Shown here: in pieces, positions 1-64,000 of the stretch
Layout: each line of letters opens with the position of its first letter
Position numbering within the stretch: the stretch's first letter is position 1
Assembly (NCBI GenBank): GCA_943789275.1
Contig: CALSTM010000003.1
Span: forward strand, 160,489-224,488
DNA: 64,000 nucleotides
Reading direction: 5' to 3'
From: Candidatus Poseidoniaceae archaeon
Lineage (GTDB): Archaea > Thermoplasmatota > Poseidoniia > Poseidoniales > Poseidoniaceae
The notes under the pieces: model-generated
Databases searched by the model: none
Told to the model about the DNA's origin: nothing
What the model saw: only the letters and a program-made list of their open reading frames with translations
Made by a program: the position numbers and the translations under genes

Positions 1-905
1 GTTAAAGCAGCCAACCGTTCATCTTCAGATGAGAATCGCGTTTCACCCGGGTCGGTCTCAAGCCCGCCTACAGCAACTGCAGACAAATGGCACCCTTCAA
101 GTCCTAAACGCGGTTGAATGGCCCTGTAATCCAATATTGCGAACCGGTTATCAACATCCACTACCGCTTGGCGACCTGCCAGTGATTTTGAATCAAGACC
201 CACTTCGATGAAACTGGCCGTTGTTCTTTGCAACGGTGAGAAGACTTTCTTCGCCCTCTCTTCATCGACACTCCGAATCAATTTGCGGGCTGCAGCAGGC
301 CCACAAGCAAGAACAACGACATCGGTTTCGATTTCTCTGCCGTCAGCAAGGTGAACTTTACCTGTTTCAATTTTCTTCACGTGAAGTCCACATTCGATGA
401 ATACGCCCACTTCATCAAGCGCAGCAGCCATTCTTCCAACCATGCCCGACCACCCTTCGTTGGAGACAAGGAGTTTGCTTTTCTGCAGGGCAGCATATCG
501 TTCTGATGCATGATTTGGATTCCAGGAACTAAGAAATTGACATCCGCGAACGACCCGTTCGTCAGGTGCTGCGTCTTTGAGTATTTTTTTGGCGATAATG
601 GAGGCCTTCACATCATCAATCGGCCTGACGATGCCGTGCCCGAGAACTTCAACCCGATGAAGTTGAATGGGCGATGAAGCCAGTCTCACTCTGCTTAGTT
701 TGCGAACAAGGTCATGAAACGGTCCCTTTTTCAAAAACAGATGAGGGCCAAACCCGAGGGGGAATTCATCAAAGTTTTGCGTTGTGCCTCGGCCACCAAT
801 TCTTTCAGAACGCTCCATGATGACAACATGGTGACCTGCAGTCGTTGCTTCCAAGGCGCATGCCAAGCCGGCAAGACCTGCGCCTACAACCACAACTCGC
901 GCCAT
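1..905 (-). CDS. FAD/NAD(P)-binding oxidoreductase (amine oxidase / phytoene desaturase-like), 3' end beyond window
   Basis: Minus-strand translation from ATG at 905 gives MARVVVVGAGLAGLACALEATTAGHHVVIMERSERIGGRG, a classic GxGxxG dinucleotide-binding fold. The frame is open to window position 1. It is absent from the ORF track because no stop lies inside the window. Confidence 0.55.
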   Translation of the reverse strand, partial: MARVVVVGAGLAGLACALEATTAGHHVVIMERSERIGGRGTTQNFDEFPLGFGPHLFLKKGPFHDLVRKLSRVRLASSPIQLHRVEVLGHGIVRPIDDVKASIIAKKILKDAAPDERVVRGCQFLSSWNPNHASERYAALQKSKLLVSNEGWSGMVGRMAAALDEVGVFIECGLHVKKIETGKVHLADGREIETDVVVLACGPAAARKLIRSVDEERAKKVFSPLQRTTASFIEVGLDSKSLAGRQAVVDVDNRFAILDYRAIQPRLGLEGCHLSAVAVGGLETDPGETRFSSEDERLAAL

Positions 906-1007
906 ATGCAACGCTAAATGTTCTGCAACATCAAATCATTCTCTGAATCATTTGGGGCGGCATGTTCATGGTTGTTCGACCATACACGCAGAACTACAGG
1001 TGAGCAC

Positions 1008-1595
1008 ATGGATGGTAAACCACTCGTAATCGATGTCGTTGACAATGGCGGGCAATGGACCCACAGAGAGTGGAGAATGCTTCGCTATCTCAAAGTAGAT
1101 ACGCAGATTATCGATAACACAACTCCGGTCGAAGACCTTCGCGAACTTGATGGAATCATTCTTTCAGGGGGCGCAGCACGTGTTGGCCTCACAGGGGAGT
1201 TAGGGAATTGTGGGGCTTATCTTGAGTTGGACATTCCAATTCTCGGTATTTGCGCAGGCCACCAATTCATGGCGCGGCATTACGGAGGGGATGCCCGTGA
1301 ATCGCCAATTCCAGAATTTGGTGCAATGCAAATAGAACTCCAAAACGAGGGCGGAGAGATATTTGCCAATACCGCTGCAACACAAACCGTTTGGGAATCT
1401 CACAACGATGAAGTGCATGTCGTCCCTGAAGGCTTCTTTGTCACAGCAAAAAGCCCGTCATGCCAAGTTCAAGGCATGGAGAACGAGAAAGGAGACCGTT
1501 TTGGCCTTCAATTTCATCCAGAAGTTAACGATTCTGAATTCGGTAAAGAAATGTTCGAAAATTTCGTAGAAGTGTGCCGTAAGAATCGAAAATAA
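1008..1595 (+). CDS. guaAa: GMP synthase (glutamine-hydrolysing) subunit A, class I glutamine amidotransferase
   Basis: MDGKPLVIDVVDNGGQWTHREWRMLRY start, GICAGHQ catalytic Cys motif and QFHPE His/Glu. A GGTGA Shine-Dalgarno sits about 8 nt upstream of ATG 1008. The ORF-track start at 918 is probably an upstream in-frame ATG. A split GuaA is typical of archaea. Confidence 0.75.
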   Translation: MDGKPLVIDVVDNGGQWTHREWRMLRYLKVDTQIIDNTTPVEDLRELDGIILSGGAARVGLTGELGNCGAYLELDIPILGICAGHQFMARHYGGDARESPIPEFGAMQIELQNEGGEIFANTAATQTVWESHNDEVHVVPEGFFVTAKSPSCQVQGMENEKGDRFGLQFHPEVNDSEFGKEMFENFVEVCRKNRK

Positions 1596-1667
1596 GCGCA
1601 AAATCATGGATTTTCCTTCTTTGAAGCAGGCAATACTTTCATATTCTCGTACAATTCGGGAAGAGGC

Positions 1668-4600
1668 ATGAACATTGCCCGCACACTGCCAAGCCTCCTC
1701 ATGACAACACTTCTCTTAGCAGCACTTTTGCCGCTTGGAAGCGTTAGTGCAACTCCAACAGAGGAATCCGAGTTTTACTACGGTGTTGAATACGATTGGA
1801 GCAGTGTTGACACTGACCTTGAGAACTTCACAGGTGTTGATGTCCCAGAAATTCTAAGCGAAATTATGGGCGCTGCGGACGATGCAGGATTCAACCTCGT
1901 CATCGGTCAATTGCAAACCGGTGCTTCCAACGTTTATGTCCACCATACCGAAGACATCACCCCTCAAACTATTCAAGACAACAACGGGAACGATGTTTCG
2001 GTTTGGAGCAGAACCGATGACGTAACACTCCGCCACGGCATTCTTGCCGATACAATACTTCAAACCGATTGGACTGAAACGACCTTTGGTTCCGATACGA
2101 CCAGTTTTGACATTGATGTTGTTCAAACCTTGGAACAGTTTTTGACCGTCGATATGACCTATACAGAATACCTTGACGATTCGTACAACCTCATTGGAGC
2201 AGACATGGAATTCAGCATGGATGTCTCAGCCCTCGTCGGCCTCAACATTGATGTGTTGTTGGAAGGCGGCGGAGAGGAATTCCCTGTTGACTTTAACACA
2301 GAATTAGATTTGGGATACTCAATTACAGATTCCACCTCTGAATGGCGCCTCGGCTCACCGAATGCGATTTATGTCGATTTGTCTGCGGCTGATGACAATT
2401 ATTACTGGGAATGCGGCGAATCCGAGTGTGGCGACTTAACTGGCGATTATACCGGTGCAGTTGACTACTCTTTCTCAATAGATGGTATTCCAACTGAAGA
2501 CTTCGGCCTCGATGCGGGGGAGTTCGACCTTGAAATATCTGATTCTCTAACGGAATCGGGTAATTTTGACATGGAGATGTACGGGGAATTCGATTTTTCT
2601 AAGGGAGAAACACTCACCGTTGACCTAGGTGATGGTGAAGGCCTAACCACTCAAGTCCAGAGTTGCGACACCTGCCCACCAGGAAACCCATTGATGTTCC
2701 TCATGATGGGCAACGTCCTTGCAGGGTCTGGAGAGGCGTTTGCTGAACAAGTTGCTGAAGACATCGGTGAAGACATTACTGACAGCCTCGAATCGATTTT
2801 CGGCTCAGCAGAGCCTGAAGGCGACCTCATGCTCTATTCGTTCAGCGCCGAAGAAGCTGTAAACTATGAAGGTGATGAAGACAAATTAGCCTATGTTACA
2901 ATGAACCAAGGCAACGACATCAATTGGGCCACAGTGATGGTCCAAGTATCTGTTGATGGTAACGCACCCGTTACGTGCTCAAACCCTGGAATGCCTGCGG
3001 ATGGCGATTGCAGCCTTGTGGAATTCGGCAGCGTTGGCGACCAATACTGGTCTGTTGGCGATGGCGTCACTATCATGGATGATGCCGATATGTGCCCAGA
3101 AAATAATTACTGTTCAGTCGACATCACCGTCACTGATACTATGGAAGGTCAGATATTGTCATCGACCTGGACATCTGTAGAGGGTTTTACTCCCGCAAAC
3201 GCTCCAGCAAAACTCACCGGAGATCTTCATTTCTGGGGAGATAACATTACAGTTCAGACCGCTCTTTCAGGTAACACTTCAGTTTTACAAAGCGACGATT
3301 CTGCAATGTTTACTTGCGACGATGGCTCTGAAATCGGTTTCACGTCAGTGAACGATGGGGAATCCTCTTGCAGTGACGGATCAGACGAAGCACCTACTGA
3401 TGGTTCGACAAAGATGTTTACTTGCAACGATGGAAGCGAAGTAGAATGGACAACTCTCAACGACGGCTATGGCGATTGTCCAACATTGGAAGACGAAGGC
3501 GTTCTCAACCACTATACTCTCCAGATGAATGTATTTGATGATGCAGGAACACCACTCTCATCGATTGAATCCACAATCTGTGACTCTTGGATGTGCGATT
3601 CAAACCTAGAGTGGGCCACTTCTTGGTCCGAAGACAGTGGCGTAGCCGTCCCCTCAACGTACGGAGAATCAACCATGTGCATGACCGCTTCAATCAGCGA
3701 AACAGGAGCCTCATCTCCACTTGTAGAATTTTCTGAAATGTGCCATTCACAATGGATTGGTCCTGAATTAGGATATGCCGATGTGTGGGAAGACGAAGCA
3801 ATGAGCCTTCGCTACGATATGTCCGTATACGACTGGTCGAGTGACGGAGGGGCGACATTAACCTACTCACTTATGGATCCGAATCAAAACCAACTTGATT
3901 CAGGAACGATGGTTATTGACGGGTCAGACAACTCATACTCGATGGAAGGCAACATTGACGTCCTTGAAGTGGGCGAATATTGCCTCATGACTGAACTTAC
4001 CCAAGACGGGGCTTCAACCCCGTACCTTTCGGAAATGCATTGCACGATGGTTGAAGAATCAGACGATGAAGTCAGCGACCGTGTTGCGGCTGTTATCGAA
4101 GCCCTTGCAGATTCTGGACTTGAGGATGTACTCGAGCAATTCGGTATGAACCTTGAAGATCGTCTTGAAGACGTTGAACCGTTCGAAGAATTCCCTTACG
4201 ACGATGGCATGTGGGCTCCAATGTGGAGCAATGAACATGCTGCTATGGTCGGCGTTGGCGTTTACGTCATGAACGATGATGGCGCATACACCCTTGCTGG
4301 ACCAGAAACTCAAGGCTACATGGACGATGCTCCAGCACAACTCAGCATCCACTACCTAACCGGAGCTGATGCGAACGCCGCAACCAACGGTATGGAAGAA
4401 GCGACTTCCATTGACGACATTGTCAATGTCGATGACCACGACCTCGGAGCAATCGAAGAAGATTTAATTGAAGCTGGAGTTGATGTCAGCAACCTTACTC
4501 TACCTGAAACAGACACTCCGGCTGGAACAGATGGCGGCGATAACCCTACGCCACCAACTGCAGAAGAACTCGCAGAAGATTCCGGCTTGGATTTGCCTTT

Positions 4601-4694
4601 CTTATCCCCAATCTCAATGATTGCGGTCATTGTTCTTGCAGGTGTCGTATCCGGTGGCCGCCGAGACAGCAACACCGACGAGAATGAAGAGTGA
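1668..4694 (+). CDS. large acidic secreted cell-surface protein with C-terminal membrane anchor and two LDL-receptor class A-like Cys repeats
   Basis: Signal peptide MNIARTLPSLLMTTLLLAALLPLGSVSA. The composition is extremely rich in D, E, T and S. Tandem FTC[DN]DGSE...NDG...C.DGSDE repeats lie around nt 3306-3500. The C-terminal hydrophobic helix IAVIVLAGVVSGGRR is followed by an acidic tail. A GGAAGAGG Shine-Dalgarno lies upstream. Confidence 0.6.
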   Translation: MNIARTLPSLLMTTLLLAALLPLGSVSATPTEESEFYYGVEYDWSSVDTDLENFTGVDVPEILSEIMGAADDAGFNLVIGQLQTGASNVYVHHTEDITPQTIQDNNGNDVSVWSRTDDVTLRHGILADTILQTDWTETTFGSDTTSFDIDVVQTLEQFLTVDMTYTEYLDDSYNLIGADMEFSMDVSALVGLNIDVLLEGGGEEFPVDFNTELDLGYSITDSTSEWRLGSPNAIYVDLSAADDNYYWECGESECGDLTGDYTGAVDYSFSIDGIPTEDFGLDAGEFDLEISDSLTESGNFDMEMYGEFDFSKGETLTVDLGDGEGLTTQVQSCDTCPPGNPLMFLMMGNVLAGSGEAFAEQVAEDIGEDITDSLESIFGSAEPEGDLMLYSFSAEEAVNYEGDEDKLAYVTMNQGNDINWATVMVQVSVDGNAPVTCSNPGMPADGDCSLVEFGSVGDQYWSVGDGVTIMDDADMCPENNYCSVDITVTDTMEGQILSSTWTSVEGFTPANAPAKLTGDLHFWGDNITVQTALSGNTSVLQSDDSAMFTCDDGSEIGFTSVNDGESSCSDGSDEAPTDGSTKMFTCNDGSEVEWTTLNDGYGDCPTLEDEGVLNHYTLQMNVFDDAGTPLSSIESTICDSWMCDSNLEWATSWSEDSGVAVPSTYGESTMCMTASISETGASSPLVEFSEMCHSQWIGPELGYADVWEDEAMSLRYDMSVYDWSSDGGATLTYSLMDPNQNQLDSGTMVIDGSDNSYSMEGNIDVLEVGEYCLMTELTQDGASTPYLSEMHCTMVEESDDEVSDRVAAVIEALADSGLEDVLEQFGMNLEDRLEDVEPFEEFPYDDGMWAPMWSNEHAAMVGVGVYVMNDDGAYTLAGPETQGYMDDAPAQLSIHYLTGADANAATNGMEEATSIDDIVNVDDHDLGAIEEDLIEAGVDVSNLTLPETDTPAGTDGGDNPTPPTAEELAEDSGLDLPFLSPISMIAVIVLAGVVSGGRRDSNTDENEE

Positions 4695-4730
4695 TTGAAG
4701 CCTCAAGTACGAGTAGCGCGTGGGTAAAAC

Positions 4731-5645
4731 ATGGCCCTACGCCCTCCTCACAGCCGCTTCGGCGATGGCGTGCGGATTTTGGGGACGATCCTCATCGCTC
4801 TCCATTTGTTCTTATCCGCTTGGTTGGTGGTTCAGTTTGAAGGACAATACACCGAGGGACAACCGGCTCCTACCAAAATCAAAGCGTTAGTTGCTATCGA
4901 TAAAGAGCAAACGCTCATCGATGTAGAGATGGAGAATTCGACATCTTTTTTGTTGTATATGCTGTTTAGAGATTACGATGAACCTGTGAACGCTTCTCAA
5001 CAAAATACAACTCAAGACAATTCAAGTGACGATTCGCCGATATCCGAGTCGAATGATGAAGGTGAAACCATTGAATGGCTCAAATACGGACGTAATGCGA
5101 CTCTGTTTTCATTGGTGTTCCTCTGCGTAATCGAATGCCTGATTGTAGCTGGAATTCGATTTAAAGCAGCGTTACGTACGATTGCACTTGCTTTTGCCGT
5201 TTCCTGTTTTCTCGTAATCATGCCGGCATCGTACGTTCTTGATTTAACGGGGTTCGATGGCGATGACCAAGAAGTTGATGAGGCGGAGGAAAACGGTGAA
5301 GACACTCTTGCAGATGAGACATTTGTTGTTCAAACCGAACAAGGCGCTTTGGCTCACCGTCAAAGCAATGTAGAACCGTCTCTCTTACCTACCGGAATTC
5401 GATTTGATTTGATGTTCAGTGGCTATGACTTGGGATTGGTAGAGCCTGAAAATTATTCCTCAGTACGCAGTGAGCCGCCACAGGAGAACGAATCGGATGC
5501 CGACTCCTTTGTTGAATTCCAATCAACATTAGATCTGACATACGGTAAAAACATCCCTTACCTGTCTTTGATACCCTTGATGTGGATTTTATTACCATCC
5601 AAGCCGAGAGATTCTGCGGTTACCTCTGGAGAAGAGGAAGAGTAA
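4731..5645 (+). CDS. hypothetical membrane protein with acidic loops
   Basis: Long ORF with at least three hydrophobic helices (ILGTILIALHLFLSAWLVV, LFSLVFLCVIECLIVAGI, LAFAVSCFLVIMPASYVL) and acidic stretches. No antisense alternative. Confidence 0.45.
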   Translation: MALRPPHSRFGDGVRILGTILIALHLFLSAWLVVQFEGQYTEGQPAPTKIKALVAIDKEQTLIDVEMENSTSFLLYMLFRDYDEPVNASQQNTTQDNSSDDSPISESNDEGETIEWLKYGRNATLFSLVFLCVIECLIVAGIRFKAALRTIALAFAVSCFLVIMPASYVLDLTGFDGDDQEVDEAEENGEDTLADETFVVQTEQGALAHRQSNVEPSLLPTGIRFDLMFSGYDLGLVEPENYSSVRSEPPQENESDADSFVEFQSTLDLTYGKNIPYLSLIPLMWILLPSKPRDSAVTSGEEEE

Positions 5646-5716
5646 TTTTGAAAAAAACAAAGATTTCGATATTTTCCATTCGATTTACTTAAGAGGGCTT
5701 ATCGATAGGGCCGGAT

Positions 5717-7474
5717 ATGTCTCTTGCACCAACGGATTACGACTTCGGCATCGCCGCCAACTACGCCTTTGCTACAACAATTACCTGCGCCAATGAAGAT
5801 GCACGAAAAATGTTCGTTGAAGCCTATGGCCACATGATAAATTACAACCACGAACAAGCCATTGCATGCTTCAGCAAAGTCACAGAACTCGACCCAACAT
5901 GCGCTATGGCTTGGTGGGGAATCGCTTACTGTGTTTCATCGAATTACAATTGGAGCCCAGGACTTGGCTCGGGCCACGACTCAATCCAAACAGCAGTCTC
6001 CCTCAAAGAAGGGTGCACGGAACTTGAGTGCGACCTCATTGACGCCTTGGCACAACGCCACTCTGCTGAAGCACGTGACGCAGCAGACCCAACCGTTCTC
6101 AACATGGGTAACAGCCCTGAATTGAATGTAGCGTTCGCTGAAGCAATGGAACCACTGTATCGAAAGTACGCTGGAAACTTGGATGTTACTGCCATTTACG
6201 TCGAGGCTCTCATGAATTTGAAGGCTTGGCAACTGTGGGACAAGAACACTGCATCCGGAGAAATCACACCGGCTGATGACAACACCTTACTTTTGGTGAA
6301 GGTTATGGAAGATGCGTTCGATAACATCGAAGATGCAAAGCAACATGTGGCATTGTGCCACTTGTATTGTCACGCTCTCGAATTGTCACCTTTCCCAGAG
6401 CGTGCGCTACCGGCCGCAGATGTTCTTCGCACCGTCATGCCAGGTATGGGGCACCTTGTCCACATGCCATCGCACATTGACGCGTGGGTCGGACAGTGGA
6501 AAGAAGCGATTGAATGCAACATCGCTGCGGTTGAAGCCGACGACAAGTACGTTGAACTGACCGGCAACGAATCACAATTCTACAAGTTTTACCGTATGCA
6601 CAACCACCACTTCGTCGTCTGGTGTGCAATGTTTGAAGGACAATATGAAACTGCTCTCAAGTACGCTCGAAAAGCAGTCGATACCCTCCCTGCCGGTGAT
6701 GAGAACTCTGGCGTTCAATTCATGCTTGCTGGAATCATTCCAATGGGCGCTATTTTCCTTGAATCCTACGTTACCATGCCATGGCACGTCATGATTCGAT
6801 TCGGAAAGTGGGATGAAATCATCGCTGAACCAATGTATTCTGACAAGGATGTCTTCCCTGCAACCATCGCAACACAACACTACGCTCGTGGTGTCGCTTT
6901 TGCATCAAAGGGAATGGTCGCTGAGGCTGAGGCAGAACAAGTTCTGTTCGAAGAAGCACTCACAAACCCAGCACTTGCAGGCCGTGTTTTGCACAACAAT
7001 TTGATGTATCAAGACCCAAGTGAAGGACCTTGTATCTTGTTGGTTAATGCTGCTGTTCTTGCAGGAGAAATCGAATACCGAAAGCAATTCCAAGCAAAGG
7101 CTCGTGGAGAAGCATCTGACTTCACCGCTGCTTTCGATCACCTACGACGTGGTGTTGACCTCTCTCTCAACCTTGCTTACAACGAACCATGGGGCCAAAT
7201 GCAACCGGTTCGCCACATCCTTGGAGCATTGCTCCATGAGCAAGGAGAATTCGAAGAGGCAGAAGCGGTTTACCGTGCTGACATCAAACTCTGGAAAGAC
7301 AACATGTGGGGTCTCTTAGGTCTCAAACTCTGTCTTGAAGCTCGAGGAGATGCTCCTGAAGAACTCGCAGAAGTGACTGCTTTGTTCAACGAACGCAGTT
7401 CCCGGGCAGACATCATTCCAGCCAAGACATGCTTCTGTGCTCAAGACAGCGTCGAGAAGAGCTGCTGCGATTGA
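5717..7474 (+). CDS. hypothetical TPR-like helical repeat protein
   Basis: 585-aa ORF rich in A, L, W and Y with helical-repeat character (AMAWWGIAYC, ALKYARKAVDTL). The Cys-rich C-terminus reads CFCAQDSVEKSCCD. Family not recognised with confidence. Confidence 0.45.
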   Translation: MSLAPTDYDFGIAANYAFATTITCANEDARKMFVEAYGHMINYNHEQAIACFSKVTELDPTCAMAWWGIAYCVSSNYNWSPGLGSGHDSIQTAVSLKEGCTELECDLIDALAQRHSAEARDAADPTVLNMGNSPELNVAFAEAMEPLYRKYAGNLDVTAIYVEALMNLKAWQLWDKNTASGEITPADDNTLLLVKVMEDAFDNIEDAKQHVALCHLYCHALELSPFPERALPAADVLRTVMPGMGHLVHMPSHIDAWVGQWKEAIECNIAAVEADDKYVELTGNESQFYKFYRMHNHHFVVWCAMFEGQYETALKYARKAVDTLPAGDENSGVQFMLAGIIPMGAIFLESYVTMPWHVMIRFGKWDEIIAEPMYSDKDVFPATIATQHYARGVAFASKGMVAEAEAEQVLFEEALTNPALAGRVLHNNLMYQDPSEGPCILLVNAAVLAGEIEYRKQFQAKARGEASDFTAAFDHLRRGVDLSLNLAYNEPWGQMQPVRHILGALLHEQGEFEEAEAVYRADIKLWKDNMWGLLGLKLCLEARGDAPEELAEVTALFNERSSRADIIPAKTCFCAQDSVEKSCCD

Positions 7475-7484
7475 ATGCGTTGGC

Positions 7485-8276
7485 TCATTCCATCGGAGCG
7501 GTCATGCTCCATGAGGTGCTTGGCTTGTGCCAGTCTCTGATTTGGTCGGTTTCAAGCCGTAATTGAAGGCCTTCACCAGCATCAATCTCAACGTCCATCA
7601 TTTCGAAGGTAACGCTGTGCTCATTGGTTCGGAATGTATCGTCGAAGAGGATTTCTTGTTCGATAACTGAACCATCGAGAGTTCGCTCAAGCAATACACG
7701 GACATGACACTCTTGCAGAGGATTGCGCAGTGCACATGACTCGCTGCTCCCATCGTGTTCGACGGTGACAACACCTTCGTACGATGCTGTGCCTTCAGAG
7801 GGCACCAAGTCAATGATTGTGGATTTTGCTGTTGGAGCGCAGACACACTCCATGTTGTCGGATTCAACCATCGATGTTTTTTCAACGGTCACTTGGACGG
7901 TACTGATCTGGATTGAATCGACGGAGGTGGAGGTCGCAGTAACGGTATAGAGGCCCGGTGAGGCAAAAGAGTGTGTGACGCTTTCACCTGTTGCAGCGTT
8001 CCCGTCGCCGAAGTCCCAAGAGACAACATCTCCAGCGGATACGGCGTTGAACATAAATTCGAAGAGTCGCTCTGTGATGACATCTTCCTCATCGTTATCG
8101 CCCTCGTCAATTTCAACAAGTGTGTATTCATTGATACCATAGACAACAGGTGCATCAATCGAAAAATCCCCGGAACTGGAGGAATTGGAACTTGTAAGGG
8201 CAATCAATGCGGCACCGGATGCGGCACTGAGCAACAATAACAAGACAATTGTAGCAATGGATAGAGTATACTTCAT
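7485..8276 (-). CDS. secreted PKD-domain protein
   Basis: ATG at 8276 gives MKYTLSIATIVLLLLLSAASGAALIALTSS, a signal or anchor. The canonical PKD motif WDFGDGNAATGESVTHSFASPGLYTVTATST is present. The 8318 start in the ORF track is TTG. Confidence 0.6.
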   Translation of the reverse strand: MKYTLSIATIVLLLLLSAASGAALIALTSSNSSSSGDFSIDAPVVYGINEYTLVEIDEGDNDEEDVITERLFEFMFNAVSAGDVVSWDFGDGNAATGESVTHSFASPGLYTVTATSTSVDSIQISTVQVTVEKTSMVESDNMECVCAPTAKSTIIDLVPSEGTASYEGVVTVEHDGSSESCALRNPLQECHVRVLLERTLDGSVIEQEILFDDTFRTNEHSVTFEMMDVEIDAGEGLQLRLETDQIRDWHKPSTSWSMTAPME

Positions 8277-8500
8277 AGACAGAGAACCGAGGTTCACCTT
8301 TTGAACATCTGTTTCCAAAAAACGCGTGTTACAGTGGTTTCAACATCATTTATTTGCGTCAACCCATGTGAAGAGCATCTTCAACACGCCACCAAGCGAT
8401 TTCCCTTTTTCAGACATTGAATACTCAACCCGTGCAGGAACCTCTGCGCTGAAACTTTTCCGACTTAATAGCAATGCCTCATGCGATGGGTCAAGGAGGA

Positions 8501-8629
8501 ATGAATGACATGAGTAAATGCGGATGTGGACGATCACCAACAGGTATGTGCAAAGGATGGCACGGACTGACAGCTGAAGAATTTGAAGCGAAATTGAAAA
8601 AGTTCAAGGAAGAAAACCCTGAGGAATAA
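8501..8629 (+). CDS. small Cys-rich protein (42 aa), below the ORF-track length cutoff
   Basis: AAGGAGGA Shine-Dalgarno directly upstream of ATG 8501. Translation MNDMSKCGCGRSPTGMCKGWHGLTAEEFEAKLKKFKEENPEE. The stop lies 2 nt before the next ORF's ATG at 8632. Confidence 0.35.
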   Translation: MNDMSKCGCGRSPTGMCKGWHGLTAEEFEAKLKKFKEENPEE

Positions 8630-8631
8630 GT

Positions 8632-8886
8632 ATGGCCAGAAACTGGAATACAATTCTTCGCTGGGTTCACCTTCTTTTTGGATTATGTTTCTCCGTCTAT
8701 TTCGGAGCAATCACCTTCACTGACAACATCAACTTCTGGGACAGTCGTCCATGGGTCACTATGGCCATGGGGACTGCTGTCATGGGAATTGTGTTTTGGA
8801 CTGGTATCATCAAGTGGCAACTCCCTCGGATCAAAAAATGGAACCGAAAGCGGAAGAAAGCCGCCGAGGCTCGAACGAAAGCTTGA
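8632..8886 (+). CDS. small membrane protein (two TM helices, basic C-tail)
   Basis: WVHLLFGLCFSVYFGAITF and MAMGTAVMGIVFWTGII helices followed by KKWNRKRKKAAEARTKA. Tightly coupled to the upstream small ORF. Confidence 0.4.
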   Translation: MARNWNTILRWVHLLFGLCFSVYFGAITFTDNINFWDSRPWVTMAMGTAVMGIVFWTGIIKWQLPRIKKWNRKRKKAAEARTKA

Positions 8887-8954
8887 ATCAGTCGTCGAAT
8901 GAGTTTCGAAGTCGACGGTTATTGTGCCATGCAACCGGTTCTTCACCTTCTCAA

Positions 8955-9605
8955 TCATTCAGATTCAGAGGTATCGGAATTTTCTGGTCTTCGTAGAACT
9001 AACAGCCCTAAGAGCAAGACAGCTGCACCGCCAGTGCCCATTGCAACGTACAGCAACATATCTTCGGGCGTCATTGCTTCATCGTTCTCAGTGTTATCAG
9101 GCGAAGCATCCTCATTGACTCCGAAACTGCTGCCGATTGAAGGTGCAGTTGAAGCGTTGTGACTGTCCATGTCTTTGAACAATCGAATTGTGGCATTAAC
9201 AACCGTTCCATCAGACCGAAGGTCTTGATACGCGTAATCACCTTCAGTCCAGTTGATATTGAATTCAACGACGTAACTGGTGTTGCATGAAGCATCGATT
9301 TTGGTGTTGTTCTCGTCTCTTTCACAATAGGCGTGAAGTTCCCCCGAATCCCAATCCAGGCTACCGTTGTACAGCCCGTCTCCATCGTGGTCGTGGACTA
9401 AACGGTGGGTGAGGTTCGATGCGTTATCGGTGTTGTACCAAATAATTGAATCGTTGTGGAATATTTCTGGTGCAGTTTGTGAGAAACCGTCTTCTTTGAC
9501 AAGTACGGTAAACGCGCTTGCAGTATGCGCATTTGCTTGCAATGGGGTGTATACGACAACCGTCAGAAGCAAAAACACGACCAGAGGGGCAAAGACTCGT
9601 CGCAT
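8955..9605 (-). CDS. secreted protein with signal peptide and C-terminal TM anchor
   Basis: MRRVFAPLVVFLLLTVVVYTPLQANA signal. An HDHDGDGLYNGSLDWD acidic or metal-like stretch. C-terminal AMGTGGAAVLLLGLLVLRRP anchor followed by an acidic tail. Confidence 0.5.
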   Translation of the reverse strand: MRRVFAPLVVFLLLTVVVYTPLQANAHTASAFTVLVKEDGFSQTAPEIFHNDSIIWYNTDNASNLTHRLVHDHDGDGLYNGSLDWDSGELHAYCERDENNTKIDASCNTSYVVEFNINWTEGDYAYQDLRSDGTVVNATIRLFKDMDSHNASTAPSIGSSFGVNEDASPDNTENDEAMTPEDMLLYVAMGTGGAAVLLLGLLVLRRPENSDTSESE

Positions 9606-9685
9606 GATTGAATGCCTCGGCCTCAGATAGATAAATCATTCACACGACGGAGGGCTTCAAATATGACCCCTAAGTGGTCGATGCA

Positions 9686-11692
9686 ATGAAATTTAGTCAT
9701 CTGTTCCGAAACAGCGATGCTGCTGACAGAATCATCACCTTTGCTTTTGTTGCTTTGGTCGTTATTAGTTTGCTTTCCGCAACGGCATACCTTGCTCTTG
9801 GAGGCGATGAAAATAATAAAACCGAATCCAATGAAACAGCGTGGGTTGACCCTGTGGTTGAAATTGAGGATGAACAACACAGCCACACCGATTTGCTGGC
9901 ACACCGTCTGCAGACCGACAACATGGTTTTGATTGACTATCACAACCTCAACTGTGATGGAAACGTCGCACCACCACCAGAACTCGACAACGTTGCGGGA
10001 CGGCCATGTTCTCCCGAGTTCAAGAACGTTGGACCGACTCCAGGAGACTCTTCTGAAATTTCCATTGAAGGCAATTTCATGGAAGACTGCGTGAAGAACC
10101 CAGACGGGACTGGCGGATGTTATGCATACGTCTCCTCGTACAATCAATTCGAAATCTTGGACATCTCGGAACCAAACAACATTGTCCTCCTCTCGACCTA
10201 CTACGCTGAAATTGGCCGAATGATTGACATCAAGGTGACGCCAGACAACAACTGGGTATTGGTTAATCACGAATTGACCAACAGTGACCTTGACCCGATT
10301 CCGACCGATGACGATGCCAACAGCGGTGCAAACCGACTCGATGTCATCTCTGTGGTCAACAAGAACGAACCAATCAAGGTCGCTGAGTGGAACAATCCTC
10401 CGGCAGGCTTCCACAATCAAGACATGCATGTCGATTGCGATTGGGAACCAGCAAACCCTCTGTGGTCCATTGAAGAGTGCCACCTGTTCCTCTACGGTGC
10501 AGACCCTTACCCGGAAATGGTCGAAGGGGATTCAGGAACATTCTACAAAGGAACTCAGATTTTCTATGTCCCTCTTGGCTTTGAATCTTGGAATCCAACT
10601 GCCACTGATGAACAACAAAACGACAGCCGACAAATTATCCGATGGGGCGGATATTCTCCAGAACCAGAAACAACCTGCGGTGGATCAATTTTCAACCACG
10701 ACAATGTGTTTCACATTCATCCAATCACAGGTCAAAAACTTCTTTACATTTCGTACTGGGATGCTGGACTAAGAATCGTTGATGTTACCAACCCTCCAGA
10801 AGTCCCAGACCCAGAAGGCATCACATGGCCACAAGACAATGAAGTCGGCCGATGGCTTGGTTGCCCGAGCGCTGACGATGGATGGTACGGCCCTGATGGC
10901 GGCGGACACGCGAACATGTCTTCCGAAGAATGGGGTGGCAGCAGCGGCGCGCTCAACGGCAACGGTTGGATACACTATGCAGTTCCTTACGACCATCTGC
11001 TTTGCAACGGAGCCAAAGACACCGACCCAATGGAAACATGGGATGCTGAATGCGGCACTGGACCAAATGATGCCGAATTTGGCATCAACTGGCGCCACTT
11101 GACCATGATTGCTCCAGAGTACGGGACCAACACAAACCACACAGGTTACATTTGGACCATTGACACTACAGACCCTGCTAAACCGTTCTTGGTGAGTAAG
11201 TGGAAGCTCCCTGGTTCAAGCATCCTGCCCGACGGCACTGAACATCCTCACCATTACATCCCAGGCGGTTACATCTACAGCCCTCACAACGGTGACACCG
11301 GAACCAACGGTAACGTCTACTGGACGCATTACCATGCTGGCAACTGGGTGACAGACCACAGTGATATTTGGCAAGACCTCGAGTGGGTTGACGGAACACC
11401 GGCTCCAGAAATTGGCTTCCCTGCTATCGCAAAGATGTCGGAAACCAAAACAATGGGCTACTTCCTACCCTCGGGTCCAACTTGGATGGATGACCCCAAG
11501 GAAACCCTTGGCTACGACATGGCTGATTGTTGGGCTTCCTGTATGATACCGTTTGATTGGGGATTACAATATGACCCACGTGGGTATTTGTTTATCTCTG
11601 AAATGGTCTCAGGCGTCTACGTGGTTCAAATGGATGAAGACAAGAATCCAAACTTTGTCTATCCTCCGTTGTATCCATCGACCGAAGATTGA
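9686..11692 (+). CDS. LVIVD-repeat beta-propeller surface protein, N-terminally membrane anchored
   Basis: ATG at 9686 (the track start at 9674 is GTG). N-terminal TM helix ITFAFVALVVISLLSATAYLAL. LVIVD-like repeats FEILDISEPNNIVLLSTYY and LRIVDVTNPPE. Acidic composition. Confidence 0.6.
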   Translation: MKFSHLFRNSDAADRIITFAFVALVVISLLSATAYLALGGDENNKTESNETAWVDPVVEIEDEQHSHTDLLAHRLQTDNMVLIDYHNLNCDGNVAPPPELDNVAGRPCSPEFKNVGPTPGDSSEISIEGNFMEDCVKNPDGTGGCYAYVSSYNQFEILDISEPNNIVLLSTYYAEIGRMIDIKVTPDNNWVLVNHELTNSDLDPIPTDDDANSGANRLDVISVVNKNEPIKVAEWNNPPAGFHNQDMHVDCDWEPANPLWSIEECHLFLYGADPYPEMVEGDSGTFYKGTQIFYVPLGFESWNPTATDEQQNDSRQIIRWGGYSPEPETTCGGSIFNHDNVFHIHPITGQKLLYISYWDAGLRIVDVTNPPEVPDPEGITWPQDNEVGRWLGCPSADDGWYGPDGGGHANMSSEEWGGSSGALNGNGWIHYAVPYDHLLCNGAKDTDPMETWDAECGTGPNDAEFGINWRHLTMIAPEYGTNTNHTGYIWTIDTTDPAKPFLVSKWKLPGSSILPDGTEHPHHYIPGGYIYSPHNGDTGTNGNVYWTHYHAGNWVTDHSDIWQDLEWVDGTPAPEIGFPAIAKMSETKTMGYFLPSGPTWMDDPKETLGYDMADCWASCMIPFDWGLQYDPRGYLFISEMVSGVYVVQMDEDKNPNFVYPPLYPSTED

Positions 11693-11701
11693 GTCATAAT
11701 T

Positions 11702-12121
11702 TCACTCGGCATTTGCCGGATTTGAAAAGTATGGAATGAACATACTCCCTAAGATGGCTGTAGTGTAATGCAACACCGTAGTCAAGACGTATGCATCACC
11801 GGTTGGAAGGTCTCGGTTGGCAATTGGAAGCGTCATAAGCGTCGCCATCGAGAGAGCAAGAAGTGTGAACATAATGCGGGATTTATCGCTCCATCGTTCC
11901 TCAATTTTGGTCCAAACCAATGTACCTATCCACCCCGGAACAATTCCTCCGCCGATGACGGTGCCCATTGCAAATATGGGAAGCGGAATCTCACCACCAA
12001 TCCGACTAACGGGGGTGGTGTCGTATCCAATAACCACCATGGCTCCCAAAATAAAGAGGTTGAGACCGCCCATGACACATGATGCTTTCAACCCAGCACG
12101 AGCGTGTTTCTTCCAGTTCAT
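11702..12121 (-). CDS. hypothetical membrane protein
   Basis: ATG start at 12121. Four hydrophobic segments (GLNLFILGAMVVIGY, PIFAMGTVIGGGIVPGWIGTLVW and others). Plus-strand ORFs in the same span have low-complexity, unlikely composition. Confidence 0.4.
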   Translation of the reverse strand: MNWKKHARAGLKASCVMGGLNLFILGAMVVIGYDTTPVSRIGGEIPLPIFAMGTVIGGGIVPGWIGTLVWTKIEERWSDKSRIMFTLLALSMATLMTLPIANRDLPTGDAYVLTTVLHYTTAILGSMFIPYFSNPANAE

Positions 12122-12176
12122 GCACGATGCAAAACAGTACCGATGATAAAAAAGGTAGTTACAGTCAAAGCATCAA

Positions 12177-12443
12177 TCAAAGTTTACCGCTGTACACGAG
12201 AAACCCAATTCCCAAAGCGATGACGGTTGTAAACAGCAGCGATGCCCCAATGATTCCACCTACAAAACCAAACACGGTCTTGAGAATGGTGATAACTTTT
12301 TCACCCAATGCCACGTCAAGATTTGGCAGATGAATATTTGTCGATTGATCGACATGTGTATTTTGGGTTGTATTGTGTACATCTCCAACATGCACATCGC
12401 CAGCAACTGCAGAATCTTGGATCATTGGTGTTGATTCAGACAT
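12177..12443 (-). CDS. small protein with C-terminal TM helix
   Basis: ATG at 12443. C-terminal FGFVGGIIGASLLFTTVIALGIGFLVY helix. Confidence 0.35.
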   Translation of the reverse strand: MSESTPMIQDSAVAGDVHVGDVHNTTQNTHVDQSTNIHLPNLDVALGEKVITILKTVFGFVGGIIGASLLFTTVIALGIGFLVYSGKL

Positions 12444-12517
12444 AGTACGGCCTTGCGTTCAACAGTTATAGATTCGAGTTTGTTTGAAACGGGGATTTCA
12501 ATGGGATGCCGAGAGTT

Positions 12518-14119
12518 TCATGCCATTGAACGAGGGGCTGCACCGTTCACTTCTGGCGAAACGCCAGCTTCGTATCGAGCGAAATTTTTGTTAAACATTG
12601 CAGCGAGTTTGTCCGCAGTAGCATCGTATTGAGCAGCATCGGTCCAAGTGTTACGAGGTTGTAGAACGTCCTCAGGAACATTCGGACACTCAACAGGAAC
12701 TTCGAAACCAAACCGTGGGTCGACCACGAATTCCACATTGTCTAAATCTCCGTCCATTGCTGCATTCAGCATTGCACGTGTGTATCGAATCTTCATTCGG
12801 TTTCCAACACCGTACGCTCCACCGGACCAGCCGGTGTTGATGAGCCATGCCTTTGCGCCGTGTTCAGCCATCTTGCCGGAAAGCAGATCTGCATACACAC
12901 CTGGGTGCATAGGCATGAACGGTTCGCCAAAGCAAGCCGAGAACGTGGCTTGAGGTTCTTTGACACCGATTTCAGTTCCTGCGACTTTAGCAGTGTATCC
13001 GGATATGAAGTGGTAGGCTGCTTGAGCAGGCGTAAGTCGAGAGATTGGCGGGAGGACGCCGAAAGCGTCACAGGTCAAGAAAATGACATTTTGCGGGTGC
13101 CCACCTTTCGAATCAAGGGTTCTGTTTTCGATGAATTCAATTGGGTAAGAGCCGCGGGTGTTCTGCGTCTTACTGACATCAGCGAAGTCAGGCACTCCGC
13201 TTTCATCCATGACGATGTTTTCAAGGACGGTTCCGAATTTTCGAGTTGTTCCAAAAATCTCTGGTTCATCTTCTTCGGATAAGTCGATGAGTTTAGCGTA
13301 GCATCCGCCTTCGAAGTTGAAGACGCCGTTTGCGCCCCAGCCGTGCTCATCATCACCGATGAGGGCTCGATTTGGATCGGCTGAAAGCGTGGTCTTTCCG
13401 GTTCCAGAAAGCCCGAAAAAGATAGCCGTATTCTCGCCGGTGGTGTTTGCTGAGCAATGCATTGGAAGAATGCCTTTCTTCGGAAGGATGAGGTTCATGA
13501 CGGAGAAAATCGATTTTTTGATTTCTCCAGCATAGCGAGTTCCGCCAATGATGACTTCTTTCGCTTGATAGTTGACAATCACAAAGCAATGGGAGTTGAG
13601 CCCATCTCGTTCAGCATCTGCTTCGAAGTGTGGTGCGTGCATTACGGTGAATTCCGGAGAATGGGATGCAAGGCGTTCTGCGTCTGGACGAATGAACATG
13701 TTTCGCGCAAATGCATTGTGCCAAGCGTTTTGGTTGATGACACGGATGGGTAGGGCTTCACTGAAGTCAGCGCCGCAATACAAGTCTTGGACAAACAGTG
13801 TGTCTTGTGCAGAAAGGTATTCGACAACTTTTGCACGCATTTTTGTAAAGGTTTCGAGGTCCGTCGAAACATTGACGTCACCCCAATTGATGTCCTCTGA
13901 TGTCGTTTCCTCGTCAACGATGTACTTGTCGTTTGGTGAACGCCCAGTTCGCTCTCCAGTCTCGGTGACAAGAGCTTTATGGGCACTGAACATCCCTTCT
14001 TTTCGAGCCACGGCTAACTCGATGAGTGTTGCAGCATCTTGATTCCAGTAGACCTCTCCAGAGGGGGAAATTCCGTGCGCGTTTAGGTCTCCGGTCGGAG
14101 TCCCATGGGTGGCCGCCAT
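12518..14119 (-). CDS. pckA: phosphoenolpyruvate carboxykinase (ATP)
   Basis: ATG at 14119 gives MAATHGTPTGDLNAHGISPSGEVYWN. Diagnostic PckA-ATP motifs GLSGTGKTTLS (kinase-1a P-loop), IGDDEHGW and FNFEGGCYAK. Length 534 aa. The 667-aa ORF-track version extends through a non-coding leader. Confidence 0.85.
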   Translation of the reverse strand: MAATHGTPTGDLNAHGISPSGEVYWNQDAATLIELAVARKEGMFSAHKALVTETGERTGRSPNDKYIVDEETTSEDINWGDVNVSTDLETFTKMRAKVVEYLSAQDTLFVQDLYCGADFSEALPIRVINQNAWHNAFARNMFIRPDAERLASHSPEFTVMHAPHFEADAERDGLNSHCFVIVNYQAKEVIIGGTRYAGEIKKSIFSVMNLILPKKGILPMHCSANTTGENTAIFFGLSGTGKTTLSADPNRALIGDDEHGWGANGVFNFEGGCYAKLIDLSEEDEPEIFGTTRKFGTVLENIVMDESGVPDFADVSKTQNTRGSYPIEFIENRTLDSKGGHPQNVIFLTCDAFGVLPPISRLTPAQAAYHFISGYTAKVAGTEIGVKEPQATFSACFGEPFMPMHPGVYADLLSGKMAEHGAKAWLINTGWSGGAYGVGNRMKIRYTRAMLNAAMDGDLDNVEFVVDPRFGFEVPVECPNVPEDVLQPRNTWTDAAQYDATADKLAAMFNKNFARYEAGVSPEVNGAAPRSMA

Positions 14120-14312
14120 GCCACCTCCTTCCGCGGGACCTCTTTGTCCCTTTTGGCTGTCCAATTTCTCTTGAGGAGGGTTTGTGAAGTAAAAAACGAG
14201 GTATTGCGCCTCAACTCTGATTTCTACGGTGTTTTTACAACACCCCCACAAATCCTCGCCCGAAATTACAATCGGCGAAAGCATTGAAGAGGACTTCTTA
14301 GAAGAGCCAATC

Positions 14313-17300
14313 ATGACTGATGACACGAAGGGGCGCCGCTCAACGCCGGCTCCTTCGTCACCGCGCGACGAGGTGGCTCGAAAACGAGACTTCCGACGCG
14401 CCCAAGGCATTGACATCAAATCGTTCATGGTCGATGCGGAGCCGGACGAACCTCCGCAACCAGAAAAAGCGGAACCTGTCATCGAAGATATCGCCGTTGG
14501 CGAGATTTCACCGCTCTTCACCTCCGGTGACGAAGAGTCGACTGTGGCCGGAGCAGTTCAACGGGATGGCACCGTAGAAAAAGCACCGGAAATGGACAGT
14601 GTATCGGACATAGCTGTGCACGGTGAGAAACGCTTGAGTCTCGGACTTTTGGTGGCGATGGTCTTCATTTGGTCCGCAATTGGGGCGATGGTTGGAACCG
14701 TCTTACCCGAACTTCTCAGCGGTGCTGGCCTACTTTTCATGGGCGTCTTAGGATTGTACCTTGGAGAACGATGGATTCCGAATCCAAACATGAGACTTCT
14801 GGGCGTAACTTGGGTTATTATATCGATGAAATTATTCTATGGACTCGCTCTTGATGCATGGCACTGGGGCTGGTTTGACGCGTCTCCTCTAGGAGCAAGT
14901 GAAACGCTTGGCATCAGTCTTATCGGCGTCGTATCGATGAACGTGTATATCGCTCAGCGTCACAACGAGGATGCTATTGCTGCACAAGCAACGCTCATAC
15001 TTCTGCTGGTAGGTAGCGCTGCAGGCGCACTTTATGGCGAGATTGGAATCGCCAGCATGATTGCTTTGGGAACGCTTTTGATGCACGGTTTGGCCGTGTA
15101 CCGGGAGTCTGGAAATCTTGCAAGCCTTGGAATTGCATCTTCGTATCTTTGGGTTGGTGTCCATGCGCTTTCTAACAATTGGGAATTGTTCGGACTTGAA
15201 TTGGTTTCTTTTGATGACGAATTATTGCTCTTTTTGCTCATGGCTTTTGTGACGGCCACAAACGCAACGATAGCAGCGCGATTTGTTCGGGCTGAGAATT
15301 GGTTCTCAAAGGCGTTCGAAGGCATGGGTCTGGGCAACCCTTCACTGTGGGCAGTCTCTGTTGGCCTGGGCATGATTGGTGCGCTGTTAGCCATTGCCGC
15401 CTATCGCTTGGAGACCGGTTACGCGCTGGCACAACTGGCGTTGCTGATTGGGGCCTTTTCCGGTTCGTACCTTGTCGTTCGCGGCGTTCGATTCCAAGAC
15501 ATTGCGCCCTTTTTGGTCGTGCCTACGCCGTTTCTTTTGGTTGGGCTTGCCATTTACAGTTCTGGAATACTTCCAGCATCTCTTCCACTTGGGTTGGATG
15601 AATACAGCGTGTATGCTGCGCTCACTTCGTTGTTCACCGCACTGGCTTTACTTCGAAACCAAACGGCTGTATCGGACCACGTTATTTGGTTGGGTGGCGT
15701 AGCCATCGTAGGATTACTTACACTTCTTATTCCCGCTGGCGAGTTGGACAACGGCGCCAGGATTCTTTTGACAACCCAGGCTATTATTTGGCTTGGATTA
15801 TCTGGCCTTGCCGTTCTCCGCTCTTCACCTTCTATTGCTGGAACTGCAGTCATCGGGCCATGGATATGGCTTCTGTTCTTTGCCACGGATGTTGATTCAC
15901 GCCTCATTTCGGTCGACCTCCTACCAATTGTTATTGATGAGTATGATCTTTTCATCTGGATGGGCCTTCTTGTTGTTCAACAAATTTGGGTCAACATCCG
16001 CCACGGGGAAGTTGGATTGAACCTTGCATCGCGTCTTGTTGGCTTTTCAGAAATAGGAGCGCGACTGCGTGATTCGGGCTTCGCGAAGCTTTGGAATCTA
16101 AGTTTCCTCCTCACACTGATCGTTACTTGGGCAGTTACCCGCCCGGGTGCTTTGCCGATATACGGGCTTCTTGGCGTACTGGGGGGCCTTCTCATTGGCC
16201 ATTCACTGATGGTGTACCTCGATAGGCATAGGGGTAAACCTCAGTCGTTGATGGGAGTTTGGGGTGTTTTTGCAGTATTGTTTTCGTGGAATTTCGGGCA
16301 ATCAGCGGTATGGGCTCTTTCCTTGGTAGCCTCGTGTGCCGTGATGCTCAAGGCATCCGAACAAAGCCGTGAACGCGGAGCCTCTGAGTTTGAACTCGAA
16401 AAAATGGAAGCTTTGCCCGGAAAACTCCTCACCATGATGATGGGTTTCCTCACCGTGTTTTTCATCATGATTGCGTTGAATCCGTTGACCACAATACCGT
16501 TGACTGGTTCTGAGTACATGTTCGACCAGGAAACAAACCTGTTGGTCTTGATGATTGTTGGCTTGGTGTCTTTGGCGCTGTACTTGGTTCGAGCCGCTAC
16601 TTTAGAGAAACTGTTGCCGCCGGCCGTAACGGCAGTTGGCCTCATCCTTTCGATGGCCCTTGCCGGCAGGTCAATTGCCGTTGAATCCGTTGTTTTGGTC
16701 GCACTTGTTGCCTTTGTAATGTCTGGAGCATATTTGGCAATTCAAGGCGAGTTCCGTTCAGGTATACGGGCGCTGACCAAGAAAGAAAACAGGGTCCAAC
16801 GGCTAAAAGAGAAGCAAGACAGGATTCAAGCCTTCCTTGACTCCACTGGAATGGAGGGTACTGAAGTTGTTCAACTTGGCAACCAATTTGCAGACGGCGA
16901 AACGCCTGAAACGCCTCAAAGCAATTTACGCCTTATCGATTCTGAATTACTGAACTTGGCTGAAAAGCAAAGAAAACGCCAAAAACGGGCCGGCTCAACC
17001 GGGGAAATGGACCTCTATGTAGGCGACATACACCACCAGCCCACGATTGTTCTGCTCTTTTTGGGAACGACAATCCTCGCAACCACTTACCTTTCATTCA
17101 CCACCGGTGCCACTCTTCTTGCCCTTATGTTCAGCGTCCTGATTTCTGTTCTCTTTGTCGGCCTTTCCCGCCTTCGTGCCAATCAAATTGGTTTACGTTT
17201 GCCCGATATACTCGGTATCGAGGCGCCAATAGCCCTTGCTATGCTGGGCTTGGTCATGGTTCACATCGCAGGCCGAGCGTCCAATTCAGTTGTGGAACTT

Positions 17301-18221
17301 GAAGACTCCACCCATCTAGCAGTCTTCTTCGGAGGATTGGTATCGTTAGCAGGGCTTGGTCTTCTGGGACGAAACGACCTCGGTTATCGAATTCCGAATG
17401 CGCTGGAAGGCGTCGTTTACCTTGCAGCACTTGACCGGGCAATGTGTGTTGTTGTTGGAGGTGAGGTCCCGATTCCGTTCAATCTGGACCCGTTTATTTC
17501 CGATTATTCGATCGCAACTTGGACTGTACCGTTTTTGTTGATTGAAGTACTTTTGATTGGTGCTGTGTTTGCCTTTAACTGGGTTGAAGGTAAGCGTATT
17601 CAACACAGTATGGACGATCATCGAGGGGCAGCAGGGCGCTCCGCTTGGATTCTCTTTATCGCTGTGATTTCTTTTGGTCCAGCAGCTTTTGCTGCACTTA
17701 TCGTGGGTGCTCGACGCGGTGTTTGGTGGTCACAGCCAGCAGTCGTGCTCACTGCTTGGCTGCTCACGCCATTGGCTTATCTTGCCACCAGCGCTTGGCT
17801 TTCCGACTTTGCCGCTTTGCCTCAACTCTCTCTGGTCACCACAGCACAGGGCATTCTCACCATCGCCTTTGTAGCATGGACGGTGGAAAAGCGGCAAGGA
17901 CTGTGGCTGCCAGCGGGGTTGTGGGCCATGCATATCCTGTTGATTGGTTCGGGCTTTGGATATGGAAACTTACTCATCACCGTTCTCCTCATCTTGGCTT
18001 CTTCAACCACTTCTTGGGTGTCTGGAATCCTCACCTTGCGGAAATCTTGGCGTATCGTCGGGGCACTTGATTTGGTACTTGCGTGGATTGTAGCTTCAGT
18101 TGTCATCATTCAAGGTGCTGCAGTGGAGGTCTTACTGGCTATACTGGTCGCATCCGCCGTTCTCCTCGGACTTGTGACGTTCTTAACACAGACTTACGAA
18201 GGCGAAATGGCAAAGGAGTGA
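14313..18221 (+). CDS. giant polytopic membrane protein (about 1300 aa, at least 30 predicted TM helices) of unknown family
   Basis: ATG at 14313 (MTDDTKGRRSTPAPS...); the track start 14229 is GTG and abuts a T-rich TATA-like element. Acidic N-terminal roughly 100 aa. Dozens of hydrophobic helices follow. A central charged coiled-coil-like segment RALTKKENRVQRLKEKQDRIQAFLD...AEKQRKRQKRAG lies at about nt 16770-17010, then a second block of helices. Confidence 0.6.
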   Translation: MTDDTKGRRSTPAPSSPRDEVARKRDFRRAQGIDIKSFMVDAEPDEPPQPEKAEPVIEDIAVGEISPLFTSGDEESTVAGAVQRDGTVEKAPEMDSVSDIAVHGEKRLSLGLLVAMVFIWSAIGAMVGTVLPELLSGAGLLFMGVLGLYLGERWIPNPNMRLLGVTWVIISMKLFYGLALDAWHWGWFDASPLGASETLGISLIGVVSMNVYIAQRHNEDAIAAQATLILLLVGSAAGALYGEIGIASMIALGTLLMHGLAVYRESGNLASLGIASSYLWVGVHALSNNWELFGLELVSFDDELLLFLLMAFVTATNATIAARFVRAENWFSKAFEGMGLGNPSLWAVSVGLGMIGALLAIAAYRLETGYALAQLALLIGAFSGSYLVVRGVRFQDIAPFLVVPTPFLLVGLAIYSSGILPASLPLGLDEYSVYAALTSLFTALALLRNQTAVSDHVIWLGGVAIVGLLTLLIPAGELDNGARILLTTQAIIWLGLSGLAVLRSSPSIAGTAVIGPWIWLLFFATDVDSRLISVDLLPIVIDEYDLFIWMGLLVVQQIWVNIRHGEVGLNLASRLVGFSEIGARLRDSGFAKLWNLSFLLTLIVTWAVTRPGALPIYGLLGVLGGLLIGHSLMVYLDRHRGKPQSLMGVWGVFAVLFSWNFGQSAVWALSLVASCAVMLKASEQSRERGASEFELEKMEALPGKLLTMMMGFLTVFFIMIALNPLTTIPLTGSEYMFDQETNLLVLMIVGLVSLALYLVRAATLEKLLPPAVTAVGLILSMALAGRSIAVESVVLVALVAFVMSGAYLAIQGEFRSGIRALTKKENRVQRLKEKQDRIQAFLDSTGMEGTEVVQLGNQFADGETPETPQSNLRLIDSELLNLAEKQRKRQKRAGSTGEMDLYVGDIHHQPTIVLLFLGTTILATTYLSFTTGATLLALMFSVLISVLFVGLSRLRANQIGLRLPDILGIEAPIALAMLGLVMVHIAGRASNSVVELEDSTHLAVFFGGLVSLAGLGLLGRNDLGYRIPNALEGVVYLAALDRAMCVVVGGEVPIPFNLDPFISDYSIATWTVPFLLIEVLLIGAVFAFNWVEGKRIQHSMDDHRGAAGRSAWILFIAVISFGPAAFAALIVGARRGVWWSQPAVVLTAWLLTPLAYLATSAWLSDFAALPQLSLVTTAQGILTIAFVAWTVEKRQGLWLPAGLWAMHILLIGSGFGYGNLLITVLLILASSTTSWVSGILTLRKSWRIVGALDLVLAWIVASVVIIQGAAVEVLLAILVASAVLLGLVTFLTQTYEGEMAKE

Positions 18222-18281
18222 TGGTTCGGGGTTGTGAACCGCCGGCGAAACCAGTAAATACCCGCCGCCAAAGTAGGCACT

Positions 18282-18845
18282 ATGAGCCAACTGTTTCAAA
18301 TGGACAACTACGTCATCCGAACAAAACTTCTTCGAATCTTTGGCGGAGCATTTTATTTCGAAGATTTAGAAGGAAATGTTGTCGCATACTCGAAACAAAA
18401 GCGATTCAAATTAAAAGAAGACATCGTCTTGTATACCGACGAGAGTTGCACCGTCCCATTGGTACAAATTAAGGCCCGATCGGTGTTTGATCTTGCTACA
18501 ACCTACGATATCTTCAGCCCACAAGACGGAACAAATCTCGGCTCTGCAAAACGCCAAGCACTGAAGTCCATCCTCAAAGATTCGTGGACCATTAACGATC
18601 CTGCTGGAAACCCATACGCCACATTTGTCGAAGACAGCATCGCCATTCTGCGCCGGTTCATTCCTTATATTCCGGCTAAATACCATTTTGAAGTGCCAGG
18701 TCAACCCGAGATTCTCATGCAACAGAGGTTCAACCCACTGATCAAAAGAACGCAGATATCAATCCCTCCAGGTCATCCATTGGACCGCAGAGTTATCGCT
18801 GCTATCGCTTTGTTAAGTTCTGCAATTGAAGGCCGCCAAGGCTGA
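18282..18845 (+). CDS. LURP-one-related / tubby C-terminal-like fold protein (DUF567-like)
   Basis: MDNYVIRTKLLRIFGGAFYFEDLEGNVVAYSKQKRFKLKEDIVLY matches the LOR family pattern of recall. Confidence 0.45.
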   Translation: MSQLFQMDNYVIRTKLLRIFGGAFYFEDLEGNVVAYSKQKRFKLKEDIVLYTDESCTVPLVQIKARSVFDLATTYDIFSPQDGTNLGSAKRQALKSILKDSWTINDPAGNPYATFVEDSIAILRRFIPYIPAKYHFEVPGQPEILMQQRFNPLIKRTQISIPPGHPLDRRVIAAIALLSSAIEGRQG

Positions 18846-20474
18846 TTACTGCATTGCATCGGCAAGATACTGCGTTAGCATTGGAATGACTTCCGACACA
18901 CCTTCGGGTTTCATACCCGCCTCAAGCCGTAAAGAAACGCTAATTTTGGCTTGTGTCCCGCTGTTACGAACGCCAAGCGACAGTAATTCTCCGTCGATAC
19001 GCGCTTCGATAAGCATGAGGTTCGCCTCCCCTTCGAGCCTTTTTCTCTTCCATTGCGTGACTTGACCGCACGATTCAAAGTGAGTTTTCACACGATGTTC
19101 GACATCATTTGAAAGTTGATTCATGCCATCCCATAGCGAGCGGTCAACGTTTTTTACCGACTCTCGCTGTTTCCAACCACGCTTCATGAGCAATTCTTGA
19201 TCGGCTACACTGCGCGCCAAGAGGTACGACAACAGGGTGCCAGCGCCATCACCAACCAGGCTCCAAGCACCGTCGGAATGTGGATGAGGGGACGGCAAAA
19301 CGGCGTGACCTGAATCTTCGACTCCAATGATTGCAGGCATGTGATTTGACCCAAGAAGGTGTTCACGCAGCGCATGGGAAAGCCATCTGTCACCAACTGC
19401 GGTCTCCACCGTTTTCGTTGTGGGCGATAGGCGTTTCATCGAGGAAAGAAGCGCTAAATCAGATTCAATACTTGCCGCCACAATCCACGTTGAGGTTTGA
19501 CGATGACCGGCCACTGCAACGGTATCGGCCATAGCATCTCCGTCGATTATTTTGTACCCATCTTCAGTCGCCTCAACGATTAAACAACGGTCTCCATCTC
19601 CATCGAGCGCAGCACCCACAATTGTTCCTGGTGCAGCAGGTTTGAGCTGTTGCAGCAAAAGATGGTCCGACTGGGCTGCTTGTTCAAAGGTCCATGTTGC
19701 AGTTGGTGAGAACTCTCCGGCTCCACAGTGGCGGTTTAACTCTGTAGCGGCGCGGCTGATTTCTTTCGATTCGATTCCGTTTTTCGTGAGCCATTCAGCT
19801 AACCACGTACTTCCGGCCCCCTTTGAGCAATCGAGCAGCAACGGTTGACGAATAAAGGGGTAAGTGCCCTCTTCAACTCCAAACATCTTCTTGAGCAAGG
19901 TAAATCGAGTTGAAAGCCATTCAGGATGGTGTTTAACGGCCCATTTTTCCGTAGTTTTCTTATTTGGTTGAGAGAGTTCTAACATGTCTATTTGATCGAT
20001 TTCTCGTTCTTCTTCACTGAGGGCATAAGCGATTGATGATATCTCATCTTCGAGTGCTGGAGAGGTTTTGAAACCGTCTGAATCAAAGACCTTGATTCCA
20101 GAATCCGTAGCGGGGTTATGGCTCGCAGTCATCATGCAACCCATACGGGCTTGGTGCCATAAAACAGCATAATGCAATGCTGGAGTTGCACATACGCCGA
20201 TGTGCGTCACCGTACATCCTGCCAATCGCAATCCCAGCGTGATGCCCTCGACCAGTTCTTTGTTCCCGGGACGTTGGTCCCATCCAATGACCACATGTTC
20301 TCCTTCCCCTGGGAGTGTGTCAATGAGATGGCCCAATGCTTCGCCAACAAGTCGCATGAGCGTTGGACATACGCTTCTCTTTTCGTGCAGTGCGGCCAAT
20401 GCTGCTTTTTCGTTTGGAGCGGCAGGGGTAATTTTCCCGCGAATACCGTCGGTGCCGAACAAACGCTGAACCAT
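18846..20474 (-). CDS. phosphohexomutase (phosphoglucosamine/phosphomannomutase family)
   Basis: ATG at 20474 gives MVQRLFGTDGIRGKI. Active-site TASHNPATDSGIK phosphoserine loop, GDGDRC Mg-binding loop and a sugar-binding EDSGH-like loop. The ORF-track 585-aa version has an N-terminal over-extension. Confidence 0.75.
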   Translation of the reverse strand: MVQRLFGTDGIRGKITPAAPNEKAALAALHEKRSVCPTLMRLVGEALGHLIDTLPGEGEHVVIGWDQRPGNKELVEGITLGLRLAGCTVTHIGVCATPALHYAVLWHQARMGCMMTASHNPATDSGIKVFDSDGFKTSPALEDEISSIAYALSEEEREIDQIDMLELSQPNKKTTEKWAVKHHPEWLSTRFTLLKKMFGVEEGTYPFIRQPLLLDCSKGAGSTWLAEWLTKNGIESKEISRAATELNRHCGAGEFSPTATWTFEQAAQSDHLLLQQLKPAAPGTIVGAALDGDGDRCLIVEATEDGYKIIDGDAMADTVAVAGHRQTSTWIVAASIESDLALLSSMKRLSPTTKTVETAVGDRWLSHALREHLLGSNHMPAIIGVEDSGHAVLPSPHPHSDGAWSLVGDGAGTLLSYLLARSVADQELLMKRGWKQRESVKNVDRSLWDGMNQLSNDVEHRVKTHFESCGQVTQWKRKRLEGEANLMLIEARIDGELLSLGVRNSGTQAKISVSLRLEAGMKPEGVSEVIPMLTQYLADAMQ

Positions 20475-20478
20475 CGTC

Positions 20479-21186
20479 TCACCTGTGTTGAGAGTCGGCT
20501 GGAAAGACTCCAGTAACCGTGGTATTCGGATGAACTTGTGAATCGCAACCGAGTACAACTCCCGGATTCGTGACGCTGTTGCATCCAAGTTGACATCGTT
20601 CACCGAGCACCGCTCCGAATTTTCTCAATCCGCTTCCAATGCGTTGTCCGTCAATACGAAGATGTACTTCTCCACCATCGTTTCGTAGGTTACTGATTTT
20701 TGTCCCTGCTCCAAGGTTCACTCCTGAGCCAAGTATTGAATCTCCAACATAATTGAAATGCGGAGCTTTAGCACCGGGAAGCAGAACAGAATGTTTGGTC
20801 TCTGAAGCATGGCCAACCACTGCATTGGCGCAAACCCAAGAAAATTGTCGAACGTACGCCGCGTGCCGTATTTCTGCATTTGGTCCAATGTAACACGGGC
20901 CAATAAAGTGTGAACCCGGCTCAATTCGTGCGTTTTGTTCCACGATGACTGGACCAGCGGATTCATCGGTCGTTGCTCCTGAGAGTGTTGGGTCTTGAGG
21001 AGAAGAGTCGTATGTACTGACAAGTTCAGTTAATTGCGCCTTCAACCCGTTTGGATGGTCGGGCTGCAAGAAGGAGAAGACGGGTTCTGATGTTGGAAGA
21101 ATTGGGAAGGCGCCTTCAGGGGGAGAATCATGAAACATCGACGGAAAGAGTTCCAGTGCTGAGGTGAGAGCATCCGGCCATTTCAT
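20479..21186 (-). CDS. left-handed beta-helix (hexapeptide repeat) transferase, GlmU C-terminal-like
   Basis: ATG at 21186 (the 21204 start is GTG). Hexapeptide repeats IGPCYIGPNAEIRHAAYV...GDSILGSGVNLGAGTKISN. Lies 4 nt upstream of the phosphohexomutase start on the same strand, consistent with an amino-sugar nucleotide operon. Confidence 0.6.
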   Translation of the reverse strand: MKWPDALTSALELFPSMFHDSPPEGAFPILPTSEPVFSFLQPDHPNGLKAQLTELVSTYDSSPQDPTLSGATTDESAGPVIVEQNARIEPGSHFIGPCYIGPNAEIRHAAYVRQFSWVCANAVVGHASETKHSVLLPGAKAPHFNYVGDSILGSGVNLGAGTKISNLRNDGGEVHLRIDGQRIGSGLRKFGAVLGERCQLGCNSVTNPGVVLGCDSQVHPNTTVTGVFPADSQHR

Positions 21187-21228
21187 GGTTGATGCAGACA
21201 CCACTCTTGCATGAACTTAGCGTTGATA

Positions 21229-21549
21229 TTAAGCAGCAAGATGGTAAAGTCGCTTGCCAGTGGAATTATCGAGCGTAAATCCAATCATTTCAGAAAGATA
21301 CCTTGGGATGAAGAAACCAACCTTACGCGTCGTAAGGCCATGGTTTCTCATCTTCCGCTCGTTTGAAAGATGATCAACGATGTCTGCAGCTGAACACTGC
21401 GGTTGCGACGAGACATATTCAATAATCTCATTTTTCAATCGGTTTAATCGAGCTTGTTTTTGTACGCCGTTTCCTTTCATGATTCTCATGTATTCTTTGT
21501 CTTCCACGATATAACAATACGGCGTGGGTGTGCCGTGGGACCCCATTCC
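21229..21549 (-). CDS. small putative winged-helix DNA-binding protein (short form chosen to avoid a 125-bp overlap)
   Basis: From the internal ATG: MGSHGTPTPYCYIVEDKEYMRIMKGNGVQKQARLNRLKNEIIEYVSSQPQCSAADIVDHLS...GLTTRKVGFFIPRYL, which is wHTH-like. The longer 152-aa form (ATG 21687) adds a hydrophobic N-terminus but overlaps the upstream gene. Confidence 0.3.
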   Translation of the reverse strand, partial: GMGSHGTPTPYCYIVEDKEYMRIMKGNGVQKQARLNRLKNEIIEYVSSQPQCSAADIVDHLSNERKMRNHGLTTRKVGFFIPRYLSEMIGFTLDNSTGKRLYHLAA

Positions 21550-21562
21550 CAGCAGCTGTTGT

Positions 21563-22372
21563 TCAACAGATATCGAGAATATCTTTCCACTTTTTGGAAG
21601 AGCCTCGGCGGAACATATTGTCATGAAAATCACGTTGGCTGATATGAGCGCAACGAGCGAAACGCCCCCGATTATCGTAGCACCCATAGTTCGTGTGAAT
21701 GGCTACCATGACGGTTTTCAAATCAATTTGGGCACCCGTTGTTTCAGGTGAAGAGGCACTCACAATTTCCTTGTGGCCGTCCCACTGAATGTCATCTGGG
21801 GTTGGAGGGTCGAGCGGTTCAGTTTCGAAATACAGTTCACCTTCTGCCGGCCGAACAGGTTTCCATGTCCCTTTTCGGCCTTGGTCAAGCCAAGCCACCA
21901 TGTGCTTCATTTGTTCAACTGTAGCCATACCGATGTGGGTTTTTTCCCACCATCCTTCGGTTCGTGCAAGCGTGATGTGGTGAACACCCGGTACGACTTC
22001 CCTGTTGTCGAGGGCATCAGCATAAGTGCGGCAGAGGCCGGTCATTCGAACGGTGAAGATTGGCATTGGACCGACACCGATGTCTTGTAAGCGATATGGA
22101 TTGGCAAGTTCACCAAGCAGTAAAAACGGTCGCCGTTGAGACATTGGTGCCCCTTCCTGGTTTGAGAGGAGATCATCGACCGTTCCTTTTTCGGATGTGA
22201 ACGCAGAACAATATTCCTGTAGAGTTTGTCCAGAAAGCATGCCTTGAGGCGCCTCATCCGGGAACATCAGAGGAAGCAATTCACTGGAATTGAAGAAGAG
22301 CGCCTCCTTTGGTAAAGCAACAGGGGAATTGGACGGCGTGTAGGTCCAGAGCCGCGGCGAAGTGTTCTCCAT
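21563..22372 (-). CDS. conserved hypothetical protein
   Basis: ATG start, 269 aa, with non-repetitive globular composition (LLLGELANPYRLQDIGVGPMPIFTVRMTGLCRTYADALD). Family not recognised. Confidence 0.5.
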   Translation of the reverse strand: MENTSPRLWTYTPSNSPVALPKEALFFNSSELLPLMFPDEAPQGMLSGQTLQEYCSAFTSEKGTVDDLLSNQEGAPMSQRRPFLLLGELANPYRLQDIGVGPMPIFTVRMTGLCRTYADALDNREVVPGVHHITLARTEGWWEKTHIGMATVEQMKHMVAWLDQGRKGTWKPVRPAEGELYFETEPLDPPTPDDIQWDGHKEIVSASSPETTGAQIDLKTVMVAIHTNYGCYDNRGRFARCAHISQRDFHDNMFRRGSSKKWKDILDIC

Positions 22373-22397
22373 GTCCAGGCCTCCATGCTCTTCTTCA

Positions 22398-22832
22398 TCA
22401 ATTCAGCGATGAAGCACCGAAGACGGTTTCTTGGAGACATTGCGGGCAGATGACTTTGATTGGGCGAACATCGGGTATTCCGAGTGCAGCGCCACATCCG
22501 GGGCAAGCGATGGCTTGAGCAATAGAAGCGCGTCTTTGTGCTGCTTCTTGCGACGGGTCGTATTCAAACCGAAGTTTCGATTTATCCAAGACAGCAACCG
22601 GTGGAGGAAGTGGCGCTGCTTCTTTGACTCCGGGTACAAACGGTGCCGTAGGGTTATACGGTTGATTTTGGGCGGGCTGAGGCGCATTTCCGACACCGTT
22701 CGGTTGTATGGCTGCTAACAATTCCGCTTCACTGATTCCGTATTGCCCCATGATTCGGTCCATTTCCAACATTTGTTCGTAGCCTGAGAGGGCGCGTAAT
22801 GCGGAAAGAACTTGTTCTGGGACGCCTGCCAT
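22398..22832 (-). CDS. zinc-ribbon protein
   Basis: ATG at 22832 (the 22868 start is GTG). C-terminal CPGCGAALG...VICPQC Cys4 ribbon. A Pro/Gln-rich linker. N-terminal small helical domain. Confidence 0.45.
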   Translation of the reverse strand: MAGVPEQVLSALRALSGYEQMLEMDRIMGQYGISEAELLAAIQPNGVGNAPQPAQNQPYNPTAPFVPGVKEAAPLPPPVAVLDKSKLRFEYDPSQEAAQRRASIAQAIACPGCGAALGIPDVRPIKVICPQCLQETVFGASSLN

Positions 22833-22895
22833 GTTCACCACATGAACACCTGCGTTTTGATTGTTCACTTATATTGAGTCGACGGGTTTCGCCGG

Positions 22896-23474
22896 ATGCC
22901 GGAAAGTAAAGACTTGGATGTGGAAACCAACATGTGGTCGAAAGCCTTGAAAGAGAAGCGCGTGCGCCGGCGCAATAAGGGAGTCGTTAAGATGCCACAA
23001 TCCAAGCCGCGAAAGTTTACCCGTGCCACCCTATCTCGAATGACTCCGAGTGAGCGTTCAGCTACAGCCCGTTCGATTACGTGCGGCGAAACAATGACCC
23101 AACCGCATTGGATTTGGGACGACAGTTCGATGGTTGAAGTCATTGACAGCCTCACTGAAAACAATTGGGACCATATCTTTGTCATCAATTCAGAAGGTGC
23201 GCCTCAAGGGCGAATTCATGCGGTCGATGTTTTGAAAATCATTGCTCGGAAAACAGTCAACAGAGACATTGCTTGGATGCATGGGATTCCCGCACAGCAG
23301 TTGGTCAACCAACCGCCTATTACCGTCAATGAAGCAACACCGCTCCTCAAGGCGGGGGCGCTCATGCTTGCCCATGACTTGAATCAAATTGGTGTGGTCG
23401 ATGCGAAGGGCGCACTCATTGGTGTTGTAGGCCACATTACAATGGCCCGTAAAATGCCGAAATTCATTCTGTGA
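22896..23474 (+). CDS. CBS-domain pair protein with basic N-terminal extension
   Basis: Two CBS-like units (VIDSLTENNWDHIFVINSEGAPQGRIHAVDVLK and NEATPLLKAGALMLAHDLNQIGVVDAKGALIGVVG). The start is uncertain; alternatives are ATG 22896, 22992 and 23094. Confidence 0.5.
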   Translation: MPESKDLDVETNMWSKALKEKRVRRRNKGVVKMPQSKPRKFTRATLSRMTPSERSATARSITCGETMTQPHWIWDDSSMVEVIDSLTENNWDHIFVINSEGAPQGRIHAVDVLKIIARKTVNRDIAWMHGIPAQQLVNQPPITVNEATPLLKAGALMLAHDLNQIGVVDAKGALIGVVGHITMARKMPKFIL

Positions 23475-23475
23475 A

Positions 23476-24600
23476 TCAAATTCCCCAATAGCGCTCAGTT
23501 TGCGCTTGACGGGTTCTTAAGGACCGAACAATGGTCATTGCCATCCACAGCACGACAATCCAAATCATTGGGTATTGTAAATCGTCAATGATGACCGGGA
23601 CGCTGAATTCGTAGGATTCTCCAAGCAAAACCCGGATGGCGATGTCCAGCGCCGTATCGACAAACGAGTAGACGACCATACCAAAGATACCGAGTACCAA
23701 AAGCCGACCAGAAAAAGAACCGCGCTTCAACCGCAACAACATAAACCCAGCCGTGGAAGTCAAGAAAGCGATAACAATCCATGCAAGCGCAGAATGCACA
23801 ACCTCGAGCCAAACGACGGACGAACTTGCTGAGAGGACTTGAGCGCTGTATTCTCGATATCCTTCTGCTACAGCGAAAATAGCACTGAACAATGTTGCCG
23901 TCCACAGGAGTGAAGAGAACATGGCAGCATCGGCGTTATCACGCATCTCTTGAATCACTTTGTTGACGGTGGTTTCAATTCCAGCACCCTTACTCAACAA
24001 GTACAAGCCCGTTACAAGCGGCAATCCCCCAATGACGATGCCTCCGATTTCGTTAGGTAGCATAATTCCAAGTCCAAATAAAGCCATGACAAGCCCAACT
24101 GGAATCATAATTTTTGCACGCCACTTTGGATCTTCTAATGCTTTTACAATGTAGTAATACGTTCCTTCAATACCCTTTGATTGTTTGACAATGATTTTCT
24201 CGACATGGTCGATACGAACTTGAGACTGAATGATTGGAAGCACCGATTCGTCCTCGGCTCCGTCCGTCACCAGAATGGCTTTGTCGGGTTGGAATGCTGC
24301 AACGACTTCTTCCAGTTGGGCAGCAACTGCTCGGTCGGAGCGAATTCCGACTTTTTCGTCACCCGTGAGGATAGCAATTTCGACTTCTTCCTCTTCTGCA
24401 TTGTTCTCTGCAAGGTTGTCGTGCTGCGACAAGGCTCCAAGAATTGCGTTTGTATCGCTTTCCTCTGGGTCTGCGATTCCAAGTTTTAGAGCCGCAGCCA
24501 TCACTTGGCGGCGGCCAACAACCGGTCCGCGAATTCCGGTTTTAACGCCGAGGTCATTATCTCGGTCGACGGTTAAAACAAGTGTTCGAGTCATTGGCAT
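23476..24600 (-). CDS. DUF373-like archaeal membrane protein
   Basis: N-terminal soluble domain (LVLTVDRDNDLG, ILVTDGAEDE) followed by roughly seven TM helices. Architecture and length match the archaeal DUF373 family of recall. Confidence 0.45.
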   Translation of the reverse strand: MPMTRTLVLTVDRDNDLGVKTGIRGPVVGRRQVMAAALKLGIADPEESDTNAILGALSQHDNLAENNAEEEEVEIAILTGDEKVGIRSDRAVAAQLEEVVAAFQPDKAILVTDGAEDESVLPIIQSQVRIDHVEKIIVKQSKGIEGTYYYIVKALEDPKWRAKIMIPVGLVMALFGLGIMLPNEIGGIVIGGLPLVTGLYLLSKGAGIETTVNKVIQEMRDNADAAMFSSLLWTATLFSAIFAVAEGYREYSAQVLSASSSVVWLEVVHSALAWIVIAFLTSTAGFMLLRLKRGSFSGRLLVLGIFGMVVYSFVDTALDIAIRVLLGESYEFSVPVIIDDLQYPMIWIVVLWMAMTIVRSLRTRQAQTERYWGI

Positions 24601-24661
24601 TCACCGGTGTATGGTGGATGCTAACCACTCACCTGTTTCAAAGTCTTCGCGCGAATGCCCG

Positions 24662-25918
24662 TTAATCCGATGAATCTTCGGCATTTTCTTTCGGCTCATT
24701 TTGACTCGATACAAGTGCGATGGCTTGAGCCTCTGCTTGCTTGTTTTTGGCTTTCCACCGTTGGGTTGCTCGAATATATTTCAGCGGATGGTCAAGCCAA
24801 GGCTGGTCGCATAATCGGTCGTCTCCTGGGAGTACTGGGCAATTGTGGTTCACCTTCAATTTCCCACAACCTGAAGGCGTGTATGCGTGTTGATAGACGT
24901 GGTCAACTTGGTACGATGTGGTACTTTCACTAAAATCAGGAGCACCTCTAAAAAATGCTACACACGATTCTTTGGGAAGCGCGAGCGTCGCAGCCATCGA
25001 TGCTAAGAAGAGTCGCCCGAAGTGGTTCAAGTTGACTCCGTTTGCCAACTCGGCAACAGCCTTTCTCATGCATGGAGGCCAATCGTTTTCATCAGCGCCT
25101 ACCAAAGCAATGGCCTCAGTTGCCTTGTTGGCCATCAAATTGCGAACCATGCCAACCGGTTCTGCCAATCGCACTGCCAAATCCATGGTGATTTCGCCCA
25201 TTTTTTCCAGCGCTTCCTGCTCTACGCCGTTCTTAATTCGCTCACGCAACAACCGAGATAGTTTCGCCGACGAGCCGTATTGCGGTTCTTCGAAGAGAGT
25301 CACCCAACCATCACGAACGTCGCAGTTCGGAAGCCGCCAGCGTGAACCGGTAATTTTGGGACAGATTTCGATAAAATCACTCAATCCAATCTTCCACAGC
25401 GGCCCGGATGAAGAACGGCGCTGTTGTTGAAGGGCTCCGCCATAATTTTGAGTTGGATCAGCGCTTGCCGCTAAGTTTTGGCCTTCAGCACGCTGAATAT
25501 TGGCAATATAGGTCCGTGCGATAACATCGAGGTTTTTGTGATCTCTGATGAGAACTTGTTCCGCCCGTGCAGCCTCAGCCTGCGCCCATCGGGCGATCAA
25601 ACGCTCGTCTTCAGAAGCACAAACGACCAAGCGGGCGTAGTAGAATGAAAAGGCCTCGATAATCCGTCCTTCTTCGGTAAATAAATCCCCACCTACGACT
25701 TCAACACCTTCCTTTGATTGAATGGAATCGATGAGGCGAATACGAGCGCGGGACCGAGCTTTTTCCATCCAAGCACCGTCCAACAATTCATCCAAATCGA
25801 TGCCGTGTTGAACGGCCATACCTCGAATCCAATCGCCTGCTTGAGGCAGAAATGGGTATCGAGCAAACGTCACCTCGTCCACAAGCGCAGGGAGCGTTCT
25901 TGGGACGGGCATGACCAT
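24662..25918 (-). CDS. priL: DNA primase large (regulatory) subunit PriL
   Basis: Helical N-terminal domain. C-terminal Fe-S domain with a DWPPCMRKAV (PPCM-type) motif and further Cys residues (GCGKLKVNHNCP, LCDQPW). ATG start at 25918. Confidence 0.6.
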   Translation of the reverse strand: MVMPVPRTLPALVDEVTFARYPFLPQAGDWIRGMAVQHGIDLDELLDGAWMEKARSRARIRLIDSIQSKEGVEVVGGDLFTEEGRIIEAFSFYYARLVVCASEDERLIARWAQAEAARAEQVLIRDHKNLDVIARTYIANIQRAEGQNLAASADPTQNYGGALQQQRRSSSGPLWKIGLSDFIEICPKITGSRWRLPNCDVRDGWVTLFEEPQYGSSAKLSRLLRERIKNGVEQEALEKMGEITMDLAVRLAEPVGMVRNLMANKATEAIALVGADENDWPPCMRKAVAELANGVNLNHFGRLFLASMAATLALPKESCVAFFRGAPDFSESTTSYQVDHVYQHAYTPSGCGKLKVNHNCPVLPGDDRLCDQPWLDHPLKYIRATQRWKAKNKQAEAQAIALVSSQNEPKENAEDSSD

Positions 25919-25961
25919 CCCAAGCGCTTCAACTGCATAAGAACTTCAACAAACTGAACGG

Positions 25962-26711
25962 ATGTTTCATGTGGGCGAAGCCATTGCACAGAACATGCAC
26001 ATGGCGCCCATACCGAGTGTATTTTCAGTTCAGTCTGAAGTACGGGAAGCATTTGGTTGGTCGGAGCATGACGATACCGACAGTGCCGAATTGTTGTTAC
26101 GAACCTTGGAGGGACATGCTCTTTGGTCTCCTGAAAAAAGGGAAGCAACGCTGGAACACCTTCAGCAAAGACTTGTCAATGCTGAGCGGGTCGTGCTTTT
26201 GGGCGCAGCCGTTGAGCCTTCGGAATTGCATAGATTCAATGACACTCGGGCTGTTTTTGTCGCTGCAGATGGAGCAGTAGGGGCGCTTCAATCCTACGAG
26301 CACCTCGCTTGTGTTGTATCTGATTTTGATGGTGCAGAACATCTCGATAAGGCGGCAGAAGCAGGTCAAACCATCATCGCGCATGCCCACGGTGACAACT
26401 CTTCTCAATGGAAACGAATACTTACGAAATGGCAGGAACATTCACAACCTCCTTCACTTGTTCTTTCCCACCAAGTCACCAAAGAACTCTCTGGGATGTA
26501 CAATTTCGGAGGATTCACTGATGGAGACCGTGCGTTGTGCTTTGTGTTGTCGATGGGAGTTGCGCCTGAAAAGGTCGAATTGGTAGGCTTCTCAACAATG
26601 AAAATAGGCGCCTGGTCGGCGACAACGACCCCTTCACTCAAGATGCAGAAACTTGAATGGATGAAACGTATTGTGTCCGAATTAGGATTTGGAGATTCAA
26701 TACGCAGTTGA
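25962..26711 (+). CDS. MptE-like 6-hydroxymethylpterin diphosphokinase family protein (DUF115)
   Basis: VVSDFDGAEHLD...TIIAHAHGDN matches the DxD and HAHGDN signature of the MptE-like family by recall. Confidence 0.5.
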   Translation: MFHVGEAIAQNMHMAPIPSVFSVQSEVREAFGWSEHDDTDSAELLLRTLEGHALWSPEKREATLEHLQQRLVNAERVVLLGAAVEPSELHRFNDTRAVFVAADGAVGALQSYEHLACVVSDFDGAEHLDKAAEAGQTIIAHAHGDNSSQWKRILTKWQEHSQPPSLVLSHQVTKELSGMYNFGGFTDGDRALCFVLSMGVAPEKVELVGFSTMKIGAWSATTTPSLKMQKLEWMKRIVSELGFGDSIRS

Positions 26712-26749
26712 AAACATACTGCTAAAACCTATCAGTGGGAAGTGCAGAC

Positions 26750-27373
26750 ATGGACAGGGGGCGTCTAAACATGATTTTGTGGCCCGTTGCCCTGCTTCTT
26801 GTGAATTCTCTTTGGAGCGGTATTTCAGACAATGCCGCACCGTATGAAATCAACGACTATGACCACGCCATCGAAGAGAGAACCGTTTCTCTTGGCGGAG
26901 TGTTCGGGCAGGAGAGGTCTATGCCATCTACGTTCGAGTTCGAATTCGAAGCACTCACTTCAGACGGAGGCTCCATTGGATGGGAAATCATCGATAAGCA
27001 AGGACAAATTGTTGCGCAGTGGTCTGGGGAACTCGGTGATGAGACGCCGAATTGGAACGGCGAGCTCATGCCGGGAACCTACGTAGTAAAGACGAATACC
27101 GACCCAGGCATCATCACCGAACAGACGCTTTACATTCAACCGTTTGCATCCTATTCTATCGAAGGACACGTACTCCTCTCTTCGATGCTGATCTTGTTTG
27201 CTTTCGGAGAAACCATCGTTCGAAAGAAAGGTGGAGAGTACTTTGCCAAGAAAAAAGAGAATGCCCCCAAATCGCCCGTTCAAGCCCCTTTCTCCAAAAC
27301 AAGAGCTGGAATGCCTGAAGATGATTTGGCCTTGCTCGAAGATTCACCATGGCGCGCCCCCAAAGGCCTCTAA
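26750..27373 (+). CDS. secreted/anchored hypothetical protein
   Basis: ATG at 26750 (the 26735 start is GTG). Signal-like ILWPVALLLVNSLWSG. C-terminal helix HVLLSSMLILFAFG followed by a basic tail. Confidence 0.45.
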   Translation: MDRGRLNMILWPVALLLVNSLWSGISDNAAPYEINDYDHAIEERTVSLGGVFGQERSMPSTFEFEFEALTSDGGSIGWEIIDKQGQIVAQWSGELGDETPNWNGELMPGTYVVKTNTDPGIITEQTLYIQPFASYSIEGHVLLSSMLILFAFGETIVRKKGGEYFAKKKENAPKSPVQAPFSKTRAGMPEDDLALLEDSPWRAPKGL

Positions 27374-27484
27374 AAGAGGCAATGCGTCAAGAATTACACG
27401 CCCGATTTACGCCCTTCTCCCCGATACAAATGCCGAATTCTCTGAAAACAGAAGTATAAATGCGCTCTTCATAAATTGGAACAC

Positions 27485-28216
27485 ATGGGCCAGTCCTTCC
27501 TCATCATCGGTGCAAGCAGCGATATCGCTCTCGAACTTGGTCAGTCTCTCTTGGATAAAGGCCATACACTAACCCTCCTCGCACGGGATGTAGACCGAGT
27601 ACAACCTCTCGTGGATCAAGGTGCTCATCTGATTCATGGTGATGCATTGGACGCTGAATCAGTCCAGTCAGCAGTCGATAAGGCCAAAGAAGCCGGAGAA
27701 GGCGCAATTGCAGGGGTTGCACATCTTGTTGGGTCGCTGGTTATACGTCCCCCTCACGCACTCGCCCTTGATGCATTCAATGAGGTCGTTCACACTAACC
27801 TTTCAAGCGCCTTTCTAACACTCTCAGTCGCTTGTAAGACCATGCTTCGCAGCGGCGGTGGCCGGCTTGTTTTTACTTCCAGTGTGGCGGCAACTCTCGG
27901 GTTAATGAATCACGAGGCGATAGCCGCTGCGAAGGGTGGAGTCGAAGCGATGGTACGTTCTGCAGCCGCAACATACAGCCAACGCAGCATACGTTTGAAC
28001 GTGGTCGCACCAGGTCTTACGGAGACAAGGTTGGCAGCAACTTTGCTTCGTTCAGACGCAATGAAGGAAGCGGCGGTAAGCAAAATCCCCCTCAAGAGAA
28101 TCAATCAAAAACAAGAGATAGCAGCAACCATGCAATGGTTGCTGTGCGATGCGCCGGACAACATCACCGGCCAAGTGTTCCATCTTGACGGTGGAATGAG
28201 TCAAATCAGTGGGTGA
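27485..28216 (+). CDS. short-chain dehydrogenase/reductase-like protein, atypical (catalytic Tyr position occupied by Ile)
   Basis: ATG at 27485. Rossmann motif IIGASSDIALELG. SDR core FTSSVAATLG...EAIAAAKGGVEAMVRS, where the YxxxK Tyr position reads I. Confidence 0.65.
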   Translation: MGQSFLIIGASSDIALELGQSLLDKGHTLTLLARDVDRVQPLVDQGAHLIHGDALDAESVQSAVDKAKEAGEGAIAGVAHLVGSLVIRPPHALALDAFNEVVHTNLSSAFLTLSVACKTMLRSGGGRLVFTSSVAATLGLMNHEAIAAAKGGVEAMVRSAAATYSQRSIRLNVVAPGLTETRLAATLLRSDAMKEAAVSKIPLKRINQKQEIAATMQWLLCDAPDNITGQVFHLDGGMSQISG

Positions 28217-28220
28217 TACA

Positions 28221-28577
28221 ATGGAATGGAAAAATGCAGTGAAAACAAAGCGCTTGAAACCCGGCAAAACCAAGATGGTGACCTTTGGCGTCAAAACGGT
28301 CATGGTCGGACAAATTGGTGATGATTACTTCGCTACCGAAGGATTGTGCCGCCACATGCGCTGGCCACTGGCTTGGGGTGCTAAAATTGAAGACGGATGC
28401 ATTCGATGCCCATTGCACCAGACGACCTATCAAATCGATGACGGAGAGGTAACCGAATGGTCCCCGTTCCCGCTTTTCCCTCCGTACGGTAAGCTGCTTG
28501 GTAAATTATCCAAACAAAAAGATTTGAAAATCTACGAGACTCGAGTCGAAGGCGACTTTGTTCAAATCGAGATTTGA
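28221..28577 (+). CDS. Rieske [2Fe-2S] domain protein
   Basis: CRHMRWPL and CPLHQTTY make the two CxH / CxxH Rieske boxes. ATG at 28221 (the 28209 start is GTG). Confidence 0.65.
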   Translation: MEWKNAVKTKRLKPGKTKMVTFGVKTVMVGQIGDDYFATEGLCRHMRWPLAWGAKIEDGCIRCPLHQTTYQIDDGEVTEWSPFPLFPPYGKLLGKLSKQKDLKIYETRVEGDFVQIEI

Positions 28578-28579
28578 AC

Positions 28580-29503
28580 TCAGACTTTCAGATTTGCTTG
28601 GCGAGCGAGTAATACGATTCTCATGCTGTGCTCAAGCATGGCCGCATTTGACCACGCTTGGTCGAGATTGGCTCCAACCGCATAGGCTCCCATTCCCCGA
28701 ACAACAACACAGCGCATGCCACCTTGATACAATGCTTCAGTAATTTGCTTCAGGAAGTCTGCAGGGTCTCCATCATCAGGGTCAACGATGATTACGTTAC
28801 CAATTTGCTCTTTTCCAAGAACATCGATTGGCTGAACTAAGACGAGATCTTTCTCACAACTTGCTGCGGTGGTGTATGGGCCGTGCGAGTGGATTACCGC
28901 TGCAGGGCCGCCAGTTACAGCGCTGCTTGCCAGTGCTAGAATGACTTCCAATGTCCTCCAATCTGCTGGTGCACCTCGGGGCGCCGCTTTTCCAAGGAAC
29001 CCCGCACACAAACCTCGCTCATCAAGCCGCGGTAACATTACCCTGTTTCGAGTCGACACCATGATGCCCAGATTATCTGGATGCAACATGGCGATAGTGC
29101 CCATGGTGGCTCGAATGAGTTGTTCTCTGTCGAGTTGTCGAGCGAGACGGGCAAAGTCACTTACTATGTGAGCGCCGATGACAATGTCTTCGATGACCGC
29201 AGGCGGCATTGGGGGCGTCTCGAGTTCTTCGATAACATCAACCGCTCCAGCCATTGACATTCGTAGCCGTTCGACTTCAGCATTGAGGCGCGCGATCTCC
29301 TGTTCCGCTAGCGCCTGTTGCTCGTCGGTTGGATGAACGTTCATGTCCTGAACAGGTCGTTTTTCAGCAGATTTGACCTCGTCATTGACTGGTGAAACCT
29401 CGTGTTCAGGAATACTTTCGTCTTTCTCCTCCACAACTTCAGCAGGAGGGTTTCCTTCAGGCTCTACTGGGGAGTCGGTAGGTGCTTCATCCGGAGTTGG
29501 CAT
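28580..29503 (-). CDS. class II aldolase/adducin-domain protein (C-terminal portion of a probably longer, frameshifted gene)
   Basis: AVIHSHGPYTTAAS and VVRGMGAYAVGANLDQAW match the class II aldolase metal-binding core. The N-terminal part is an acidic coiled region. The reading frame stays open upstream of ATG 29503 through PSGP repeats until a stop at 29696-29698. Confidence 0.6.
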   Translation of the reverse strand: MPTPDEAPTDSPVEPEGNPPAEVVEEKDESIPEHEVSPVNDEVKSAEKRPVQDMNVHPTDEQQALAEQEIARLNAEVERLRMSMAGAVDVIEELETPPMPPAVIEDIVIGAHIVSDFARLARQLDREQLIRATMGTIAMLHPDNLGIMVSTRNRVMLPRLDERGLCAGFLGKAAPRGAPADWRTLEVILALASSAVTGGPAAVIHSHGPYTTAASCEKDLVLVQPIDVLGKEQIGNVIIVDPDDGDPADFLKQITEALYQGGMRCVVVRGMGAYAVGANLDQAWSNAAMLEHSMRIVLLARQANLKV

Positions 29504-30123
29504 CTCTTCAACGCTCTCCTCAGTCGCTGGTTCAGTGCTTTCCCCGTCTGCTGCAGGCGGCTCAGATGGTGGGCCGGATGGTGGGCCGGATGGTGGACCG
29601 GATGGCGGACCCGATGATGGGCGGGAAGGAGGATCAGAAGGAGGACCGGAAGGCGGACCCGATGGTCGGGACCCGATGGTGGGCCGGAAGGAGGATCAGA
29701 AGGAGGACCGGATGGCGGACCCGATGGTGGAGTGGACGAGGGGGTTGAACTTTCGACCTCTTCATCGACTTGTTCAGATTTTTCATCAGCAGCCTCTTCA
29801 ACGCTTTCCTCAGTCGCTGGTTCAGTGCCTTCTCCGTCAGCTGCAGGCGGCTCAGATGATGGACCGGATGGTGGGCCAGATGGTGGGCCGGATGGTGGAC
29901 CGGATGGTGGCTGTGATGAAGGCCCAGGAGGAGGGCCACTTGGACTCGAAGGGGGTGATTCGAGGGGTGATTCTCCCTCACTTTCTTCTGTTGGGGTGGG
30001 AGCATCTTCTTCGGTTTTCTGCAACCCGCCAAGGTCGCCAAACGCAGCATCGAGTAGATTTCCGACGTGAGCATCTTTTTGTTCTTCTTTTGATTGTTCA
30101 GCAGATGTTTTTTTTCCCGCCAT
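29464..30123 (-). pseudogene. acidic PSGPPSGP-repeat N-terminal segment, apparently the 5' part of the aldolase-domain gene, separated by a frameshift within the repeat
   Basis: ATG 30123 gives MAGKKTSAEQSKEEQKDAHVG..., then (PSGP)n, an acidic spacer and a second (PSGP)n block. The frame is lost near 29665-29695, where the downstream frame (that of the 28580..29503 CDS) becomes open. Confidence 0.4.
29560..29950. repeat. two blocks of imperfect 12-nt tandem repeats (GATGGTGGGCCG and relatives) encoding PSGP on the minus strand
   Basis: Direct inspection shows ggtgggccggatggtgggccggatggtggaccggatggcggacccgatg... repeated at 29565-29720 and again at 29855-29950. Confidence 0.7.
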
Positions 30124-30191
30124 CGATAACGCCCCATACTGGCCACATGGCGCGGCTTAAATAGCGGTTGCGTAACGGAAGTCTTGCATAG

Positions 30192-30263
30192 GCCCGCTTG
30201 GTGTAGAGGTTATCATGCAGGATTGTCATTCCTGCGACCCGGGTTCAATTCCCGGAGTGGGCG
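30192..30263 (+). tRNA. tRNA-Asp (anticodon GTC)
   Basis: Cloverleaf folded by hand. Acceptor GCCCGCT/AGTGGGC. Anticodon stem CAGGA/TCCTG with loop TTGTCAT. T-arm CCGGGTTCAATTCCCGG. CCA not fully encoded. Confidence 0.7.
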
Positions 30264-30325
30264 CCTATCTCTCCCTAACATGTTGTTAAACAGTGTTTGA
30301 TATACTCACTTGAGAACATCGTGAC

Positions 30326-31285
30326 ATGGTCACCAAACCTAAACTTGCAGTCTCGTCGTGTTTACTCGGCCAGAAAGTTCGCTACAATGGAGATGCTGCG
30401 GAGTTCAGAGCACTCACTCGCAAGTGGAACGGACATTTCGAACTTGTTGGCGTCTGCCCTGAAGTCGGAATTGGAATGGGCGTTCCTCGCCCAACGATTC
30501 GCTTGGTAAACGATGGAAATTCCATTCGCCTCGTCAATCCCAAAAACAACGACGACTTCACAGACCGTATGCTGGAATATGCGCAACTTCAAGCCGATGT
30601 TTTGGTCGAATCAGGAATTTGCGGGTTTGTGTTCAAGAAGGATTCACCAAGCTGTGGCCTTGAACGGGTGAAAGTCTACCGAGAAGGCCACGTTCACGCT
30701 ACACGCGACGGCAGAGGCATGTTTGCCAAAGTATTCACAACACTCTACCCGCACATCCCAGTTATCGAAGAAGGCCGCCTTACCGATGCACGGCAGGCTG
30801 AACATTACTTAGCACGCGTTCATTTCTTTTCACTGTGGCGAGAAGAAGGCTTGAACGGGTGGACTGCTCAAGCACTGATGCAGTTTCACAACACGAACAA
30901 ACTCTTCCTCCTCAGCCGTTCCCCTGATGCAAAACGGCGTCTTGGCCGCCTTATTGCTGAAGGATTTGACAACGGAGACCGTGCAGAAACTGTTGCTTTG
31001 GCCTACATGACAGAGGCGCAACAATCCCTGAATGTACTCACGAAAAGTGGCCCAATTGCCCATGCGATGGAGCGCGTGCTGGGTAAGATTTCTCACAATC
31101 TTACCAAAGGCGAAAGGCAAGAAATGCTTGATGTGATCCATGATTTCCGACAGGGATTACTTCCACGCTCAGCCCCGTTAACCCTACTGCAGCACCACGT
31201 ACGCAGGTGCAACCTCGACACCCCAACGCATCGCCGATTTATGTCACCGATCCCACTTTCGCTCGGTCTGATGGCGAGAGTTTGA
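30326..31285 (+). CDS. DUF523 + DUF1722 two-domain protein (YbgA/TudS-like)
   Basis: N-terminal VSSCLLGQKVRYNG...GVCPEVGIGMGVPRP resembles the DUF523 Cys-ligand core. The C-terminal helical half matches DUF1722-type architecture. Confidence 0.55.
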   Translation: MVTKPKLAVSSCLLGQKVRYNGDAAEFRALTRKWNGHFELVGVCPEVGIGMGVPRPTIRLVNDGNSIRLVNPKNNDDFTDRMLEYAQLQADVLVESGICGFVFKKDSPSCGLERVKVYREGHVHATRDGRGMFAKVFTTLYPHIPVIEEGRLTDARQAEHYLARVHFFSLWREEGLNGWTAQALMQFHNTNKLFLLSRSPDAKRRLGRLIAEGFDNGDRAETVALAYMTEAQQSLNVLTKSGPIAHAMERVLGKISHNLTKGERQEMLDVIHDFRQGLLPRSAPLTLLQHHVRRCNLDTPTHRRFMSPIPLSLGLMARV

Positions 31286-31289
31286 CGGC

Positions 31290-32711
31290 TCATTGATTTT
31301 TACGCTGTGAACGATACTCTTCGAGTGCCTTTGCACGCATTCCTTCAAGGATTCCAACACTGTCCGTGATATCCGAAACAGTGATGTTGATGACCCAAAG
31401 TCCATAGTTGTGTAATCCGCTGTTGATTTCATGGATTAATCCTTGATAAAACCACTCTTGCGAGCGGTTGATGTCCTTAATGGTCATTGAGCGTATAGCC
31501 TTGGGGAATCTCTCTTCAATGATGGCACGAGTTCTTGCTTCAATCTCAGCCTCCGACAGACCGTTTAATTCTCGAGCGGCCGTATCCGATAGCGGGGGCT
31601 CTTCTCCCACGCCGACAACCAACCTCACGGGAATCGTCAACGGAACACTTTCCTTTTCCGGGATATCTTGAAAGTTGAAGTTGAGCGTCATTGGCTCGAT
31701 GACACTCGGTGGGTTGGAATTACGCGTTAGTTCAAGAATTTTAATTTGGCAGGCGACAGCTCTTGCACCAACCTCTTTCAACTCCATACTCGCACCTGCT
31801 GCGAAGGCTTGAAAATTACGCCAGACAGGACGATCGAAACCTTCCCGCTCCGGGTCTTTGATATGTTCATAAACAAGCCATGTGAGAGTTTGCTCAATAC
31901 CTTTTTTCAAGTATATTTTCATCAAGTTGGCATATTCGTCATCCGATAAAGTCCGAAGATAGCGATAACGAGGGCTGGACCACTCCTCAAACGAACCGAT
32001 GACATCTGGATCGGATTCTATACCGAATCGAGCCTCGTATTTTATCTGTGTGTGGTCTTTTTTCAACGTCCCCTCGCCGGCGACTGATATTTTGATGAGA
32101 CAATCCATGTGACGCTCCATAGGCGCAGCCACCTGTGAACTCGTTTCTTGAACGGCATGGTTCTCTTCGATTGTTGGAGAAAGGTTGAGGATTTGGAATC
32201 TGAGCAATTTCAACCCATTCTCCTGCAATTCATGGCGGCAGCAGTTGTTGAGATGGTCCATAAAAAGGCCAGGCCTATGCTGATATGTGCCAGCATATCT
32301 TGGAGATTGTATGGTTTGTTGAACGCCCCGCATGAGGGTCCCACGGACATCCTCTTCCAATCGACGCTGACGAAGTTCAACCAATTTAAACAACATGTCC
32401 GGTGTGAAGTTTTGGTCATCTGAAAAGTGAATTCCGATGGAGAGGTTTGAGTCGACGAGTTCTCCTGAGTGGGCTTTTGTTCTTGAGCGAAGATTGAACT
32501 CCATCGGCTCAAGTGAAAAAACAGCGTGGCGATGGTACATGGGCAGGAGAAACTTTCGACCGTTTCTGTAGACGATTGGCGTTTGTTCTTCACTGGTCGC
32601 TACGATGAGTATCTGTTGAGGCCCGACTTTCACTGTGAACGAAATCGCCAGCAACCCGATGCCTAACAGCAGCAGAACGCTGAATACGATGGCGACAATC
32701 AACAAGTCCAT
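31290..32711 (-). CDS. SPFH/band-7 (flotillin-like) membrane protein
   Basis: ATG at 32711 (the 32741 start is GTG). N-terminal TM LLIVAIVFSVLLLLGIGLLAI followed by PQQILIVATSEEQTPIVYRNGRKFLLP, an SPFH core. Long coiled-coil, flotillin-like C-terminal half. Confidence 0.6.
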   Translation of the reverse strand: MDLLIVAIVFSVLLLLGIGLLAISFTVKVGPQQILIVATSEEQTPIVYRNGRKFLLPMYHRHAVFSLEPMEFNLRSRTKAHSGELVDSNLSIGIHFSDDQNFTPDMLFKLVELRQRRLEEDVRGTLMRGVQQTIQSPRYAGTYQHRPGLFMDHLNNCCRHELQENGLKLLRFQILNLSPTIEENHAVQETSSQVAAPMERHMDCLIKISVAGEGTLKKDHTQIKYEARFGIESDPDVIGSFEEWSSPRYRYLRTLSDDEYANLMKIYLKKGIEQTLTWLVYEHIKDPEREGFDRPVWRNFQAFAAGASMELKEVGARAVACQIKILELTRNSNPPSVIEPMTLNFNFQDIPEKESVPLTIPVRLVVGVGEEPPLSDTAARELNGLSEAEIEARTRAIIEERFPKAIRSMTIKDINRSQEWFYQGLIHEINSGLHNYGLWVINITVSDITDSVGILEGMRAKALEEYRSQRKNQ

Positions 32712-32817
32712 GCTCTTCTCACACCGGAGTTTCCTTTTCACTTTATCGCGAATACCTCAACTGATTCTGCTTTCTTTATATCCAGTTGAAGATTTACCTT
32801 TACGAGGAGAGATACCC

Positions 32818-33243
32818 ATGAGTGAAAAAACATACACCGTAGAAATTGCAGATGCCACTGGACACAGCGTTGTCGAGATGACCAAGACTGAACTGATAAG
32901 ACAAGCTTCCAACACCAAAGGAAGTTGGGTTTTTGTTGACAACAAGATGGTTGCCGCCGATGAATTGGCGAACACGAATTTTGACGACGCCCAGCACATC
33001 AGAATGGTTCCGGCCCTACAAGCTGGAAAAGACGAGAAAACATACACTGTAGAGATTGCAGATGCCACTGGACACAGCGTTGTCGAGATGACCAAGACGG
33101 ATCTCATCAACCAAGCAACCAGTGCCAAAGGCAGTTGGGTGTTCGTCGACAACAAAATGGTCGCTGCGAATGAACTTGCAGATACAGATTTCGACTCTGC
33201 TCAGCACATCAGAATGGTTCCTGCATTGCAAGCAGGCCAGTGA
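32818..33243 (+). CDS. tandem two-domain protein, each domain about 70 aa with beta-grasp (ThiS/MoaD-like) character, C-termini QAGK / QAGQ
   Basis: ATG 32818 preceded by AGGAGA. Two domains MSEKTYTVEIADATGHSVVEMTKTELI...HIRMVPALQAGK and DEKTYTVEIADATGHSVVEMTKTDLI...HIRMVPALQAGQ. The ORF-track 202-aa version starts far upstream in low-complexity sequence. Confidence 0.5.
   Translation: MSEKTYTVEIADATGHSVVEMTKTELIRQASNTKGSWVFVDNKMVAADELANTNFDDAQHIRMVPALQAGKDEKTYTVEIADATGHSVVEMTKTDLINQATSAKGSWVFVDNKMVAANELADTDFDSAQHIRMVPALQAGQ
32823..33240. repeat. recent tandem duplication, two copies of about 210 bp at roughly 80% nucleotide identity
   Basis: 32823-33030 and 33033-33240 align colinearly (gaaaaaacatacaccgtagaaattgcagatgccactggacacagcgttgtcgagatgaccaag... 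twice). Confidence 0.8.
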
Positions 33244-33327
33244 GCCGTTTCGGCCCTAAAATCGAACGTTCTTGGAGGGACACCTTCAAGAAAGGGTGGC
33301 CGGTCGCGTAGTTTGGAGACGAATAGA

Positions 33328-33477
33328 ATGGTTGAACTTGTTGATTACAAATGTGCAGTCTGCGGAAACCTCGAATCCTTCCACCGCGAACGTAACGGAA
33401 TCAGCTGCAAATCTTGCGGCTCTCGCATCTTCATGAAGTTGCGTCGAACCGGTACGAAGCGACTCAAGGCAGAGTGA
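33328..33477 (+). CDS. rpoP: DNA-directed RNA polymerase subunit P (Rpo12/RpoP)
   Basis: 49 aa: MVELVDYKCAVCGNLESFHRERNGISCKSCGSRIFMKLRRTGTKRLKAE. CxxC...CxxCGxRI[FL] zinc ribbon typical of RpoP. GGAG lies 8 nt upstream. Below the ORF-track cutoff. Confidence 0.6.
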   Translation: MVELVDYKCAVCGNLESFHRERNGISCKSCGSRIFMKLRRTGTKRLKAE

Positions 33478-33533
33478 GGATTCAGTCCTTTCTCGCGCAG
33501 GGTTGAAAGACCGCTGACGGTAAGAGTGAATCC

Positions 33534-34679
33534 ATGTCATCTTGGCTTACTGACAAAGCACCGCTTCTTTTTGAAGAGTTGTTGCTACCAGAGGCCGTCC
33601 GTACCAGCATTACTCGCACATCGCTTCAAGCAAATCCCCCTCATCTCCTTTTTTCAGGTCCATCAGGGGTCGGCAAGACCGCCACTTGGCGCTTGATGGC
33701 GCGTCAAGTTCTTGGCCCAACTTGGGAGGCACGAACTCATATTCTTCAAGCTCGCGACTTGGCGAGAACTTCAGGCGCAATGGGAAAATTCGAAGAATTT
33801 CTACGGCCCGAGGGCAGCGGCTCAGACGATACACTTGCAGGTCGAACCAGCCTTGACGCCTTTGATCACACGTTTTCCGCAACAGCGGCCAACACGCCCC
33901 CTCCTGCCGGAGCCGAATGCGAACACTCTGCCGGACAAAGAGCAGCAGTATCTCGCCTCATCATCATCGAAGATGCGGATTATCTGGGGACAATACGCCA
34001 ATCGTATCTGCGCCGAATGATGGAGGTGAGCAGTGGCAGCGCCCGGTTTATTTTCACCGCCCACACGCCTTCACGCATCATTGAAGCATTGCGCAGCAGA
34101 ACCCAACACATTCGCCTTCCAAAAATCAACCGATCTCTCATTGAATCACGCCTGATGCAAATTGTTCAAGAAGAGAATCTCACTCCCGTTCGCGGCATTA
34201 TTGGAGACATTTCACACGTGTCCTCAGGCAATGTTCGTAAGGCTATTTTCATCATGGAACTCCTTACGCACCGAGACCTTCTTGGTGACAGGAAAAACCT
34301 GCAAAACCTGCTTGCAGCAACATCTCTGCGAGAAGTGCAACACATCTTGGAAGAAGCCTTGCGTAATCGAGTCCACGACTGGCGTTGGGAAAAAGAAGGT
34401 AACAAGAACAAACGCGTCCTCAAGGGTGCAATGGGCGTTTTGGACCAAGTGATGTCAGAGAATAATCTCGAGTCCGAAGATATCGTCGAACAATTTCATT
34501 TGTTGTTGACCGAAGGACGTCTCCATCTTGATGAGAACATTCTTTCTGAGATACTCGTGGCCCTTTCGGCGTGTGATGTCGCGCTCCATCGAAGTATGCA
34601 AGGGCGAATTGAACTGGAACGATTTTTGTTTCAAGTTGCCGACATTGGTCAACGGATGAATGCTGCGAAAGCGTCTTGA
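33534..34679 (+). CDS. AAA+ clamp-loader ATPase, replication factor C small-subunit-like
   Basis: Walker A LLFSGPSGVGKT. Walker B LIIIEDADYL. RFC-box ARFIFTAHTPSRIIEALRSRTQHIRL carries the SRC-type sensor-1 region. A roughly 60-aa insertion sits between Walker A and B. Confidence 0.55.
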   Translation: MSSWLTDKAPLLFEELLLPEAVRTSITRTSLQANPPHLLFSGPSGVGKTATWRLMARQVLGPTWEARTHILQARDLARTSGAMGKFEEFLRPEGSGSDDTLAGRTSLDAFDHTFSATAANTPPPAGAECEHSAGQRAAVSRLIIIEDADYLGTIRQSYLRRMMEVSSGSARFIFTAHTPSRIIEALRSRTQHIRLPKINRSLIESRLMQIVQEENLTPVRGIIGDISHVSSGNVRKAIFIMELLTHRDLLGDRKNLQNLLAATSLREVQHILEEALRNRVHDWRWEKEGNKNKRVLKGAMGVLDQVMSENNLESEDIVEQFHLLLTEGRLHLDENILSEILVALSACDVALHRSMQGRIELERFLFQVADIGQRMNAAKAS

Positions 34680-34701
34680 CAACCTGTACGCTGGAACGGT
34701 T

Positions 34702-34778
34702 GGGCGTGTAGCACAGCTGGATAATGCGTTGGCCTCCTAAGCCGAAGATCCCGGGTTCAAATCCTGGCACGTCCGCCA
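34702..34778 (+). tRNA. tRNA-Arg (anticodon CCT), CCA encoded
   Basis: Acceptor GGGCGTG/CACGTCC with one G-T pair. Anticodon stem TTGGC/GCCGA with loop CTCCTAA. T-arm CCGGGTTCAAATCCTGG. The 3' end reads GCCA. Confidence 0.6.
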
Positions 34779-34794
34779 AACTGAACTTTGAACA

Positions 34795-36174
34795 TCAATA
34801 GGTGATATGAACCAGTTTGTTGACTCGGTCAGACCCACTCATGATGGCATAGAAATCGTTACCACCGTTTGTTGAAGAGGAGGTGACGTATTGCACACCA
34901 TCGATGATTCCGATTTGCACAACGCTCTGGGACGCTACATCATACGAAACAAACACTTCGACACCCGCCTGCGAATCGTATGCATATCCATAGATGAGGC
35001 CATCGACGAGGTTTATCTCAAATCCACCTGCATTGGATAGGTCTTCATTTGTCGATTGCAACACTGTGGATGTTGTCATTGAATAATCGAGCGTATTGAT
35101 TTTGACCATCGAATAACCACCTCCGCTGTTTCGTACATCGAGATAGTAATGTGCGCCGTCGTATGCAGAAGTACCGGAACCCACCCCTTCGATATCTTCG
35201 ATCTGGGTATGCTTGGTTACCACTGCATCAATTGGGTTGATTGAAACAACATAGATATCAGGGTATGTGATTGTATTTTGTTGCCCTTGTCCTTGCCCTT
35301 GACTTCCGCTGTTTGTATCGTCAGAAGCATAAGCATAGATGATTTCATCCTCATGATTGTATTCCATGCCCCCGACATTATCCAATTCTGGGTGAGCGGA
35401 GAAATCAAACTGCGTCATTGTGTATTGACTCGGGTCTGATACCGTGACATGCACCAGGTAGTCGTTGTTGTTCCCGCGCATGTTGGCAAAATATTCCCCA
35501 TCGGAATAGGTCGTCACAGAGGCGACCGTCTCTATCCCTGCCAATTCAATTAATGAGGTCACTAAGCCATTGGAAGGGTCAATGGAGATGAAGTGTTCCA
35601 CATTTGTAACGCTGTCCCACGCATAGCCGTAGAGAAGATTTGTCGAACAATCGATTTCAATACCCCCGATGTTTGTGAAATCTGGGTTTGCACTGATGTC
35701 AAAAGCAATCATTGTTGAACTGTACGTTCCATCACCCGTTCCGCATTCTGTGGTTCCAGTTCCACTCCCGTCTCCTGGGTCTGTGTCGCCGTTGTCACCT
35801 GGTTCTGTGCCGCCGTTGTCTCCAGAGCCTGAACCACCGTTGTCTTCGGGGGCTGTGCCGCCGTTGTCTTCAGGGTCGGTCACATTTCCTCCGTTTCCAG
35901 AGTTGCCGTCATCTGTGTCTGAGCCATCATCGGTGTTATCGTTACCGTTGCCGGTCCCGTTCACTGGCTCTCCGTTGCTGCCATCATCCGTATTTCCATT
36001 GCCCGTTCCTGTATCGGTTCCTGAACCGCCGTTTGAGCCGTTGATGACTTCATCCGTATCGTCAATTGCCGGGTCCTCTTCGGGAACGGGTTCAACGACG
36101 ATTGGGTCTTCAATACACCCTGCTAAAGATGCTGAAAGCATGAGGAAAACAAGTAGGGCGGTGGGACGAATCAT
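34795..36174 (-). CDS. lipoprotein with long Gly/Asp/Thr/Asn low-complexity linker and repeated beta-propeller-like modules
   Basis: MIRPTALLVFLMLSASLAGC lipobox-like signal. A roughly 130-aa G/N/D/T linker. Repeated ...NIGGIEID...LLYGYAWD / NVGGMEYN...IIYAYASD / NAGGFEIN...LIYGYAYD modules. Confidence 0.55.
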   Translation of the reverse strand: MIRPTALLVFLMLSASLAGCIEDPIVVEPVPEEDPAIDDTDEVINGSNGGSGTDTGTGNGNTDDGSNGEPVNGTGNGNDNTDDGSDTDDGNSGNGGNVTDPEDNGGTAPEDNGGSGSGDNGGTEPGDNGDTDPGDGSGTGTTECGTGDGTYSSTMIAFDISANPDFTNIGGIEIDCSTNLLYGYAWDSVTNVEHFISIDPSNGLVTSLIELAGIETVASVTTYSDGEYFANMRGNNNDYLVHVTVSDPSQYTMTQFDFSAHPELDNVGGMEYNHEDEIIYAYASDDTNSGSQGQGQGQQNTITYPDIYVVSINPIDAVVTKHTQIEDIEGVGSGTSAYDGAHYYLDVRNSGGGYSMVKINTLDYSMTTSTVLQSTNEDLSNAGGFEINLVDGLIYGYAYDSQAGVEVFVSYDVASQSVVQIGIIDGVQYVTSSSTNGGNDFYAIMSGSDRVNKLVHITY

Positions 36175-36333
36175 ATTCTTCGGACGGACTACTACACTAA
36201 TACTCTTCTAAAAATAAAACCCTATGCGGTAGAATTTACTTCGTTTATCAACTGTACACCACCACCTTCTCGCTCGAGCAAAAGAGCGTAAAGGCCCCAA
36301 AAACTGATATATCCAAGGTTTTGATTGCTCTTT

Positions 36334-36819
36334 ATGCAGCAACTAAGCGAAGACGGTAAGTGGAAGTGGGACGGATCAGAATGGGTGCCGAATGAAGGTG
36401 CTGATGAAACACCATCATCTGCAGTAGCGGATATTCCAGTAGCGGCGGCTCCAATAGCCTCGCAAGAGCCCGTACAGGCAACGACTCCAATGGCCCAAAG
36501 TTCAACCCATAACGGGGGAGTCTGGGCAATACAAACTGCAGAATACGGGCTGTTTTTCACGAAACTCATCGGCTTCATTCTGACAGGAATCACCCTTGGC
36601 TTTGGCCTCCCTTGGGCAAAATGCATGGTCATCAACAAGTGGTCGAAAAAAGTCCGAATTGATGGGCGAAGCATCCGCTTTACCGGTACTCCAATGGGAT
36701 TATTTGGAATATGGGTGAAGGTTTGTGTGCTGAGTATCATAACGCTAACGCTGTATTATTGGTTCGCTGGTTACAAGCAGGTAGCAAAGTACGTTGACAG
36801 CCACATCACTTGGGCTTGA
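36334..36819 (+). CDS. DUF898-like small membrane protein
   Basis: ATG 36334 (the 36325 start is TTG). N-terminal soluble part MQQLSEDGKWKWDGSEWVP. Two TM helices flank a GFGLPWAKCMVINKWS motif reminiscent of the YjgN/DUF898 family. Confidence 0.4.
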   Translation: MQQLSEDGKWKWDGSEWVPNEGADETPSSAVADIPVAAAPIASQEPVQATTPMAQSSTHNGGVWAIQTAEYGLFFTKLIGFILTGITLGFGLPWAKCMVINKWSKKVRIDGRSIRFTGTPMGLFGIWVKVCVLSIITLTLYYWFAGYKQVAKYVDSHITWA

Positions 36820-36929
36820 AACCAAATCTATCTTTCCTTGCCATTCCAGGAGCTGGAAGTTTTGTTAAAACCACAGTGATTTTGTTGTGGCAAAGGCAAG
36901 AGACATATTCGACGGCCGCGCGTCGCAGC

Positions 36930-38468
36930 ATGAGCGCTATGGCTGCAAAGGGAAGTAAGTCAACCGAATCGGATGCTTTTATTCCGCTCCCGGACCCTTA
37001 CGGTGAGGGTTTTGAGTACTCTGAAGACCCGATTGAAAACACTCGTAATCAATGGAGTGTTCTGGAGAACCGCCGGCTTAAAGCTGGCCGAGTTGCACGT
37101 CATCCGATTTTGATGCTTTGGAGAACCATGAGCGGTTTTTCTTTGGCGGTTTTTGCGTTTGCCAGCCTACTTTATGCTCCAGTCATCGAGTCCCTTAACG
37201 GTTTGATTTTCATTCTTATCCCGCTGATGTTGATGGCTGTAGCACCGACTGTAGTTGCCGGTGAATCGGCGTGGCAAGCAATGCAAGCAAGAATTTCCCT
37301 GCGTGAACAAGGTGGCGTTCGTAAGGGCAAAAAGCACGCTTTACGGGCTCAACCTGGTATGGACCGTATTCTGGAAAGTCTCAACGACCAACGCCGAAAT
37401 AACTTGGTACTGGCCCTTCTTTCGTCGTTAACCGTCGTCCTGTTGATGCTTGCATCGGCTGTGACTTCGAATTCTCTGGCATGGAACTTGGCTCTTCTCA
37501 TAGCAATGACGCTTGGCATCGCCCAAACGTTTCACGGTTTCTTTTCATACGGTTTCATCCGCCAACTCGGAGACCCTTTTCCATCCATTGTTTTTCACGC
37601 ACCTACACACCATCCAACCCAATTAGGCAGTGTGTTGGGGGATTTATTGGTGGCTCATTTAGACCCAGACCTGTATTTGGAATGGGAGGAATGGCAGAAA
37701 ATGTTCCGCAAGGCAATGATTCCCGGTCATATCACAAAGCAAGCCTTGGAGCGATTGCTCTACATTTTGCACCTTCATATGGAAGAGGAATTAACCACTC
37801 AGGTGGCTTATGAAGAACTCAAGTCTTTTCTTTCGGAAGACCGATTTGAAAAGCTCTTACTCGATGAAGCAGCCAGATTTAATTGGCGGACAATCCAGCG
37901 GCTTATCGCCCATTCCAGGGGTTGGCAGCCTGAAGCCTTCTTGTTGCTCGATCGTCTTCAAAACGATTTGCTCTCAGGGGCGCCTCCACTCCTTCGTGCT
38001 GAATGGCGTATGGATGTGGCTTTGGACGACAATTGCTATGAAGGGTCAGGAAATTTATTCATCGCTTTGAACAACCAAACGTTCGAATCCCGGGCGGTTC
38101 GCGTTGAGGTTTTGACTCCGAACGGGGAGCCTGAAACCAGAGACCATAGATTCGAGTTAAGTGCCTGCCCGCCTCCAAAAAGTTCAGTTTTGCTCTCACA
38201 TCCGGTTGAGGACGACGCTCTGGATTGGATACCCCGCTACTTGGAGCGAGGCGTTGTTCTGTGGATTGGTGTTGCTTGGCCTCGAAGTTTCCAAGGACCG
38301 GTAGACGTACAGGTCATTCTTCGTGATGACGAGGGGATTGTTCTGGAATCGCAAGTCATTCGAACGATTGTTCGCCGGTCCGCTGGGCGCCAAATCAACA
38401 AGAGAATGCACAAACTTGAAGACGCTCGGAAACAAGGCGACCTTCCACTCCCAAAGGTTGTACTTTGA
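36930..38468 (+). CDS. hypothetical membrane protein with large C-terminal soluble domain
   Basis: ATG 36930 (the 36810 start is TTG and overlaps the upstream gene). Four TM helices within the first roughly 220 aa, then a roughly 300-aa soluble domain. Confidence 0.45.
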   Translation: MSAMAAKGSKSTESDAFIPLPDPYGEGFEYSEDPIENTRNQWSVLENRRLKAGRVARHPILMLWRTMSGFSLAVFAFASLLYAPVIESLNGLIFILIPLMLMAVAPTVVAGESAWQAMQARISLREQGGVRKGKKHALRAQPGMDRILESLNDQRRNNLVLALLSSLTVVLLMLASAVTSNSLAWNLALLIAMTLGIAQTFHGFFSYGFIRQLGDPFPSIVFHAPTHHPTQLGSVLGDLLVAHLDPDLYLEWEEWQKMFRKAMIPGHITKQALERLLYILHLHMEEELTTQVAYEELKSFLSEDRFEKLLLDEAARFNWRTIQRLIAHSRGWQPEAFLLLDRLQNDLLSGAPPLLRAEWRMDVALDDNCYEGSGNLFIALNNQTFESRAVRVEVLTPNGEPETRDHRFELSACPPPKSSVLLSHPVEDDALDWIPRYLERGVVLWIGVAWPRSFQGPVDVQVILRDDEGIVLESQVIRTIVRRSAGRQINKRMHKLEDARKQGDLPLPKVVL

Positions 38469-38545
38469 ACAATGAACGTCACTTTCATGTTCAGTTCTTA
38501 CCTTAGCTTGGCATTGAGATTGCAGGTCGGGGAAGCGCGGTGCTT

Positions 38546-40210
38546 ATGGATGGGGGGCACTTGGGTTTGTTTACCGGATGTGGAACCTTGGAAGCATGGG
38601 ATGTCATCGTATTAGGCGACGGGCCTGCAGCCCTCCGTTCTGCAGCAGAATCGGCAAAGACAGGAGCCTCAACATTGTTGCTCTGTGACAATGCTCTGGG
38701 CAGTTCTTCACATTTTGCTCAAGATGGTCTTGCTGCGCCTCTTCTAGAATCGAATAATCGCGACCATCGTGAAGACACAATTCGCTCGGGGGCATTCCTC
38801 AACGACCAAGATATCGTTTCCCTGCGTACCGCTGCTGCTACACGGCAAGTGGATTTGCTCGAACGCTGGGGTCTCACTTTCCGTCGTGATGCTCAAGGCC
38901 TCCCAATGGCTCGAAAGGCGCTCGGTCACGGAAAGGCACGCAATGCTGATGCAGGCGATGCTACGGGTCGTGAAATCCAACAAATTCTGGAAGAGCAATG
39001 CATGAGACACGGCGTCACTCGCCGCGGCGATCACCTCCCTCTTTCCTTGATTCATACCAATGAATCCGTGAGTGGCCTCACCGTACTTGATACGGTGAAT
39101 GGACGCATTTCGGCATTGCAAGCCAAAGCAATCATCATTGCAGATGGAGGATTCGAAGGAGCGTTCACCCACGGCCAAGTCGGTTTGGGGTTGGACCTTG
39201 CTCTGCGCGCCGGTGTACCGTTGCGGGATATGGAGTTCATTGCTCATTCACCGCTTGGAATCAAAGATACCAACCTCATGCTGCCGCTCGGTCTCTTGCA
39301 TGACGGCGCAACGCTCCATGAAGCCAGTGGCGCGGACATCGAGTTTGGAGACTCATCGCTTGATGAAGTGTGCCAAATGATTTCAAATGCAAAACAACCG
39401 GTTCTTGACGCTCGAAACCTAGGAGACTCATCGGGATGGTGGAATGCCGTTTTCCGTAGCGTTAAGCAACGAACAGGAGTCGACATGTCCCGTCAAACGG
39501 TCGCTATTGAATCCCGTCCATATGCTACCATTGGCGGCATAACCGTCGACGACCACGGCCGAGCCATTCTTTCGACTTGGTCACGGTGGTTCACTGGGTT
39601 ATACGCAGCAGGTGACGCATCTTGCTCTGGATTCCATGGAGCAGACATTTTGCCAGGAAATCGTATGCTGGATGCGGTCATTGGTGGAGCTGCTGCCGGC
39701 GCCCACGCAGGACAGTGGGTCAAGAACCGACAATTTGCGAATGCTCAGGCTGCACACGATGCAGAACAAGCCGCTCAAGCAGATTATTCGGCGATTTCAG
39801 AACCTTCCGACGAAGGCGTTGTGCGTGTTGGACATGCGGTGACAAAAGTTCGAGATGCTGTGCAGTCCTCACTGGGCATGAATCGAGATGCTGACGGCCT
39901 CACCTCTCTCATTGAAACATTGGAAGCGGCCTCGCTCCTCGCAGAATCAATCCACGTCGACCAGTCTTCGTTGATTGCGAACATGAATCTCGTCGAGATT
40001 GCTCGGGTTCAGGCTTCTGCTCGACTTTCACTTGCTGCTGCTCAATCTGCACTTGCTCGAAAAGAATCTCGTGGCAGCCACCACCGTTCTGATTTCTCCG
40101 AATCCAGCGAAGACCATCTTCACCACTATACTGTGAACCAAAAGGGAGAAGTGAACACACTCGCTCTCCGTAAGAGTAAATCCGGTAACTGGATTCTTCC
40201 TCCGCAATGA
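38546..40210 (+). CDS. FAD-dependent flavoprotein of the succinate dehydrogenase/fumarate reductase/L-aspartate oxidase family
   Basis: DVIVLGDGPAALRSAAESAKTG FAD fold. RESRGSHHRSDF matches the SdhA/NadB RESRGAHxR motif. ATG 38546 (the 38540 start is GTG). Confidence 0.65.
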   Translation: MDGGHLGLFTGCGTLEAWDVIVLGDGPAALRSAAESAKTGASTLLLCDNALGSSSHFAQDGLAAPLLESNNRDHREDTIRSGAFLNDQDIVSLRTAAATRQVDLLERWGLTFRRDAQGLPMARKALGHGKARNADAGDATGREIQQILEEQCMRHGVTRRGDHLPLSLIHTNESVSGLTVLDTVNGRISALQAKAIIIADGGFEGAFTHGQVGLGLDLALRAGVPLRDMEFIAHSPLGIKDTNLMLPLGLLHDGATLHEASGADIEFGDSSLDEVCQMISNAKQPVLDARNLGDSSGWWNAVFRSVKQRTGVDMSRQTVAIESRPYATIGGITVDDHGRAILSTWSRWFTGLYAAGDASCSGFHGADILPGNRMLDAVIGGAAAGAHAGQWVKNRQFANAQAAHDAEQAAQADYSAISEPSDEGVVRVGHAVTKVRDAVQSSLGMNRDADGLTSLIETLEAASLLAESIHVDQSSLIANMNLVEIARVQASARLSLAAAQSALARKESRGSHHRSDFSESSEDHLHHYTVNQKGEVNTLALRKSKSGNWILPPQ

Positions 40211-40268
40211 GCCATAATCTCGGCTCGACCGGTGAATCACTGAAAAGGTAAAACCTCGCGGCAAGGTC

Positions 40269-40709
40269 ATGGGCGTGCCGACTTTGTTCGACCGAATCAT
40301 CAGCGGCGAGGTGCCTTCACATCGAGTTGCTGAAGGTGAGCATTGGTATGCGTTCCTCGATATTTTCCCTCGATGCCAAGGCCACACGCTTGTGGTTCCA
40401 AAGCAGAGCGTCCAACATATCTCATCGCTTTCACAGGCATCAAGAAGCGCTATGTTTGAAGGGGTCGTCGAGGTACAGCGTCGCCTAAGCCTCTATTTTT
40501 CAACCTCCGATTTCACCGTCTGCGTTCACGATGGACCTCTCGCAGGTCAAGAGGTGCCTCATGTCCACGTCCATGTTTTACCACGGCAACCGGGTGATGG
40601 CGGCTTAACCCTCCATTCAATGTGGCCACATTCGCCTCCAATCGGTGGCGAAATCGACCACAGTTCACTTGCCCTTCTCTCGGAGCAACTGCGCGAGGTG
40701 GACCAATGA
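40269..40709 (+). CDS. HIT-family (histidine triad) hydrolase
   Basis: HVHVHVLPR histidine triad motif. N-terminal FDRIISGEVPSHRV is typical of HIT proteins. Confidence 0.7.
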   Translation: MGVPTLFDRIISGEVPSHRVAEGEHWYAFLDIFPRCQGHTLVVPKQSVQHISSLSQASRSAMFEGVVEVQRRLSLYFSTSDFTVCVHDGPLAGQEVPHVHVHVLPRQPGDGGLTLHSMWPHSPPIGGEIDHSSLALLSEQLREVDQ

Positions 40710-42328
40710 GTCAACCAATCAATGATGGAGCGACCGACCACCGAGGCGATAAATTGCCCGAATTGTCCAAATCGGCGAAAAATATGCGGATGGATAAGTT
40801 ACTGTCTGCTCCAATGCCAAAGTTCGACGGAAATACCCCCGGTTCACCCTTCTGGTCTGGCGTTGCGTATTGGATTGCTCGCCGTATATTAGCCGCCCAA
40901 TTTAGGACAAGTGAGGTTTCAGGAAAAGAGACACTTCCTTTGGACCGAGGGAATCTCTGCTGTGCTTGGCACACAAATGGACTCATGGATCCGTTGCAAA
41001 TCGTACTCAAGCACCCCAAGAATTTCGTCATGGGTGGGCGGCATGACCTGGTTACGCGTCCTTTGTTGAGTTGGTGGACTCGTAAATTGGCGGTGCAACC
41101 GGTCGTAAGAAAGGCCGAATTACTGCGAGGTGGATGCAGTGAAGAAGAGGCGACTCAGATAAATGGGCGTTCTTTGATGATGCTTTCCAAAGGAATTTCC
41201 TCAGGCTTTGGTTGCGTTTTATTTCCAGAAGGAACCAGCCATGACGAGTCTTCTATGTTGCGATTCCGAACAGGTCCTTTCCGTACCGTTTTTGCAGCCG
41301 CTGCACTGGCAAAAGCAAGCAATAAAACCCTTCCTGCCGTCATCCCCATCGGTTTGCATTTTAGAGAGCGGGAAAAGTTCCGCACGGATGTCTGGGTTGA
41401 ATACGGTTTGCCACACAACCTGTCTGAAGGGGAAATACCACTCGATTTAGTTCAGGCAGTATCGCAAGGGAAGTGGGTCGAACCTCCAGCAGAAAATGTC
41501 TTTGCGTTGCGCGATAAACTCCGTACGCGTTTGGTTCCGCTTACTCCGAATACCGCTTCTTGGGAAGAATACGACGCTCTCCATTTGATGGGCCATGTCG
41601 AATCTCGGCGCACCAACCAACCGCTTATTTCATGGCGAGAAGAAGTACAATCAGCACGCGCCTTACGCACTCTTTTGCAGCATCAACTCACCGAACAAGA
41701 AGTCATCGATAATACACCGGTGCCGGAGATTGTTCACCCTGCGCTCGGCCCTGCCAAAGCGGTGGCAAGTATTCTCAAAGAAAGCCAATTGGATGGGCGT
41801 GACATCAACTCCACGGGGACAGACTTGCGCCGAGTGGAGCTGTTTTCACTGGTGAAAAAATTCGTTCGACTCCCCTTATTGCTTACGCTCTTACCTCTTT
41901 TCATCTATTCCTTTACACCACAAATAGCAATGGGCAGAATACTTGGTGATTCAACCGATGAGGGGCTTGATGCTCGAACTTCGTACCATTTCTTGGCGGC
42001 CATGTTTGGTTCGTTGATGTTCTGGCCGTTCATGGCTTTGGGTCTGTTGGGCCTTGAACATTTGAATCATGAAGCAATTGTGTCGCTGCTTGGATTTGAC
42101 TGGTTAACATTCATTGGCACGACCACGCTTCATCAGAACTTAGCTCGAGCAGCGTTTACATTGACCCTCTTTCCCCTTTTCTGGCTTTGCGGCCGAACAT
42201 CGACTCTGTTGTGGGATGATTGGTGCGATTTGAAGCGGGCTTTGCGCCGCTTCCGCTTCAACAGTACGAAACGACAAAATCTTCGTGGGGCACTCAAAAT
42301 CCTCCATTCTGAGATGGATAAACTGTGA
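40706..42328 (+). CDS. PlsC-type (lysophospholipid/glycerol-3-phosphate) acyltransferase with C-terminal multi-TM domain
   Basis: ATG 40706 overlaps the HIT stop (ATGA). Acyltransferase block I region CCAWHTNGLMDP (H...D) and block III LFPEGTSHDES. Roughly 150 C-terminal residues form four or more TM helices. Confidence 0.55.
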   Translation: MSQPINDGATDHRGDKLPELSKSAKNMRMDKLLSAPMPKFDGNTPGSPFWSGVAYWIARRILAAQFRTSEVSGKETLPLDRGNLCCAWHTNGLMDPLQIVLKHPKNFVMGGRHDLVTRPLLSWWTRKLAVQPVVRKAELLRGGCSEEEATQINGRSLMMLSKGISSGFGCVLFPEGTSHDESSMLRFRTGPFRTVFAAAALAKASNKTLPAVIPIGLHFREREKFRTDVWVEYGLPHNLSEGEIPLDLVQAVSQGKWVEPPAENVFALRDKLRTRLVPLTPNTASWEEYDALHLMGHVESRRTNQPLISWREEVQSARALRTLLQHQLTEQEVIDNTPVPEIVHPALGPAKAVASILKESQLDGRDINSTGTDLRRVELFSLVKKFVRLPLLLTLLPLFIYSFTPQIAMGRILGDSTDEGLDARTSYHFLAAMFGSLMFWPFMALGLLGLEHLNHEAIVSLLGFDWLTFIGTTTLHQNLARAAFTLTLFPLFWLCGRTSTLLWDDWCDLKRALRRFRFNSTKRQNLRGALKILHSEMDKL

Positions 42329-42370
42329 TTCTTTGCAAGGGTTCGGTTCAAACGAGAGGAGTGTCTCGGA

Positions 42371-43024
42371 TTGAGCATGGGGAGTGGGGATGCGCAACTC
42401 AATATACGCCAATGGCTCAAGCAAGAACGTCTTGTTGCCAAAGAACAAAAAGACCCGAGAGCAGAGATGCATTTGTTGATTCGGTATCCACAAGGCCCAC
42501 AAGGACACATGTTCGCAGTCGTCATTCCGAAGGGCCGAGACTTGGTCGCGGTTTCAAGCATGACTCGTGTGGATGAAGGCCAGCAAAAAGAGATGGCATC
42601 TCACATGAAAGAAGACAAAGAAACGTGGCTTGAATGGATTCATGATGTCCGTCTTCAATTGATTCGAACCAGTGTTGATTGGGGGATCCACATGGGCCAT
42701 GAAGGTGATCAGAAAACAGGACCACTCCAAGCGTTTAATGTCAGCCTACCCGTCTGGTTTGATGGTCTAACCAAAAATGAATTTATGCACACACTCCGTC
42801 GCCTTTGGCTTGCCAAACTTGGCGTTATCCACGAAATTAAGTTCACACACGGACCAGGCGTAGGAAAACCTGGCCCTGTTGATGATTGGGTGAAAGCAAA
42901 GCAAGAAGGCAAGGCATCACCTGTAACTTCAGACGAAGTTTCTGAGCAGTCTTCACACCATGAAATTGAGTTCGATGAAAAGATGTCCTTTGGCTCCGGT
43001 TTCGACCCCTCTGAATGGGCTTAA
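42371..43024 (+). CDS. hypothetical protein
   Basis: 217-aa ORF with a non-ATG (TTG) start at the track coordinate or ATG a few codons in. MHLLIRYPQGPQGHMFAVVIPKGRDLVAVSSM core. Family uncertain (possibly DUF2299-like). Confidence 0.4.
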   Translation: MSMGSGDAQLNIRQWLKQERLVAKEQKDPRAEMHLLIRYPQGPQGHMFAVVIPKGRDLVAVSSMTRVDEGQQKEMASHMKEDKETWLEWIHDVRLQLIRTSVDWGIHMGHEGDQKTGPLQAFNVSLPVWFDGLTKNEFMHTLRRLWLAKLGVIHEIKFTHGPGVGKPGPVDDWVKAKQEGKASPVTSDEVSEQSSHHEIEFDEKMSFGSGFDPSEWA

Positions 43025-43134
43025 GCGAGCATAATTTGTCTTCGTCCTGCGACGGTAAAATATGACATGTAACAGTCGCGGTTAAGTACCATAAGATTGT
43101 GCTTTTTCTTAGTCTAACCTAAGGATGTGTATTT

Positions 43135-46100
43135 ATGGGTCAAAAAATAAAGTCAGTCAGTCTTGTATCAATCATGTTGCTTTCCGTCATGTCGACGCTC
43201 TTCTTGGCGTCTCTTACCGCAACAGCGAACACCGTCGTCATCACCGAAGCAATTCAAATCGTTGACGGAGGAACTTCATCCGATACTCAAACTTCAGTCG
43301 GCTCTGACAGTGAAGGAAACGTTCACGTCGTTTGGACTCGGAACAACCTTCACCTCTACTACTCGATGATTTCTCCTCGTGGTGACACCTTGATTGACAC
43401 CACGCAGATTTCAAACCCAGGTCTTCACAAAATCTGGCACCCAGACATGGTTGTTGACGAAAACGACAAGATTCACGTTGTTTGGGCTGATAAGTCAGGC
43501 CAACACAAAATCATGTACACCGTCCTCAACCCTTGGGCATCATCCATGGACGGCATGGCCTCAGACGATGGAACACTTTCTGCAATTGACGACTACGTTG
43601 TCTCAAGCCGTGCGCAAAACCGCGACTGGCCAGCAATCGACATTGACAGCCAAGGCGGCGTTCATATTGTCTGGGAAGATTCCTACGACTCAGAAGGCAA
43701 GTTCTTCAGCCAACCACAGATCTACTACACCATGTTGTCACCAGATATCAGCAGTGGCGCAGTCATTGTCAATTTTGACGATACCCTTCTGACTCCAATC
43801 ATTGGTCACAAAGGCCACCCTGACGTCGTCGTTGACGCAAACGATTACGTCCAAATCGCTTGGGACGACACCCGAGGTGGAAAGGTCGAGCTCAGTTTCA
43901 TCGTTGACACCTCCGGTTCCATGTACTCGGAATGGGCGGACATCTGTACCGTTGTTTACGGTGGGAACTTTGCTTCCGGCGGTTACTTCCAAGGTATCAA
44001 GCCAATGCTTGAAACCGCAAACATGACTGTTTACGAAACCATCTACGGTCTTGGAAATACACTCCCTGGTGCTGCAAGTTCAGGTAACTGCGCTGGTAAG
44101 AACCAAAATTCTGGCCCTCGCACAACGCCTTTGGGTCAAACACCAGGTGACGACTCTGGCGGTATTCGAAAGCTACCGGGGACCGTCTACAACGGCAACA
44201 CTTACTCCGGATATTCCGGTGAAGATTGGGGCCCAGGAACCAACTGGGGTTGCCTTTCATGGAAAGACGCTCAAGGAAACGTCCCAGGAAACCCGCCAAC
44301 TCAAGACGACCACCGATGGAATCCAAACGCAACAAAGATCATCATTCCAGTTTCAGACGAAGGTCCGAAAGACGGTGACCCATCTCAACAAGCAGATGAC
44401 CTGACCTCTATTGAAGAGGCGCACGACAACTGTATCAACGCAGGAGTCATTCCAGTCGGTCTTTACGGACAAGGATACGGTGGAGCCGGTAACATCCAAT
44501 CCCACTTCATGGATTTAGTCCAATGTCCAAACAACGTCGTTTCGACCCAAACTCGAAACTGCCCAGGTAACACGCTACGAAGTTCAGACGCTGGTGGACA
44601 AGCCTATGAGTTCCCATCCGGAACCGGTGGAAACAACGCAATGGCTTTGCTTGTTGAAGCAATGGTTTACATCTCTACAAACAACTCTCGTGAAATCTAC
44701 ATGACTGTTCTGGACCCATACGGTAAGATGAACAACGACCCGTCTTGGACTCCAGGCGCAACAGGACACTCAGTTGTCAACGGCGAATACGTCGAAGATA
44801 CCGGTGCTGGTGCAGACGGCCACCTCGTGGTTGTCAACGACACCCGTGTCACCATTGACGATGCTTACTCGTTCCACCCATCGATTGGTGTTGACATGCA
44901 AGGCAACACCCACATTGCATGGATGGACGGCCGAAACTATGGATTTGAGAAGGCTGTGAACTACGAAGTGTTCTACACCAAACTCCGACTTCAAGGTGCA
45001 GGTGCGTGGGACGGTGCTGACCAAGGACTTTCCACCTACGCTATCAAGAAGATTCAGGATACTCCAATCTCGAATGTTGAAGGAAACGGTGGACTCCCTG
45101 GTAACCGGCCGTTTGGTGGAAACTCCGTATTCCCTGCTCTGCTTACTGATGACCAAAACAACGTTCACATTGCGTGGGTCGATTCAGGAAACGCAACTGC
45201 TGATGAAGAAATCATTTACACTCGCCTGAACTCTACTGACTTGACTGGGCCGGGCCTTACTGCTCTTGACCCTTGGGAAAACGTGCCCGTCACCTCATGG
45301 GCAAGCAACAAACTTGGGCCAAACTCTGGCAGTCAGCCGAGCATAGGCATGCCTCCAGCGTTTTCGAACGATTTGGGAAGTGGCGCGCATATCGCTTGGT
45401 CGGACACGAATAAATGCGGTGAAGACGCCAACAATAACCGCTTCACGATCTGTTATTCCCACGTTCTCACCGGTCAGGTTGACGTTGAATTCCAAGATGG
45501 AGAAACGTACTACCACGTTATCGAACCTGGTCAGCAAACCATCTACAACATGTCAATGAACAACTCGACCCCAGGTCCAAAAGACCTTGTCGCTGATACG
45601 TTCGGACTCAACATCTCTGGTGTTCCCCAAAACTGGACTGCTACACTGTTCTTTGCTGATAACCATACGACAATAATGCCAGACACGCCTATCTTCCTCG
45701 AAGGTGGAGAAGACATTCGCTTCTACATGCGAATTCGTGCTCCGTCGGTGTACCAAGCTGAAGCGGACCAGATTGCCGATATATCGGTGATTGCTAAATC
45801 GTACAAGGACCCTGCTATTCAGTCCGACCTCGTCACTCGTACGCTGATGGACGTTGTTCACGGCATAAACCTGGACACCTCCCACAGCATGGCAGACGTC
45901 GAACAAGGCCAAACTGCGATTTTCTCGATTACGATTACCAACACAGGCAACGTCAACGACCAATTCGTATTCTGGGACCCGTATACACTTGAAGGCCGCC
46001 AAGAGTGGCTGCTTCAATTCGGTTGGACTGTAAACTTCCCAACCAGTGTAGAATTAGACCCTGGACAATCCGTTACCAAGAACCTCGAAGTCTTCGTCCC

Positions 46101-48225
46101 AACATCCGAAGACCCCGGTTCTTTCGTTATTTATCTCAAGGGATGGTCTGCTGGCGAACCGATTAAGTCGATTGAAAAAGGAACATACGACGTCCTTGAA
46201 CTCGGTGTTTTCGTTTCGATTCGTTCAACTGGAAACATCGTCATGGAATTGTTCGATACCAGTGAATATGTTGACCCCGGAGAATGTGCAACCTATCCTA
46301 TTGATGTCACCAAGAATTTCGATTCTGGTAAACTTGTCTTCGTGACCCCCGGTGCACCTGAACAAAAGCCCGACACCATCTCGATGGATGCTTGGAGAGA
46401 AGATAACTGGGTATTAAACCTCGATTTCTCCAATGCTCCGGGAGGCAACTCTGTTGACCTCAGCGAGCCACGAGATTGGAACATACCTCCAGGTGCAGAA
46501 TTTGTTACCTACGAAGTCAGCGTCGAAGTGTGCGCTCCGACCAAAGCTTCTGCCGGTCTTGGTCCTGCGGTTATCGTCAAAGCCTATCTTGACGGCTATC
46601 CAAGAATTTCATCGTCAAAGATTCTCTCAACCAATGTCAACCACGTGTATCAATTAAGCGCAAGTGCAGACATTGCTGATGAAGATAAGATCACTTTGGA
46701 CGGCCAAGAAGTTCTCCCGGTGAACCCTGGACAGCAGGTGGTTATGCCAACTACCGTTACGAATCTTGGAAACGGCCCAGATCGATTCGACTACCGACTT
46801 GCTCGTGTTACTGACCCTGCTGGCGTTGACGTCATCTGGGACATTGAAATCCCTCGTGACAGTCTCGACGAACTTTCCCGTGACACCAACCAAATCTTTG
46901 ACATCACAATGAATGTTCCAGACCAAGTTGAAGCTGGTGTTTACACCGTTGTATTCCAGACCTTCTCGGAAGAATCCTATCCAGATGCAAGCGGTCGTTT
47001 GACACGACTGCGATTCACTCAGACCATTCCTGTCTATGTTCAAGAGTTCTATGACATGCAAATCAGCATGGACTCAACTGTGGACAATGCAGTGAAGACA
47101 TCCGCACCTGGGCGAATTGTGCGGTTTGAATTGAACATCACAAACAATGGTAACGTTCCTGATTGGCCAACGCTCAACAACCACACGGCTAAGATTGATG
47201 GTGACACTCAAATCATGAGTGAGTTGCCTGGAATGGGTACATTGTCCGAATGGTCTGTCGAATGGCAACTTATCAAGCAAATCGGAACCGACCTCACCAC
47301 AGAGGAACCCTGTGAAACAGTTGCTTCGCTCGAAAGCACAACTGGAGACGAAGATGCAGCAATGAATCCAGAAGTGGCATTTGCTGACTTGGCTGACCGT
47401 TGTATTTACCTTGAATCTGAAGACCGCTATTTCATGCCAATGATGGATGCTTACACGACAATTCCAGTCGTTGCTATTGTCAAGATTGACCCGTCTGCTG
47501 TTCTCAGCACGCGCCCGGTCGGCTTGAAGGTCGTCTCGAAGATGGGCAACATGTTGGACGGTGGCGACCATGACGATTCTCCGTCTTGGGCAGCAGAAAA
47601 CCTCGATACAAACGAATTCGTCGTTACGCTACGATTGCGAGCTCCGAACTTGATCATCTCAGAAGTTTCCGTCTCGGACGATACTGGAGATGTAGACACT
47701 ACGATTCCTATCCGTGTCGTGTTGCAAAACGATGGAAACACGCATGCAACAGATATTGAAATCGTATTGTGTGAATACAAAGATGCTGCTGATGCGGACA
47801 TTATCAAGGACATTCGAAAGAACGGCTGTGACGATGAAAACATCGTTATGAGGCAAGTCATTGGTGCACTCCTTGCTCCAGATGACACGGAAGATTACAA
47901 GGAAATCGAACTTGTTCTGCTCTACCCTGTTTCAGCTGGTAGCCACGGTGTTTACGTCGTTGTGGACCCATCAAATGAGATTGTTGAATCATCCGAGAAC
48001 GACAACGTCAAGTCAGTCGAACAAGAACTCAAGTCGTCTGGAGGCATTCTTGACGTCGCTGGTGAAGTGGTTGGAAAGACTGCTCTACCGTTCGCAGTTA
48101 TTCTACTGACCATTGCTTTGTTCGGTGTCGTGTTCCTTGTTGGACGAGGACGCCGACAGGACGTTTTGGACCGAAAGGCTGAGCAATCATCCCTCGTGTC
48201 GGTTTTGGCCGGCGCAGAAGACTGA
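43135..48225 (+). CDS. giant (1696 aa) cell-surface adhesin-like protein with vWA and multiple NTGN-type (CARDB/DUF11-like) domains and C-terminal TM anchor
   Basis: Signal MGQKIKSVSLVSIMLLSVMSTLFLASLTATA. Seven W-x-D...Y repeats (VHVVWTRNNLHLYYSM, IHVVWADKSG..IMYTVL, VHIVWEDSYD..IYYTML and others). MIDAS motif VDTSGSM. Several ITNTGNV / VTNLGNGPD / ITNNGNVPD Ig-like modules. C-terminal KTALPFAVILLTIALFGVVFLVGRGRRQ. Confidence 0.7.
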   Translation: MGQKIKSVSLVSIMLLSVMSTLFLASLTATANTVVITEAIQIVDGGTSSDTQTSVGSDSEGNVHVVWTRNNLHLYYSMISPRGDTLIDTTQISNPGLHKIWHPDMVVDENDKIHVVWADKSGQHKIMYTVLNPWASSMDGMASDDGTLSAIDDYVVSSRAQNRDWPAIDIDSQGGVHIVWEDSYDSEGKFFSQPQIYYTMLSPDISSGAVIVNFDDTLLTPIIGHKGHPDVVVDANDYVQIAWDDTRGGKVELSFIVDTSGSMYSEWADICTVVYGGNFASGGYFQGIKPMLETANMTVYETIYGLGNTLPGAASSGNCAGKNQNSGPRTTPLGQTPGDDSGGIRKLPGTVYNGNTYSGYSGEDWGPGTNWGCLSWKDAQGNVPGNPPTQDDHRWNPNATKIIIPVSDEGPKDGDPSQQADDLTSIEEAHDNCINAGVIPVGLYGQGYGGAGNIQSHFMDLVQCPNNVVSTQTRNCPGNTLRSSDAGGQAYEFPSGTGGNNAMALLVEAMVYISTNNSREIYMTVLDPYGKMNNDPSWTPGATGHSVVNGEYVEDTGAGADGHLVVVNDTRVTIDDAYSFHPSIGVDMQGNTHIAWMDGRNYGFEKAVNYEVFYTKLRLQGAGAWDGADQGLSTYAIKKIQDTPISNVEGNGGLPGNRPFGGNSVFPALLTDDQNNVHIAWVDSGNATADEEIIYTRLNSTDLTGPGLTALDPWENVPVTSWASNKLGPNSGSQPSIGMPPAFSNDLGSGAHIAWSDTNKCGEDANNNRFTICYSHVLTGQVDVEFQDGETYYHVIEPGQQTIYNMSMNNSTPGPKDLVADTFGLNISGVPQNWTATLFFADNHTTIMPDTPIFLEGGEDIRFYMRIRAPSVYQAEADQIADISVIAKSYKDPAIQSDLVTRTLMDVVHGINLDTSHSMADVEQGQTAIFSITITNTGNVNDQFVFWDPYTLEGRQEWLLQFGWTVNFPTSVELDPGQSVTKNLEVFVPTSEDPGSFVIYLKGWSAGEPIKSIEKGTYDVLELGVFVSIRSTGNIVMELFDTSEYVDPGECATYPIDVTKNFDSGKLVFVTPGAPEQKPDTISMDAWREDNWVLNLDFSNAPGGNSVDLSEPRDWNIPPGAEFVTYEVSVEVCAPTKASAGLGPAVIVKAYLDGYPRISSSKILSTNVNHVYQLSASADIADEDKITLDGQEVLPVNPGQQVVMPTTVTNLGNGPDRFDYRLARVTDPAGVDVIWDIEIPRDSLDELSRDTNQIFDITMNVPDQVEAGVYTVVFQTFSEESYPDASGRLTRLRFTQTIPVYVQEFYDMQISMDSTVDNAVKTSAPGRIVRFELNITNNGNVPDWPTLNNHTAKIDGDTQIMSELPGMGTLSEWSVEWQLIKQIGTDLTTEEPCETVASLESTTGDEDAAMNPEVAFADLADRCIYLESEDRYFMPMMDAYTTIPVVAIVKIDPSAVLSTRPVGLKVVSKMGNMLDGGDHDDSPSWAAENLDTNEFVVTLRLRAPNLIISEVSVSDDTGDVDTTIPIRVVLQNDGNTHATDIEIVLCEYKDAADADIIKDIRKNGCDDENIVMRQVIGALLAPDDTEDYKEIELVLLYPVSAGSHGVYVVVDPSNEIVESSENDNVKSVEQELKSSGGILDVAGEVVGKTALPFAVILLTIALFGVVFLVGRGRRQDVLDRKAEQSSLVSVLAGAED

Positions 48226-48250
48226 AAGCAGAAATGGCTGAAAGGATGAA

Positions 48251-49015
48251 TCATTCCTTCTTACGAGGGAGTGAACCAAGCCAGAACCGCAGGTTCGAAT
48301 TGTTTGGCACTGCCACAATTTGACCGGCTCTATCGGCGAGTTGCCGCTCAAGCCTGTTGCGGACTTCATCCAGTAAGGTGGCCATTTCTGCCTGCCCAAG
48401 TTGCAGTTCACGGCGCAGGTCTGCAAGATCCAACTTTCGCTCAGGCGTCTCAATAAGGCTGTGCACCATTGTTCGTTGCTCATAGTGTTCGAAATCAGAA
48501 TCAACCCCTGCAGAAATCCGGTTGCGAATGTGTTGGTGCAATGCAATAACGGCGTCTCGTTGCGCGTCGATCCCCTCGAGGATGCCGTTGAGGTGTTGGA
48601 TGTGAGCCATCCCTTCTCCGACAGAAATTTTCTTACGCCCACTTACCGATTGCACAACCTGTTCTGTCGAACTGGGTAGCCTGTTCGAAAGGCGCATTGG
48701 TCCGCCGGCAGGTAAGCGCCGCTGTTCGCACTGAAACAGGTCTGGGCCAAGGTCAATACGGAGAGATATCGATTGTTGAACGCTGTAAATGGTTCGAGGC
48801 GGACCGCCCTTTTCACTTGCCACGGTCATTTTTGTGACAAAGTTTCCACGCTCTAATTCACGCAAATGTTTGCCAATAGCTTGCTGGCTTACACCGAGTA
48901 ATTCTGCCAATTGCATTGGGTAGTGGGGCTCACGAACCAACCGTTCGAGAATCTGTCTTCGCAGTTTGTTTTGAAGTAAGGTAAGGGCTGTATCGATATC
49001 CTCCAAACTGCTCAA
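48251..49015 (-). CDS. ArsR-family winged-HTH transcriptional regulator with C-terminal extension
   Basis: LQNKLRRQILERLVREPHYPMQLAELLGVSQQAIGKHLRELERGNFV is a canonical ArsR HTH. Only a TTG start is available at 49015, because an in-frame stop lies 7 codons upstream. Confidence 0.55.
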   Translation of the reverse strand: MSSLEDIDTALTLLQNKLRRQILERLVREPHYPMQLAELLGVSQQAIGKHLRELERGNFVTKMTVASEKGGPPRTIYSVQQSISLRIDLGPDLFQCEQRRLPAGGPMRLSNRLPSSTEQVVQSVSGRKKISVGEGMAHIQHLNGILEGIDAQRDAVIALHQHIRNRISAGVDSDFEHYEQRTMVHSLIETPERKLDLADLRRELQLGQAEMATLLDEVRNRLERQLADRAGQIVAVPNNSNLRFWLGSLPRKKE

Positions 49016-49117
49016 CTCAAAGTTACCTAGACGCTACCACTCTTTGAAGCCGTCGCCTCATGCGAGTCACAGAACTGGGGTTTGGAATGCGTCAACGTAA
49101 GGCATTGTTCGTATTCT

Positions 49118-49717
49118 CTATGCCTTTGGGAGTATTTTTTTCGAGAGATTCTTTATCCCGTTTATGCCGATGGCAGCATACGCTCCAAACAGTACAGCCA
49201 ATACAATGTAGGCTGTTGCAGAAACAGCCAGTGTCGCCTCGTATTTCCATTCGACATCAAACTGCTGCAACGTTTGCGTATCGTCTCCACCTGCAACAAA
49301 ACGGTACTCTCCACTTGTTGCTTGCCATTCAACGCTGTTCCCTGAAGCTTGGTTGCCAGCGATAAGGGTAATACTTTCTTTATCGCATTCGTAATAACTC
49401 TCTTTCAGTGTACACTTTTCGGCCTCGGATGCCTCAGCAATACCGATCCAAACGCCCGTTTGGGCCCAAGATACGGATACATCGACGTTCAAGGCATCAA
49501 TTGCCTTAGGGAGGGATAGAATTTCTTCAGACATGCCCCAATAGCAGGTTACTTGCTCTTCCTGAATGAAGGGAATGCCTTCTTCAACATCACATGGAGG
49601 TAACATGGCTTGCTCGGTTCCACCGTCTTCTACCGTTGGTGGCGGTAACAAGGTCGGTAAGGCCAGCAACATGATGCTTAGAATGCCAGCAATCCACCGA
49701 AACACAGTATCTCTCAT
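49118..49717 (-). CDS. single-pass surface protein (signal peptide, Cys-containing ectodomain, C-terminal TM)
   Basis: MRDTVFRWIAGILSIMLLALPTLL signal. C-terminal TLAVSATAYIVLAVLFGAYAAIGI helix followed by a basic tail. Confidence 0.45.
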   Translation of the reverse strand: MRDTVFRWIAGILSIMLLALPTLLPPPTVEDGGTEQAMLPPCDVEEGIPFIQEEQVTCYWGMSEEILSLPKAIDALNVDVSVSWAQTGVWIGIAEASEAEKCTLKESYYECDKESITLIAGNQASGNSVEWQATSGEYRFVAGGDDTQTLQQFDVEWKYEATLAVSATAYIVLAVLFGAYAAIGINGIKNLSKKILPKA

Positions 49718-49726
49718 TCTGAACCC

Positions 49727-50773
49727 TCACATATCGTCCCATTCAGCCCATTCCTTTGAATTGGCTTTCTTTTCTATTGGAACTGTCTTTCGACGGGTTG
49801 TCACCGGTTCTTTACTGGGTGCCGCACCGTCTCCACCAGCGTCCCAAACAGAAATCTGTTCGGTATTTGCCTTCTTTGGCTCGTTCCGCGTTTCTTGAGG
49901 ACTTGGGGCTGAATCCGCAAATGGGTCTTCAACAGGGCGAGACATCTCTTCGATGTCTCCCCGCATGAAAGCATAGACTTGTTCTGTGGTCAAGAGTTGT
50001 CCTTGCATTACGGCTTTTGAACCGTCAACGAAGGAGTCATCTTCCTGCTCTTGTTCATCGTGTGATTCGGCCATTTGCTGTCTTTCCAAATCTTCCTTGA
50101 GTCTTTGAAGCATCGGATGCTGAGCAACCATGGACTGATCTTGCTCCTGCAGTGTTCGGAGGAATTCTTGGTCTCTTCCAATAACGTTGAGTGTTCCACG
50201 AACTGCACGGCTACGATTTGAATACGCCACTACAGCAGCGACGGGCAGCACGATTAATCCCATGCAGCACAAACTAAAACCGAGCGTGAGGCCGGAGGAT
50301 TCGAATATTTCCATTTGCCAGTTATCGATGTTAACAATCCAGACAACTTCATTCTCGCAATCGTTACCTTCGCAGGACACGCTCACCATCAATTCACCTG
50401 ATTCTTCAGTTACCCATTCTTCAACCACAACAAAACTGGCGCCGTCAGACGCCATTGGCGTCCAATCTGTAAAACATTTTTCAGTTTCCATGGCTTCATT
50501 GACAGCAGCCACGCCAACCATTTTCTTGATTTCGACTTCACTTTCTGATGCATTTGAAAACGCAACCGCCATGTAGCACTCGTCGTTTCCGACTTCCAGA
50601 ATAGCGGATTGGCCAACACTGATTTCAACGGTCGCCCGTTCTCTTGGATCGTATATCGAATCAATGGCGCTGGTTTGGGAAGAGAGTGCGATACCGCCGC
50701 CGAGCAGCAGTAAAGCGCCTAGAATTCCGAGCCGTAGCCCCCAAGGCGAACGCTTGGAGGAATTCCCTGCCAT
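49727..50773 (-). CDS. bitopic membrane protein, possible paralogue of the downstream gene, with long acidic cytoplasmic tail
   Basis: N-terminal anchor GLRLGILGALLLLGGGIAL. Cys-containing ectodomain. Second TM GFSLCCMGLIVLPVAAVVAY. Roughly 170-aa acidic tail ending WAEWDDM. Confidence 0.5.
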   Translation of the reverse strand: MAGNSSKRSPWGLRLGILGALLLLGGGIALSSQTSAIDSIYDPRERATVEISVGQSAILEVGNDECYMAVAFSNASESEVEIKKMVGVAAVNEAMETEKCFTDWTPMASDGASFVVVEEWVTEESGELMVSVSCEGNDCENEVVWIVNIDNWQMEIFESSGLTLGFSLCCMGLIVLPVAAVVAYSNRSRAVRGTLNVIGRDQEFLRTLQEQDQSMVAQHPMLQRLKEDLERQQMAESHDEQEQEDDSFVDGSKAVMQGQLLTTEQVYAFMRGDIEEMSRPVEDPFADSAPSPQETRNEPKKANTEQISVWDAGGDGAAPSKEPVTTRRKTVPIEKKANSKEWAEWDDM

Positions 50774-50815
50774 GGTAAAGCCTCAGTCTTCATCCTCAAT
50801 GAATCCTTGCGCGAC

Positions 50816-51913
50816 TCAAGCCAAGCCAAGTTCAGCCAACTTTTCTGGCAGATAGGTCTCGGTAACGAAATCAAGGCCGTACTTTGCCAACGATTGTTGT
50901 TCAGCCTTCTTATCCAATTCCAACATCATATTGATTTGGTCTTGCCACCAACTGTCGGCAAATCGCGGGTCTGAAAGTTCCGCATTAAGTGCTTCAATAT
51001 CTTTCTTTGAAAGGTCGTCGCTTGGCAAATCATAGGCAACAATGTCATCAGCAGTTATGCCAAGATAAGTTGCTGATGGTGTTGCGAGGTACTCTGAAAT
51101 GTGTGCTGTTTTAATCGCTCCGTAAGCAATCGAAGCGAAGATTCGGAAGGACCATGGGTCACCGTCAAGGAAGACGACGACAGGCAAATCCCACTCTTCA
51201 CTCATTCTCTTCATGATCCGACGCGTAGAGCGAGCTGGTTGGCCCTTGAGATGCAAGAGCCCACAGCGGTAATCTTCGTCAAATCCATTTTCGATCAACC
51301 GGTCAAACATACCACCGGTTTCGATGGCCATGATGAAATCAATATCGTGTTCAAGAAGTTCAATCTTCTCAAGTTCAACGTTGTATGGCACGCCATAGCC
51401 CGAATCACCGACGTCGTCTCGAGCATTGATTCTCATCCATTCGCCTCTACGGTTTCTCTCCCGCAATGTGAGGTTTCCAATCATTCGTGCACCGTCTTCT
51501 TCAGGTCGCAACTTGAAGTCTTCACGTAAACATTTGGTGACGATTTCCAAGTCCTCAGCCAAGTTATTTGAATCGTTTTGACTTCCGAATTTGCCCATTC
51601 CCCAGCCTTCAGAAATATAGTACATTTCTCTGAGAGTGGAAGACTTTCCAGCGTCCAGCATTTCTTCAATGAATTCGACCACGTGAAGGGCTCGAAGCAA
51701 TTGTTTGGCTGAGCCCAAACTTGTAGCATCGCGAATGGATTGTTTCTTTCCATACTTGTAGACGCCGAGTTTTTTGTCGAAGCCGATGTTGTTCTTTGTC
51801 CGAACCGGTAGCGTCATGGTTGGCGGTTCACCTTTGACAATTCGGTCATACATTTCAGCAACGACTTCGTGCATGGCTGCTTTTGTTTCTTCTGGCGTGT
51901 GCATTCGGGACAT
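50816..51913 (-). CDS. top6A: DNA topoisomerase VI subunit A (Spo11-like)
   Basis: Winged-helix 5Y-CAP region with catalytic Tyr in LREMYYISEG. Toprim region FIMAIETGGMFDRL...VVVFLDGDPWSFRI. ATG overlaps the top6B stop. Confidence 0.9.
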   Translation of the reverse strand: MSRMHTPEETKAAMHEVVAEMYDRIVKGEPPTMTLPVRTKNNIGFDKKLGVYKYGKKQSIRDATSLGSAKQLLRALHVVEFIEEMLDAGKSSTLREMYYISEGWGMGKFGSQNDSNNLAEDLEIVTKCLREDFKLRPEEDGARMIGNLTLRERNRRGEWMRINARDDVGDSGYGVPYNVELEKIELLEHDIDFIMAIETGGMFDRLIENGFDEDYRCGLLHLKGQPARSTRRIMKRMSEEWDLPVVVFLDGDPWSFRIFASIAYGAIKTAHISEYLATPSATYLGITADDIVAYDLPSDDLSKKDIEALNAELSDPRFADSWWQDQINMMLELDKKAEQQSLAKYGLDFVTETYLPEKLAELGLA

Positions 51914-54003
51914 TAGACATCACCTCCAAATAAGGTACGTTGGCCTTCTGGAGGCGCAACAGCGGGTTCAGCAACTTCTTCAACAACAGGTGGTGTTGAT
52001 GCAACAGGTGCTTCTTCGAGTGTTTGTTCAGACGGAGTGCTTTCATCTTCACTTTCCTTGAACAGTTGTTCTTGACGACGAATTTCTTGAAGGAATTTTT
52101 CATCCATTTTGGTGGCGCCAATAACATCTTGCGAACCACGGAACAGAACTTCAGTCTCTGTCCAATCACCGCGTTCAAGACCGCTCAAACTGAAGGTGAT
52201 GTTCTTTCGTTCTCCTGGCTGCAATGCATCGAGCTTCCAAGCCCACACGCCGAGCGCTTCCTTGCGACCACCAGTGCTGTTGTTTTCCATGGTAGCGCCC
52301 GTTTTTTCGGGCCATGTTGCAAGAATGGTGTAAGCTCGTGCGCGGCTGGTATAGTTGAACAAAACAATATCTACATCGGTTTGCTTTGTTTCTTTGTTCC
52401 ATACAGTTGTTGACTCACTGATGACGGCCGACATGATTTTTGTGATGGAGCCAGATAACTCTGGAACCGGTCGATTGAGTAATTGAGCGGACTTTTCAGC
52501 GATTGCAGGCAAGATGTCGTTGATGAGTTCGAACTTTTCTTTGGTTTTCGCCATCTTCTTTTTCTTTTCAAGATGCTTTCTCAAACCTCTTCCCATTTCC
52601 AGCATGGCTTTGCGCGCTTCTTCCATCACTTCGCCGTTGTCGGCAAGCGCTTCTTTTGCTTCAGAAGTGAATTGGACGTTCGTACTTGCAAGGTGAACTA
52701 ATATTGCAGCAGGACCCTTTGGTACGCCTTTTCCACCGGCTTGGTCCAGGCCATATTGGCGCCAATCAACGCTTTCAATCGCCTTGGTGAGAAGGCATCC
52801 ACCTTGTTGATACATAAGCGGAACTCGGTTCGCAAACCGCAAGATCTCTACGGGCTTATCGCCGGCCATCGAACCGCCAAAAATCAACCCGACTTCAACT
52901 TGGAACGGATTGCCTTGAGTCACGCACGGCACTCGTGTGAGCGTGGTAACGAAACGAGAGTCAATGGTTTTTGAGAGTCCCTTTTTAATGAGGATTTCCT
53001 CGATGGGCGACAGACAATTTGTTGGTGGTTTGAGCAGTTTAGCAGGTTGACCATTGACCAACCGTTCGCCTTGGAATGCCTCCAAAAGGTTGCGAATATC
53101 ATCACCTTTGATGGCTCTCATTTTCCTTGTACCTTCAAGTTCCGCTGCTTGGCACAATTCCTTTCGGGCTCGGTTTGTAACTCCGGAGAAATTGTTCAAG
53201 AGGAAATGGTTCAAGTTCAAATCGTTCGACTCAGATACCATTCTCTGCAGTTGACCTAACTCAATACCGTGAGGGTGCGGCTTGATGCTCTCTACTTTGG
53301 TGGGCAAACGCTCTGTTACACGGGTCCAGTGGTGCTTCTCGCCTTCAGGGTCAACAAAGATAATTTCTGCGTGTGGATTGACGATGCTTGTCATCCGTAG
53401 ATACTGCCAAACGCTTTGACGGCCTTTCTGGTATTTGGCTTTCATTTGTGCGGTAACTTCAGTGCCGTGCTCTTTGGAACTTCCGTCTTCATTGTACCAA
53501 ATCTCCCGCCCAGCATTGGCCTTCGTGGCTTTGTTTTTCCTGGTGTCAAGGCCAATGTCAACAACAGCAGCAGTTGGTTCAGTGGCAATTTTTGAGCGTA
53601 CATGAGTCGTTCGCCCCGTCGTAAGTTGACAATACATGACCACACCGGTAATCCCGATTCCTTGTTGCCCTCGAGATTGACGAATGGCGTGGAAACGAGA
53701 GCCGAACAGCAATTGTCCAAACACTTTCTCAATGCTTTTCTGAGGTATGCCTGGGCCGTTGTCTTCAACAATGAGTTGGATAATGTCTTTCTTTGGATCT
53801 ATTTTGGTAATTTCGATACGTATGCTGGGTAGAATCCGGGCTTCTTCACATGCGTCAAGGGCGTTATCCACAGCTTCTTTGACCGCAGTAATAAGAGAAC
53901 GTGCAAGAGAATCAAAACCGAGAAAGTGCTTATTTTTCTCAAAAAACTCAGAAATGGCGACTTGCTTTTGGTTTGACGCGAGTTTTTGTGCTATGCCGGA
54001 CAT
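51913..54003 (-). CDS. top6B: DNA topoisomerase VI subunit B (GHKL ATPase) with extended C-terminal tail
   Basis: Bergerat fold motifs AVDNALDA, VEDNGPGIP and GQQGIGITG. Transducer domain follows. A roughly 150-aa extra C-terminal region ends in an acidic, Pro-rich tail. Confidence 0.9.
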   Translation of the reverse strand: MSGIAQKLASNQKQVAISEFFEKNKHFLGFDSLARSLITAVKEAVDNALDACEEARILPSIRIEITKIDPKKDIIQLIVEDNGPGIPQKSIEKVFGQLLFGSRFHAIRQSRGQQGIGITGVVMYCQLTTGRTTHVRSKIATEPTAAVVDIGLDTRKNKATKANAGREIWYNEDGSSKEHGTEVTAQMKAKYQKGRQSVWQYLRMTSIVNPHAEIIFVDPEGEKHHWTRVTERLPTKVESIKPHPHGIELGQLQRMVSESNDLNLNHFLLNNFSGVTNRARKELCQAAELEGTRKMRAIKGDDIRNLLEAFQGERLVNGQPAKLLKPPTNCLSPIEEILIKKGLSKTIDSRFVTTLTRVPCVTQGNPFQVEVGLIFGGSMAGDKPVEILRFANRVPLMYQQGGCLLTKAIESVDWRQYGLDQAGGKGVPKGPAAILVHLASTNVQFTSEAKEALADNGEVMEEARKAMLEMGRGLRKHLEKKKKMAKTKEKFELINDILPAIAEKSAQLLNRPVPELSGSITKIMSAVISESTTVWNKETKQTDVDIVLFNYTSRARAYTILATWPEKTGATMENNSTGGRKEALGVWAWKLDALQPGERKNITFSLSGLERGDWTETEVLFRGSQDVIGATKMDEKFLQEIRRQEQLFKESEDESTPSEQTLEEAPVASTPPVVEEVAEPAVAPPEGQRTLFGGDV

Positions 54004-54319
54004 GGGTCTTCCTCCAACCAGGTCCTCCTTCGTCCGAATGACGTCGGGCCTATGTGGTAAGCAACCTTTCTTACCGACGGTTCTTAATGTCTAAGACTCT
54101 ACTTCATCAAGCATTAGGGTTTGTCACCATACGCATGGGTTCTGAGACGACCTACTGCTGAAGAGCAGGTTTGGTTTCGCTGGAATAAGTGTCTGATGAC
54201 GGGTAAGCCTCGACCGGAGGTGCAGTGACTCTGGTATGGCTAAATCGGCATATAGGCCATAATTTTCAAACACTCCTTTAAGAGTGAATTGGGATTTAAG
54301 TCGGATTAGTGATTAAGTC

Positions 54320-54508
54320 ATGAGCGGAAATATAGCAAAAATCGGATTAGTAGCAAGCATGTTGTCAGTAGTATTGTCATTGTACATTTACTTCGTTGGA
54401 GATAACCCAGATGAAATGTTGGGTATCTTCGTGGGCCTATGGGCCCCCACACTCATCCTCGCAACCAAAGAGTTCGAGGCATTGTTGGAAGATTCTTCCA
54501 GCGAGTGA
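54320..54508 (+). CDS. small two-TM membrane protein
   Basis: IGLVASMLSVVLSLYIYFV and LGIFVGLWAPTLILA helices with an acidic C-terminus. ATG start. Confidence 0.35.
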   Translation: MSGNIAKIGLVASMLSVVLSLYIYFVGDNPDEMLGIFVGLWAPTLILATKEFEALLEDSSSE

Positions 54509-54663
54509 ACCAACCTCCTTGTTTAGCGTTGAACTCCAAATGCGAGTTCACCTCGCCATCGGTAGGTTCATGTTTTGAACAAGCCCTAGGCTCTGAAACA
54601 ACATCGTTGATTTTAGAAACATTATCAGCCGAATCATCCGTGAACAATCTTGAAGGTTAACCG

Positions 54664-56790
54664 ATGGACCCTCAAACCATGCGACCGGTTTACTTTGTGT
54701 TGATGCTGGTCCTGCTCACGTCCCTTTCGGGATGTTTGGGCGACGGGGACTCCTCCGATCAGGTGCCCGGCACTTATGTTGTTGAATCTCAGCTAACTCT
54801 CATCGAGATAGAGGCAAAATCCGATTACTATCAAGACGACGAGACGATGTTGTGGTCGGTTGAATCTGGCCCTTTTATCGACGCCATCGAAGATGCTGGC
54901 GGAAACGTAGTCGGGGTGTTGTTCTCATTGAGTTATGGTGAGGACGAATCTTCAGGCGGTCCAGTGTGCACCGGGGGTGAGGCCAACCAACCCGACACGA
55001 TCACCGGCTCCGTAACCAAGGGCGAATGGGTTCTTTCGGACCCCGGTGAAAACCCCGGTTCCCATGACGTGAACCTCACGTGGTACAACCAGTCACTGCT
55101 CTCGGGTGTGATTGAAGGCGTGACCAAGAGCGAAATTGAGGCACAATTGGCCTTCGGTGAAGAAGCCCTTGGAAGATATGAGTTGAGCCTCACCGTCGAT
55201 GCGGAGGCCTTCAACGGCGTGTTGTGTTCGAACAACGACGACGGGGAAGAAGTCGCTACCGTGGTCAGTTTGCTGGTGCTGGATTTCACCGTTCTCAACG
55301 AGGACGGAGAGGGGGAATCGGTGTTGGCGGTCGGCGATGATTCGTTACCTCTGTTCATGTTCGCAGCCTGGATTTTCCCGGTGGTGTTTCTCGTCGGGTA
55401 CGTTTCGACCCAACAACGAGAACGCTTCCACCTTGACCTAGATTTTGGAGAACCGGAAACCGAAGTCGTTGAGGGCGAGTCCACTTCAGACGGCGAGACG
55501 CTGGTCGACAGTTATCGAGCCCGTGTCATCACCCTCTCTGCGCTCTACGTCGCACAAGGCGTACCGTGGGGCTTCATCACCGTCACGATGGTGACCTTCC
55601 TCGCTGCTGAAGGGGCGGACGCCGGCGATCTTGCGTACTTGCTAACACTCGGCACCCTACCGTGGTCGTTCAAGTTCCTCTGGGGGCCTATCATTGACCG
55701 CTTCCAGATGCCCGATCTTGGACGGCGTCGGCCCTGGATCCTCATTGCTCAGACCGGCATGGTGGCGCTGCTGGTCACCATGCTCTTAGTGCCCAATTTG
55801 ACCGACAACATATCCCTGCTTGGTGCGCTGTTCTTCGTGTACAATGTGTTCACTGCGCTTCAAGATGTGTCGACCGATGCCTTGGCAGTTGACGTGCTGC
55901 AATCCCATGAATTTGAGCGGGTCAACAGCTACATGTTCACCGCCAAGTCGTTGGGTGGTATCATCGGTGGAGCAGGTCTTGGGACCATCATCGGCATCGT
56001 GGGCATCAGAGGGGCCTTCCTCATCCAAATCCCCATTCTCATTGTGATCATGATGGTGCCCTTGTTCATGCGTGAGCGTCCGGGCGAAAAGCGCTTCCCT
56101 TGGGACAAAAACGACGCCGTTGAGATGGCTGACAAGTCCGATGAATGGGATGAGGGCGTGCGGGGCTTCGCCGTCATTCTCGGGAACATCAAGACCGCCT
56201 TTTCTGTTCGTTCAGCCCAACTCGGCATTGCGGTCAGCCTCATGATTTCCCTTGCGTTCATTCTCATCCCTATTCTCCCACTGCTGTTCCTTCAAGAGTT
56301 GGGTTGGAGCCAAGAAGAATTCAACGCCACGAAGGGCGGAATCATTCTGGTAGTCACCATGCTTGGGGCCATGGCAGGTGGCGAACTTGGTCGCAGATTT
56401 GGTGGAAAATCCATGCTGATGTACGCTGCGCTTAGCGCTTCGTTAACCACATTGGCGTGGGGTACGTTTGACAATATGTGGAGCGAAGGTTGGTTCATGA
56501 TGCTGGTGTGGCTGGTCCACACTTTCCTCTGGTCAATCGTATCCATCTGCGCCTATTCGCTCATGATGAGAGTGACATGGGCGGAAGTTGGTGGAACTCA
56601 ATTTACCGGTTACATGGCGATGATGAACCTCTCTGCCATCATAGGCTACCAATTAGCGCCCATCTTCGCAGAACGCTACAACTACCAGACCATCTTCTAC
56701 ATCGCTGCAGTGCTTGAGACGTTCGTGGTGCTTGCTGCGCTTTTCATTGACCCTGAAGAGACGGATCGAACCCTCAAAACTGCAGTGTGA
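54664..56790 (+). CDS. MFS transporter (AmpG/LplT-like) fused to an N-terminal roughly 270-aa lipoprotein-like extracellular domain
   Basis: Signal with Cys VLMLVLLTSLSGC. Acidic N-terminal domain. Twelve TM helices follow, with the MFS loop motif GPIIDRFQMPDLGRRRPW. Confidence 0.6.
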   Translation: MDPQTMRPVYFVLMLVLLTSLSGCLGDGDSSDQVPGTYVVESQLTLIEIEAKSDYYQDDETMLWSVESGPFIDAIEDAGGNVVGVLFSLSYGEDESSGGPVCTGGEANQPDTITGSVTKGEWVLSDPGENPGSHDVNLTWYNQSLLSGVIEGVTKSEIEAQLAFGEEALGRYELSLTVDAEAFNGVLCSNNDDGEEVATVVSLLVLDFTVLNEDGEGESVLAVGDDSLPLFMFAAWIFPVVFLVGYVSTQQRERFHLDLDFGEPETEVVEGESTSDGETLVDSYRARVITLSALYVAQGVPWGFITVTMVTFLAAEGADAGDLAYLLTLGTLPWSFKFLWGPIIDRFQMPDLGRRRPWILIAQTGMVALLVTMLLVPNLTDNISLLGALFFVYNVFTALQDVSTDALAVDVLQSHEFERVNSYMFTAKSLGGIIGGAGLGTIIGIVGIRGAFLIQIPILIVIMMVPLFMRERPGEKRFPWDKNDAVEMADKSDEWDEGVRGFAVILGNIKTAFSVRSAQLGIAVSLMISLAFILIPILPLLFLQELGWSQEEFNATKGGIILVVTMLGAMAGGELGRRFGGKSMLMYAALSASLTTLAWGTFDNMWSEGWFMMLVWLVHTFLWSIVSICAYSLMMRVTWAEVGGTQFTGYMAMMNLSAIIGYQLAPIFAERYNYQTIFYIAAVLETFVVLAALFIDPEETDRTLKTAV

Positions 56791-56980
56791 GTGCTTGACT
56801 GTGAGGATTTATTCCGATACCATGTCGTCCGGAAAAACTCGTTGCAACCCTTTGTACACCCATTAGTAAGCTTTTCACGCGTGGGTACCCATTCGTGAGA
56901 TGCATGTGGGATGGGTGTTGGGTGGGTATACAGTTTGCTTCAAGTAGGGTTTATCTACAGTTGCCAATGGTAAGGGTTTG

Positions 56981-58225
56981 ATGCAGATGAACGACTCCTT
57001 TGAATTTAGATTAGGAGATTGTTTTTCAATTGGAAAAGAATTGGAAGACGAGAGCATTGATTGCATCATTACATCTCCTCCATATTGGAAACAAAGAGAA
57101 TATGATGTAGATGAAACAAAGATTGAGTTCTTGATTGGAATGGAAGAAAAACCTGAAGAGTATGTAGACCATTTAGTTAGAGTTTTGTCAATCTTGAAAA
57201 AGAAATTGAAAAGAGGAGGGTCATTGTGGCTAAATCTTGGTGACAAATATGTGAAAAAGAACCTCATGGGTATGCCGTGGAGAGTGGCAATAGCGTTGAT
57301 GGATGATGGCTGGATCTTGAGGAACGATGTAATATGGCATCGAATGAAAGGAACACAGAGTGCAAAGGATAAACTTCGAGATAACCATGAATACATCTTT
57401 CATTTTGTCAAAAACAAGAAATATTTCTATGACTTAGATTCCATAAGAATAGAGAGAGATCAAAAACCAAAGATGAAAAATGGTAGAATCGTATCATCCA
57501 CCGGTGTTTCTGGACAATCTTATTTCCGTAAGATTAAGAATTCAACAATATTAACCGACGAAGAAAAAGAGAATGCGACAAATGCCCTTAATCAAATGTT
57601 GGGACGCATGAAAGAAGGTAATATTGATGATTTCCGAATGTACATCAAGGGAGAACACCGAATCCTGCATAGTGATAAAGAACGAATCAGCGGAAGGGCA
57701 CGTCAATTAAATAGGGAAGGATTCTACTTCATGAGTAGTACTTCAAAGGGTAAAGTTCCATCGGACATTTGGTCTCATTCAGACAATGACATTTTCGAAA
57801 ACGATGCTATTTGTGCATTTGCTGTTTTAAGATCAGGGGACCTTATTCCAGGTACTCTATGGAATATTACTCCTGAAGATGAATGGAGAAAAGATGCTCA
57901 TTATGCAGTGTTCCCTACAGAATTACTACGCATCCCCATTTTGGCAACATGCCCTATAGATGGTGTTGTTTTGGATCCATTTATGGGTACTGGTAGTACT
58001 ATTCTGGCAGCAGTAGAATTTGGTAGGAAAGGAATTGGTTTCGATATTAGCCAGAAATATCTAGATATCGCGCAATCTAGACTGATAAAGGTCAACGGGG
58101 CTGCCAAGGAAGAATATCTAGATTTGCCTTCAAAGACAATAGTACAACTGAAAGAACTACTCAAAAAAGCAGGTAAACCAGTTTCCGGTAAGAAGTCTGA
58201 ACTAATTAAAAGACTCAATCAGTGA
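56981..58225 (+). CDS. DNA methyltransferase, beta-class N4-cytosine/N6-adenine (PF01555-like), with C-terminal SAP motif
   Basis: Motif IV DCIITSPPYW near the N-terminus and motif I LDPFMGTGSTILAA near the C-terminus, a beta-class order. The C-terminal LPSKTIVQLKELLKKAGKPVSGKKSELIKRL is SAP-like. ATG 56981 (the 56978 start is TTG). Lies in low-GC DNA. Confidence 0.75.
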   Translation: MQMNDSFEFRLGDCFSIGKELEDESIDCIITSPPYWKQREYDVDETKIEFLIGMEEKPEEYVDHLVRVLSILKKKLKRGGSLWLNLGDKYVKKNLMGMPWRVAIALMDDGWILRNDVIWHRMKGTQSAKDKLRDNHEYIFHFVKNKKYFYDLDSIRIERDQKPKMKNGRIVSSTGVSGQSYFRKIKNSTILTDEEKENATNALNQMLGRMKEGNIDDFRMYIKGEHRILHSDKERISGRARQLNREGFYFMSSTSKGKVPSDIWSHSDNDIFENDAICAFAVLRSGDLIPGTLWNITPEDEWRKDAHYAVFPTELLRIPILATCPIDGVVLDPFMGTGSTILAAVEFGRKGIGFDISQKYLDIAQSRLIKVNGAAKEEYLDLPSKTIVQLKELLKKAGKPVSGKKSELIKRLNQ

Positions 58226-58275
58226 ATTGTATAAATTGGCTAATACATAATTAACAACCCAGTCTTAGCGTTGAC

Positions 58276-59046
58276 ATGGTCAAGGTTCCAATTGAGTGGT
58301 TTGGTTGGAAAATCCCGGCCTTTAGTTCAACGGAATCAACTATTGGTCAAGGAAATCAAACCTGCAGATTTACAAACAACTTGTGCTCAAAGCCTCGAAA
58401 ATCAACTCCTGAAATTAGGACTGGAATTTGCTCAGTAAACATGACTGCAGGATTTTTTGAAGGAACTAGAAGAGTAATCATCTGTCCTAAGCGCTTTGAA
58501 TTAGATAATTTCTTTTCAATGCTTTCACAAAGATACTTTGACGCCGATCACTCTGTAACATGGACTCCAGAAGTCAAGATTGGCAATTTTGGGAATATCG
58601 ATTTCGTGGCATCACACTCATTACCAAGGGATGAAGAAGCGGATGAATCTGATGAAATGGAAGATGAAGATGATGTGGATGATGAACCACAAATCGTTTT
58701 GTTCGAATTACAAGCCGGAGGTACCACGGGAAGCCCTTATCCAGCAATTGAAGATTTTATTGAGAATCAGAGTTTTTCACAGACCAGCTACAGTTTTTCC
58801 ATTAATTGGGCGAATGAATTTATCAAAACTATGGGGCAACAGATCATCAAAAAGGGTCACGCAATTAATGGCTGGGGGGTTCCGATTGTATTTGTTATTC
58901 AAGACGTGGCCATGGAATATATCGTGGACAAAATGAATACTGAAAATCTAACAGAGCGCCCCGTAGATGCAGAGTGGCCTGACGAGGAGTATATCACTTT
59001 AGAACTATCACGATGGGAGATGGTGATGATTCAATGTTTTCTTTAG
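58276..59046 (+). CDS. candidate restriction endonuclease partner of the methyltransferase (Cys4 N-terminal module, acidic insert)
   Basis: Immediately downstream of the MTase on the same strand in the low-GC island. N-terminal C-x6-C...C-x?-C cluster (CRFTNNLC...GICSVN...ICPKRF). Possible PD-(D/E) core NIDFVASH...VLFELQ. No recognisable family beyond that. Confidence 0.35.
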   Translation: MVKVPIEWFGWKIPAFSSTESTIGQGNQTCRFTNNLCSKPRKSTPEIRTGICSVNMTAGFFEGTRRVIICPKRFELDNFFSMLSQRYFDADHSVTWTPEVKIGNFGNIDFVASHSLPRDEEADESDEMEDEDDVDDEPQIVLFELQAGGTTGSPYPAIEDFIENQSFSQTSYSFSINWANEFIKTMGQQIIKKGHAINGWGVPIVFVIQDVAMEYIVDKMNTENLTERPVDAEWPDEEYITLELSRWEMVMIQCFL

Positions 59047-59190
59047 AAGAGGGGTCTTTCTACACAGCAACCTTGGAGACAGCTGAGGCAATGCTGACTG
59101 TAGAAGGGTCCATCCATTTAAATCAATTTTTATTAGACTTGGAAGGCCGAATGGAAAGGGCTGAAACCTTCACAGTTGACACATGAAAAG

Positions 59191-59910
59191 TTATTTTCTT
59201 CGATGCCAGGGCTTGCCTCCCCACCAAGGGGGGTGCTGAAACTTCAATCTCTTCATATGGAAATCATTACTGATTGTTCTAGTTATGGAATTACCTTGCC
59301 ACTTCCCCCCTCGCTTACCCTTGATACCTCGCTTGTTGAGTGACCTAGCCAAAGCGGCAGTAGCCATGCCATTTTCATTAATTTGCCATGCCATGTAGTC
59401 GATGCAGTCTTGCTCAGTCCAATTGGGAACAAACATGCCATTCTCATCAACATCCCACCCAAAGATTGACTTCGTGAATTGTTTGTTTGTTGCTCGAAGT
59501 TGATTCATGGCTTCTACTGTTCGTTCTGAAATCAATCCTCTTTCCATTTCAGCGAGGGCGCCCATCAGTGTTAGAAAAAATCGACCCATCGTGGTTGAAG
59601 TATCTACAGCCTCACCGTTCAAATCCACAATGTGTAGATTGATATTTGCATCATTAAGTTCATCGATTGTTATCAAAACGTCTGTCGTCAATCTGAACAT
59701 CCTATCTAATTTCATCGTAATGAGGTCGCTGTATTGGCCTGTGCTCAATCTTCGTTTGAGTATTCGACCTTTCGGCCTATCCCACAGTGGAATACCTCCA
59801 CTCACACCTTCTTCGATAATGATGTCATCTGGACTGAGGTTCAATTTCTTGTATCTTACATATTCGAGAATTCTTCTCTTCTGAGCTTGTATGCTCACAC
59901 CTTCATCCAC
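59191..59910 (-). CDS. serine recombinase (resolvase/invertase family) with C-terminal HTH; atypical short N-terminus
   Basis: GVSIQAQKRRILEY resembles the RVSTxxQ nucleophile region. FFLTLMGALAEMERGLISERT is the resolvase E-helix signature. The C-terminal ATAALARSLNKRGIKGKRGGKW is HTH-like. Only a GTG start is available at 59910, with a stop 11 codons upstream. Confidence 0.6.
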   Translation of the reverse strand: MDEGVSIQAQKRRILEYVRYKKLNLSPDDIIIEEGVSGGIPLWDRPKGRILKRRLSTGQYSDLITMKLDRMFRLTTDVLITIDELNDANINLHIVDLNGEAVDTSTTMGRFFLTLMGALAEMERGLISERTVEAMNQLRATNKQFTKSIFGWDVDENGMFVPNWTEQDCIDYMAWQINENGMATAALARSLNKRGIKGKRGGKWQGNSITRTISNDFHMKRLKFQHPPWWGGKPWHRRK

Positions 59911-60041
59911 CTGCCTCTGTGATTGAAACTCGAATGTAGGCTACGCTTTTTGCTCGTTGGTTAGGTTGATTATTATGCAACATTTCTGAAGATTGTGATA
60001 CTTTCTATTTAATACATCACAACGTCGGAAATTTCACGCAG

Positions 60042-60162
60042 TTGGAACAATCAACCAATCGTTAATCATAATTGCACATGGGTTCAAGCAAATAACCCTT
60101 GAAACATGTTGATTGATTTTCAACGGTATGTTTGAACCCCTGTTTGAACAATCAACCAATCG
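60042..60162. repeat. pair of 19-20-bp direct repeats (tt[g/t]gaacaatcaaccaatcg) 101 bp apart inside an ~800-bp AT-rich non-coding stretch
   Basis: The copies sit at 60042-60061 and 60143-60162. Partially complementary ttgattg elements lie between them. Positioned between the recombinase and the large unknown gene. Confidence 0.6.
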
Positions 60163-60719
60163 ATTAGGATAGGTTGCAAGGGGTTATCCGAAACCCCATT
60201 CAACTTCCAAATCCGGTTTGAAGGGGATGCAGTCGGTCTGTTGGGTTCGCTACCGTTCCAACCATATACAGTCGCAAGGGCCCGCTTCCAACTTTTTTAA
60301 ATGTATTATATTCACGCTATCCATCCAATTACTCTTGAGTGAATGGGGGCGTTGCGATTGGCATGACAAAAGTGCCTTTATATTGAAAAAATGATATTTC
60401 TACTCAATAACCTAATACAAATAGATGAAGAATCATTCTGAGGGTGGCAATCAGGAAGACCATGCAAAAGATACGGCAGAAATAACATGTTCAAGACCAA
60501 CTTTATGGGCATTAACGTTCTAGGTTCGCGGGCTGTAGCAACCCTCTATGAGGTTCAGTAATATCTTTTGATGTCAAAAGAGTTTGTTTGTTCATTAAGT
60601 ATTAAGCCACAACCGGTATATAAAGAGGTGTACCCTGCTGGCCTGGTGACTTTTGAGCGTTCAATAGAAATAGATTTATTTCAGAAACACCAATTAAAAT
60701 TTTAATTGAATAAATACGA

Positions 60720-63614
60720 TCATTCATTTTCTTCACTATCCGAAAGGTAACCATCCTTTAATTGACCCCACAGAAGGGACATTGCTGGTTTATCTTGATG
60801 TGTATTGATGTCCCTAAAAGTCGTGCTTGAAACGATCGTTCGGCCATCAAACACCACAGGGAATAAAACCAATCGACTCCATAAAATCCATTCTCGATCT
60901 GTGGTTTTACGTATACGTTGGAAGGCACGTTCGATTGTTTCTTGTGTATTTGGTAATGTATTCGCACTCCCCGAAGGTGCATCCTCGTCGAAAACATCCA
61001 AAACATCCATCAGTTCCTCGTATTCTTCCGGGGTAAGTTCGTATGGGCCTTCGAATTTATTTGATAGCGGAGTCTGGATGAACGAAGTCCAATCTTCATA
61101 ATGAATACCTTCAAAATTAAGTCGGGTTCGAGACTTCTCTAGTATTGAGACCATTGAACACTCAGGGCCTCTTCTCGGCAATCCGTTTGAGAGAAGATAT
61201 TCGAGATCTAAATCTCCACGGATCAGTTCTTTATCGTGGCGGTCATCAAACTTCAATGGATTGAAATGGATACCAAGATGTCCCTTCTGTTTTATGAGTA
61301 TTTTTAATCTTGATAATATGTCATCATTAATCTCACATTGATGAAGTTCAGGATTATTTTCAAAATAAGTTGCCTCGCTCTTCAGCCATTCACTGTGCAT
61401 GAACTTCAAGAGAACGCGAACCTGATCGATAACCAGGACACTGCTGTCCTGATAAGGTTGGCGAAGTGGCTGTTCAAGCAACAAACGTGCGATCTGTTCA
61501 ACACGGGCCGTGAGCACATACAAACGTGCAAACGAGACCCTCAACATCTGGTCGACAAGTTGAGCCTTGTCGTACAATTTTGAATCACCATCGTGCTGCA
61601 ACACCCTCATCGGTGCCTGAGCAGCTTCTTGGGCCGCATGAATGATATCGTGAATGTGAATCGATTTCAAAGAAGACGGAAATCCACTGGTATCCACTGA
61701 AGATTGCCTTGCAGCACGATCAAGTCGGTCCTCAATATTGAATGGTGCTTGGTCAGCGATGAGATGTTCGATCAAATTCATCGAAGTCGCAGCAAACATG
61801 AGCGGGTCCATTCTATTGACGCGGTTGACATTTTTTCGGGAAAGAATGTTCTTTTTCAATTGAGCCTTAGTGTCGGCTGGCTCAGGAAGACGATGGCTCA
61901 CAAAGGGCTTGTTGTTGGGGTTGCCTTTCAAATGACCAATGGAAAATTGTGGACGGTTTTTGACTGCGCCGCTGACTTTCCATGTGCTGTTTTTTCCCTC
62001 GTGATTGAACATTTTTTCTAAATTTCCAAAGTAGTTGTTTTCATCTGGTTCTTTCAAAATCAATTGCATGTACGCCATCAAAATTGATATCTGCGATTGG
62101 TTGATAGAAGATTGAGGGAAATATTGCAAATGTTTGGATTTGTGATTCTCTTCCACGCCCCAAATCCAACGAGGCAGAAGTCCCACTTTGGAGGTGAACG
62201 GATTTAATTCTCTTGGATCACCAATCAAACGGATTAATCTCCCGAGGCCGGATGGGTTGCCTTGCGAGGCAGATCTATCAAACATGTCATTCATGGATGC
62301 TTTTCTGAAGAGTCCTCTGATTCTTGCTGGACAATCCCTTTCATCGTCCCATCCCATCTCGATGTACTCCTCTATCAGTTTCGATTTTTGTTGAAAGTCT
62401 TCAGCATCGTCTTGTGAGATTTCCCCCTCTTTTACTTCCTTCTCGAAGTAATTCGGTTTAGACATCTCTAGGAGAATCGCCGGAACAATATTTGAGAGAA
62501 GGATACCCCTATCTTGTTTAAGCTTGGAAAGAACCATTTCCTTCATCCAAGCATCGGTTGTTGTGACGGAATCAACAGCTTCTGTTAACTTTTCATACAA
62601 ATCAATTATCTCAGTCGAAAATTCCAATCGAAGGGTGAGTTGGTTGATCGGGGGGTTATCATCATCGCCATTCGTAGCCGTCTGATCTTTTTTATCAGTC
62701 TTGACAAAAGGCCTTGTTTCGTTGACAAGATTGTGGCACATCACGCGCAAGGTGCTTTCGATGTGAAGCACAGACGAGATGTGCAATTTTCCGGCAGAAT
62801 CCCGAATAAAACTCCTGATTGCATTGAAAATGTTCTTGAGTTTGTCCTTGTCCGAGTTCTGTTCAAACTCTTTTAATGTTTGAGACGCTGCATTCTTTGA
62901 ATTGAGGGTGATTCTTTTGGAAATTTCAAACAGGGCGCGTATCCATAATTCTGCTTCAGTGGCATCTGCTTCTGTACTTGGTTGAATTTCGCTAAACAAC
63001 AACGGACTGAACGAAATTAAACCCTTGACATCCTCTGGCATGAATGCCTTTTCGTGGATTTTCAATTTCGAACCTTGCTTCGCCAGCATCAACGCTGGAG
63101 CGATCAAACCTCTTGCCCTCAACACCAATGTAGATTCATAGATGACCGCAATTTCCCACCAATTGACTGCAGATTCGGATTTGTTTTCTCGAATGATGGC
63201 ATACCCCTTGTTGACGACAAAATTCGTTAATTCTTGATTGACTCGACAGTAGTCGCTAAGTTCATGCTGTGTGATTGTCGTTTTTTGGCCGGCGAGGGCT
63301 TCGGCACTGAGTTTACCGTTGAATGCGGTATTGATGCGGGCTATGATCCGGCGAAGGAGACAGATGTCATGCCATAGTTGAAAGGTTTTTTTTGAATGTT
63401 CAGCGTTATTCCATTCCGAAACTTTGCGAATCGTTTCTTTGCTTAACTCAAGAAGTTCTCTTGTAAGTCGTTCAATTCGTGCTTTGGGCCGGTTGTGCAC
63501 TGGTCCATTTGATGAAGGTAGAACGCCATGTATGCAATCAACGATTGCGCTTGTAAGTGCGTTTGCTTCAAACAATACTGTGTGCGATTCACGGCCCATC
63601 ATGTCCACTCTCAT
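60720..63614 (-). CDS. large (964 aa) hypothetical protein of unrecognised family in low-GC island
   Basis: Single uninterrupted ORF. ATG 63614 (MRVDMMGRESH...) lies about 23 nt downstream of a TTAAATATA box; the track start 63668 is GTG. Mostly helical composition. No Walker A, no nuclease or methylase motifs found by eye. Confidence 0.55.
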   Translation of the reverse strand: MRVDMMGRESHTVLFEANALTSAIVDCIHGVLPSSNGPVHNRPKARIERLTRELLELSKETIRKVSEWNNAEHSKKTFQLWHDICLLRRIIARINTAFNGKLSAEALAGQKTTITQHELSDYCRVNQELTNFVVNKGYAIIRENKSESAVNWWEIAVIYESTLVLRARGLIAPALMLAKQGSKLKIHEKAFMPEDVKGLISFSPLLFSEIQPSTEADATEAELWIRALFEISKRITLNSKNAASQTLKEFEQNSDKDKLKNIFNAIRSFIRDSAGKLHISSVLHIESTLRVMCHNLVNETRPFVKTDKKDQTATNGDDDNPPINQLTLRLEFSTEIIDLYEKLTEAVDSVTTTDAWMKEMVLSKLKQDRGILLSNIVPAILLEMSKPNYFEKEVKEGEISQDDAEDFQQKSKLIEEYIEMGWDDERDCPARIRGLFRKASMNDMFDRSASQGNPSGLGRLIRLIGDPRELNPFTSKVGLLPRWIWGVEENHKSKHLQYFPQSSINQSQISILMAYMQLILKEPDENNYFGNLEKMFNHEGKNSTWKVSGAVKNRPQFSIGHLKGNPNNKPFVSHRLPEPADTKAQLKKNILSRKNVNRVNRMDPLMFAATSMNLIEHLIADQAPFNIEDRLDRAARQSSVDTSGFPSSLKSIHIHDIIHAAQEAAQAPMRVLQHDGDSKLYDKAQLVDQMLRVSFARLYVLTARVEQIARLLLEQPLRQPYQDSSVLVIDQVRVLLKFMHSEWLKSEATYFENNPELHQCEINDDILSRLKILIKQKGHLGIHFNPLKFDDRHDKELIRGDLDLEYLLSNGLPRRGPECSMVSILEKSRTRLNFEGIHYEDWTSFIQTPLSNKFEGPYELTPEEYEELMDVLDVFDEDAPSGSANTLPNTQETIERAFQRIRKTTDREWILWSRLVLFPVVFDGRTIVSSTTFRDINTHQDKPAMSLLWGQLKDGYLSDSEENE

Positions 63615-63632
63615 GACGCCACATAACGTGAG

Positions 63633-63641
63633 TATATTTAA
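63633..63641 (-). promoter_or_regulatory. archaeal TATA box (TTAAATATA on minus strand) for the 964-aa gene, leaderless arrangement
   Basis: Plus strand reads tatatttaa at 63633-63641. The centre lies about 23 nt upstream of ATG 63614. Confidence 0.4.
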
Positions 63642-63819
63642 GCATGTTATGGTTGCATTCTCAAACACATTAAGGTTGCATCTGCGCTCAGATTTAGAAA
63701 GTCATAAACGAAAAAATCAATGCTAAGGATTGAAAATATGTTAGCACAGGTTTCATTAACTGGGACCAATTGGCAAACTCGTGCGAACACAGTCAGAGTT
63801 CAGAAAGCTTCGTCGAGAA

Positions 63820-64000
63820 ATGGCGCCTTACGTGGAAGTCATTGCAAAAATTGGTGCAACTACGGTCAAATCGATCTTCGATGATGTGTGGAACAAAGAG
63901 GAAAAGGATATCGGATTCGAAGAAGACGATGCTTGGATGTCTCGATTTCTTGCAAAAATGGTCATTGATGATCTCATCGAAGACCAAGAGCAGTCCCGAA
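63820..64000 (+). CDS. hypothetical protein, 5' fragment (continues beyond window end)
   Basis: ATG 63820 gives MAPYVEVIAKIGATTVKSIFDDVWNKEEKDIGFEEDDAWMSRFLAKMVIDDLIEDQEQSR with no stop before 64000. The competing antisense 64-aa ORF is less protein-like. Confidence 0.25.
   Translation, partial: MAPYVEVIAKIGATTVKSIFDDVWNKEEKDIGFEEDDAWMSRFLAKMVIDDLIEDQEQSR

What the first reader, a model, noticed from the sequence alone, without database searches (positions are those of the whole stretch)
56800..64000. Low-GC island carrying an R-M module, a serine recombinase and a large unknown gene
From just after the MFS transporter stop, GC falls from about 50% to about 38-40% and stays low to the window end. 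The region encodes a beta-class N4/N6 methyltransferase, a Cys-rich candidate endonuclease, a resolvase-type serine recombinase, an ~800-bp AT-rich non-coding stretch with direct repeats, and a 964-aa protein with no recognisable motifs. This is the composition and gene content expected of a horizontally acquired defence or mobile island. Its largest gene may be a new defence component.
Basis: partly seen in the sequence, partly recalled or inferred. Interest (0 to 1): 0.8.

Follow-up and report, generated by a model that had tools for sequence, protein, structure and literature searches.

The report
Swappable gene cassettes in marine archaeon
The low-GC stretch is a real, strain-variable insertion in a Marine Group II archaeal chromosome: one cassette carries a restriction-modification system and a serine recombinase, the next carries a six-gene nuclease/ATPase module built around a 964-aa protein with no known relatives, and the cassettes join their neighbours at a shared TA dinucleotide.

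Summary
GC falls from 49.6% to 41.3% at about 56,890 and stays low to the window end (z -5 to -7). All the named genes are present.

Contigs with an identical MFS gene carry at least eight different gene sets downstream, including an empty site. So this is an insertion hotspot.

Cassette A (about 56,887-60,252) holds a beta-class N4/N6 methyltransferase with a SAP tail, a NotI-family endonuclease, a 263-aa serine recombinase and a 220-bp repeat-rich site. Both apparent frameshifts in the window are single-base differences from two otherwise identical assemblies.

Cassette B starts at 60,252 and runs about 5.8 kb past the window end. It holds the 964-aa protein, transcribed divergently from a ~200-aa gene, a NERD nuclease, a 33-aa ORF, and SbcD-like and SbcC-like genes. 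This pairing recurs in about 25 loci down to 26% identity.

The 964-aa family has only 47 clusters among 1.84 billion representatives. It has no Pfam, PDB, PADLOC or PHROG match, and its confident all-alpha model has no specific structural relative.

Cassette borders fall on a TA beside the conserved half-site CAGTGGGTC-N8-CGC-TA. Serine-recombinase cassette exchange is my inference. A defence role for cassette B is plausible but untested.

The parts
54664..56790 (+). MFS transporter gene: the conserved chromosomal left flank, not part of the island
   Evidence: PF07690 E 8e-34. The identical 708-aa product is on 19+ contigs with different downstream content.
56870..56903 (.). Left junction site. 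A near-palindrome with the core GGGTACC at 56883-56889 and TA at 56886-56887. All strains are identical up to here.
   Evidence: Alignment A2, inverted repeat I4, and the empty-site versus L006 comparison.
56887..56937 (.). Left-end sequence of cassette A. It is about 65-75% similar to the left end of the L001 cassette and to the 40-bp spacer in the empty site. The exact left border is therefore ambiguous within this range.
   Evidence: BLAST end points 56916 (L003) and 56937 (L001); sequences.
56978..58225 (+). Beta-class N4/N6 DNA methyltransferase with a C-terminal SAP domain
   Evidence: PF01555 E 7e-48, SAP E 2e-8. PADLOC MTase_II E 2e-67. SPPY precedes FMGTGST in the sequence.
58276..59187 (+). 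NotI-family type II restriction endonuclease. The window copy is frameshifted at 58993, leaving an ORF of 58276-59046. It is an intact 303 aa in L002, L036 and L037.
   Evidence: 67 homologues, most carrying PF12183. P0013 hits PF12183 at E 3.5e-7. Cys4 and ExQ are conserved. Indel shown.
59191..59983 (-). Serine recombinase, 263 aa when intact. The window has one extra base at 59923, just after the catalytic AYIRVS.
   Evidence: PF00239 E 4e-23. Frames. Intact copies in L036/L037 and L004. Nearest NCBIfam models are CcrB and XisF, N-terminal half only.
60041..60257 (+). A ~220-bp recombination-site element (copy 1). It has the ATCAACCAATC motif at 60050 and 60151 and, inverted and imperfect, near 60107-60117; a GGGGTTATCCGAAACCCC hairpin; and the terminal half-site CAGTCGGTC-N9-CGC-TA at 60230-60252.
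   Evidence: Alignment A3, nhmmer E 7e-62, motif map, half-site map.
60251..60252 (.). TA junction between cassette A and cassette B
   Evidence: L017 is 100% identical to the window from 60830 down to 60251 and unrelated beyond. L013 breaks at the same TA.
60252..60719 (.). Non-coding left arm of cassette B, conserved only in close relatives
   Evidence: No ORF of note and no Rfam match.
60720..63614 (-). 964-aa all-alpha protein of an orphan family: the signature gene of cassette B
63615..63819 (.). Divergent promoter region between the large gene and the operon. It contains a strain-variable patch at 63684-63789.
63820..64000 (+). 5' part of the ~200-aa first gene of the operon (~200 aa, NERD, 33 aa, SbcD-like, SbcC-like). 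It runs off the window end.
   Evidence: Reading. Full operon seen in L011, L012, L013 and L037.

Best explanation
The segment is the first 7.1 kb of a roughly 12.9-kb strain-variable insertion in the chromosome of a Marine Group II (Poseidoniales) archaeon. It lies at a hotspot just downstream of an MFS transporter gene and consists of two cassettes.

Cassette A (about 3.4 kb):
- It encodes a type II restriction-modification pair and a 263-aa serine recombinase. The pair is a beta-class N4/N6 methyltransferase and a NotI-family endonuclease.
- The recombinase promoter-proximal region is a ~220-bp site element ending in CAGTSGGTC-N8/9-CGC-TA.

Cassette B (about 9.5 kb, of which 3.7 kb is in the window):
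- It encodes a 964-aa all-alpha protein, divergently transcribed from an operon. The operon holds a ~200-aa protein, a NERD nuclease, a 33-aa ORF, an SbcD/Mre11-like phosphoesterase and an SbcC/Rad50-like ATPase without a zinc hook.
- It ends in a second, directly repeated copy of the site element.

Shown:
- The composition shift, the gene identities and the presence/absence polymorphism.
- The conserved gene linkage of cassette B.
- Neighbouring segments in different strains are joined exactly at a shared TA next to the conserved half-sites.

Inferred:
- The serine recombinases exchange, insert and excise these cassettes by a 2-bp (TA) crossover.
- Cassette A protects the host, or itself, as an R-M system.
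- Cassette B is a DNA-end or DNA-structure-directed nuclease machine, most likely acting against foreign DNA, with the large protein as its scaffold or sensor.
For: Composition.

Polymorphism at the site:
- The identical MFS protein sits on 19+ contigs with at least 8 downstream configurations, including empty sites L003 and L009.
- All of them diverge after ...CACGCGTGGG-TA.

Clean insertion case:
- Empty site: GGG-TA-CCGACGCGTG.
- L006 left: GGG-TA-GCG-N8-GCCCACTG.
- L006 right: CAGTGGGTC-N8-CGC-TA-CCGACGCGTG.

Cassette B borders:
- Its left end is joined to three different neighbours at the same TA.
- Its right end is joined to two.

Half-sites:
- The exact half-site occurs 12 times (9 distinct sequences) in 497 kb, against 0 in 200 shuffles.
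- All 12 lie downstream of the conserved flank or beside cassette genes.

Recombinase:
- Serine recombinases are the only recombinases found in these loci.
- The window-type recombinase plus element is shared at 74% nt identity with L001, which carries a different R-M pair.
- The recombinase and the REase are intact in L036 and L037.

Host: archaeal flank genes (Topo VI A/B, TFIIB), and a 93%-identical copy of the large protein, with the same operon, in a Ca. Poseidoniales MAG.

Cassette B linkage: the large gene is paired with the same operon in the window lineage, the P0006 contig, L015, L016 and L018-L035, at 26-45% identity.

Operon domains: NERD E 3.5e-10 and Metallophos E 1.2e-12. P-loop GQNGRGKT, SHGTKEQ and LLDDA in the 869-aa protein.
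Against: - No experiment or excision product links the recombinase to the TA junctions. TA duplication with terminal inverted repeats is also the hallmark of IS630/Tc1-type DDE transposons.
- Cassettes A and B each show the conserved half-site at only one end. Their left ends are different sequences.
- In the window itself the REase and the recombinase are each frameshifted, so this copy may be inert if the indels are real.
- Cassette B matches no known defence model beyond generic P-loop hits at E 1e-6 to 1e-3.
- SbcCD-like pairs are also ordinary repair or phage recombination genes.
- The hotspot cargo is mixed (pst operon, MBOAT), so guilt by association is weak.
- Two loci (L026, L035) keep the large gene but lack the SbcCD-like pair.
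- The far end of the island is seen only in relatives (L011, L012, L013), not in the window.
Confidence: 0.7

Rival explanations
1. The cassettes are cargo-carrying transposons or MITE-like units. A TA-targeting DDE transposase of the IS630/Tc1-mariner type, encoded elsewhere, moves them. The serine recombinase is then only cargo or a resolvase.
For: L006/L008 show a 2.1-kb unit with inverted ~35-100-nt ends and TA on both sides of the insert. The pst operon is likewise bracketed by inverted half-sites. Most cassettes encode no recombinase.
Against: No DDE transposase domain appears in any cassette ORF scanned, or in the precomputed Pfam tables of the loci. The full-length site element sits directly upstream of the serine recombinase gene in two different cassettes. 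A shared 2-bp overlap at attL and attR is equally what serine recombinases produce.
Confidence: 0.15
2. The region is a decayed integrated virus or plasmid. Cassette B is its recombination/replication module, analogous to T4 gp46/47 or T5 D12/D13, and not a defence system.
For: Low GC. SbcD-like gene hits PHROG 100 (E 3e-4). In one distant context the large gene lies next to a 1345-aa T7-type RNA polymerase (PF00940) and many small ORFs. A serine recombinase lies nearby in L015.
Against: No capsid, terminase, portal or replication gene in any of about 25 loci. No relative of the large protein in IMG/VR or in 50,697 phage records, and no BFVD structural match. The RNA polymerase neighbour is not conserved. 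The module is bounded by the same cassette junctions as non-viral cargo such as pst.
Confidence: 0.12
3. Cassette B is a host double-strand-break repair system, an Mre11-Rad50 analogue with a NERD nuclease in place of NurA. It merely happens to lie in a variable region.
For: Metallophos plus an SMC-like ATPase in operon order, as in SbcCD or B. subtilis YhaO/YhaN (the latter from my own knowledge). Weak NCBIfam hits to sbcd and Rad50.
Against: The module is present or absent among strains with identical flanks. Both families are tiny: 47 representative clusters (50% identity) among 1.84 billion representatives for the large protein, and 15 clusters (90% identity) among 5.8 billion for the ATPase. 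There is no CxxC zinc hook. It sits at different chromosomal sites in different lineages.
Confidence: 0.05
4. The low-GC block is an assembly chimera or a merely fast-evolving native region.
For: The source assemblies carry single-base indel errors. For example, the large gene is split into three ORFs in L036.
Against: The same A+B arrangement with the same junctions occurs in at least four independent assemblies: the window, L002/L038, L036 and L037. Empty-site alleles exist.
Confidence: 0.02

Closest known systems
Type II restriction-modification systems of the NotI endonuclease family with a beta-class (PF01555) N4/N6 methyltransferase
   Same: Adjacent same-strand MTase and REase genes. 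MTase motifs are in beta order. The REase has the N-terminal Cys4 cluster and a conserved E-x-Q block, and its relatives score above threshold on PF12183.
   Different: The direct match to NotI itself is very weak (PDB 3bvq E 0.25). The MTase carries a C-terminal SAP domain. The host is archaeal. The specificity is unknown. The window copy of the REase is frameshifted.
Elements moved by large serine recombinases: SCCmec CcrA/B, Tn4451 TnpX, Tn5397 TndX and phage serine integrases (site behaviour recalled from my own knowledge)
   Same: An N-terminal resolvase catalytic domain followed by the start of the 'Recombinase' domain. The best NCBIfam hits are CcrB and XisF. Segments are joined at a 2-bp overlap flanked by inverted half-sites.
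   Different: Only 263 aa, with no zinc-ribbon or coiled-coil C-terminal part. The site element is ~220 bp with three 11-bp repeats. Many cassettes lie in series rather than one element. Archaeal host.
Integron cassette arrays
   Same: A recombinase gene lies next to a primary site. Promoterless or self-contained cassettes follow in series, each ending in a related, partly palindromic site. Cargo is highly strain-variable.
   Different: No tyrosine IntI and no attC sites. The recombinase is of the serine type and sits inside a cassette. Cassettes are large, including whole operons of 2-9.5 kb. The resemblance is one of organisation only.
SbcCD / Mre11-Rad50, B. subtilis YhaO-YhaN (SbcEF) and phage gp46/47 nuclease-ATPase pairs
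   Same: A 376-aa calcineurin-type phosphoesterase is followed by an ~870-aa ATPase with an N-terminal Walker A, a long helical middle, and a C-terminal signature-like motif and Walker B.
   Different: Scores are far below the curated cut-offs (sbcd 29.5 versus 77.65 bits; Rad50 18.8 versus 1087). No zinc hook. It is always linked to a ~200-aa protein, usually also to a NERD nuclease and a 33-64-aa ORF, and to the 900-1030-aa orphan protein.
SMC/ABC-ATPase-based defence systems (Lamassu LmuB, Septu PtuA, Gabija GajA, PbeC, DndD)
   Same: An ATPase with a P-loop N-terminus is coupled to a nuclease, in a variable island next to R-M genes.
   Different: Only the first ~50 residues match (E 1e-6 to 5e-3). 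None of those systems' partner proteins is present.

Membership tests
Type II R-M system | DNA MTase domain above the curated threshold, with a catalytic (S/D/N)PPY motif and an FxGxG AdoMet motif | tested here: met
   PF01555 scores 163.9 bits against a cut-off of 26.7. SPPY at residues 33-36 and FMGTGST near residue 335, read.
Type II R-M system | A cognate restriction endonuclease of a recognised family encoded next to the MTase | tested here: met
   The gene starts 50 bp downstream on the same strand. Its homologues (E 1e-43) carry PF12183 NotI. The window protein itself does not reach Pfam significance, so membership rests on transitive homology.
Type II R-M system | Intact endonuclease reading frame | tested here: not met
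   The window lacks a T at 58993 and loses the last ~63 aa. L002, L036 and L037 are intact at 303 aa. This may be an assembly error.
Type II R-M system | Matching methylation and cleavage specificity | not testable with these tools
   Needs methylome data or enzyme assays.
Serine recombinase superfamily | Resolvase catalytic domain with the nucleophilic Ser in a Y-x-R-V-S motif | tested here: met
   PF00239 E 4e-23. AYIRVS is present, out of frame in the window and in frame in L036, L037 and L004.
Large serine recombinases (integrase / Ccr / TnpX type) | C-terminal recombinase domain plus zinc ribbon and coiled coil (about 450-700 aa) | tested here: not met
   263 aa. Only positions 3-55 of PF07508 are matched. 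The CcrB model is matched over 6-247 of 542.
Serine-recombinase site-specific recombination | Crossover at a central dinucleotide between inverted half-sites, with the same dinucleotide at both product junctions | tested here: inconclusive
   TA is shared at every junction examined, and the half-sites are inverted in L006 and in the joined pairs in L003 and L011. The catalyst has not been identified.
Integron | Tyrosine recombinase IntI with attI and attC sites | tested here: not met
   No tyrosine recombinase domain appears in any locus table. The sites are unrelated in sequence.
IS630/Tc1-mariner-type transposon | DDE transposase together with TIRs and a TA target duplication | tested here: not met
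   TIRs and TA are present, but no DDE transposase was found in the cassette ORFs.
SbcCD / Mre11-Rad50 | SbcD/Mre11 phosphoesterase reaching the family cut-off | tested here: not met
   PF00149 is met at E 1.2e-12. TIGR00619 sbcd scores 29.5 bits against a cut-off of 77.65.
SbcCD / Mre11-Rad50 | Rad50/SbcC ATPase with a CxxC zinc hook in the coiled coil | tested here: not met
   The protein has a single Cys, at residue 851. The Rad50 model scores 18.8 bits against a cut-off of 1087.
Known anti-phage systems in PADLOC-DB v2 | Full-length match of the system's signature proteins | tested here: not met
   The large protein, the 214-aa protein and the 222-aa protein have no hits. The ATPase matches only over its N-terminal P-loop. 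The NERD protein hits only the NERD parts of PglW and MkoA.

The most novel reading that the evidence does not exclude
Marine Group II archaea carry a gene-capture array run by serine recombinases. Self-contained cassettes include R-M systems, the whole pst phosphate-uptake operon, and a previously unseen six-gene nuclease/ATPase system built around a 950-1030-aa orphan protein. They are inserted, excised, inverted and swapped between strains by a TA crossover at sites of the form hairpin / AAGGG-N4-CAGTGGGTC-N8-CGC-TA. The six-gene module would be a new archaeal anti-virus or anti-plasmid system.
Probability: 0.35. Interest if true: 0.85.

Novelty: new variant of a known kind. Interest (0 to 1): 0.66.

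Why it matters
Marine Group II archaea are among the most abundant archaea of the surface ocean. They have never been cultured, and their mobile elements and immunity are almost unknown.

This locus gives three concrete, testable things:
- A hotspot where strains with identical flanks differ by whole operons.
- A defined candidate recombination site and a small serine recombinase that could be tested in vitro.
- A conserved six-gene module whose central protein has no sequence relative outside 47 metagenomic clusters and no specific structural relative.

If the pst operon really moves as a cassette, the same machinery would also shape nutrient-uptake ecotypes, not only defence.

Tried and rejected
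- tRNA or ncRNA integration target: the only tRNAs are at 30 kb and 34 kb, and Rfam finds nothing in 56700-64000 at E<=1.
- First structure model of the large protein, from 10 sequences: useless at pLDDT 46. A 20-sequence alignment gave pLDDT 81 and pTM 0.87.
- Profile of the large family against PDB sequences and Pfam: no hit.
- Large protein in IMG/VR and in phage records: none. Half-site patterns in IMG/VR: none.
- The T7-type RNA polymerase next to one distant homologue looked exciting, but it is not conserved in other contexts.
- I first read the REase and recombinase frameshifts as decay of the element. I dropped this as a firm claim after L036 and L037 proved identical apart from those two single-base T/TT differences, in assemblies that show other indel errors.
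- A fixed-spacing search for the half-site in the window found nothing, because copy 1 has a 9-nt spacer and one mismatch. A flexible search found it.
- Literature searches found no description of this locus, of serine-recombinase cassettes in Marine Group II, or of a NERD-SbcCD defence system.
- A search for a DDE transposase in the 2.1-kb TIR-bounded unit was negative.
Full report
**1. The observation**

The composition shift is real and sharp. The window up to 56889 is 49.6% GC; from 56890 to 64000 it is 41.3%. Three-kb windows inside the region lie 4.8-7.3 SD below the core mean GC. Their tetranucleotide distance from the core is 4.4-9.0 SD above the core spread.

- The MFS transporter is at 54664-56790.
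- The methyltransferase at 56978-58225 matches PF01555 at 163.9 bits and has a C-terminal SAP domain. SPPY lies ahead of FMGTGST, which is the beta-class motif order.
- The Cys-rich ORF starts at 58276.
- The resolvase-type recombinase is on the minus strand at 59191-59983.
- A 0.73-kb non-coding stretch of 38.5% GC contains a 30-nt direct repeat.
- The large ORF is 964 aa, or 960 aa as called in public assemblies. It has no hit in Pfam, PADLOC, PHROGs or NCBIfam.

**2. Host and population context**

The flank encodes topoisomerase VI A and B, and TFIIB lies beyond the far end of the island. A 93%-identical copy of the large protein sits in a Candidatus Poseidoniales MAG, followed by an operon with the same ORF layout as L011. 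The host is therefore a Marine Group II archaeon.

Looking up the exact 708-aa MFS protein returned 19 contigs. Ten were shown, with flanks 99.5-99.9% identical to the window. Downstream of the gene they carry:
- the same island as the window (L002);
- nothing, with MFS followed directly by the pst operon (L003, L009);
- an MjaV-type REase, a different MTase, a related recombinase and further genes (L001);
- an MTase-like 756-aa gene, a GIY-YIG gene and an intact recombinase (L004);
- an MBOAT set (L005);
- a 2.1-kb two-gene unit followed by pst (L006; the same unit in L008, whose contig ends there);
- a Rieske / aldo-keto-reductase / ABC-transporter segment (L007);
- yet another junction (L010).

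**3. Anatomy: two cassettes and their borders**

*Left border.* All strains are identical up to ...CACGCGTGGG-TA (TA at window 56886-56887) and differ from there on. The next ~50 nt of the window resemble the left end of the L001 cassette and a 40-bp spacer in the empty site. The left border is therefore 56887-56937.

*Internal border.* Contig L017 is 100% identical to the window from 60830 down to 60251 and unrelated beyond. L013 breaks at the same place. The sequences read:
- window: ...TTCGC-TA-CCGTTCCAACC...
- L017: ...AGTGGG-TA-CCGTTCCAACC...
- L013: ...AATGGG-TA-CCGTTCCAACC...

So 60251-60252 is a junction between cassette A (56887-60252) and cassette B (60252 onward).

*Extent of cassette B.* Relatives L011, L012 and L013 show that it continues about 5.8 kb past the window end. 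It runs through a ~200-aa gene, a NERD gene (425 aa), a 33-aa ORF, a Metallophos/SbcD-like gene (376 aa) and an SbcC-like gene (869 aa).

*Right border.* Directly after the SbcC-like stop codon lies a second copy of a ~220-bp element. Its first copy sits at window 60041-60257, just upstream of the recombinase gene. Beyond the second copy, L012 continues into core-like DNA of 49.3% GC (aconitase, TFIIB), while L011 and L013 continue into another small cassette. The island in this lineage is therefore about 12.9 kb.

**4. The site element and the TA junctions**

The element contains three copies of ATCAACCAATC (direct, inverted, direct) and a GGGGTTATCCGAAACCCC hairpin. It ends in AAGGG-N4-CAGTGGGTC-N8-CGC-TA.

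Its last ~35-100 nt recur at other cassette borders. The cleanest case is L006/L008 against the empty site:
- empty site: CACGCGTGGG-TA-CCGACGCGTG
- L006 left: CACGCGTGGG-TA-GCGTCTGACAAGGCCCACTG...
- L006 right: ...CAGTGGGTCAAATCACTCGC-TA-CCGACGCGTG

That is a 2.1-kb insert with inverted ends and the same TA on both sides.

Other observations fit the same pattern.
- The pst operon in L003 and L006 is bracketed by inverted half-sites in the same way.
- Joined pairs (CGC-TA-GCG and GGG-TA-CCG) occur where two cassettes abut.
- The exact half-site occurs 12 times (9 distinct sequences) in 497 kb of fetched DNA, against none in 200 shuffles.

A 2-bp overlap shared by both product junctions, flanked by inverted half-sites, is what serine recombinases leave (established knowledge). 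Serine recombinases are the only recombinases seen in these loci. The full element lies at the 5' side of the recombinase gene in two cassettes with different R-M cargo. Those two cassettes share 74% nt identity over the recombinase and element only.

That the recombinase catalyses the exchanges is my inference, not a result. The main rival is a TA-duplicating DDE transposon family, for which no transposase was found.

Cassettes A and B carry the canonical half-site only at their right ends. The current model does not explain this.

**5. Cassette A genes**

*Endonuclease.* The 256-aa ORF has 67 homologues. Most carry PF12183 (NotI) in precomputed annotation. One at 43% identity scores E 3.5e-7 on PF12183. 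Four Cys residues and an E-x-Q block are invariant. The direct match to the NotI crystal sequence is marginal, though it is the top hit (E 0.25).

*Recombinase.* When intact it is 263 aa, beginning MLHNNQPNQRAKSVAYIRVSSQRQVDEG. It resembles the N-terminal half of CcrB- and XisF-type large serine recombinases but lacks their C-terminal zinc-ribbon and coiled-coil part.

*Frameshifts.* In the window both genes are frameshifted, by a missing T at 58993 and an extra T at 59923. Assemblies L036 and L037 are identical to the window across cassette A except for exactly these two bases, and both genes are intact there. L036 has indels elsewhere. I regard the window's frameshifts as probable sequence errors or very recent lesions.

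*Allelic exchange.* L002/L038 carries a divergent allele (~81% identity) of the recombinase 5' end plus the element, bounded at 59899 and 60243. This is evidence of allelic exchange at the site.

**6. Cassette B and the 964-aa protein**

*Family size.* A word-indexed search found 9 clusters. An exhaustive profile search of 1.84 billion representatives found 47, about 15 of them full length. The family is absent from IMG/VR and from phage records.

*Conserved positions.* Invariant residues cluster in NRMDPLM, HxHDxIHAAQEA, LRQPYQxSSVLxIDQVRVLL and REWILWSRL...GRxIVSSTTF. None is a motif I can assign.

*Gene linkage.* This is the informative part. In every locus with enough flank, the large gene is divergently paired with a ~190-225-aa gene. 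These loci are the window lineage, a JGI contig at 44% identity, L015 at 33%, L016 at 29%, and those of L018-L035 with enough upstream sequence, down to 26%. The paired gene is usually followed by a NERD protein and/or a 278-aa plus HEAT-like 211-aa pair, then a 33-64-aa ORF, the SbcD-like gene and the SbcC-like gene. Two loci (L026, L035) lack the SbcCD-like pair.

*The ATPase.* Its family is equally small, at 15 clusters. The protein has Walker A GQNGRGKT, SHGTKEQ and LLDDA, but only one cysteine and hence no zinc hook.

*Mobility.* The module sits at different chromosomal sites in different lineages. L018 and L020 lie next to a homologue of the window gene at 9674-11692, and L014 lies near uvrC.

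*Reading.* The module is a mobile, sporadically distributed DNA-processing machine. The best-supported view is an ATP-driven nuclease complex directed at DNA ends or unusual DNA, with the large protein as scaffold or sensor. Defence against viruses or plasmids is the most likely role, given the company it keeps. It fails every membership test for known defence systems and for canonical SbcCD/Mre11-Rad50, so the role is unproven.

**7. Verdict**

The R-M pair and the recombinase are ordinary members of known kinds.

Three things are not ordinary:
- the cassette architecture with exact TA junctions and a conserved site;
- the apparent mobility of whole operons, including pst;
- the orphan six-gene module.

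No paper in the searchable library describes any of these. I rate the finding a new variant of a known kind, with interest 0.66.

Noticed in passing
L003 12267-19749; L006 8010-15650: The whole pst phosphate-uptake operon (pstS, phoU-like, pstC, pstA, pstB, phoU; 7.5 kb, 46.6% GC) is bracketed by inverted copies of the cassette half-site. It is absent from the first 10 kb downstream of MFS in several strains, so it may itself be a mobile cassette.
   Followed up: partly
window 59899-60243 versus L002/L038: Two otherwise near-identical strains differ by about 66 substitutions and indels confined to the recombinase 5' end and the site element. It looks like a gene-conversion or allelic-replacement tract that stops 8 nt before the TA.
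   Followed up: partly
window 63684-63789: A second strain-variable patch lies in the divergent promoter region between the 964-aa gene and the operon. The flanking coding DNA is >99% identical.
   Followed up: no
JGI 3300072015 contig carrying P0006 (no DNA available): Directly downstream of a 44%-identical homologue of the large protein lies a 1345-aa single-subunit (T7-type, PF00940) RNA polymerase gene, followed by many small ORFs and a ThiF gene. This is unusual for an archaeal context. It is not conserved in other loci.
   Followed up: partly
L016 360-2015; L025, L026, L028 and L031 (560-aa ORFs): In one subfamily of the module, a ~550-560-aa gene always lies convergent with the large gene. 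In L016 it matches Pfam TPD (PF14811). It may be a further component.
   Followed up: no
window 58130-58225 (MTase residues 385-415): The methyltransferase ends in a SAP DNA-binding domain (E 2e-8). From my own knowledge this is an uncommon fusion for a prokaryotic type II MTase.
   Followed up: no
L018 10375-10528 and L020 3224-3752 versus window 11535-11688: In another lineage the six-gene module lies next to the homologue of the window's 672-aa gene (9674-11692). The module therefore occupies at least two or three different chromosomal sites.
   Followed up: partly
L010 about 12201 and L005 12226-12335: L010 diverges from all other strains about 25 nt earlier (after ...ACACCCATT). L005 repeats ACACCCATT around a ~45-bp insert. 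This suggests a second breakpoint just upstream of the GGGTACC core.
   Followed up: no
L036 12278-15162: The large gene is called as three ORFs (545, 213 and 155 aa) in one assembly. This shows that these public assemblies contain indel errors, which matters for reading the window's own frameshifts.
   Followed up: yes
window 43001-47000: This is the only other tetranucleotide outlier in the window (z about 3, normal GC, strong AT skew). It overlaps the start of a gene of at least 1696 aa with a faint CLIPPER_2 hit.
   Followed up: no
L017 3247-4647: In the strain where cassette B has a different left neighbour, that neighbour encodes a 466-aa HNH endonuclease-domain protein (PF14279, E 6.5e-8). 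This is another nuclease-type cargo at the same junction.
   Followed up: no

What the first reader, a model, noticed from the sequence alone, without database searches (positions are those of the whole stretch)
60720..63614. 964-aa orphan protein with textbook leaderless TATA promoter
This is the longest gene of the island. It has a clean ORF and a strong TTAAATATA box about 23 nt upstream of the ATG, so it is very likely expressed. I could not find any P-loop, nuclease, methylase, helicase or known domain signature by eye. Large uncharacterised proteins next to R-M systems and recombinases are frequently novel anti-phage effectors.
Basis: inference. Interest (0 to 1): 0.75.

Follow-up and report, generated by a model that had tools for sequence, protein, structure and literature searches.

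The report
Helical partner of archaeal SbcCD-like cassette
The 964-residue gene is real and probably expressed, but it is not an orphan or cargo of the restriction-modification island: it belongs to a conserved, almost all-helical protein family of marine Group II archaea with no known domain, and it nearly always sits back-to-back with a diverged Mre11/Rad50-like (SbcCD-like) nuclease-ATPase operon, so it probably works with that operon.

Summary
The ORF (60720-63614, minus strand, 964 aa) and the TTAAATATA box (63633-63641) are confirmed. The box centre is 24.5 nt before the ATG, matching the A+T peak at -25.5 seen before 24 other genes in the window.

The host is a Candidatus Poseidoniales (Marine Group II) archaeon. 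The protein is not an orphan: 35 cluster representatives were found, with full-length members at 28-98% identity, all from marine metagenomes or MAGs and none from viruses or plasmids.

The R-M and recombinase neighbours are strain-specific: a 99.4%-identical strain diverges at 60251 and carries an HNH-endonuclease gene instead.

The conserved neighbour is a divergent operon: a hypervariable ~210-aa protein, usually a NERD nuclease, an SbcD-like phosphoesterase and a hook-less SbcC/Rad50-like ATPase. Its first gene begins at 63781.

The cassette has much lower synonymous divergence than flanking core genes and a higher dN/dS (0.2-0.35).

Best reading: a non-catalytic subunit of an SbcCD-derived DNA-end sensing or processing cassette, more likely used against foreign DNA than for routine repair. 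The function is inferred, not shown.

The parts
60720..63614 (-). Coding sequence of the 964-aa all-alpha protein, stop codon included. Alternative starts are GTG 63668 (982 aa) and ATG 63602 (960 aa).
   Evidence: ORF list and sequence. Homologues at 28-98% identity. dN/dS of 0.26-0.34 against orthologues. AlphaFold model with pLDDT 79.6 and pTM 0.86. The start choice is supported by the TATA position.
63633..63641 (-). TATA-like box TTAAATATA, centred 24.5 nt before ATG 63614. This fits a leaderless or near-leaderless transcript.
   Evidence: Only exact copy in the window. Its position coincides with the genome-wide A+T peak at -25.5. Identical in L001 and L003; a TATA-like TTATTAATA lies at the equivalent place in the 43%-identical L002. 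No transcription start site data are available.
63615..63780 (.). Divergent intergenic region shared with the ~210-aa gene; presumed bidirectional promoter region.
   Evidence: Sequence. In relatives this region plus the ~210-aa gene is a hypervariable patch (45-68% nt identity) inside a cassette that is otherwise 90-98% identical.
63781..64000 (+). 5' part of the divergent ~210-aa gene ('p214' family), first gene of the SbcCD-like operon, cut by the window end. The start codon is uncertain (GTG 63781 or ATG 63820).
   Evidence: Translation. jackhmmer match to the L003 214-aa protein, E = 1.6e-35. L001 and L003 are collinear with the window up to position 64000 and continue into NERD, SbcD-like and SbcC-like genes.
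60031..60288 (.). Non-coding element of about 250 bp, 430 bp downstream of the stop codon. It marks the end of synteny (60251) and has a second copy beyond the SbcC-like gene in L001 and L003.
   Evidence: blastn and nhmmer. Internal 30-nt direct repeat. No Rfam match. RNA folding z-score of only -2.0.
56978..59910 (.). Context, not part of the cassette: strain-specific low-G+C insert carrying an N6/N4 DNA methyltransferase with a SAP domain (56978-58225 +), a 256-aa unknown ORF (58276-59046 +) and a frameshifted serine recombinase (59191-59910 -, with the catalytic AYIRVS segment in another frame at about 59911-59985).
   Evidence: Pfam and PADLOC, PHROGs, G+C profile, frameshift. Absent next to the homologue in L013, L018, L019 and L004.

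Best explanation
The gene encodes the large, almost all-alpha-helical member of a gene cassette specific to Candidatus Poseidoniales (Marine Group II archaea). The cassette has two divergently transcribed arms. One arm is this ~950-1030-aa protein. The other is an operon with a hypervariable ~180-220-aa helical protein, usually a ~420-aa NERD (PD-(D/E)xK-type) nuclease, a tiny 33-64-aa ORF, an SbcD/Mre11-like phosphoesterase and an ~870-aa SbcC/Rad50-like ABC ATPase with a long coiled coil but no zinc hook.

Proposed mechanism (inferred). The SbcCD-like pair recognises and cuts DNA ends or hairpins. The 964-aa protein has no catalytic signature, and 14 of its 46 invariant residues are arginines. 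It would act as a non-catalytic scaffold, DNA-binding or regulatory subunit that couples recognition to the nucleases. The hypervariable small protein would provide specificity or be the target of viral inhibitors.

The cassette behaves like an accessory element exchanged between lineages, so a role against viruses or other foreign DNA is somewhat more likely than routine double-strand-break repair.

Shown: the gene is real, conserved and under purifying selection; its predicted fold has no known match; the linkage and the population-genetic signals are as described. Inferred: physical or functional partnership with the operon. Speculative: the defence role and the scaffold role.
For: Family and constraint: 35 representatives, with 46 invariant columns across 21 full-length members; dN/dS 0.26-0.34.

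Linkage: every contig with at least 5 kb upstream except the L026/L027/L036 lineage carries SbcD-like and SbcC-like genes in the divergent operon. These are L001, L003, L005, L010, L013, L019 and L030 plus two JGI contigs. Shorter contigs show the ~210-aa gene with or without NERD. The linkage holds down to 28-30% protein identity. The window itself starts the ~210-aa gene at 63781.

Neighbour chemistry, read directly: Walker A GQNGRGKT, Walker B/D-loop MLLDDALVFSD, an SHGTKEQ signature-like motif, a D...EVK nuclease motif in NERD, and GDLFD / GNHD / GDQHG phosphoesterase motifs.

Accessory behaviour: between the window and L013 the two flanking core genes have dS 1.33 and 3.4 (dN/dS 0.03-0.07), whereas the 964-aa gene has dS 0.31. 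Cassette genes have dN/dS 0.18-0.44. The ~210-aa gene and the promoter region are 45-68% identical inside a cassette that is 90-98% identical. The DNA downstream is variable or rearranged, and contigs often end there. The nearest non-archaeal SbcD-like relatives occur both alone and next to BREX genes.

Precedent: Lamassu is an immune system derived from SbcCD (PMC12663957).
Against: There is no direct evidence of interaction, expression or activity. No PADLOC, PHROGs, Pfam or NCBIfam profile matches the 964-aa protein.

In L013 the cassette sits among core genes (thioredoxin, photolyase, FtsZ, HisRS) with no mobility genes, and in L004 it lies near UvrC. That also fits a chromosomal repair function.

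One lineage (L026, L027, L036) keeps the large gene, the ~190-aa gene and a HEAT-like protein but has no SbcCD-like genes within 9 kb, so the SbcCD link is not absolute.

Divergent adjacency can persist for regulatory reasons alone. I could not test whether these archaea also carry a canonical Mre11-Rad50-HerA-NurA set.
Confidence: 0.5

Rival explanations
1. Housekeeping repair factor. The cassette is the lineage's own, highly diverged Mre11-Rad50 machine for chromosomal double-strand-break repair. The 964-aa protein, the ~210-aa protein and NERD would replace the HerA helicase and NurA nuclease partners of other archaea, or play an Nbs1-like scaffold role.
For: The cassette is found across Poseidoniales lineages down to 28% identity. 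In L013 it is embedded among core genes beside a photolyase, and in L004 it is near UvrC. It is absent from viral and plasmid collections. No HerA or NurA domain is present in the operon. These are sunlit-surface organisms for which DNA repair matters (general knowledge).
Against: Synonymous divergence of the cassette is 4 to 10 times lower than that of adjacent core genes in the same genome pair, and its dN/dS is 0.2-0.4 against 0.03-0.07. The ~210-aa member is hypervariable. NERD is lost in some lineages and SbcCD in one. The SbcC-like protein lacks the CxxC hook, and both proteins score far below the curated Rad50 and SbcD cut-offs.
Confidence: 0.25
2. Unrelated function. The protein does something independent of the neighbouring operon, for example as a structural or scaffolding protein or as an enzyme with an alpha/alpha-toroid domain. 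The adjacency would then reflect only a shared promoter region or inherited gene order.
Confidence: 0.15
3. First reader's view. The protein is a stand-alone anti-virus effector that belongs to the R-M/recombinase island.
For: It lies next to a DNA methyltransferase, a possible restriction ORF and a serine recombinase in a low-G+C stretch.
Against: These neighbours are absent in all other loci, including strains that are 96-99% identical. Synteny breaks at 60251, outside the gene. The gene has the same low G+C in genomes without the island. The recombinase is frameshifted.
Confidence: 0.05

Closest known systems
Mre11-Rad50 / SbcCD DNA-end processing complexes (applies to the neighbouring operon, not to the 964-aa protein itself)
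   Same: An adjacent phosphoesterase gene is followed by a gene for a long coiled-coil ABC ATPase. Walker A, Walker B and signature-like motifs and phosphoesterase motifs II-V are present. There are weak N-terminal matches to P. furiosus Rad50 and to SbcD.
   Different: There is no CxxC zinc hook; a ~60-residue non-helical insert sits mid-coil instead. Phosphoesterase motif I reads GDFQ rather than D-x-H. Scores are far below the family cut-offs. The operon has extra conserved partners: the 964-aa alpha protein, a hypervariable ~210-aa protein and NERD.
Archaeal HerA-NurA-Mre11-Rad50 operon
   Same: Both are archaeal operons that combine a Mre11/Rad50-type pair with further nuclease or accessory genes.
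   Different: No HerA (ATPase) or NurA domain was detected in any operon member. The accessory genes here are NERD, a small helical protein and a divergently transcribed ~1000-aa alpha protein with no NTPase motif.
Lamassu (LmuABC), an antiviral system derived from SbcCD (PMC12663957)
   Same: The concept is the same: an SbcC/Rad50-like DNA-end sensor combined with a PD-(D/E)xK-type nuclease effector and a small, highly diverse specificity subunit. PADLOC LmuB profiles give weak P-loop hits to the ATPase.
   Different: Here a full SbcD-like nuclease is retained and the coiled coil is full length. No LmuA or LmuC match was found, Lamassu has no counterpart of the 964-aa protein, and the host is archaeal.
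MADS (methylation-associated defence system; bioRxiv 10.1101/2023.03.30.534895)
   Same: The NERD protein weakly matches the NERD region of MAD6 (E = 5e-6, 25 bits against a cut-off of 460). The ATPase marginally matches mad8. Methyltransferase genes lie nearby in two loci.
   Different: There is no kinase domain, the mandatory MAD6-8 set is not met, the matches cover shared generic domains only, and the 964-aa protein has no MADS counterpart.
Large alpha-solenoid partners of SMC/Rad50-type machines (cohesin SA/HAWK proteins, FANCI/FANCD2, Tel1/ATM N-terminal solenoid)
   Different: The scores are those of generic helical-repeat similarity (Foldseek TM 0.17 or less, E 4e-3 or higher). No HEAT or ARM repeats were detected in the protein. 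The resemblance is an analogy only.

Membership tests
   None of about 30 related loci shows recombinase or R-M genes directly downstream. L018 (99.4% identical) carries an HNH-endonuclease gene instead, L013 and L019 an LVIVD core gene, and L004 UvrC.
Mre11-Rad50 / SbcCD (neighbouring pair) | ABC ATPase head motifs split by a long coiled coil, encoded next to a calcineurin-like phosphoesterase | tested here: met
   GQNGRGKT, MLLDDALVFSD and an SHGTKEQ signature-like motif, with about 600 residues between the head halves. The Metallophos Pfam hit has E = 2.9e-12. The two genes overlap or abut.
Mre11-Rad50 / SbcCD (neighbouring pair) | CxxC zinc hook at the coiled-coil apex | tested here: not met
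   There is no CxxC anywhere in the 897-aa L003 protein.
Mre11-Rad50 / SbcCD (neighbouring pair) | Scores above the curated family thresholds | tested here: not met
   SbcD TIGR00619: 31 bits against a cut-off of 77.65. Rad50 PRK02224: 18.9 bits against 1087. PDB Rad50 and SbcD match only over the N-terminal ~90-150 residues (Rad50 E ~3e-4; SbcD E ~4e-3).
HerA-NurA end-resection module | HerA hexameric ATPase and NurA nuclease encoded with Mre11-Rad50 | tested here: not met
   No such domains were found in any operon protein of L003, L005 or L013.
Lamassu | LmuB together with an LmuA effector (conserved C-terminal domain) and LmuC | tested here: not met
   Only P-loop-level LmuB hits (E = 6e-4 to 1.5e-3). 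No LmuA or LmuC hits. The 964-aa protein has no PADLOC hit.
MADS | MAD6 kinase, MAD7 and MAD8 all present (mandatory in the authors' model) | tested here: not met
   MAD6 matches only over the NERD region (25 bits against a cut-off of 460). The mad8 hit is marginal (E = 0.0024). No kinase is present.
HEAT/ARM alpha-solenoids (karyopherin- or HAWK-like) | Detectable repeat units, or a global structural superposition | tested here: inconclusive
(alpha/alpha)6 toroid enzymes or thioester domains | A six-hairpin barrel domain with catalytic acidic residues | tested here: inconclusive
Archaeal leaderless promoter | TATA box centred about 25-27 nt upstream of a transcription start that coincides with the start codon | tested here: met
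   The box centre is at -24.5 and the genome-wide A+T peak is at -25.5. The actual transcription start site cannot be tested with these tools.
Viral or plasmid gene | Homologues on viral contigs, phage records or plasmids | tested here: not met
   IMG/VR scan, INPHARED and PLSDB tblastn, PHROGs and BFVD all gave nothing.

The most novel reading that the evidence does not exclude
The cassette is a previously undescribed archaeal immune or conflict system that evolved from SbcCD/Mre11-Rad50, in parallel with bacterial Lamassu. In it, a ~1000-aa protein whose fold has no solved relative and a hypervariable ~210-aa partner supply sensing, specificity or regulation for a Rad50-like DNA-end sensor and two nucleases. 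It would be one of the first defence systems specific to the uncultured, globally abundant Marine Group II archaea.
Probability: 0.3. Interest if true: 0.75.

Novelty: new variant of a known kind. Interest (0 to 1): 0.55.

Why it matters
Marine Group II archaea are among the most abundant planktonic archaea and remain uncultured. How they maintain their genomes and defend against viruses is essentially unknown.

This gene defines a conserved protein family of about 1000 residues with no sequence or structural relative. It is tied to a strongly diverged Mre11/Rad50-type machine that lacks the usual archaeal partners (HerA, NurA) and the zinc hook.

If the proteins work together, the cassette is one of two things. 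It could be a new way of building a DNA-end processing complex, or a new example of repair machinery turned into immunity. The hypervariable small subunit offers a natural handle for studying specificity.

Tried and rejected
1. Sequence and profile searches of the 964-aa protein and of a 21-member alignment against Pfam, NCBIfam, PADLOC, PHROGs and PDB sequences gave nothing credible. The only hits were marginal (TTRAP E = 0.07; one GDE_C E = 0.015).

3. A second word-indexed search with the alignment returned no new members.

4. No viral or plasmid origin was found.

5. MADS and Lamassu membership were suggested by weak NERD and P-loop hits. I rejected both because the defining components are missing.

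6. No paralogues of the protein were found among the other large unknown ORFs of the window or of the fetched loci.

7. The ~250-bp repeat might be a structured RNA, but it has no Rfam hit and a folding z-score of only -2.0. From memory it also resembles archaeal origin-recognition boxes (a TCCA..TGGA dyad followed by a G-run); I did not test this.

8. Literature searches for Poseidoniales or Marine Group II together with Rad50 or Mre11 found nothing relevant. A Red Sea transcription-start study does not discuss MGII promoter geometry.

9. The sigma-70 promoter and terminator scan is uninformative for an archaeon.
Full report
**Observation.** TTAAATATA lies at 63641-63633, with 18 nt between it and the ATG. 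It is the only exact copy in the window. With one mismatch allowed there are 6 sites against 5.3 expected, so the motif alone is not significant. Its position is informative. Averaged over 24 ATG-start genes of the window, A+T content peaks at -25.5 from the start codon, and about 10 of those genes have their best TATA-like 8-mer between -24.5 and -29.5. This gene scores 7 of 8 at -24.5. Leaderless or near-leaderless transcription therefore looks like the rule in this genome, and the gene conforms to it. The geometry favours ATG 63614 over the ATG 63602 start (960 aa) used for the metagenome homologues. The sigma-70 and terminator scan is irrelevant for an archaeon.

**Host and local setting.** The window encodes archaeal PriL and topoisomerase VI subunit B, along with PEPCK, phosphoglucomutase and two tRNAs. 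The closest named record is a Candidatus Poseidoniales MAG (L003, 93% protein identity). Related proteins are labelled Candidatus Poseidoniaceae. G+C falls from about 0.49 to 0.41-0.44 from about 56 kb to the window end. That stretch holds an N6/N4 methyltransferase with a SAP domain, a 256-aa unknown ORF and a serine recombinase. The catalytic AYIRVS segment of the recombinase lies in a different frame from the rest of the gene.

**Not an orphan.** The word-indexed search found 9 clusters at 42-98% identity. The exhaustive search of 50%-identity representatives found 35 proteins at E of 1e-3 or better and 17 at 1e-30 or better, with full-length members down to 28% identity. A 21-sequence alignment has 46 invariant columns, 14 of them arginine. 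Conservation is strongest around residues 481-520, 601-640 and 681-760. Against orthologues at 84-85% identity, dN/dS is 0.26-0.34. No homologue was found on IMG/VR contigs, phage records or plasmids, and there is no paralogue in the window or in any fetched locus.

**No known domain or fold.**
- Pfam, NCBIfam, PADLOC, PHROGs and PDB sequences gave nothing credible, whether queried with the single sequence, each of the 21 members or the profile.
- AlphaFold2 with the 21-sequence alignment gave a confident model (mean pLDDT 79.6, pTM 0.86). It is almost entirely helical, with a small beta element at 536-559 and disordered loops at 305-321 and 561-569.
- Foldseek against the PDB found nothing at E of 1e-3 or better. 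The best hits were exportins and karyopherins at TM 0.13-0.17. BFVD also gave nothing.
- The AlphaFold-database library could not be searched.

**Conserved context.**
- In L001, L003, L019 and L013 (83-98% identity) the gene is transcribed divergently from an operon of five genes: a ~213-aa protein, a NERD protein (~428 aa), a tiny ORF, a Metallophos/SbcD-like protein (376 aa) and an ~870-aa SbcC/Rad50-like protein. The JGI contigs of P0006 and P0013 (36-44% identity) show the same arrangement.
- L005, L010, L030 and L035 (about 30% identity) keep the SbcD-like gene — and, where the contig extends far enough (L005, L010, L030), the SbcC-like gene — but replace NERD with other small proteins, one of them HEAT-like.
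- Shorter contigs show the ~210-aa gene with or without NERD before they end.
- The window itself begins the ~210-aa gene at 63781 (E = 1.6e-35 to the L003 protein).
- One lineage is an exception. L026, L027 and L036 have the large gene, the ~190-aa gene, a 244-aa protein and a HEAT-like 211-aa protein, but no SbcCD-like genes within 9 kb.
- The tightest pairing is therefore with the ~210-aa gene, and the SbcCD-like pair is present in nearly all lineages.

**The partner proteins.**
- The ATPase has Walker A GQNGRGKT, a long coiled coil with a ~60-residue non-helical insert at mid-length, an SHGTKEQ signature-like motif and Walker B/D-loop MLLDDALVFSD. It has no CxxC hook.
- The phosphoesterase has GDLFD, GNHD, H and GDQHG motifs, but its first motif reads GDFQ.
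- NERD carries a D...EVK motif of the PD-(D/E)xK type.
- All are very distant from canonical proteins. The SbcD model gives 31 bits against a cut-off of 77.65, and PDB Rad50 and SbcD match only over the N-terminal ~90-150 residues (Rad50 E ~3e-4; SbcD E ~4e-3).
- No HerA or NurA domain is present.
- The nearest relatives of the SbcD-like protein outside these archaea (25-27% identity) are bacterial SbcD/SbcC-like pairs. One stands alone in a Bacteroidia MAG and another lies next to BREX genes.

**The R-M/recombinase neighbours are not the gene's context.** L018 (99.4% nt identity) and L003 are collinear with the window only as far as 60251, which is 470 bp beyond the stop codon. L018 then carries an HNH-endonuclease gene. 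In L013 and L019 the gene convergent with the homologue is an LVIVD-repeat gene that corresponds to window 9674-11692, 49 kb away in this genome. The intervening DNA is core genome, so this is a rearrangement breakpoint rather than a mobile element. Elsewhere the downstream gene is UvrC (after three small ORFs), an ABC transporter, or a 1345-aa single-subunit RNA polymerase. Most contigs end within a few hundred bases of the stop codon. A ~250-bp element at 60031-60288 sits at the breakpoint and has a 72-75% identical direct copy beyond the SbcC-like gene in L001 and L003. It has no Rfam match and only a modest predicted fold.

**Evolutionary behaviour of the cassette.**
- Between the window and L013, the two shared flanking core genes have dS 1.33 and 3.4 with dN/dS 0.03-0.07. 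The 964-aa gene has dS 0.31 (0.19-0.40 in every 150-codon block) and dN/dS 0.26. The SbcC-like, SbcD-like and NERD genes have dS 0.06-0.7 and dN/dS 0.18-0.44.
- The cassette is therefore younger than the genomes that carry it, implying exchange between lineages, and it is under weaker or diversifying constraint.
- In a three-way alignment, nucleotide identity is 90-98% in the SbcC-like gene and most of the large gene. It drops to 45-68% over the ~210-aa gene and the divergent promoter region. The ~210-aa proteins are only 43-47% identical. A second dip lies in the large gene around codons 300-400.
- The large gene has G+C of 0.42 in the window, L003 and L013, against 0.49-0.56 for its neighbours.

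**Interpretation.** Three things are established. The gene is real, constrained and probably expressed. Its family is lineage-specific with no known fold. It is persistently linked to an SbcCD-derived operon.

I infer that the protein works with that operon. Because it lacks NTPase or nuclease signatures and its invariant set is rich in arginine, I take it to be a non-catalytic scaffold, DNA-binding or regulatory subunit (confidence 0.5 for partnership).

The defence-versus-repair question remains open. Several points favour a conflict role:
- exchange of the cassette between lineages;
- raised dN/dS;
- the hypervariable small subunit;
- the optional NERD gene;
- a recombination-prone flank where defence-type genes accumulate (R-M here, HNH in L018).
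Lamassu is a precedent, being an immune system derived from SbcCD that senses DNA ends (PMC12663957).

Other points favour housekeeping repair:
- the cassette is embedded among core genes with no mobility genes in L013;
- repair genes lie nearby (photolyase, UvrC);
- it is absent from viruses and plasmids;
- I could not check whether a canonical Mre11-Rad50 set exists elsewhere in these genomes.

**Comparison with known systems.** The neighbouring pair works like Mre11-Rad50/SbcCD but fails two membership tests, the zinc hook and the curated score thresholds. Lamassu and MADS share generic domains only, and their defining components are absent. The 964-aa protein belongs to no described family. 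Its resemblance to the large helical partners of SMC- and Rad50-type machines is an analogy, not a demonstrated relationship.

**Verdict.** This is a new, lineage-specific variant of an SbcCD-type system whose largest component has no known relative. It is moderately interesting (0.55), because it concerns an abundant uncultured archaeal group and offers testable predictions. The function is still inferred from context alone.

Noticed in passing
window 60031-60288; L001:1001-1248; L003:1216-1464: A non-coding element of about 250 bp, with an internal 30-nt direct repeat (GTTGGAACAATCAACCAATCG...), lies at the synteny breakpoint (60251) downstream of the gene. A 72-75% identical copy in the same orientation lies beyond the SbcC-like gene, so direct copies bracket the ~9.5-kb cassette. 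It has no Rfam match and an RNA folding z-score of -2.0. Its nature is unknown; it could be a recombination site, a MITE or a protein-binding array.
   Followed up: partly
window 59191-59985 (minus strand): The serine recombinase is split by a frameshift. An ATG-started frame encodes MLHNNQPNQRAKSVAYIRVSITEAGG*, which contains the catalytic YxRVS motif. The remaining 239 aa continue in another frame from GTG 59910. This is either a pseudogene or a sequencing or assembly error.
   Followed up: partly
window 11692 versus 60720; L013:1830-7865; L019:7017-10528: In two related genomes the LVIVD-repeat gene (window 9674-11692) lies directly convergent with the 964-aa homologue. In this genome 49 kb of core genes (PEPCK, PGM, PriL, two tRNAs, topoisomerase VI, MFS transporter) separate them, which indicates a chromosomal rearrangement with a breakpoint just after the gene.
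   Followed up: partly
L003:6486-7361, L013:7928-8605, L019:6301-6969 (window equivalent 63615-64000 and beyond): The ~210-aa first gene of the divergent operon and the shared promoter region are hypervariable (45-68% nt and 43-47% aa identity) inside a cassette that is otherwise 90-98% identical between the same genomes.
   Followed up: partly
JGI metagenome 3300072015, 25.8-kb contig carrying P0006 (no DNA available): A 1345-aa protein with a single-subunit (T7-type) RNA polymerase domain (PF00940) lies directly downstream of the homologue, followed by many small ORFs. This is unusual in an archaeal context and may be an integrated element at the same variable site.
   Followed up: no
L018:3247-4647: A strain 99.4% identical across the gene carries a 466-aa HNH-endonuclease-domain protein where this window has the recombinase and R-M genes. 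The site therefore collects different defence-type genes in different strains.
   Followed up: partly
window 56978-58225: The type II-like N6/N4 DNA methyltransferase ends in a SAP domain (E = 2e-8), a DNA-binding motif mostly known from eukaryotes. The adjacent 256-aa ORF (58276-59046), a possible restriction enzyme, has an acidic tract and no family match.
   Followed up: no
window 60720-63614; L003:7386-10271; L013:4970-7795: The gene keeps a G+C of about 0.42 in three genomes whose neighbouring genes are at 0.49-0.56. The low G+C is therefore a stable property of the gene rather than a sign that it belongs to the local island.
   Followed up: partly
L026, L027:1-9800, L036: One lineage (about 30% identity) keeps the large gene, a ~190-aa gene, a 244-aa protein and a HEAT-like 211-aa protein. 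It has two AAA ATPases and a radical-SAM-like protein instead of the SbcCD-like pair within 9 kb.
   Followed up: partly
window 1668-4694, 14229-18221, 43135-48225: Three other very large ORFs (1008, 1330 and 1696 aa) have no or only marginal Pfam matches; the 1696-aa ORF has CARDB and DUF7507 hits. They are not related to the 964-aa family.
   Followed up: partly
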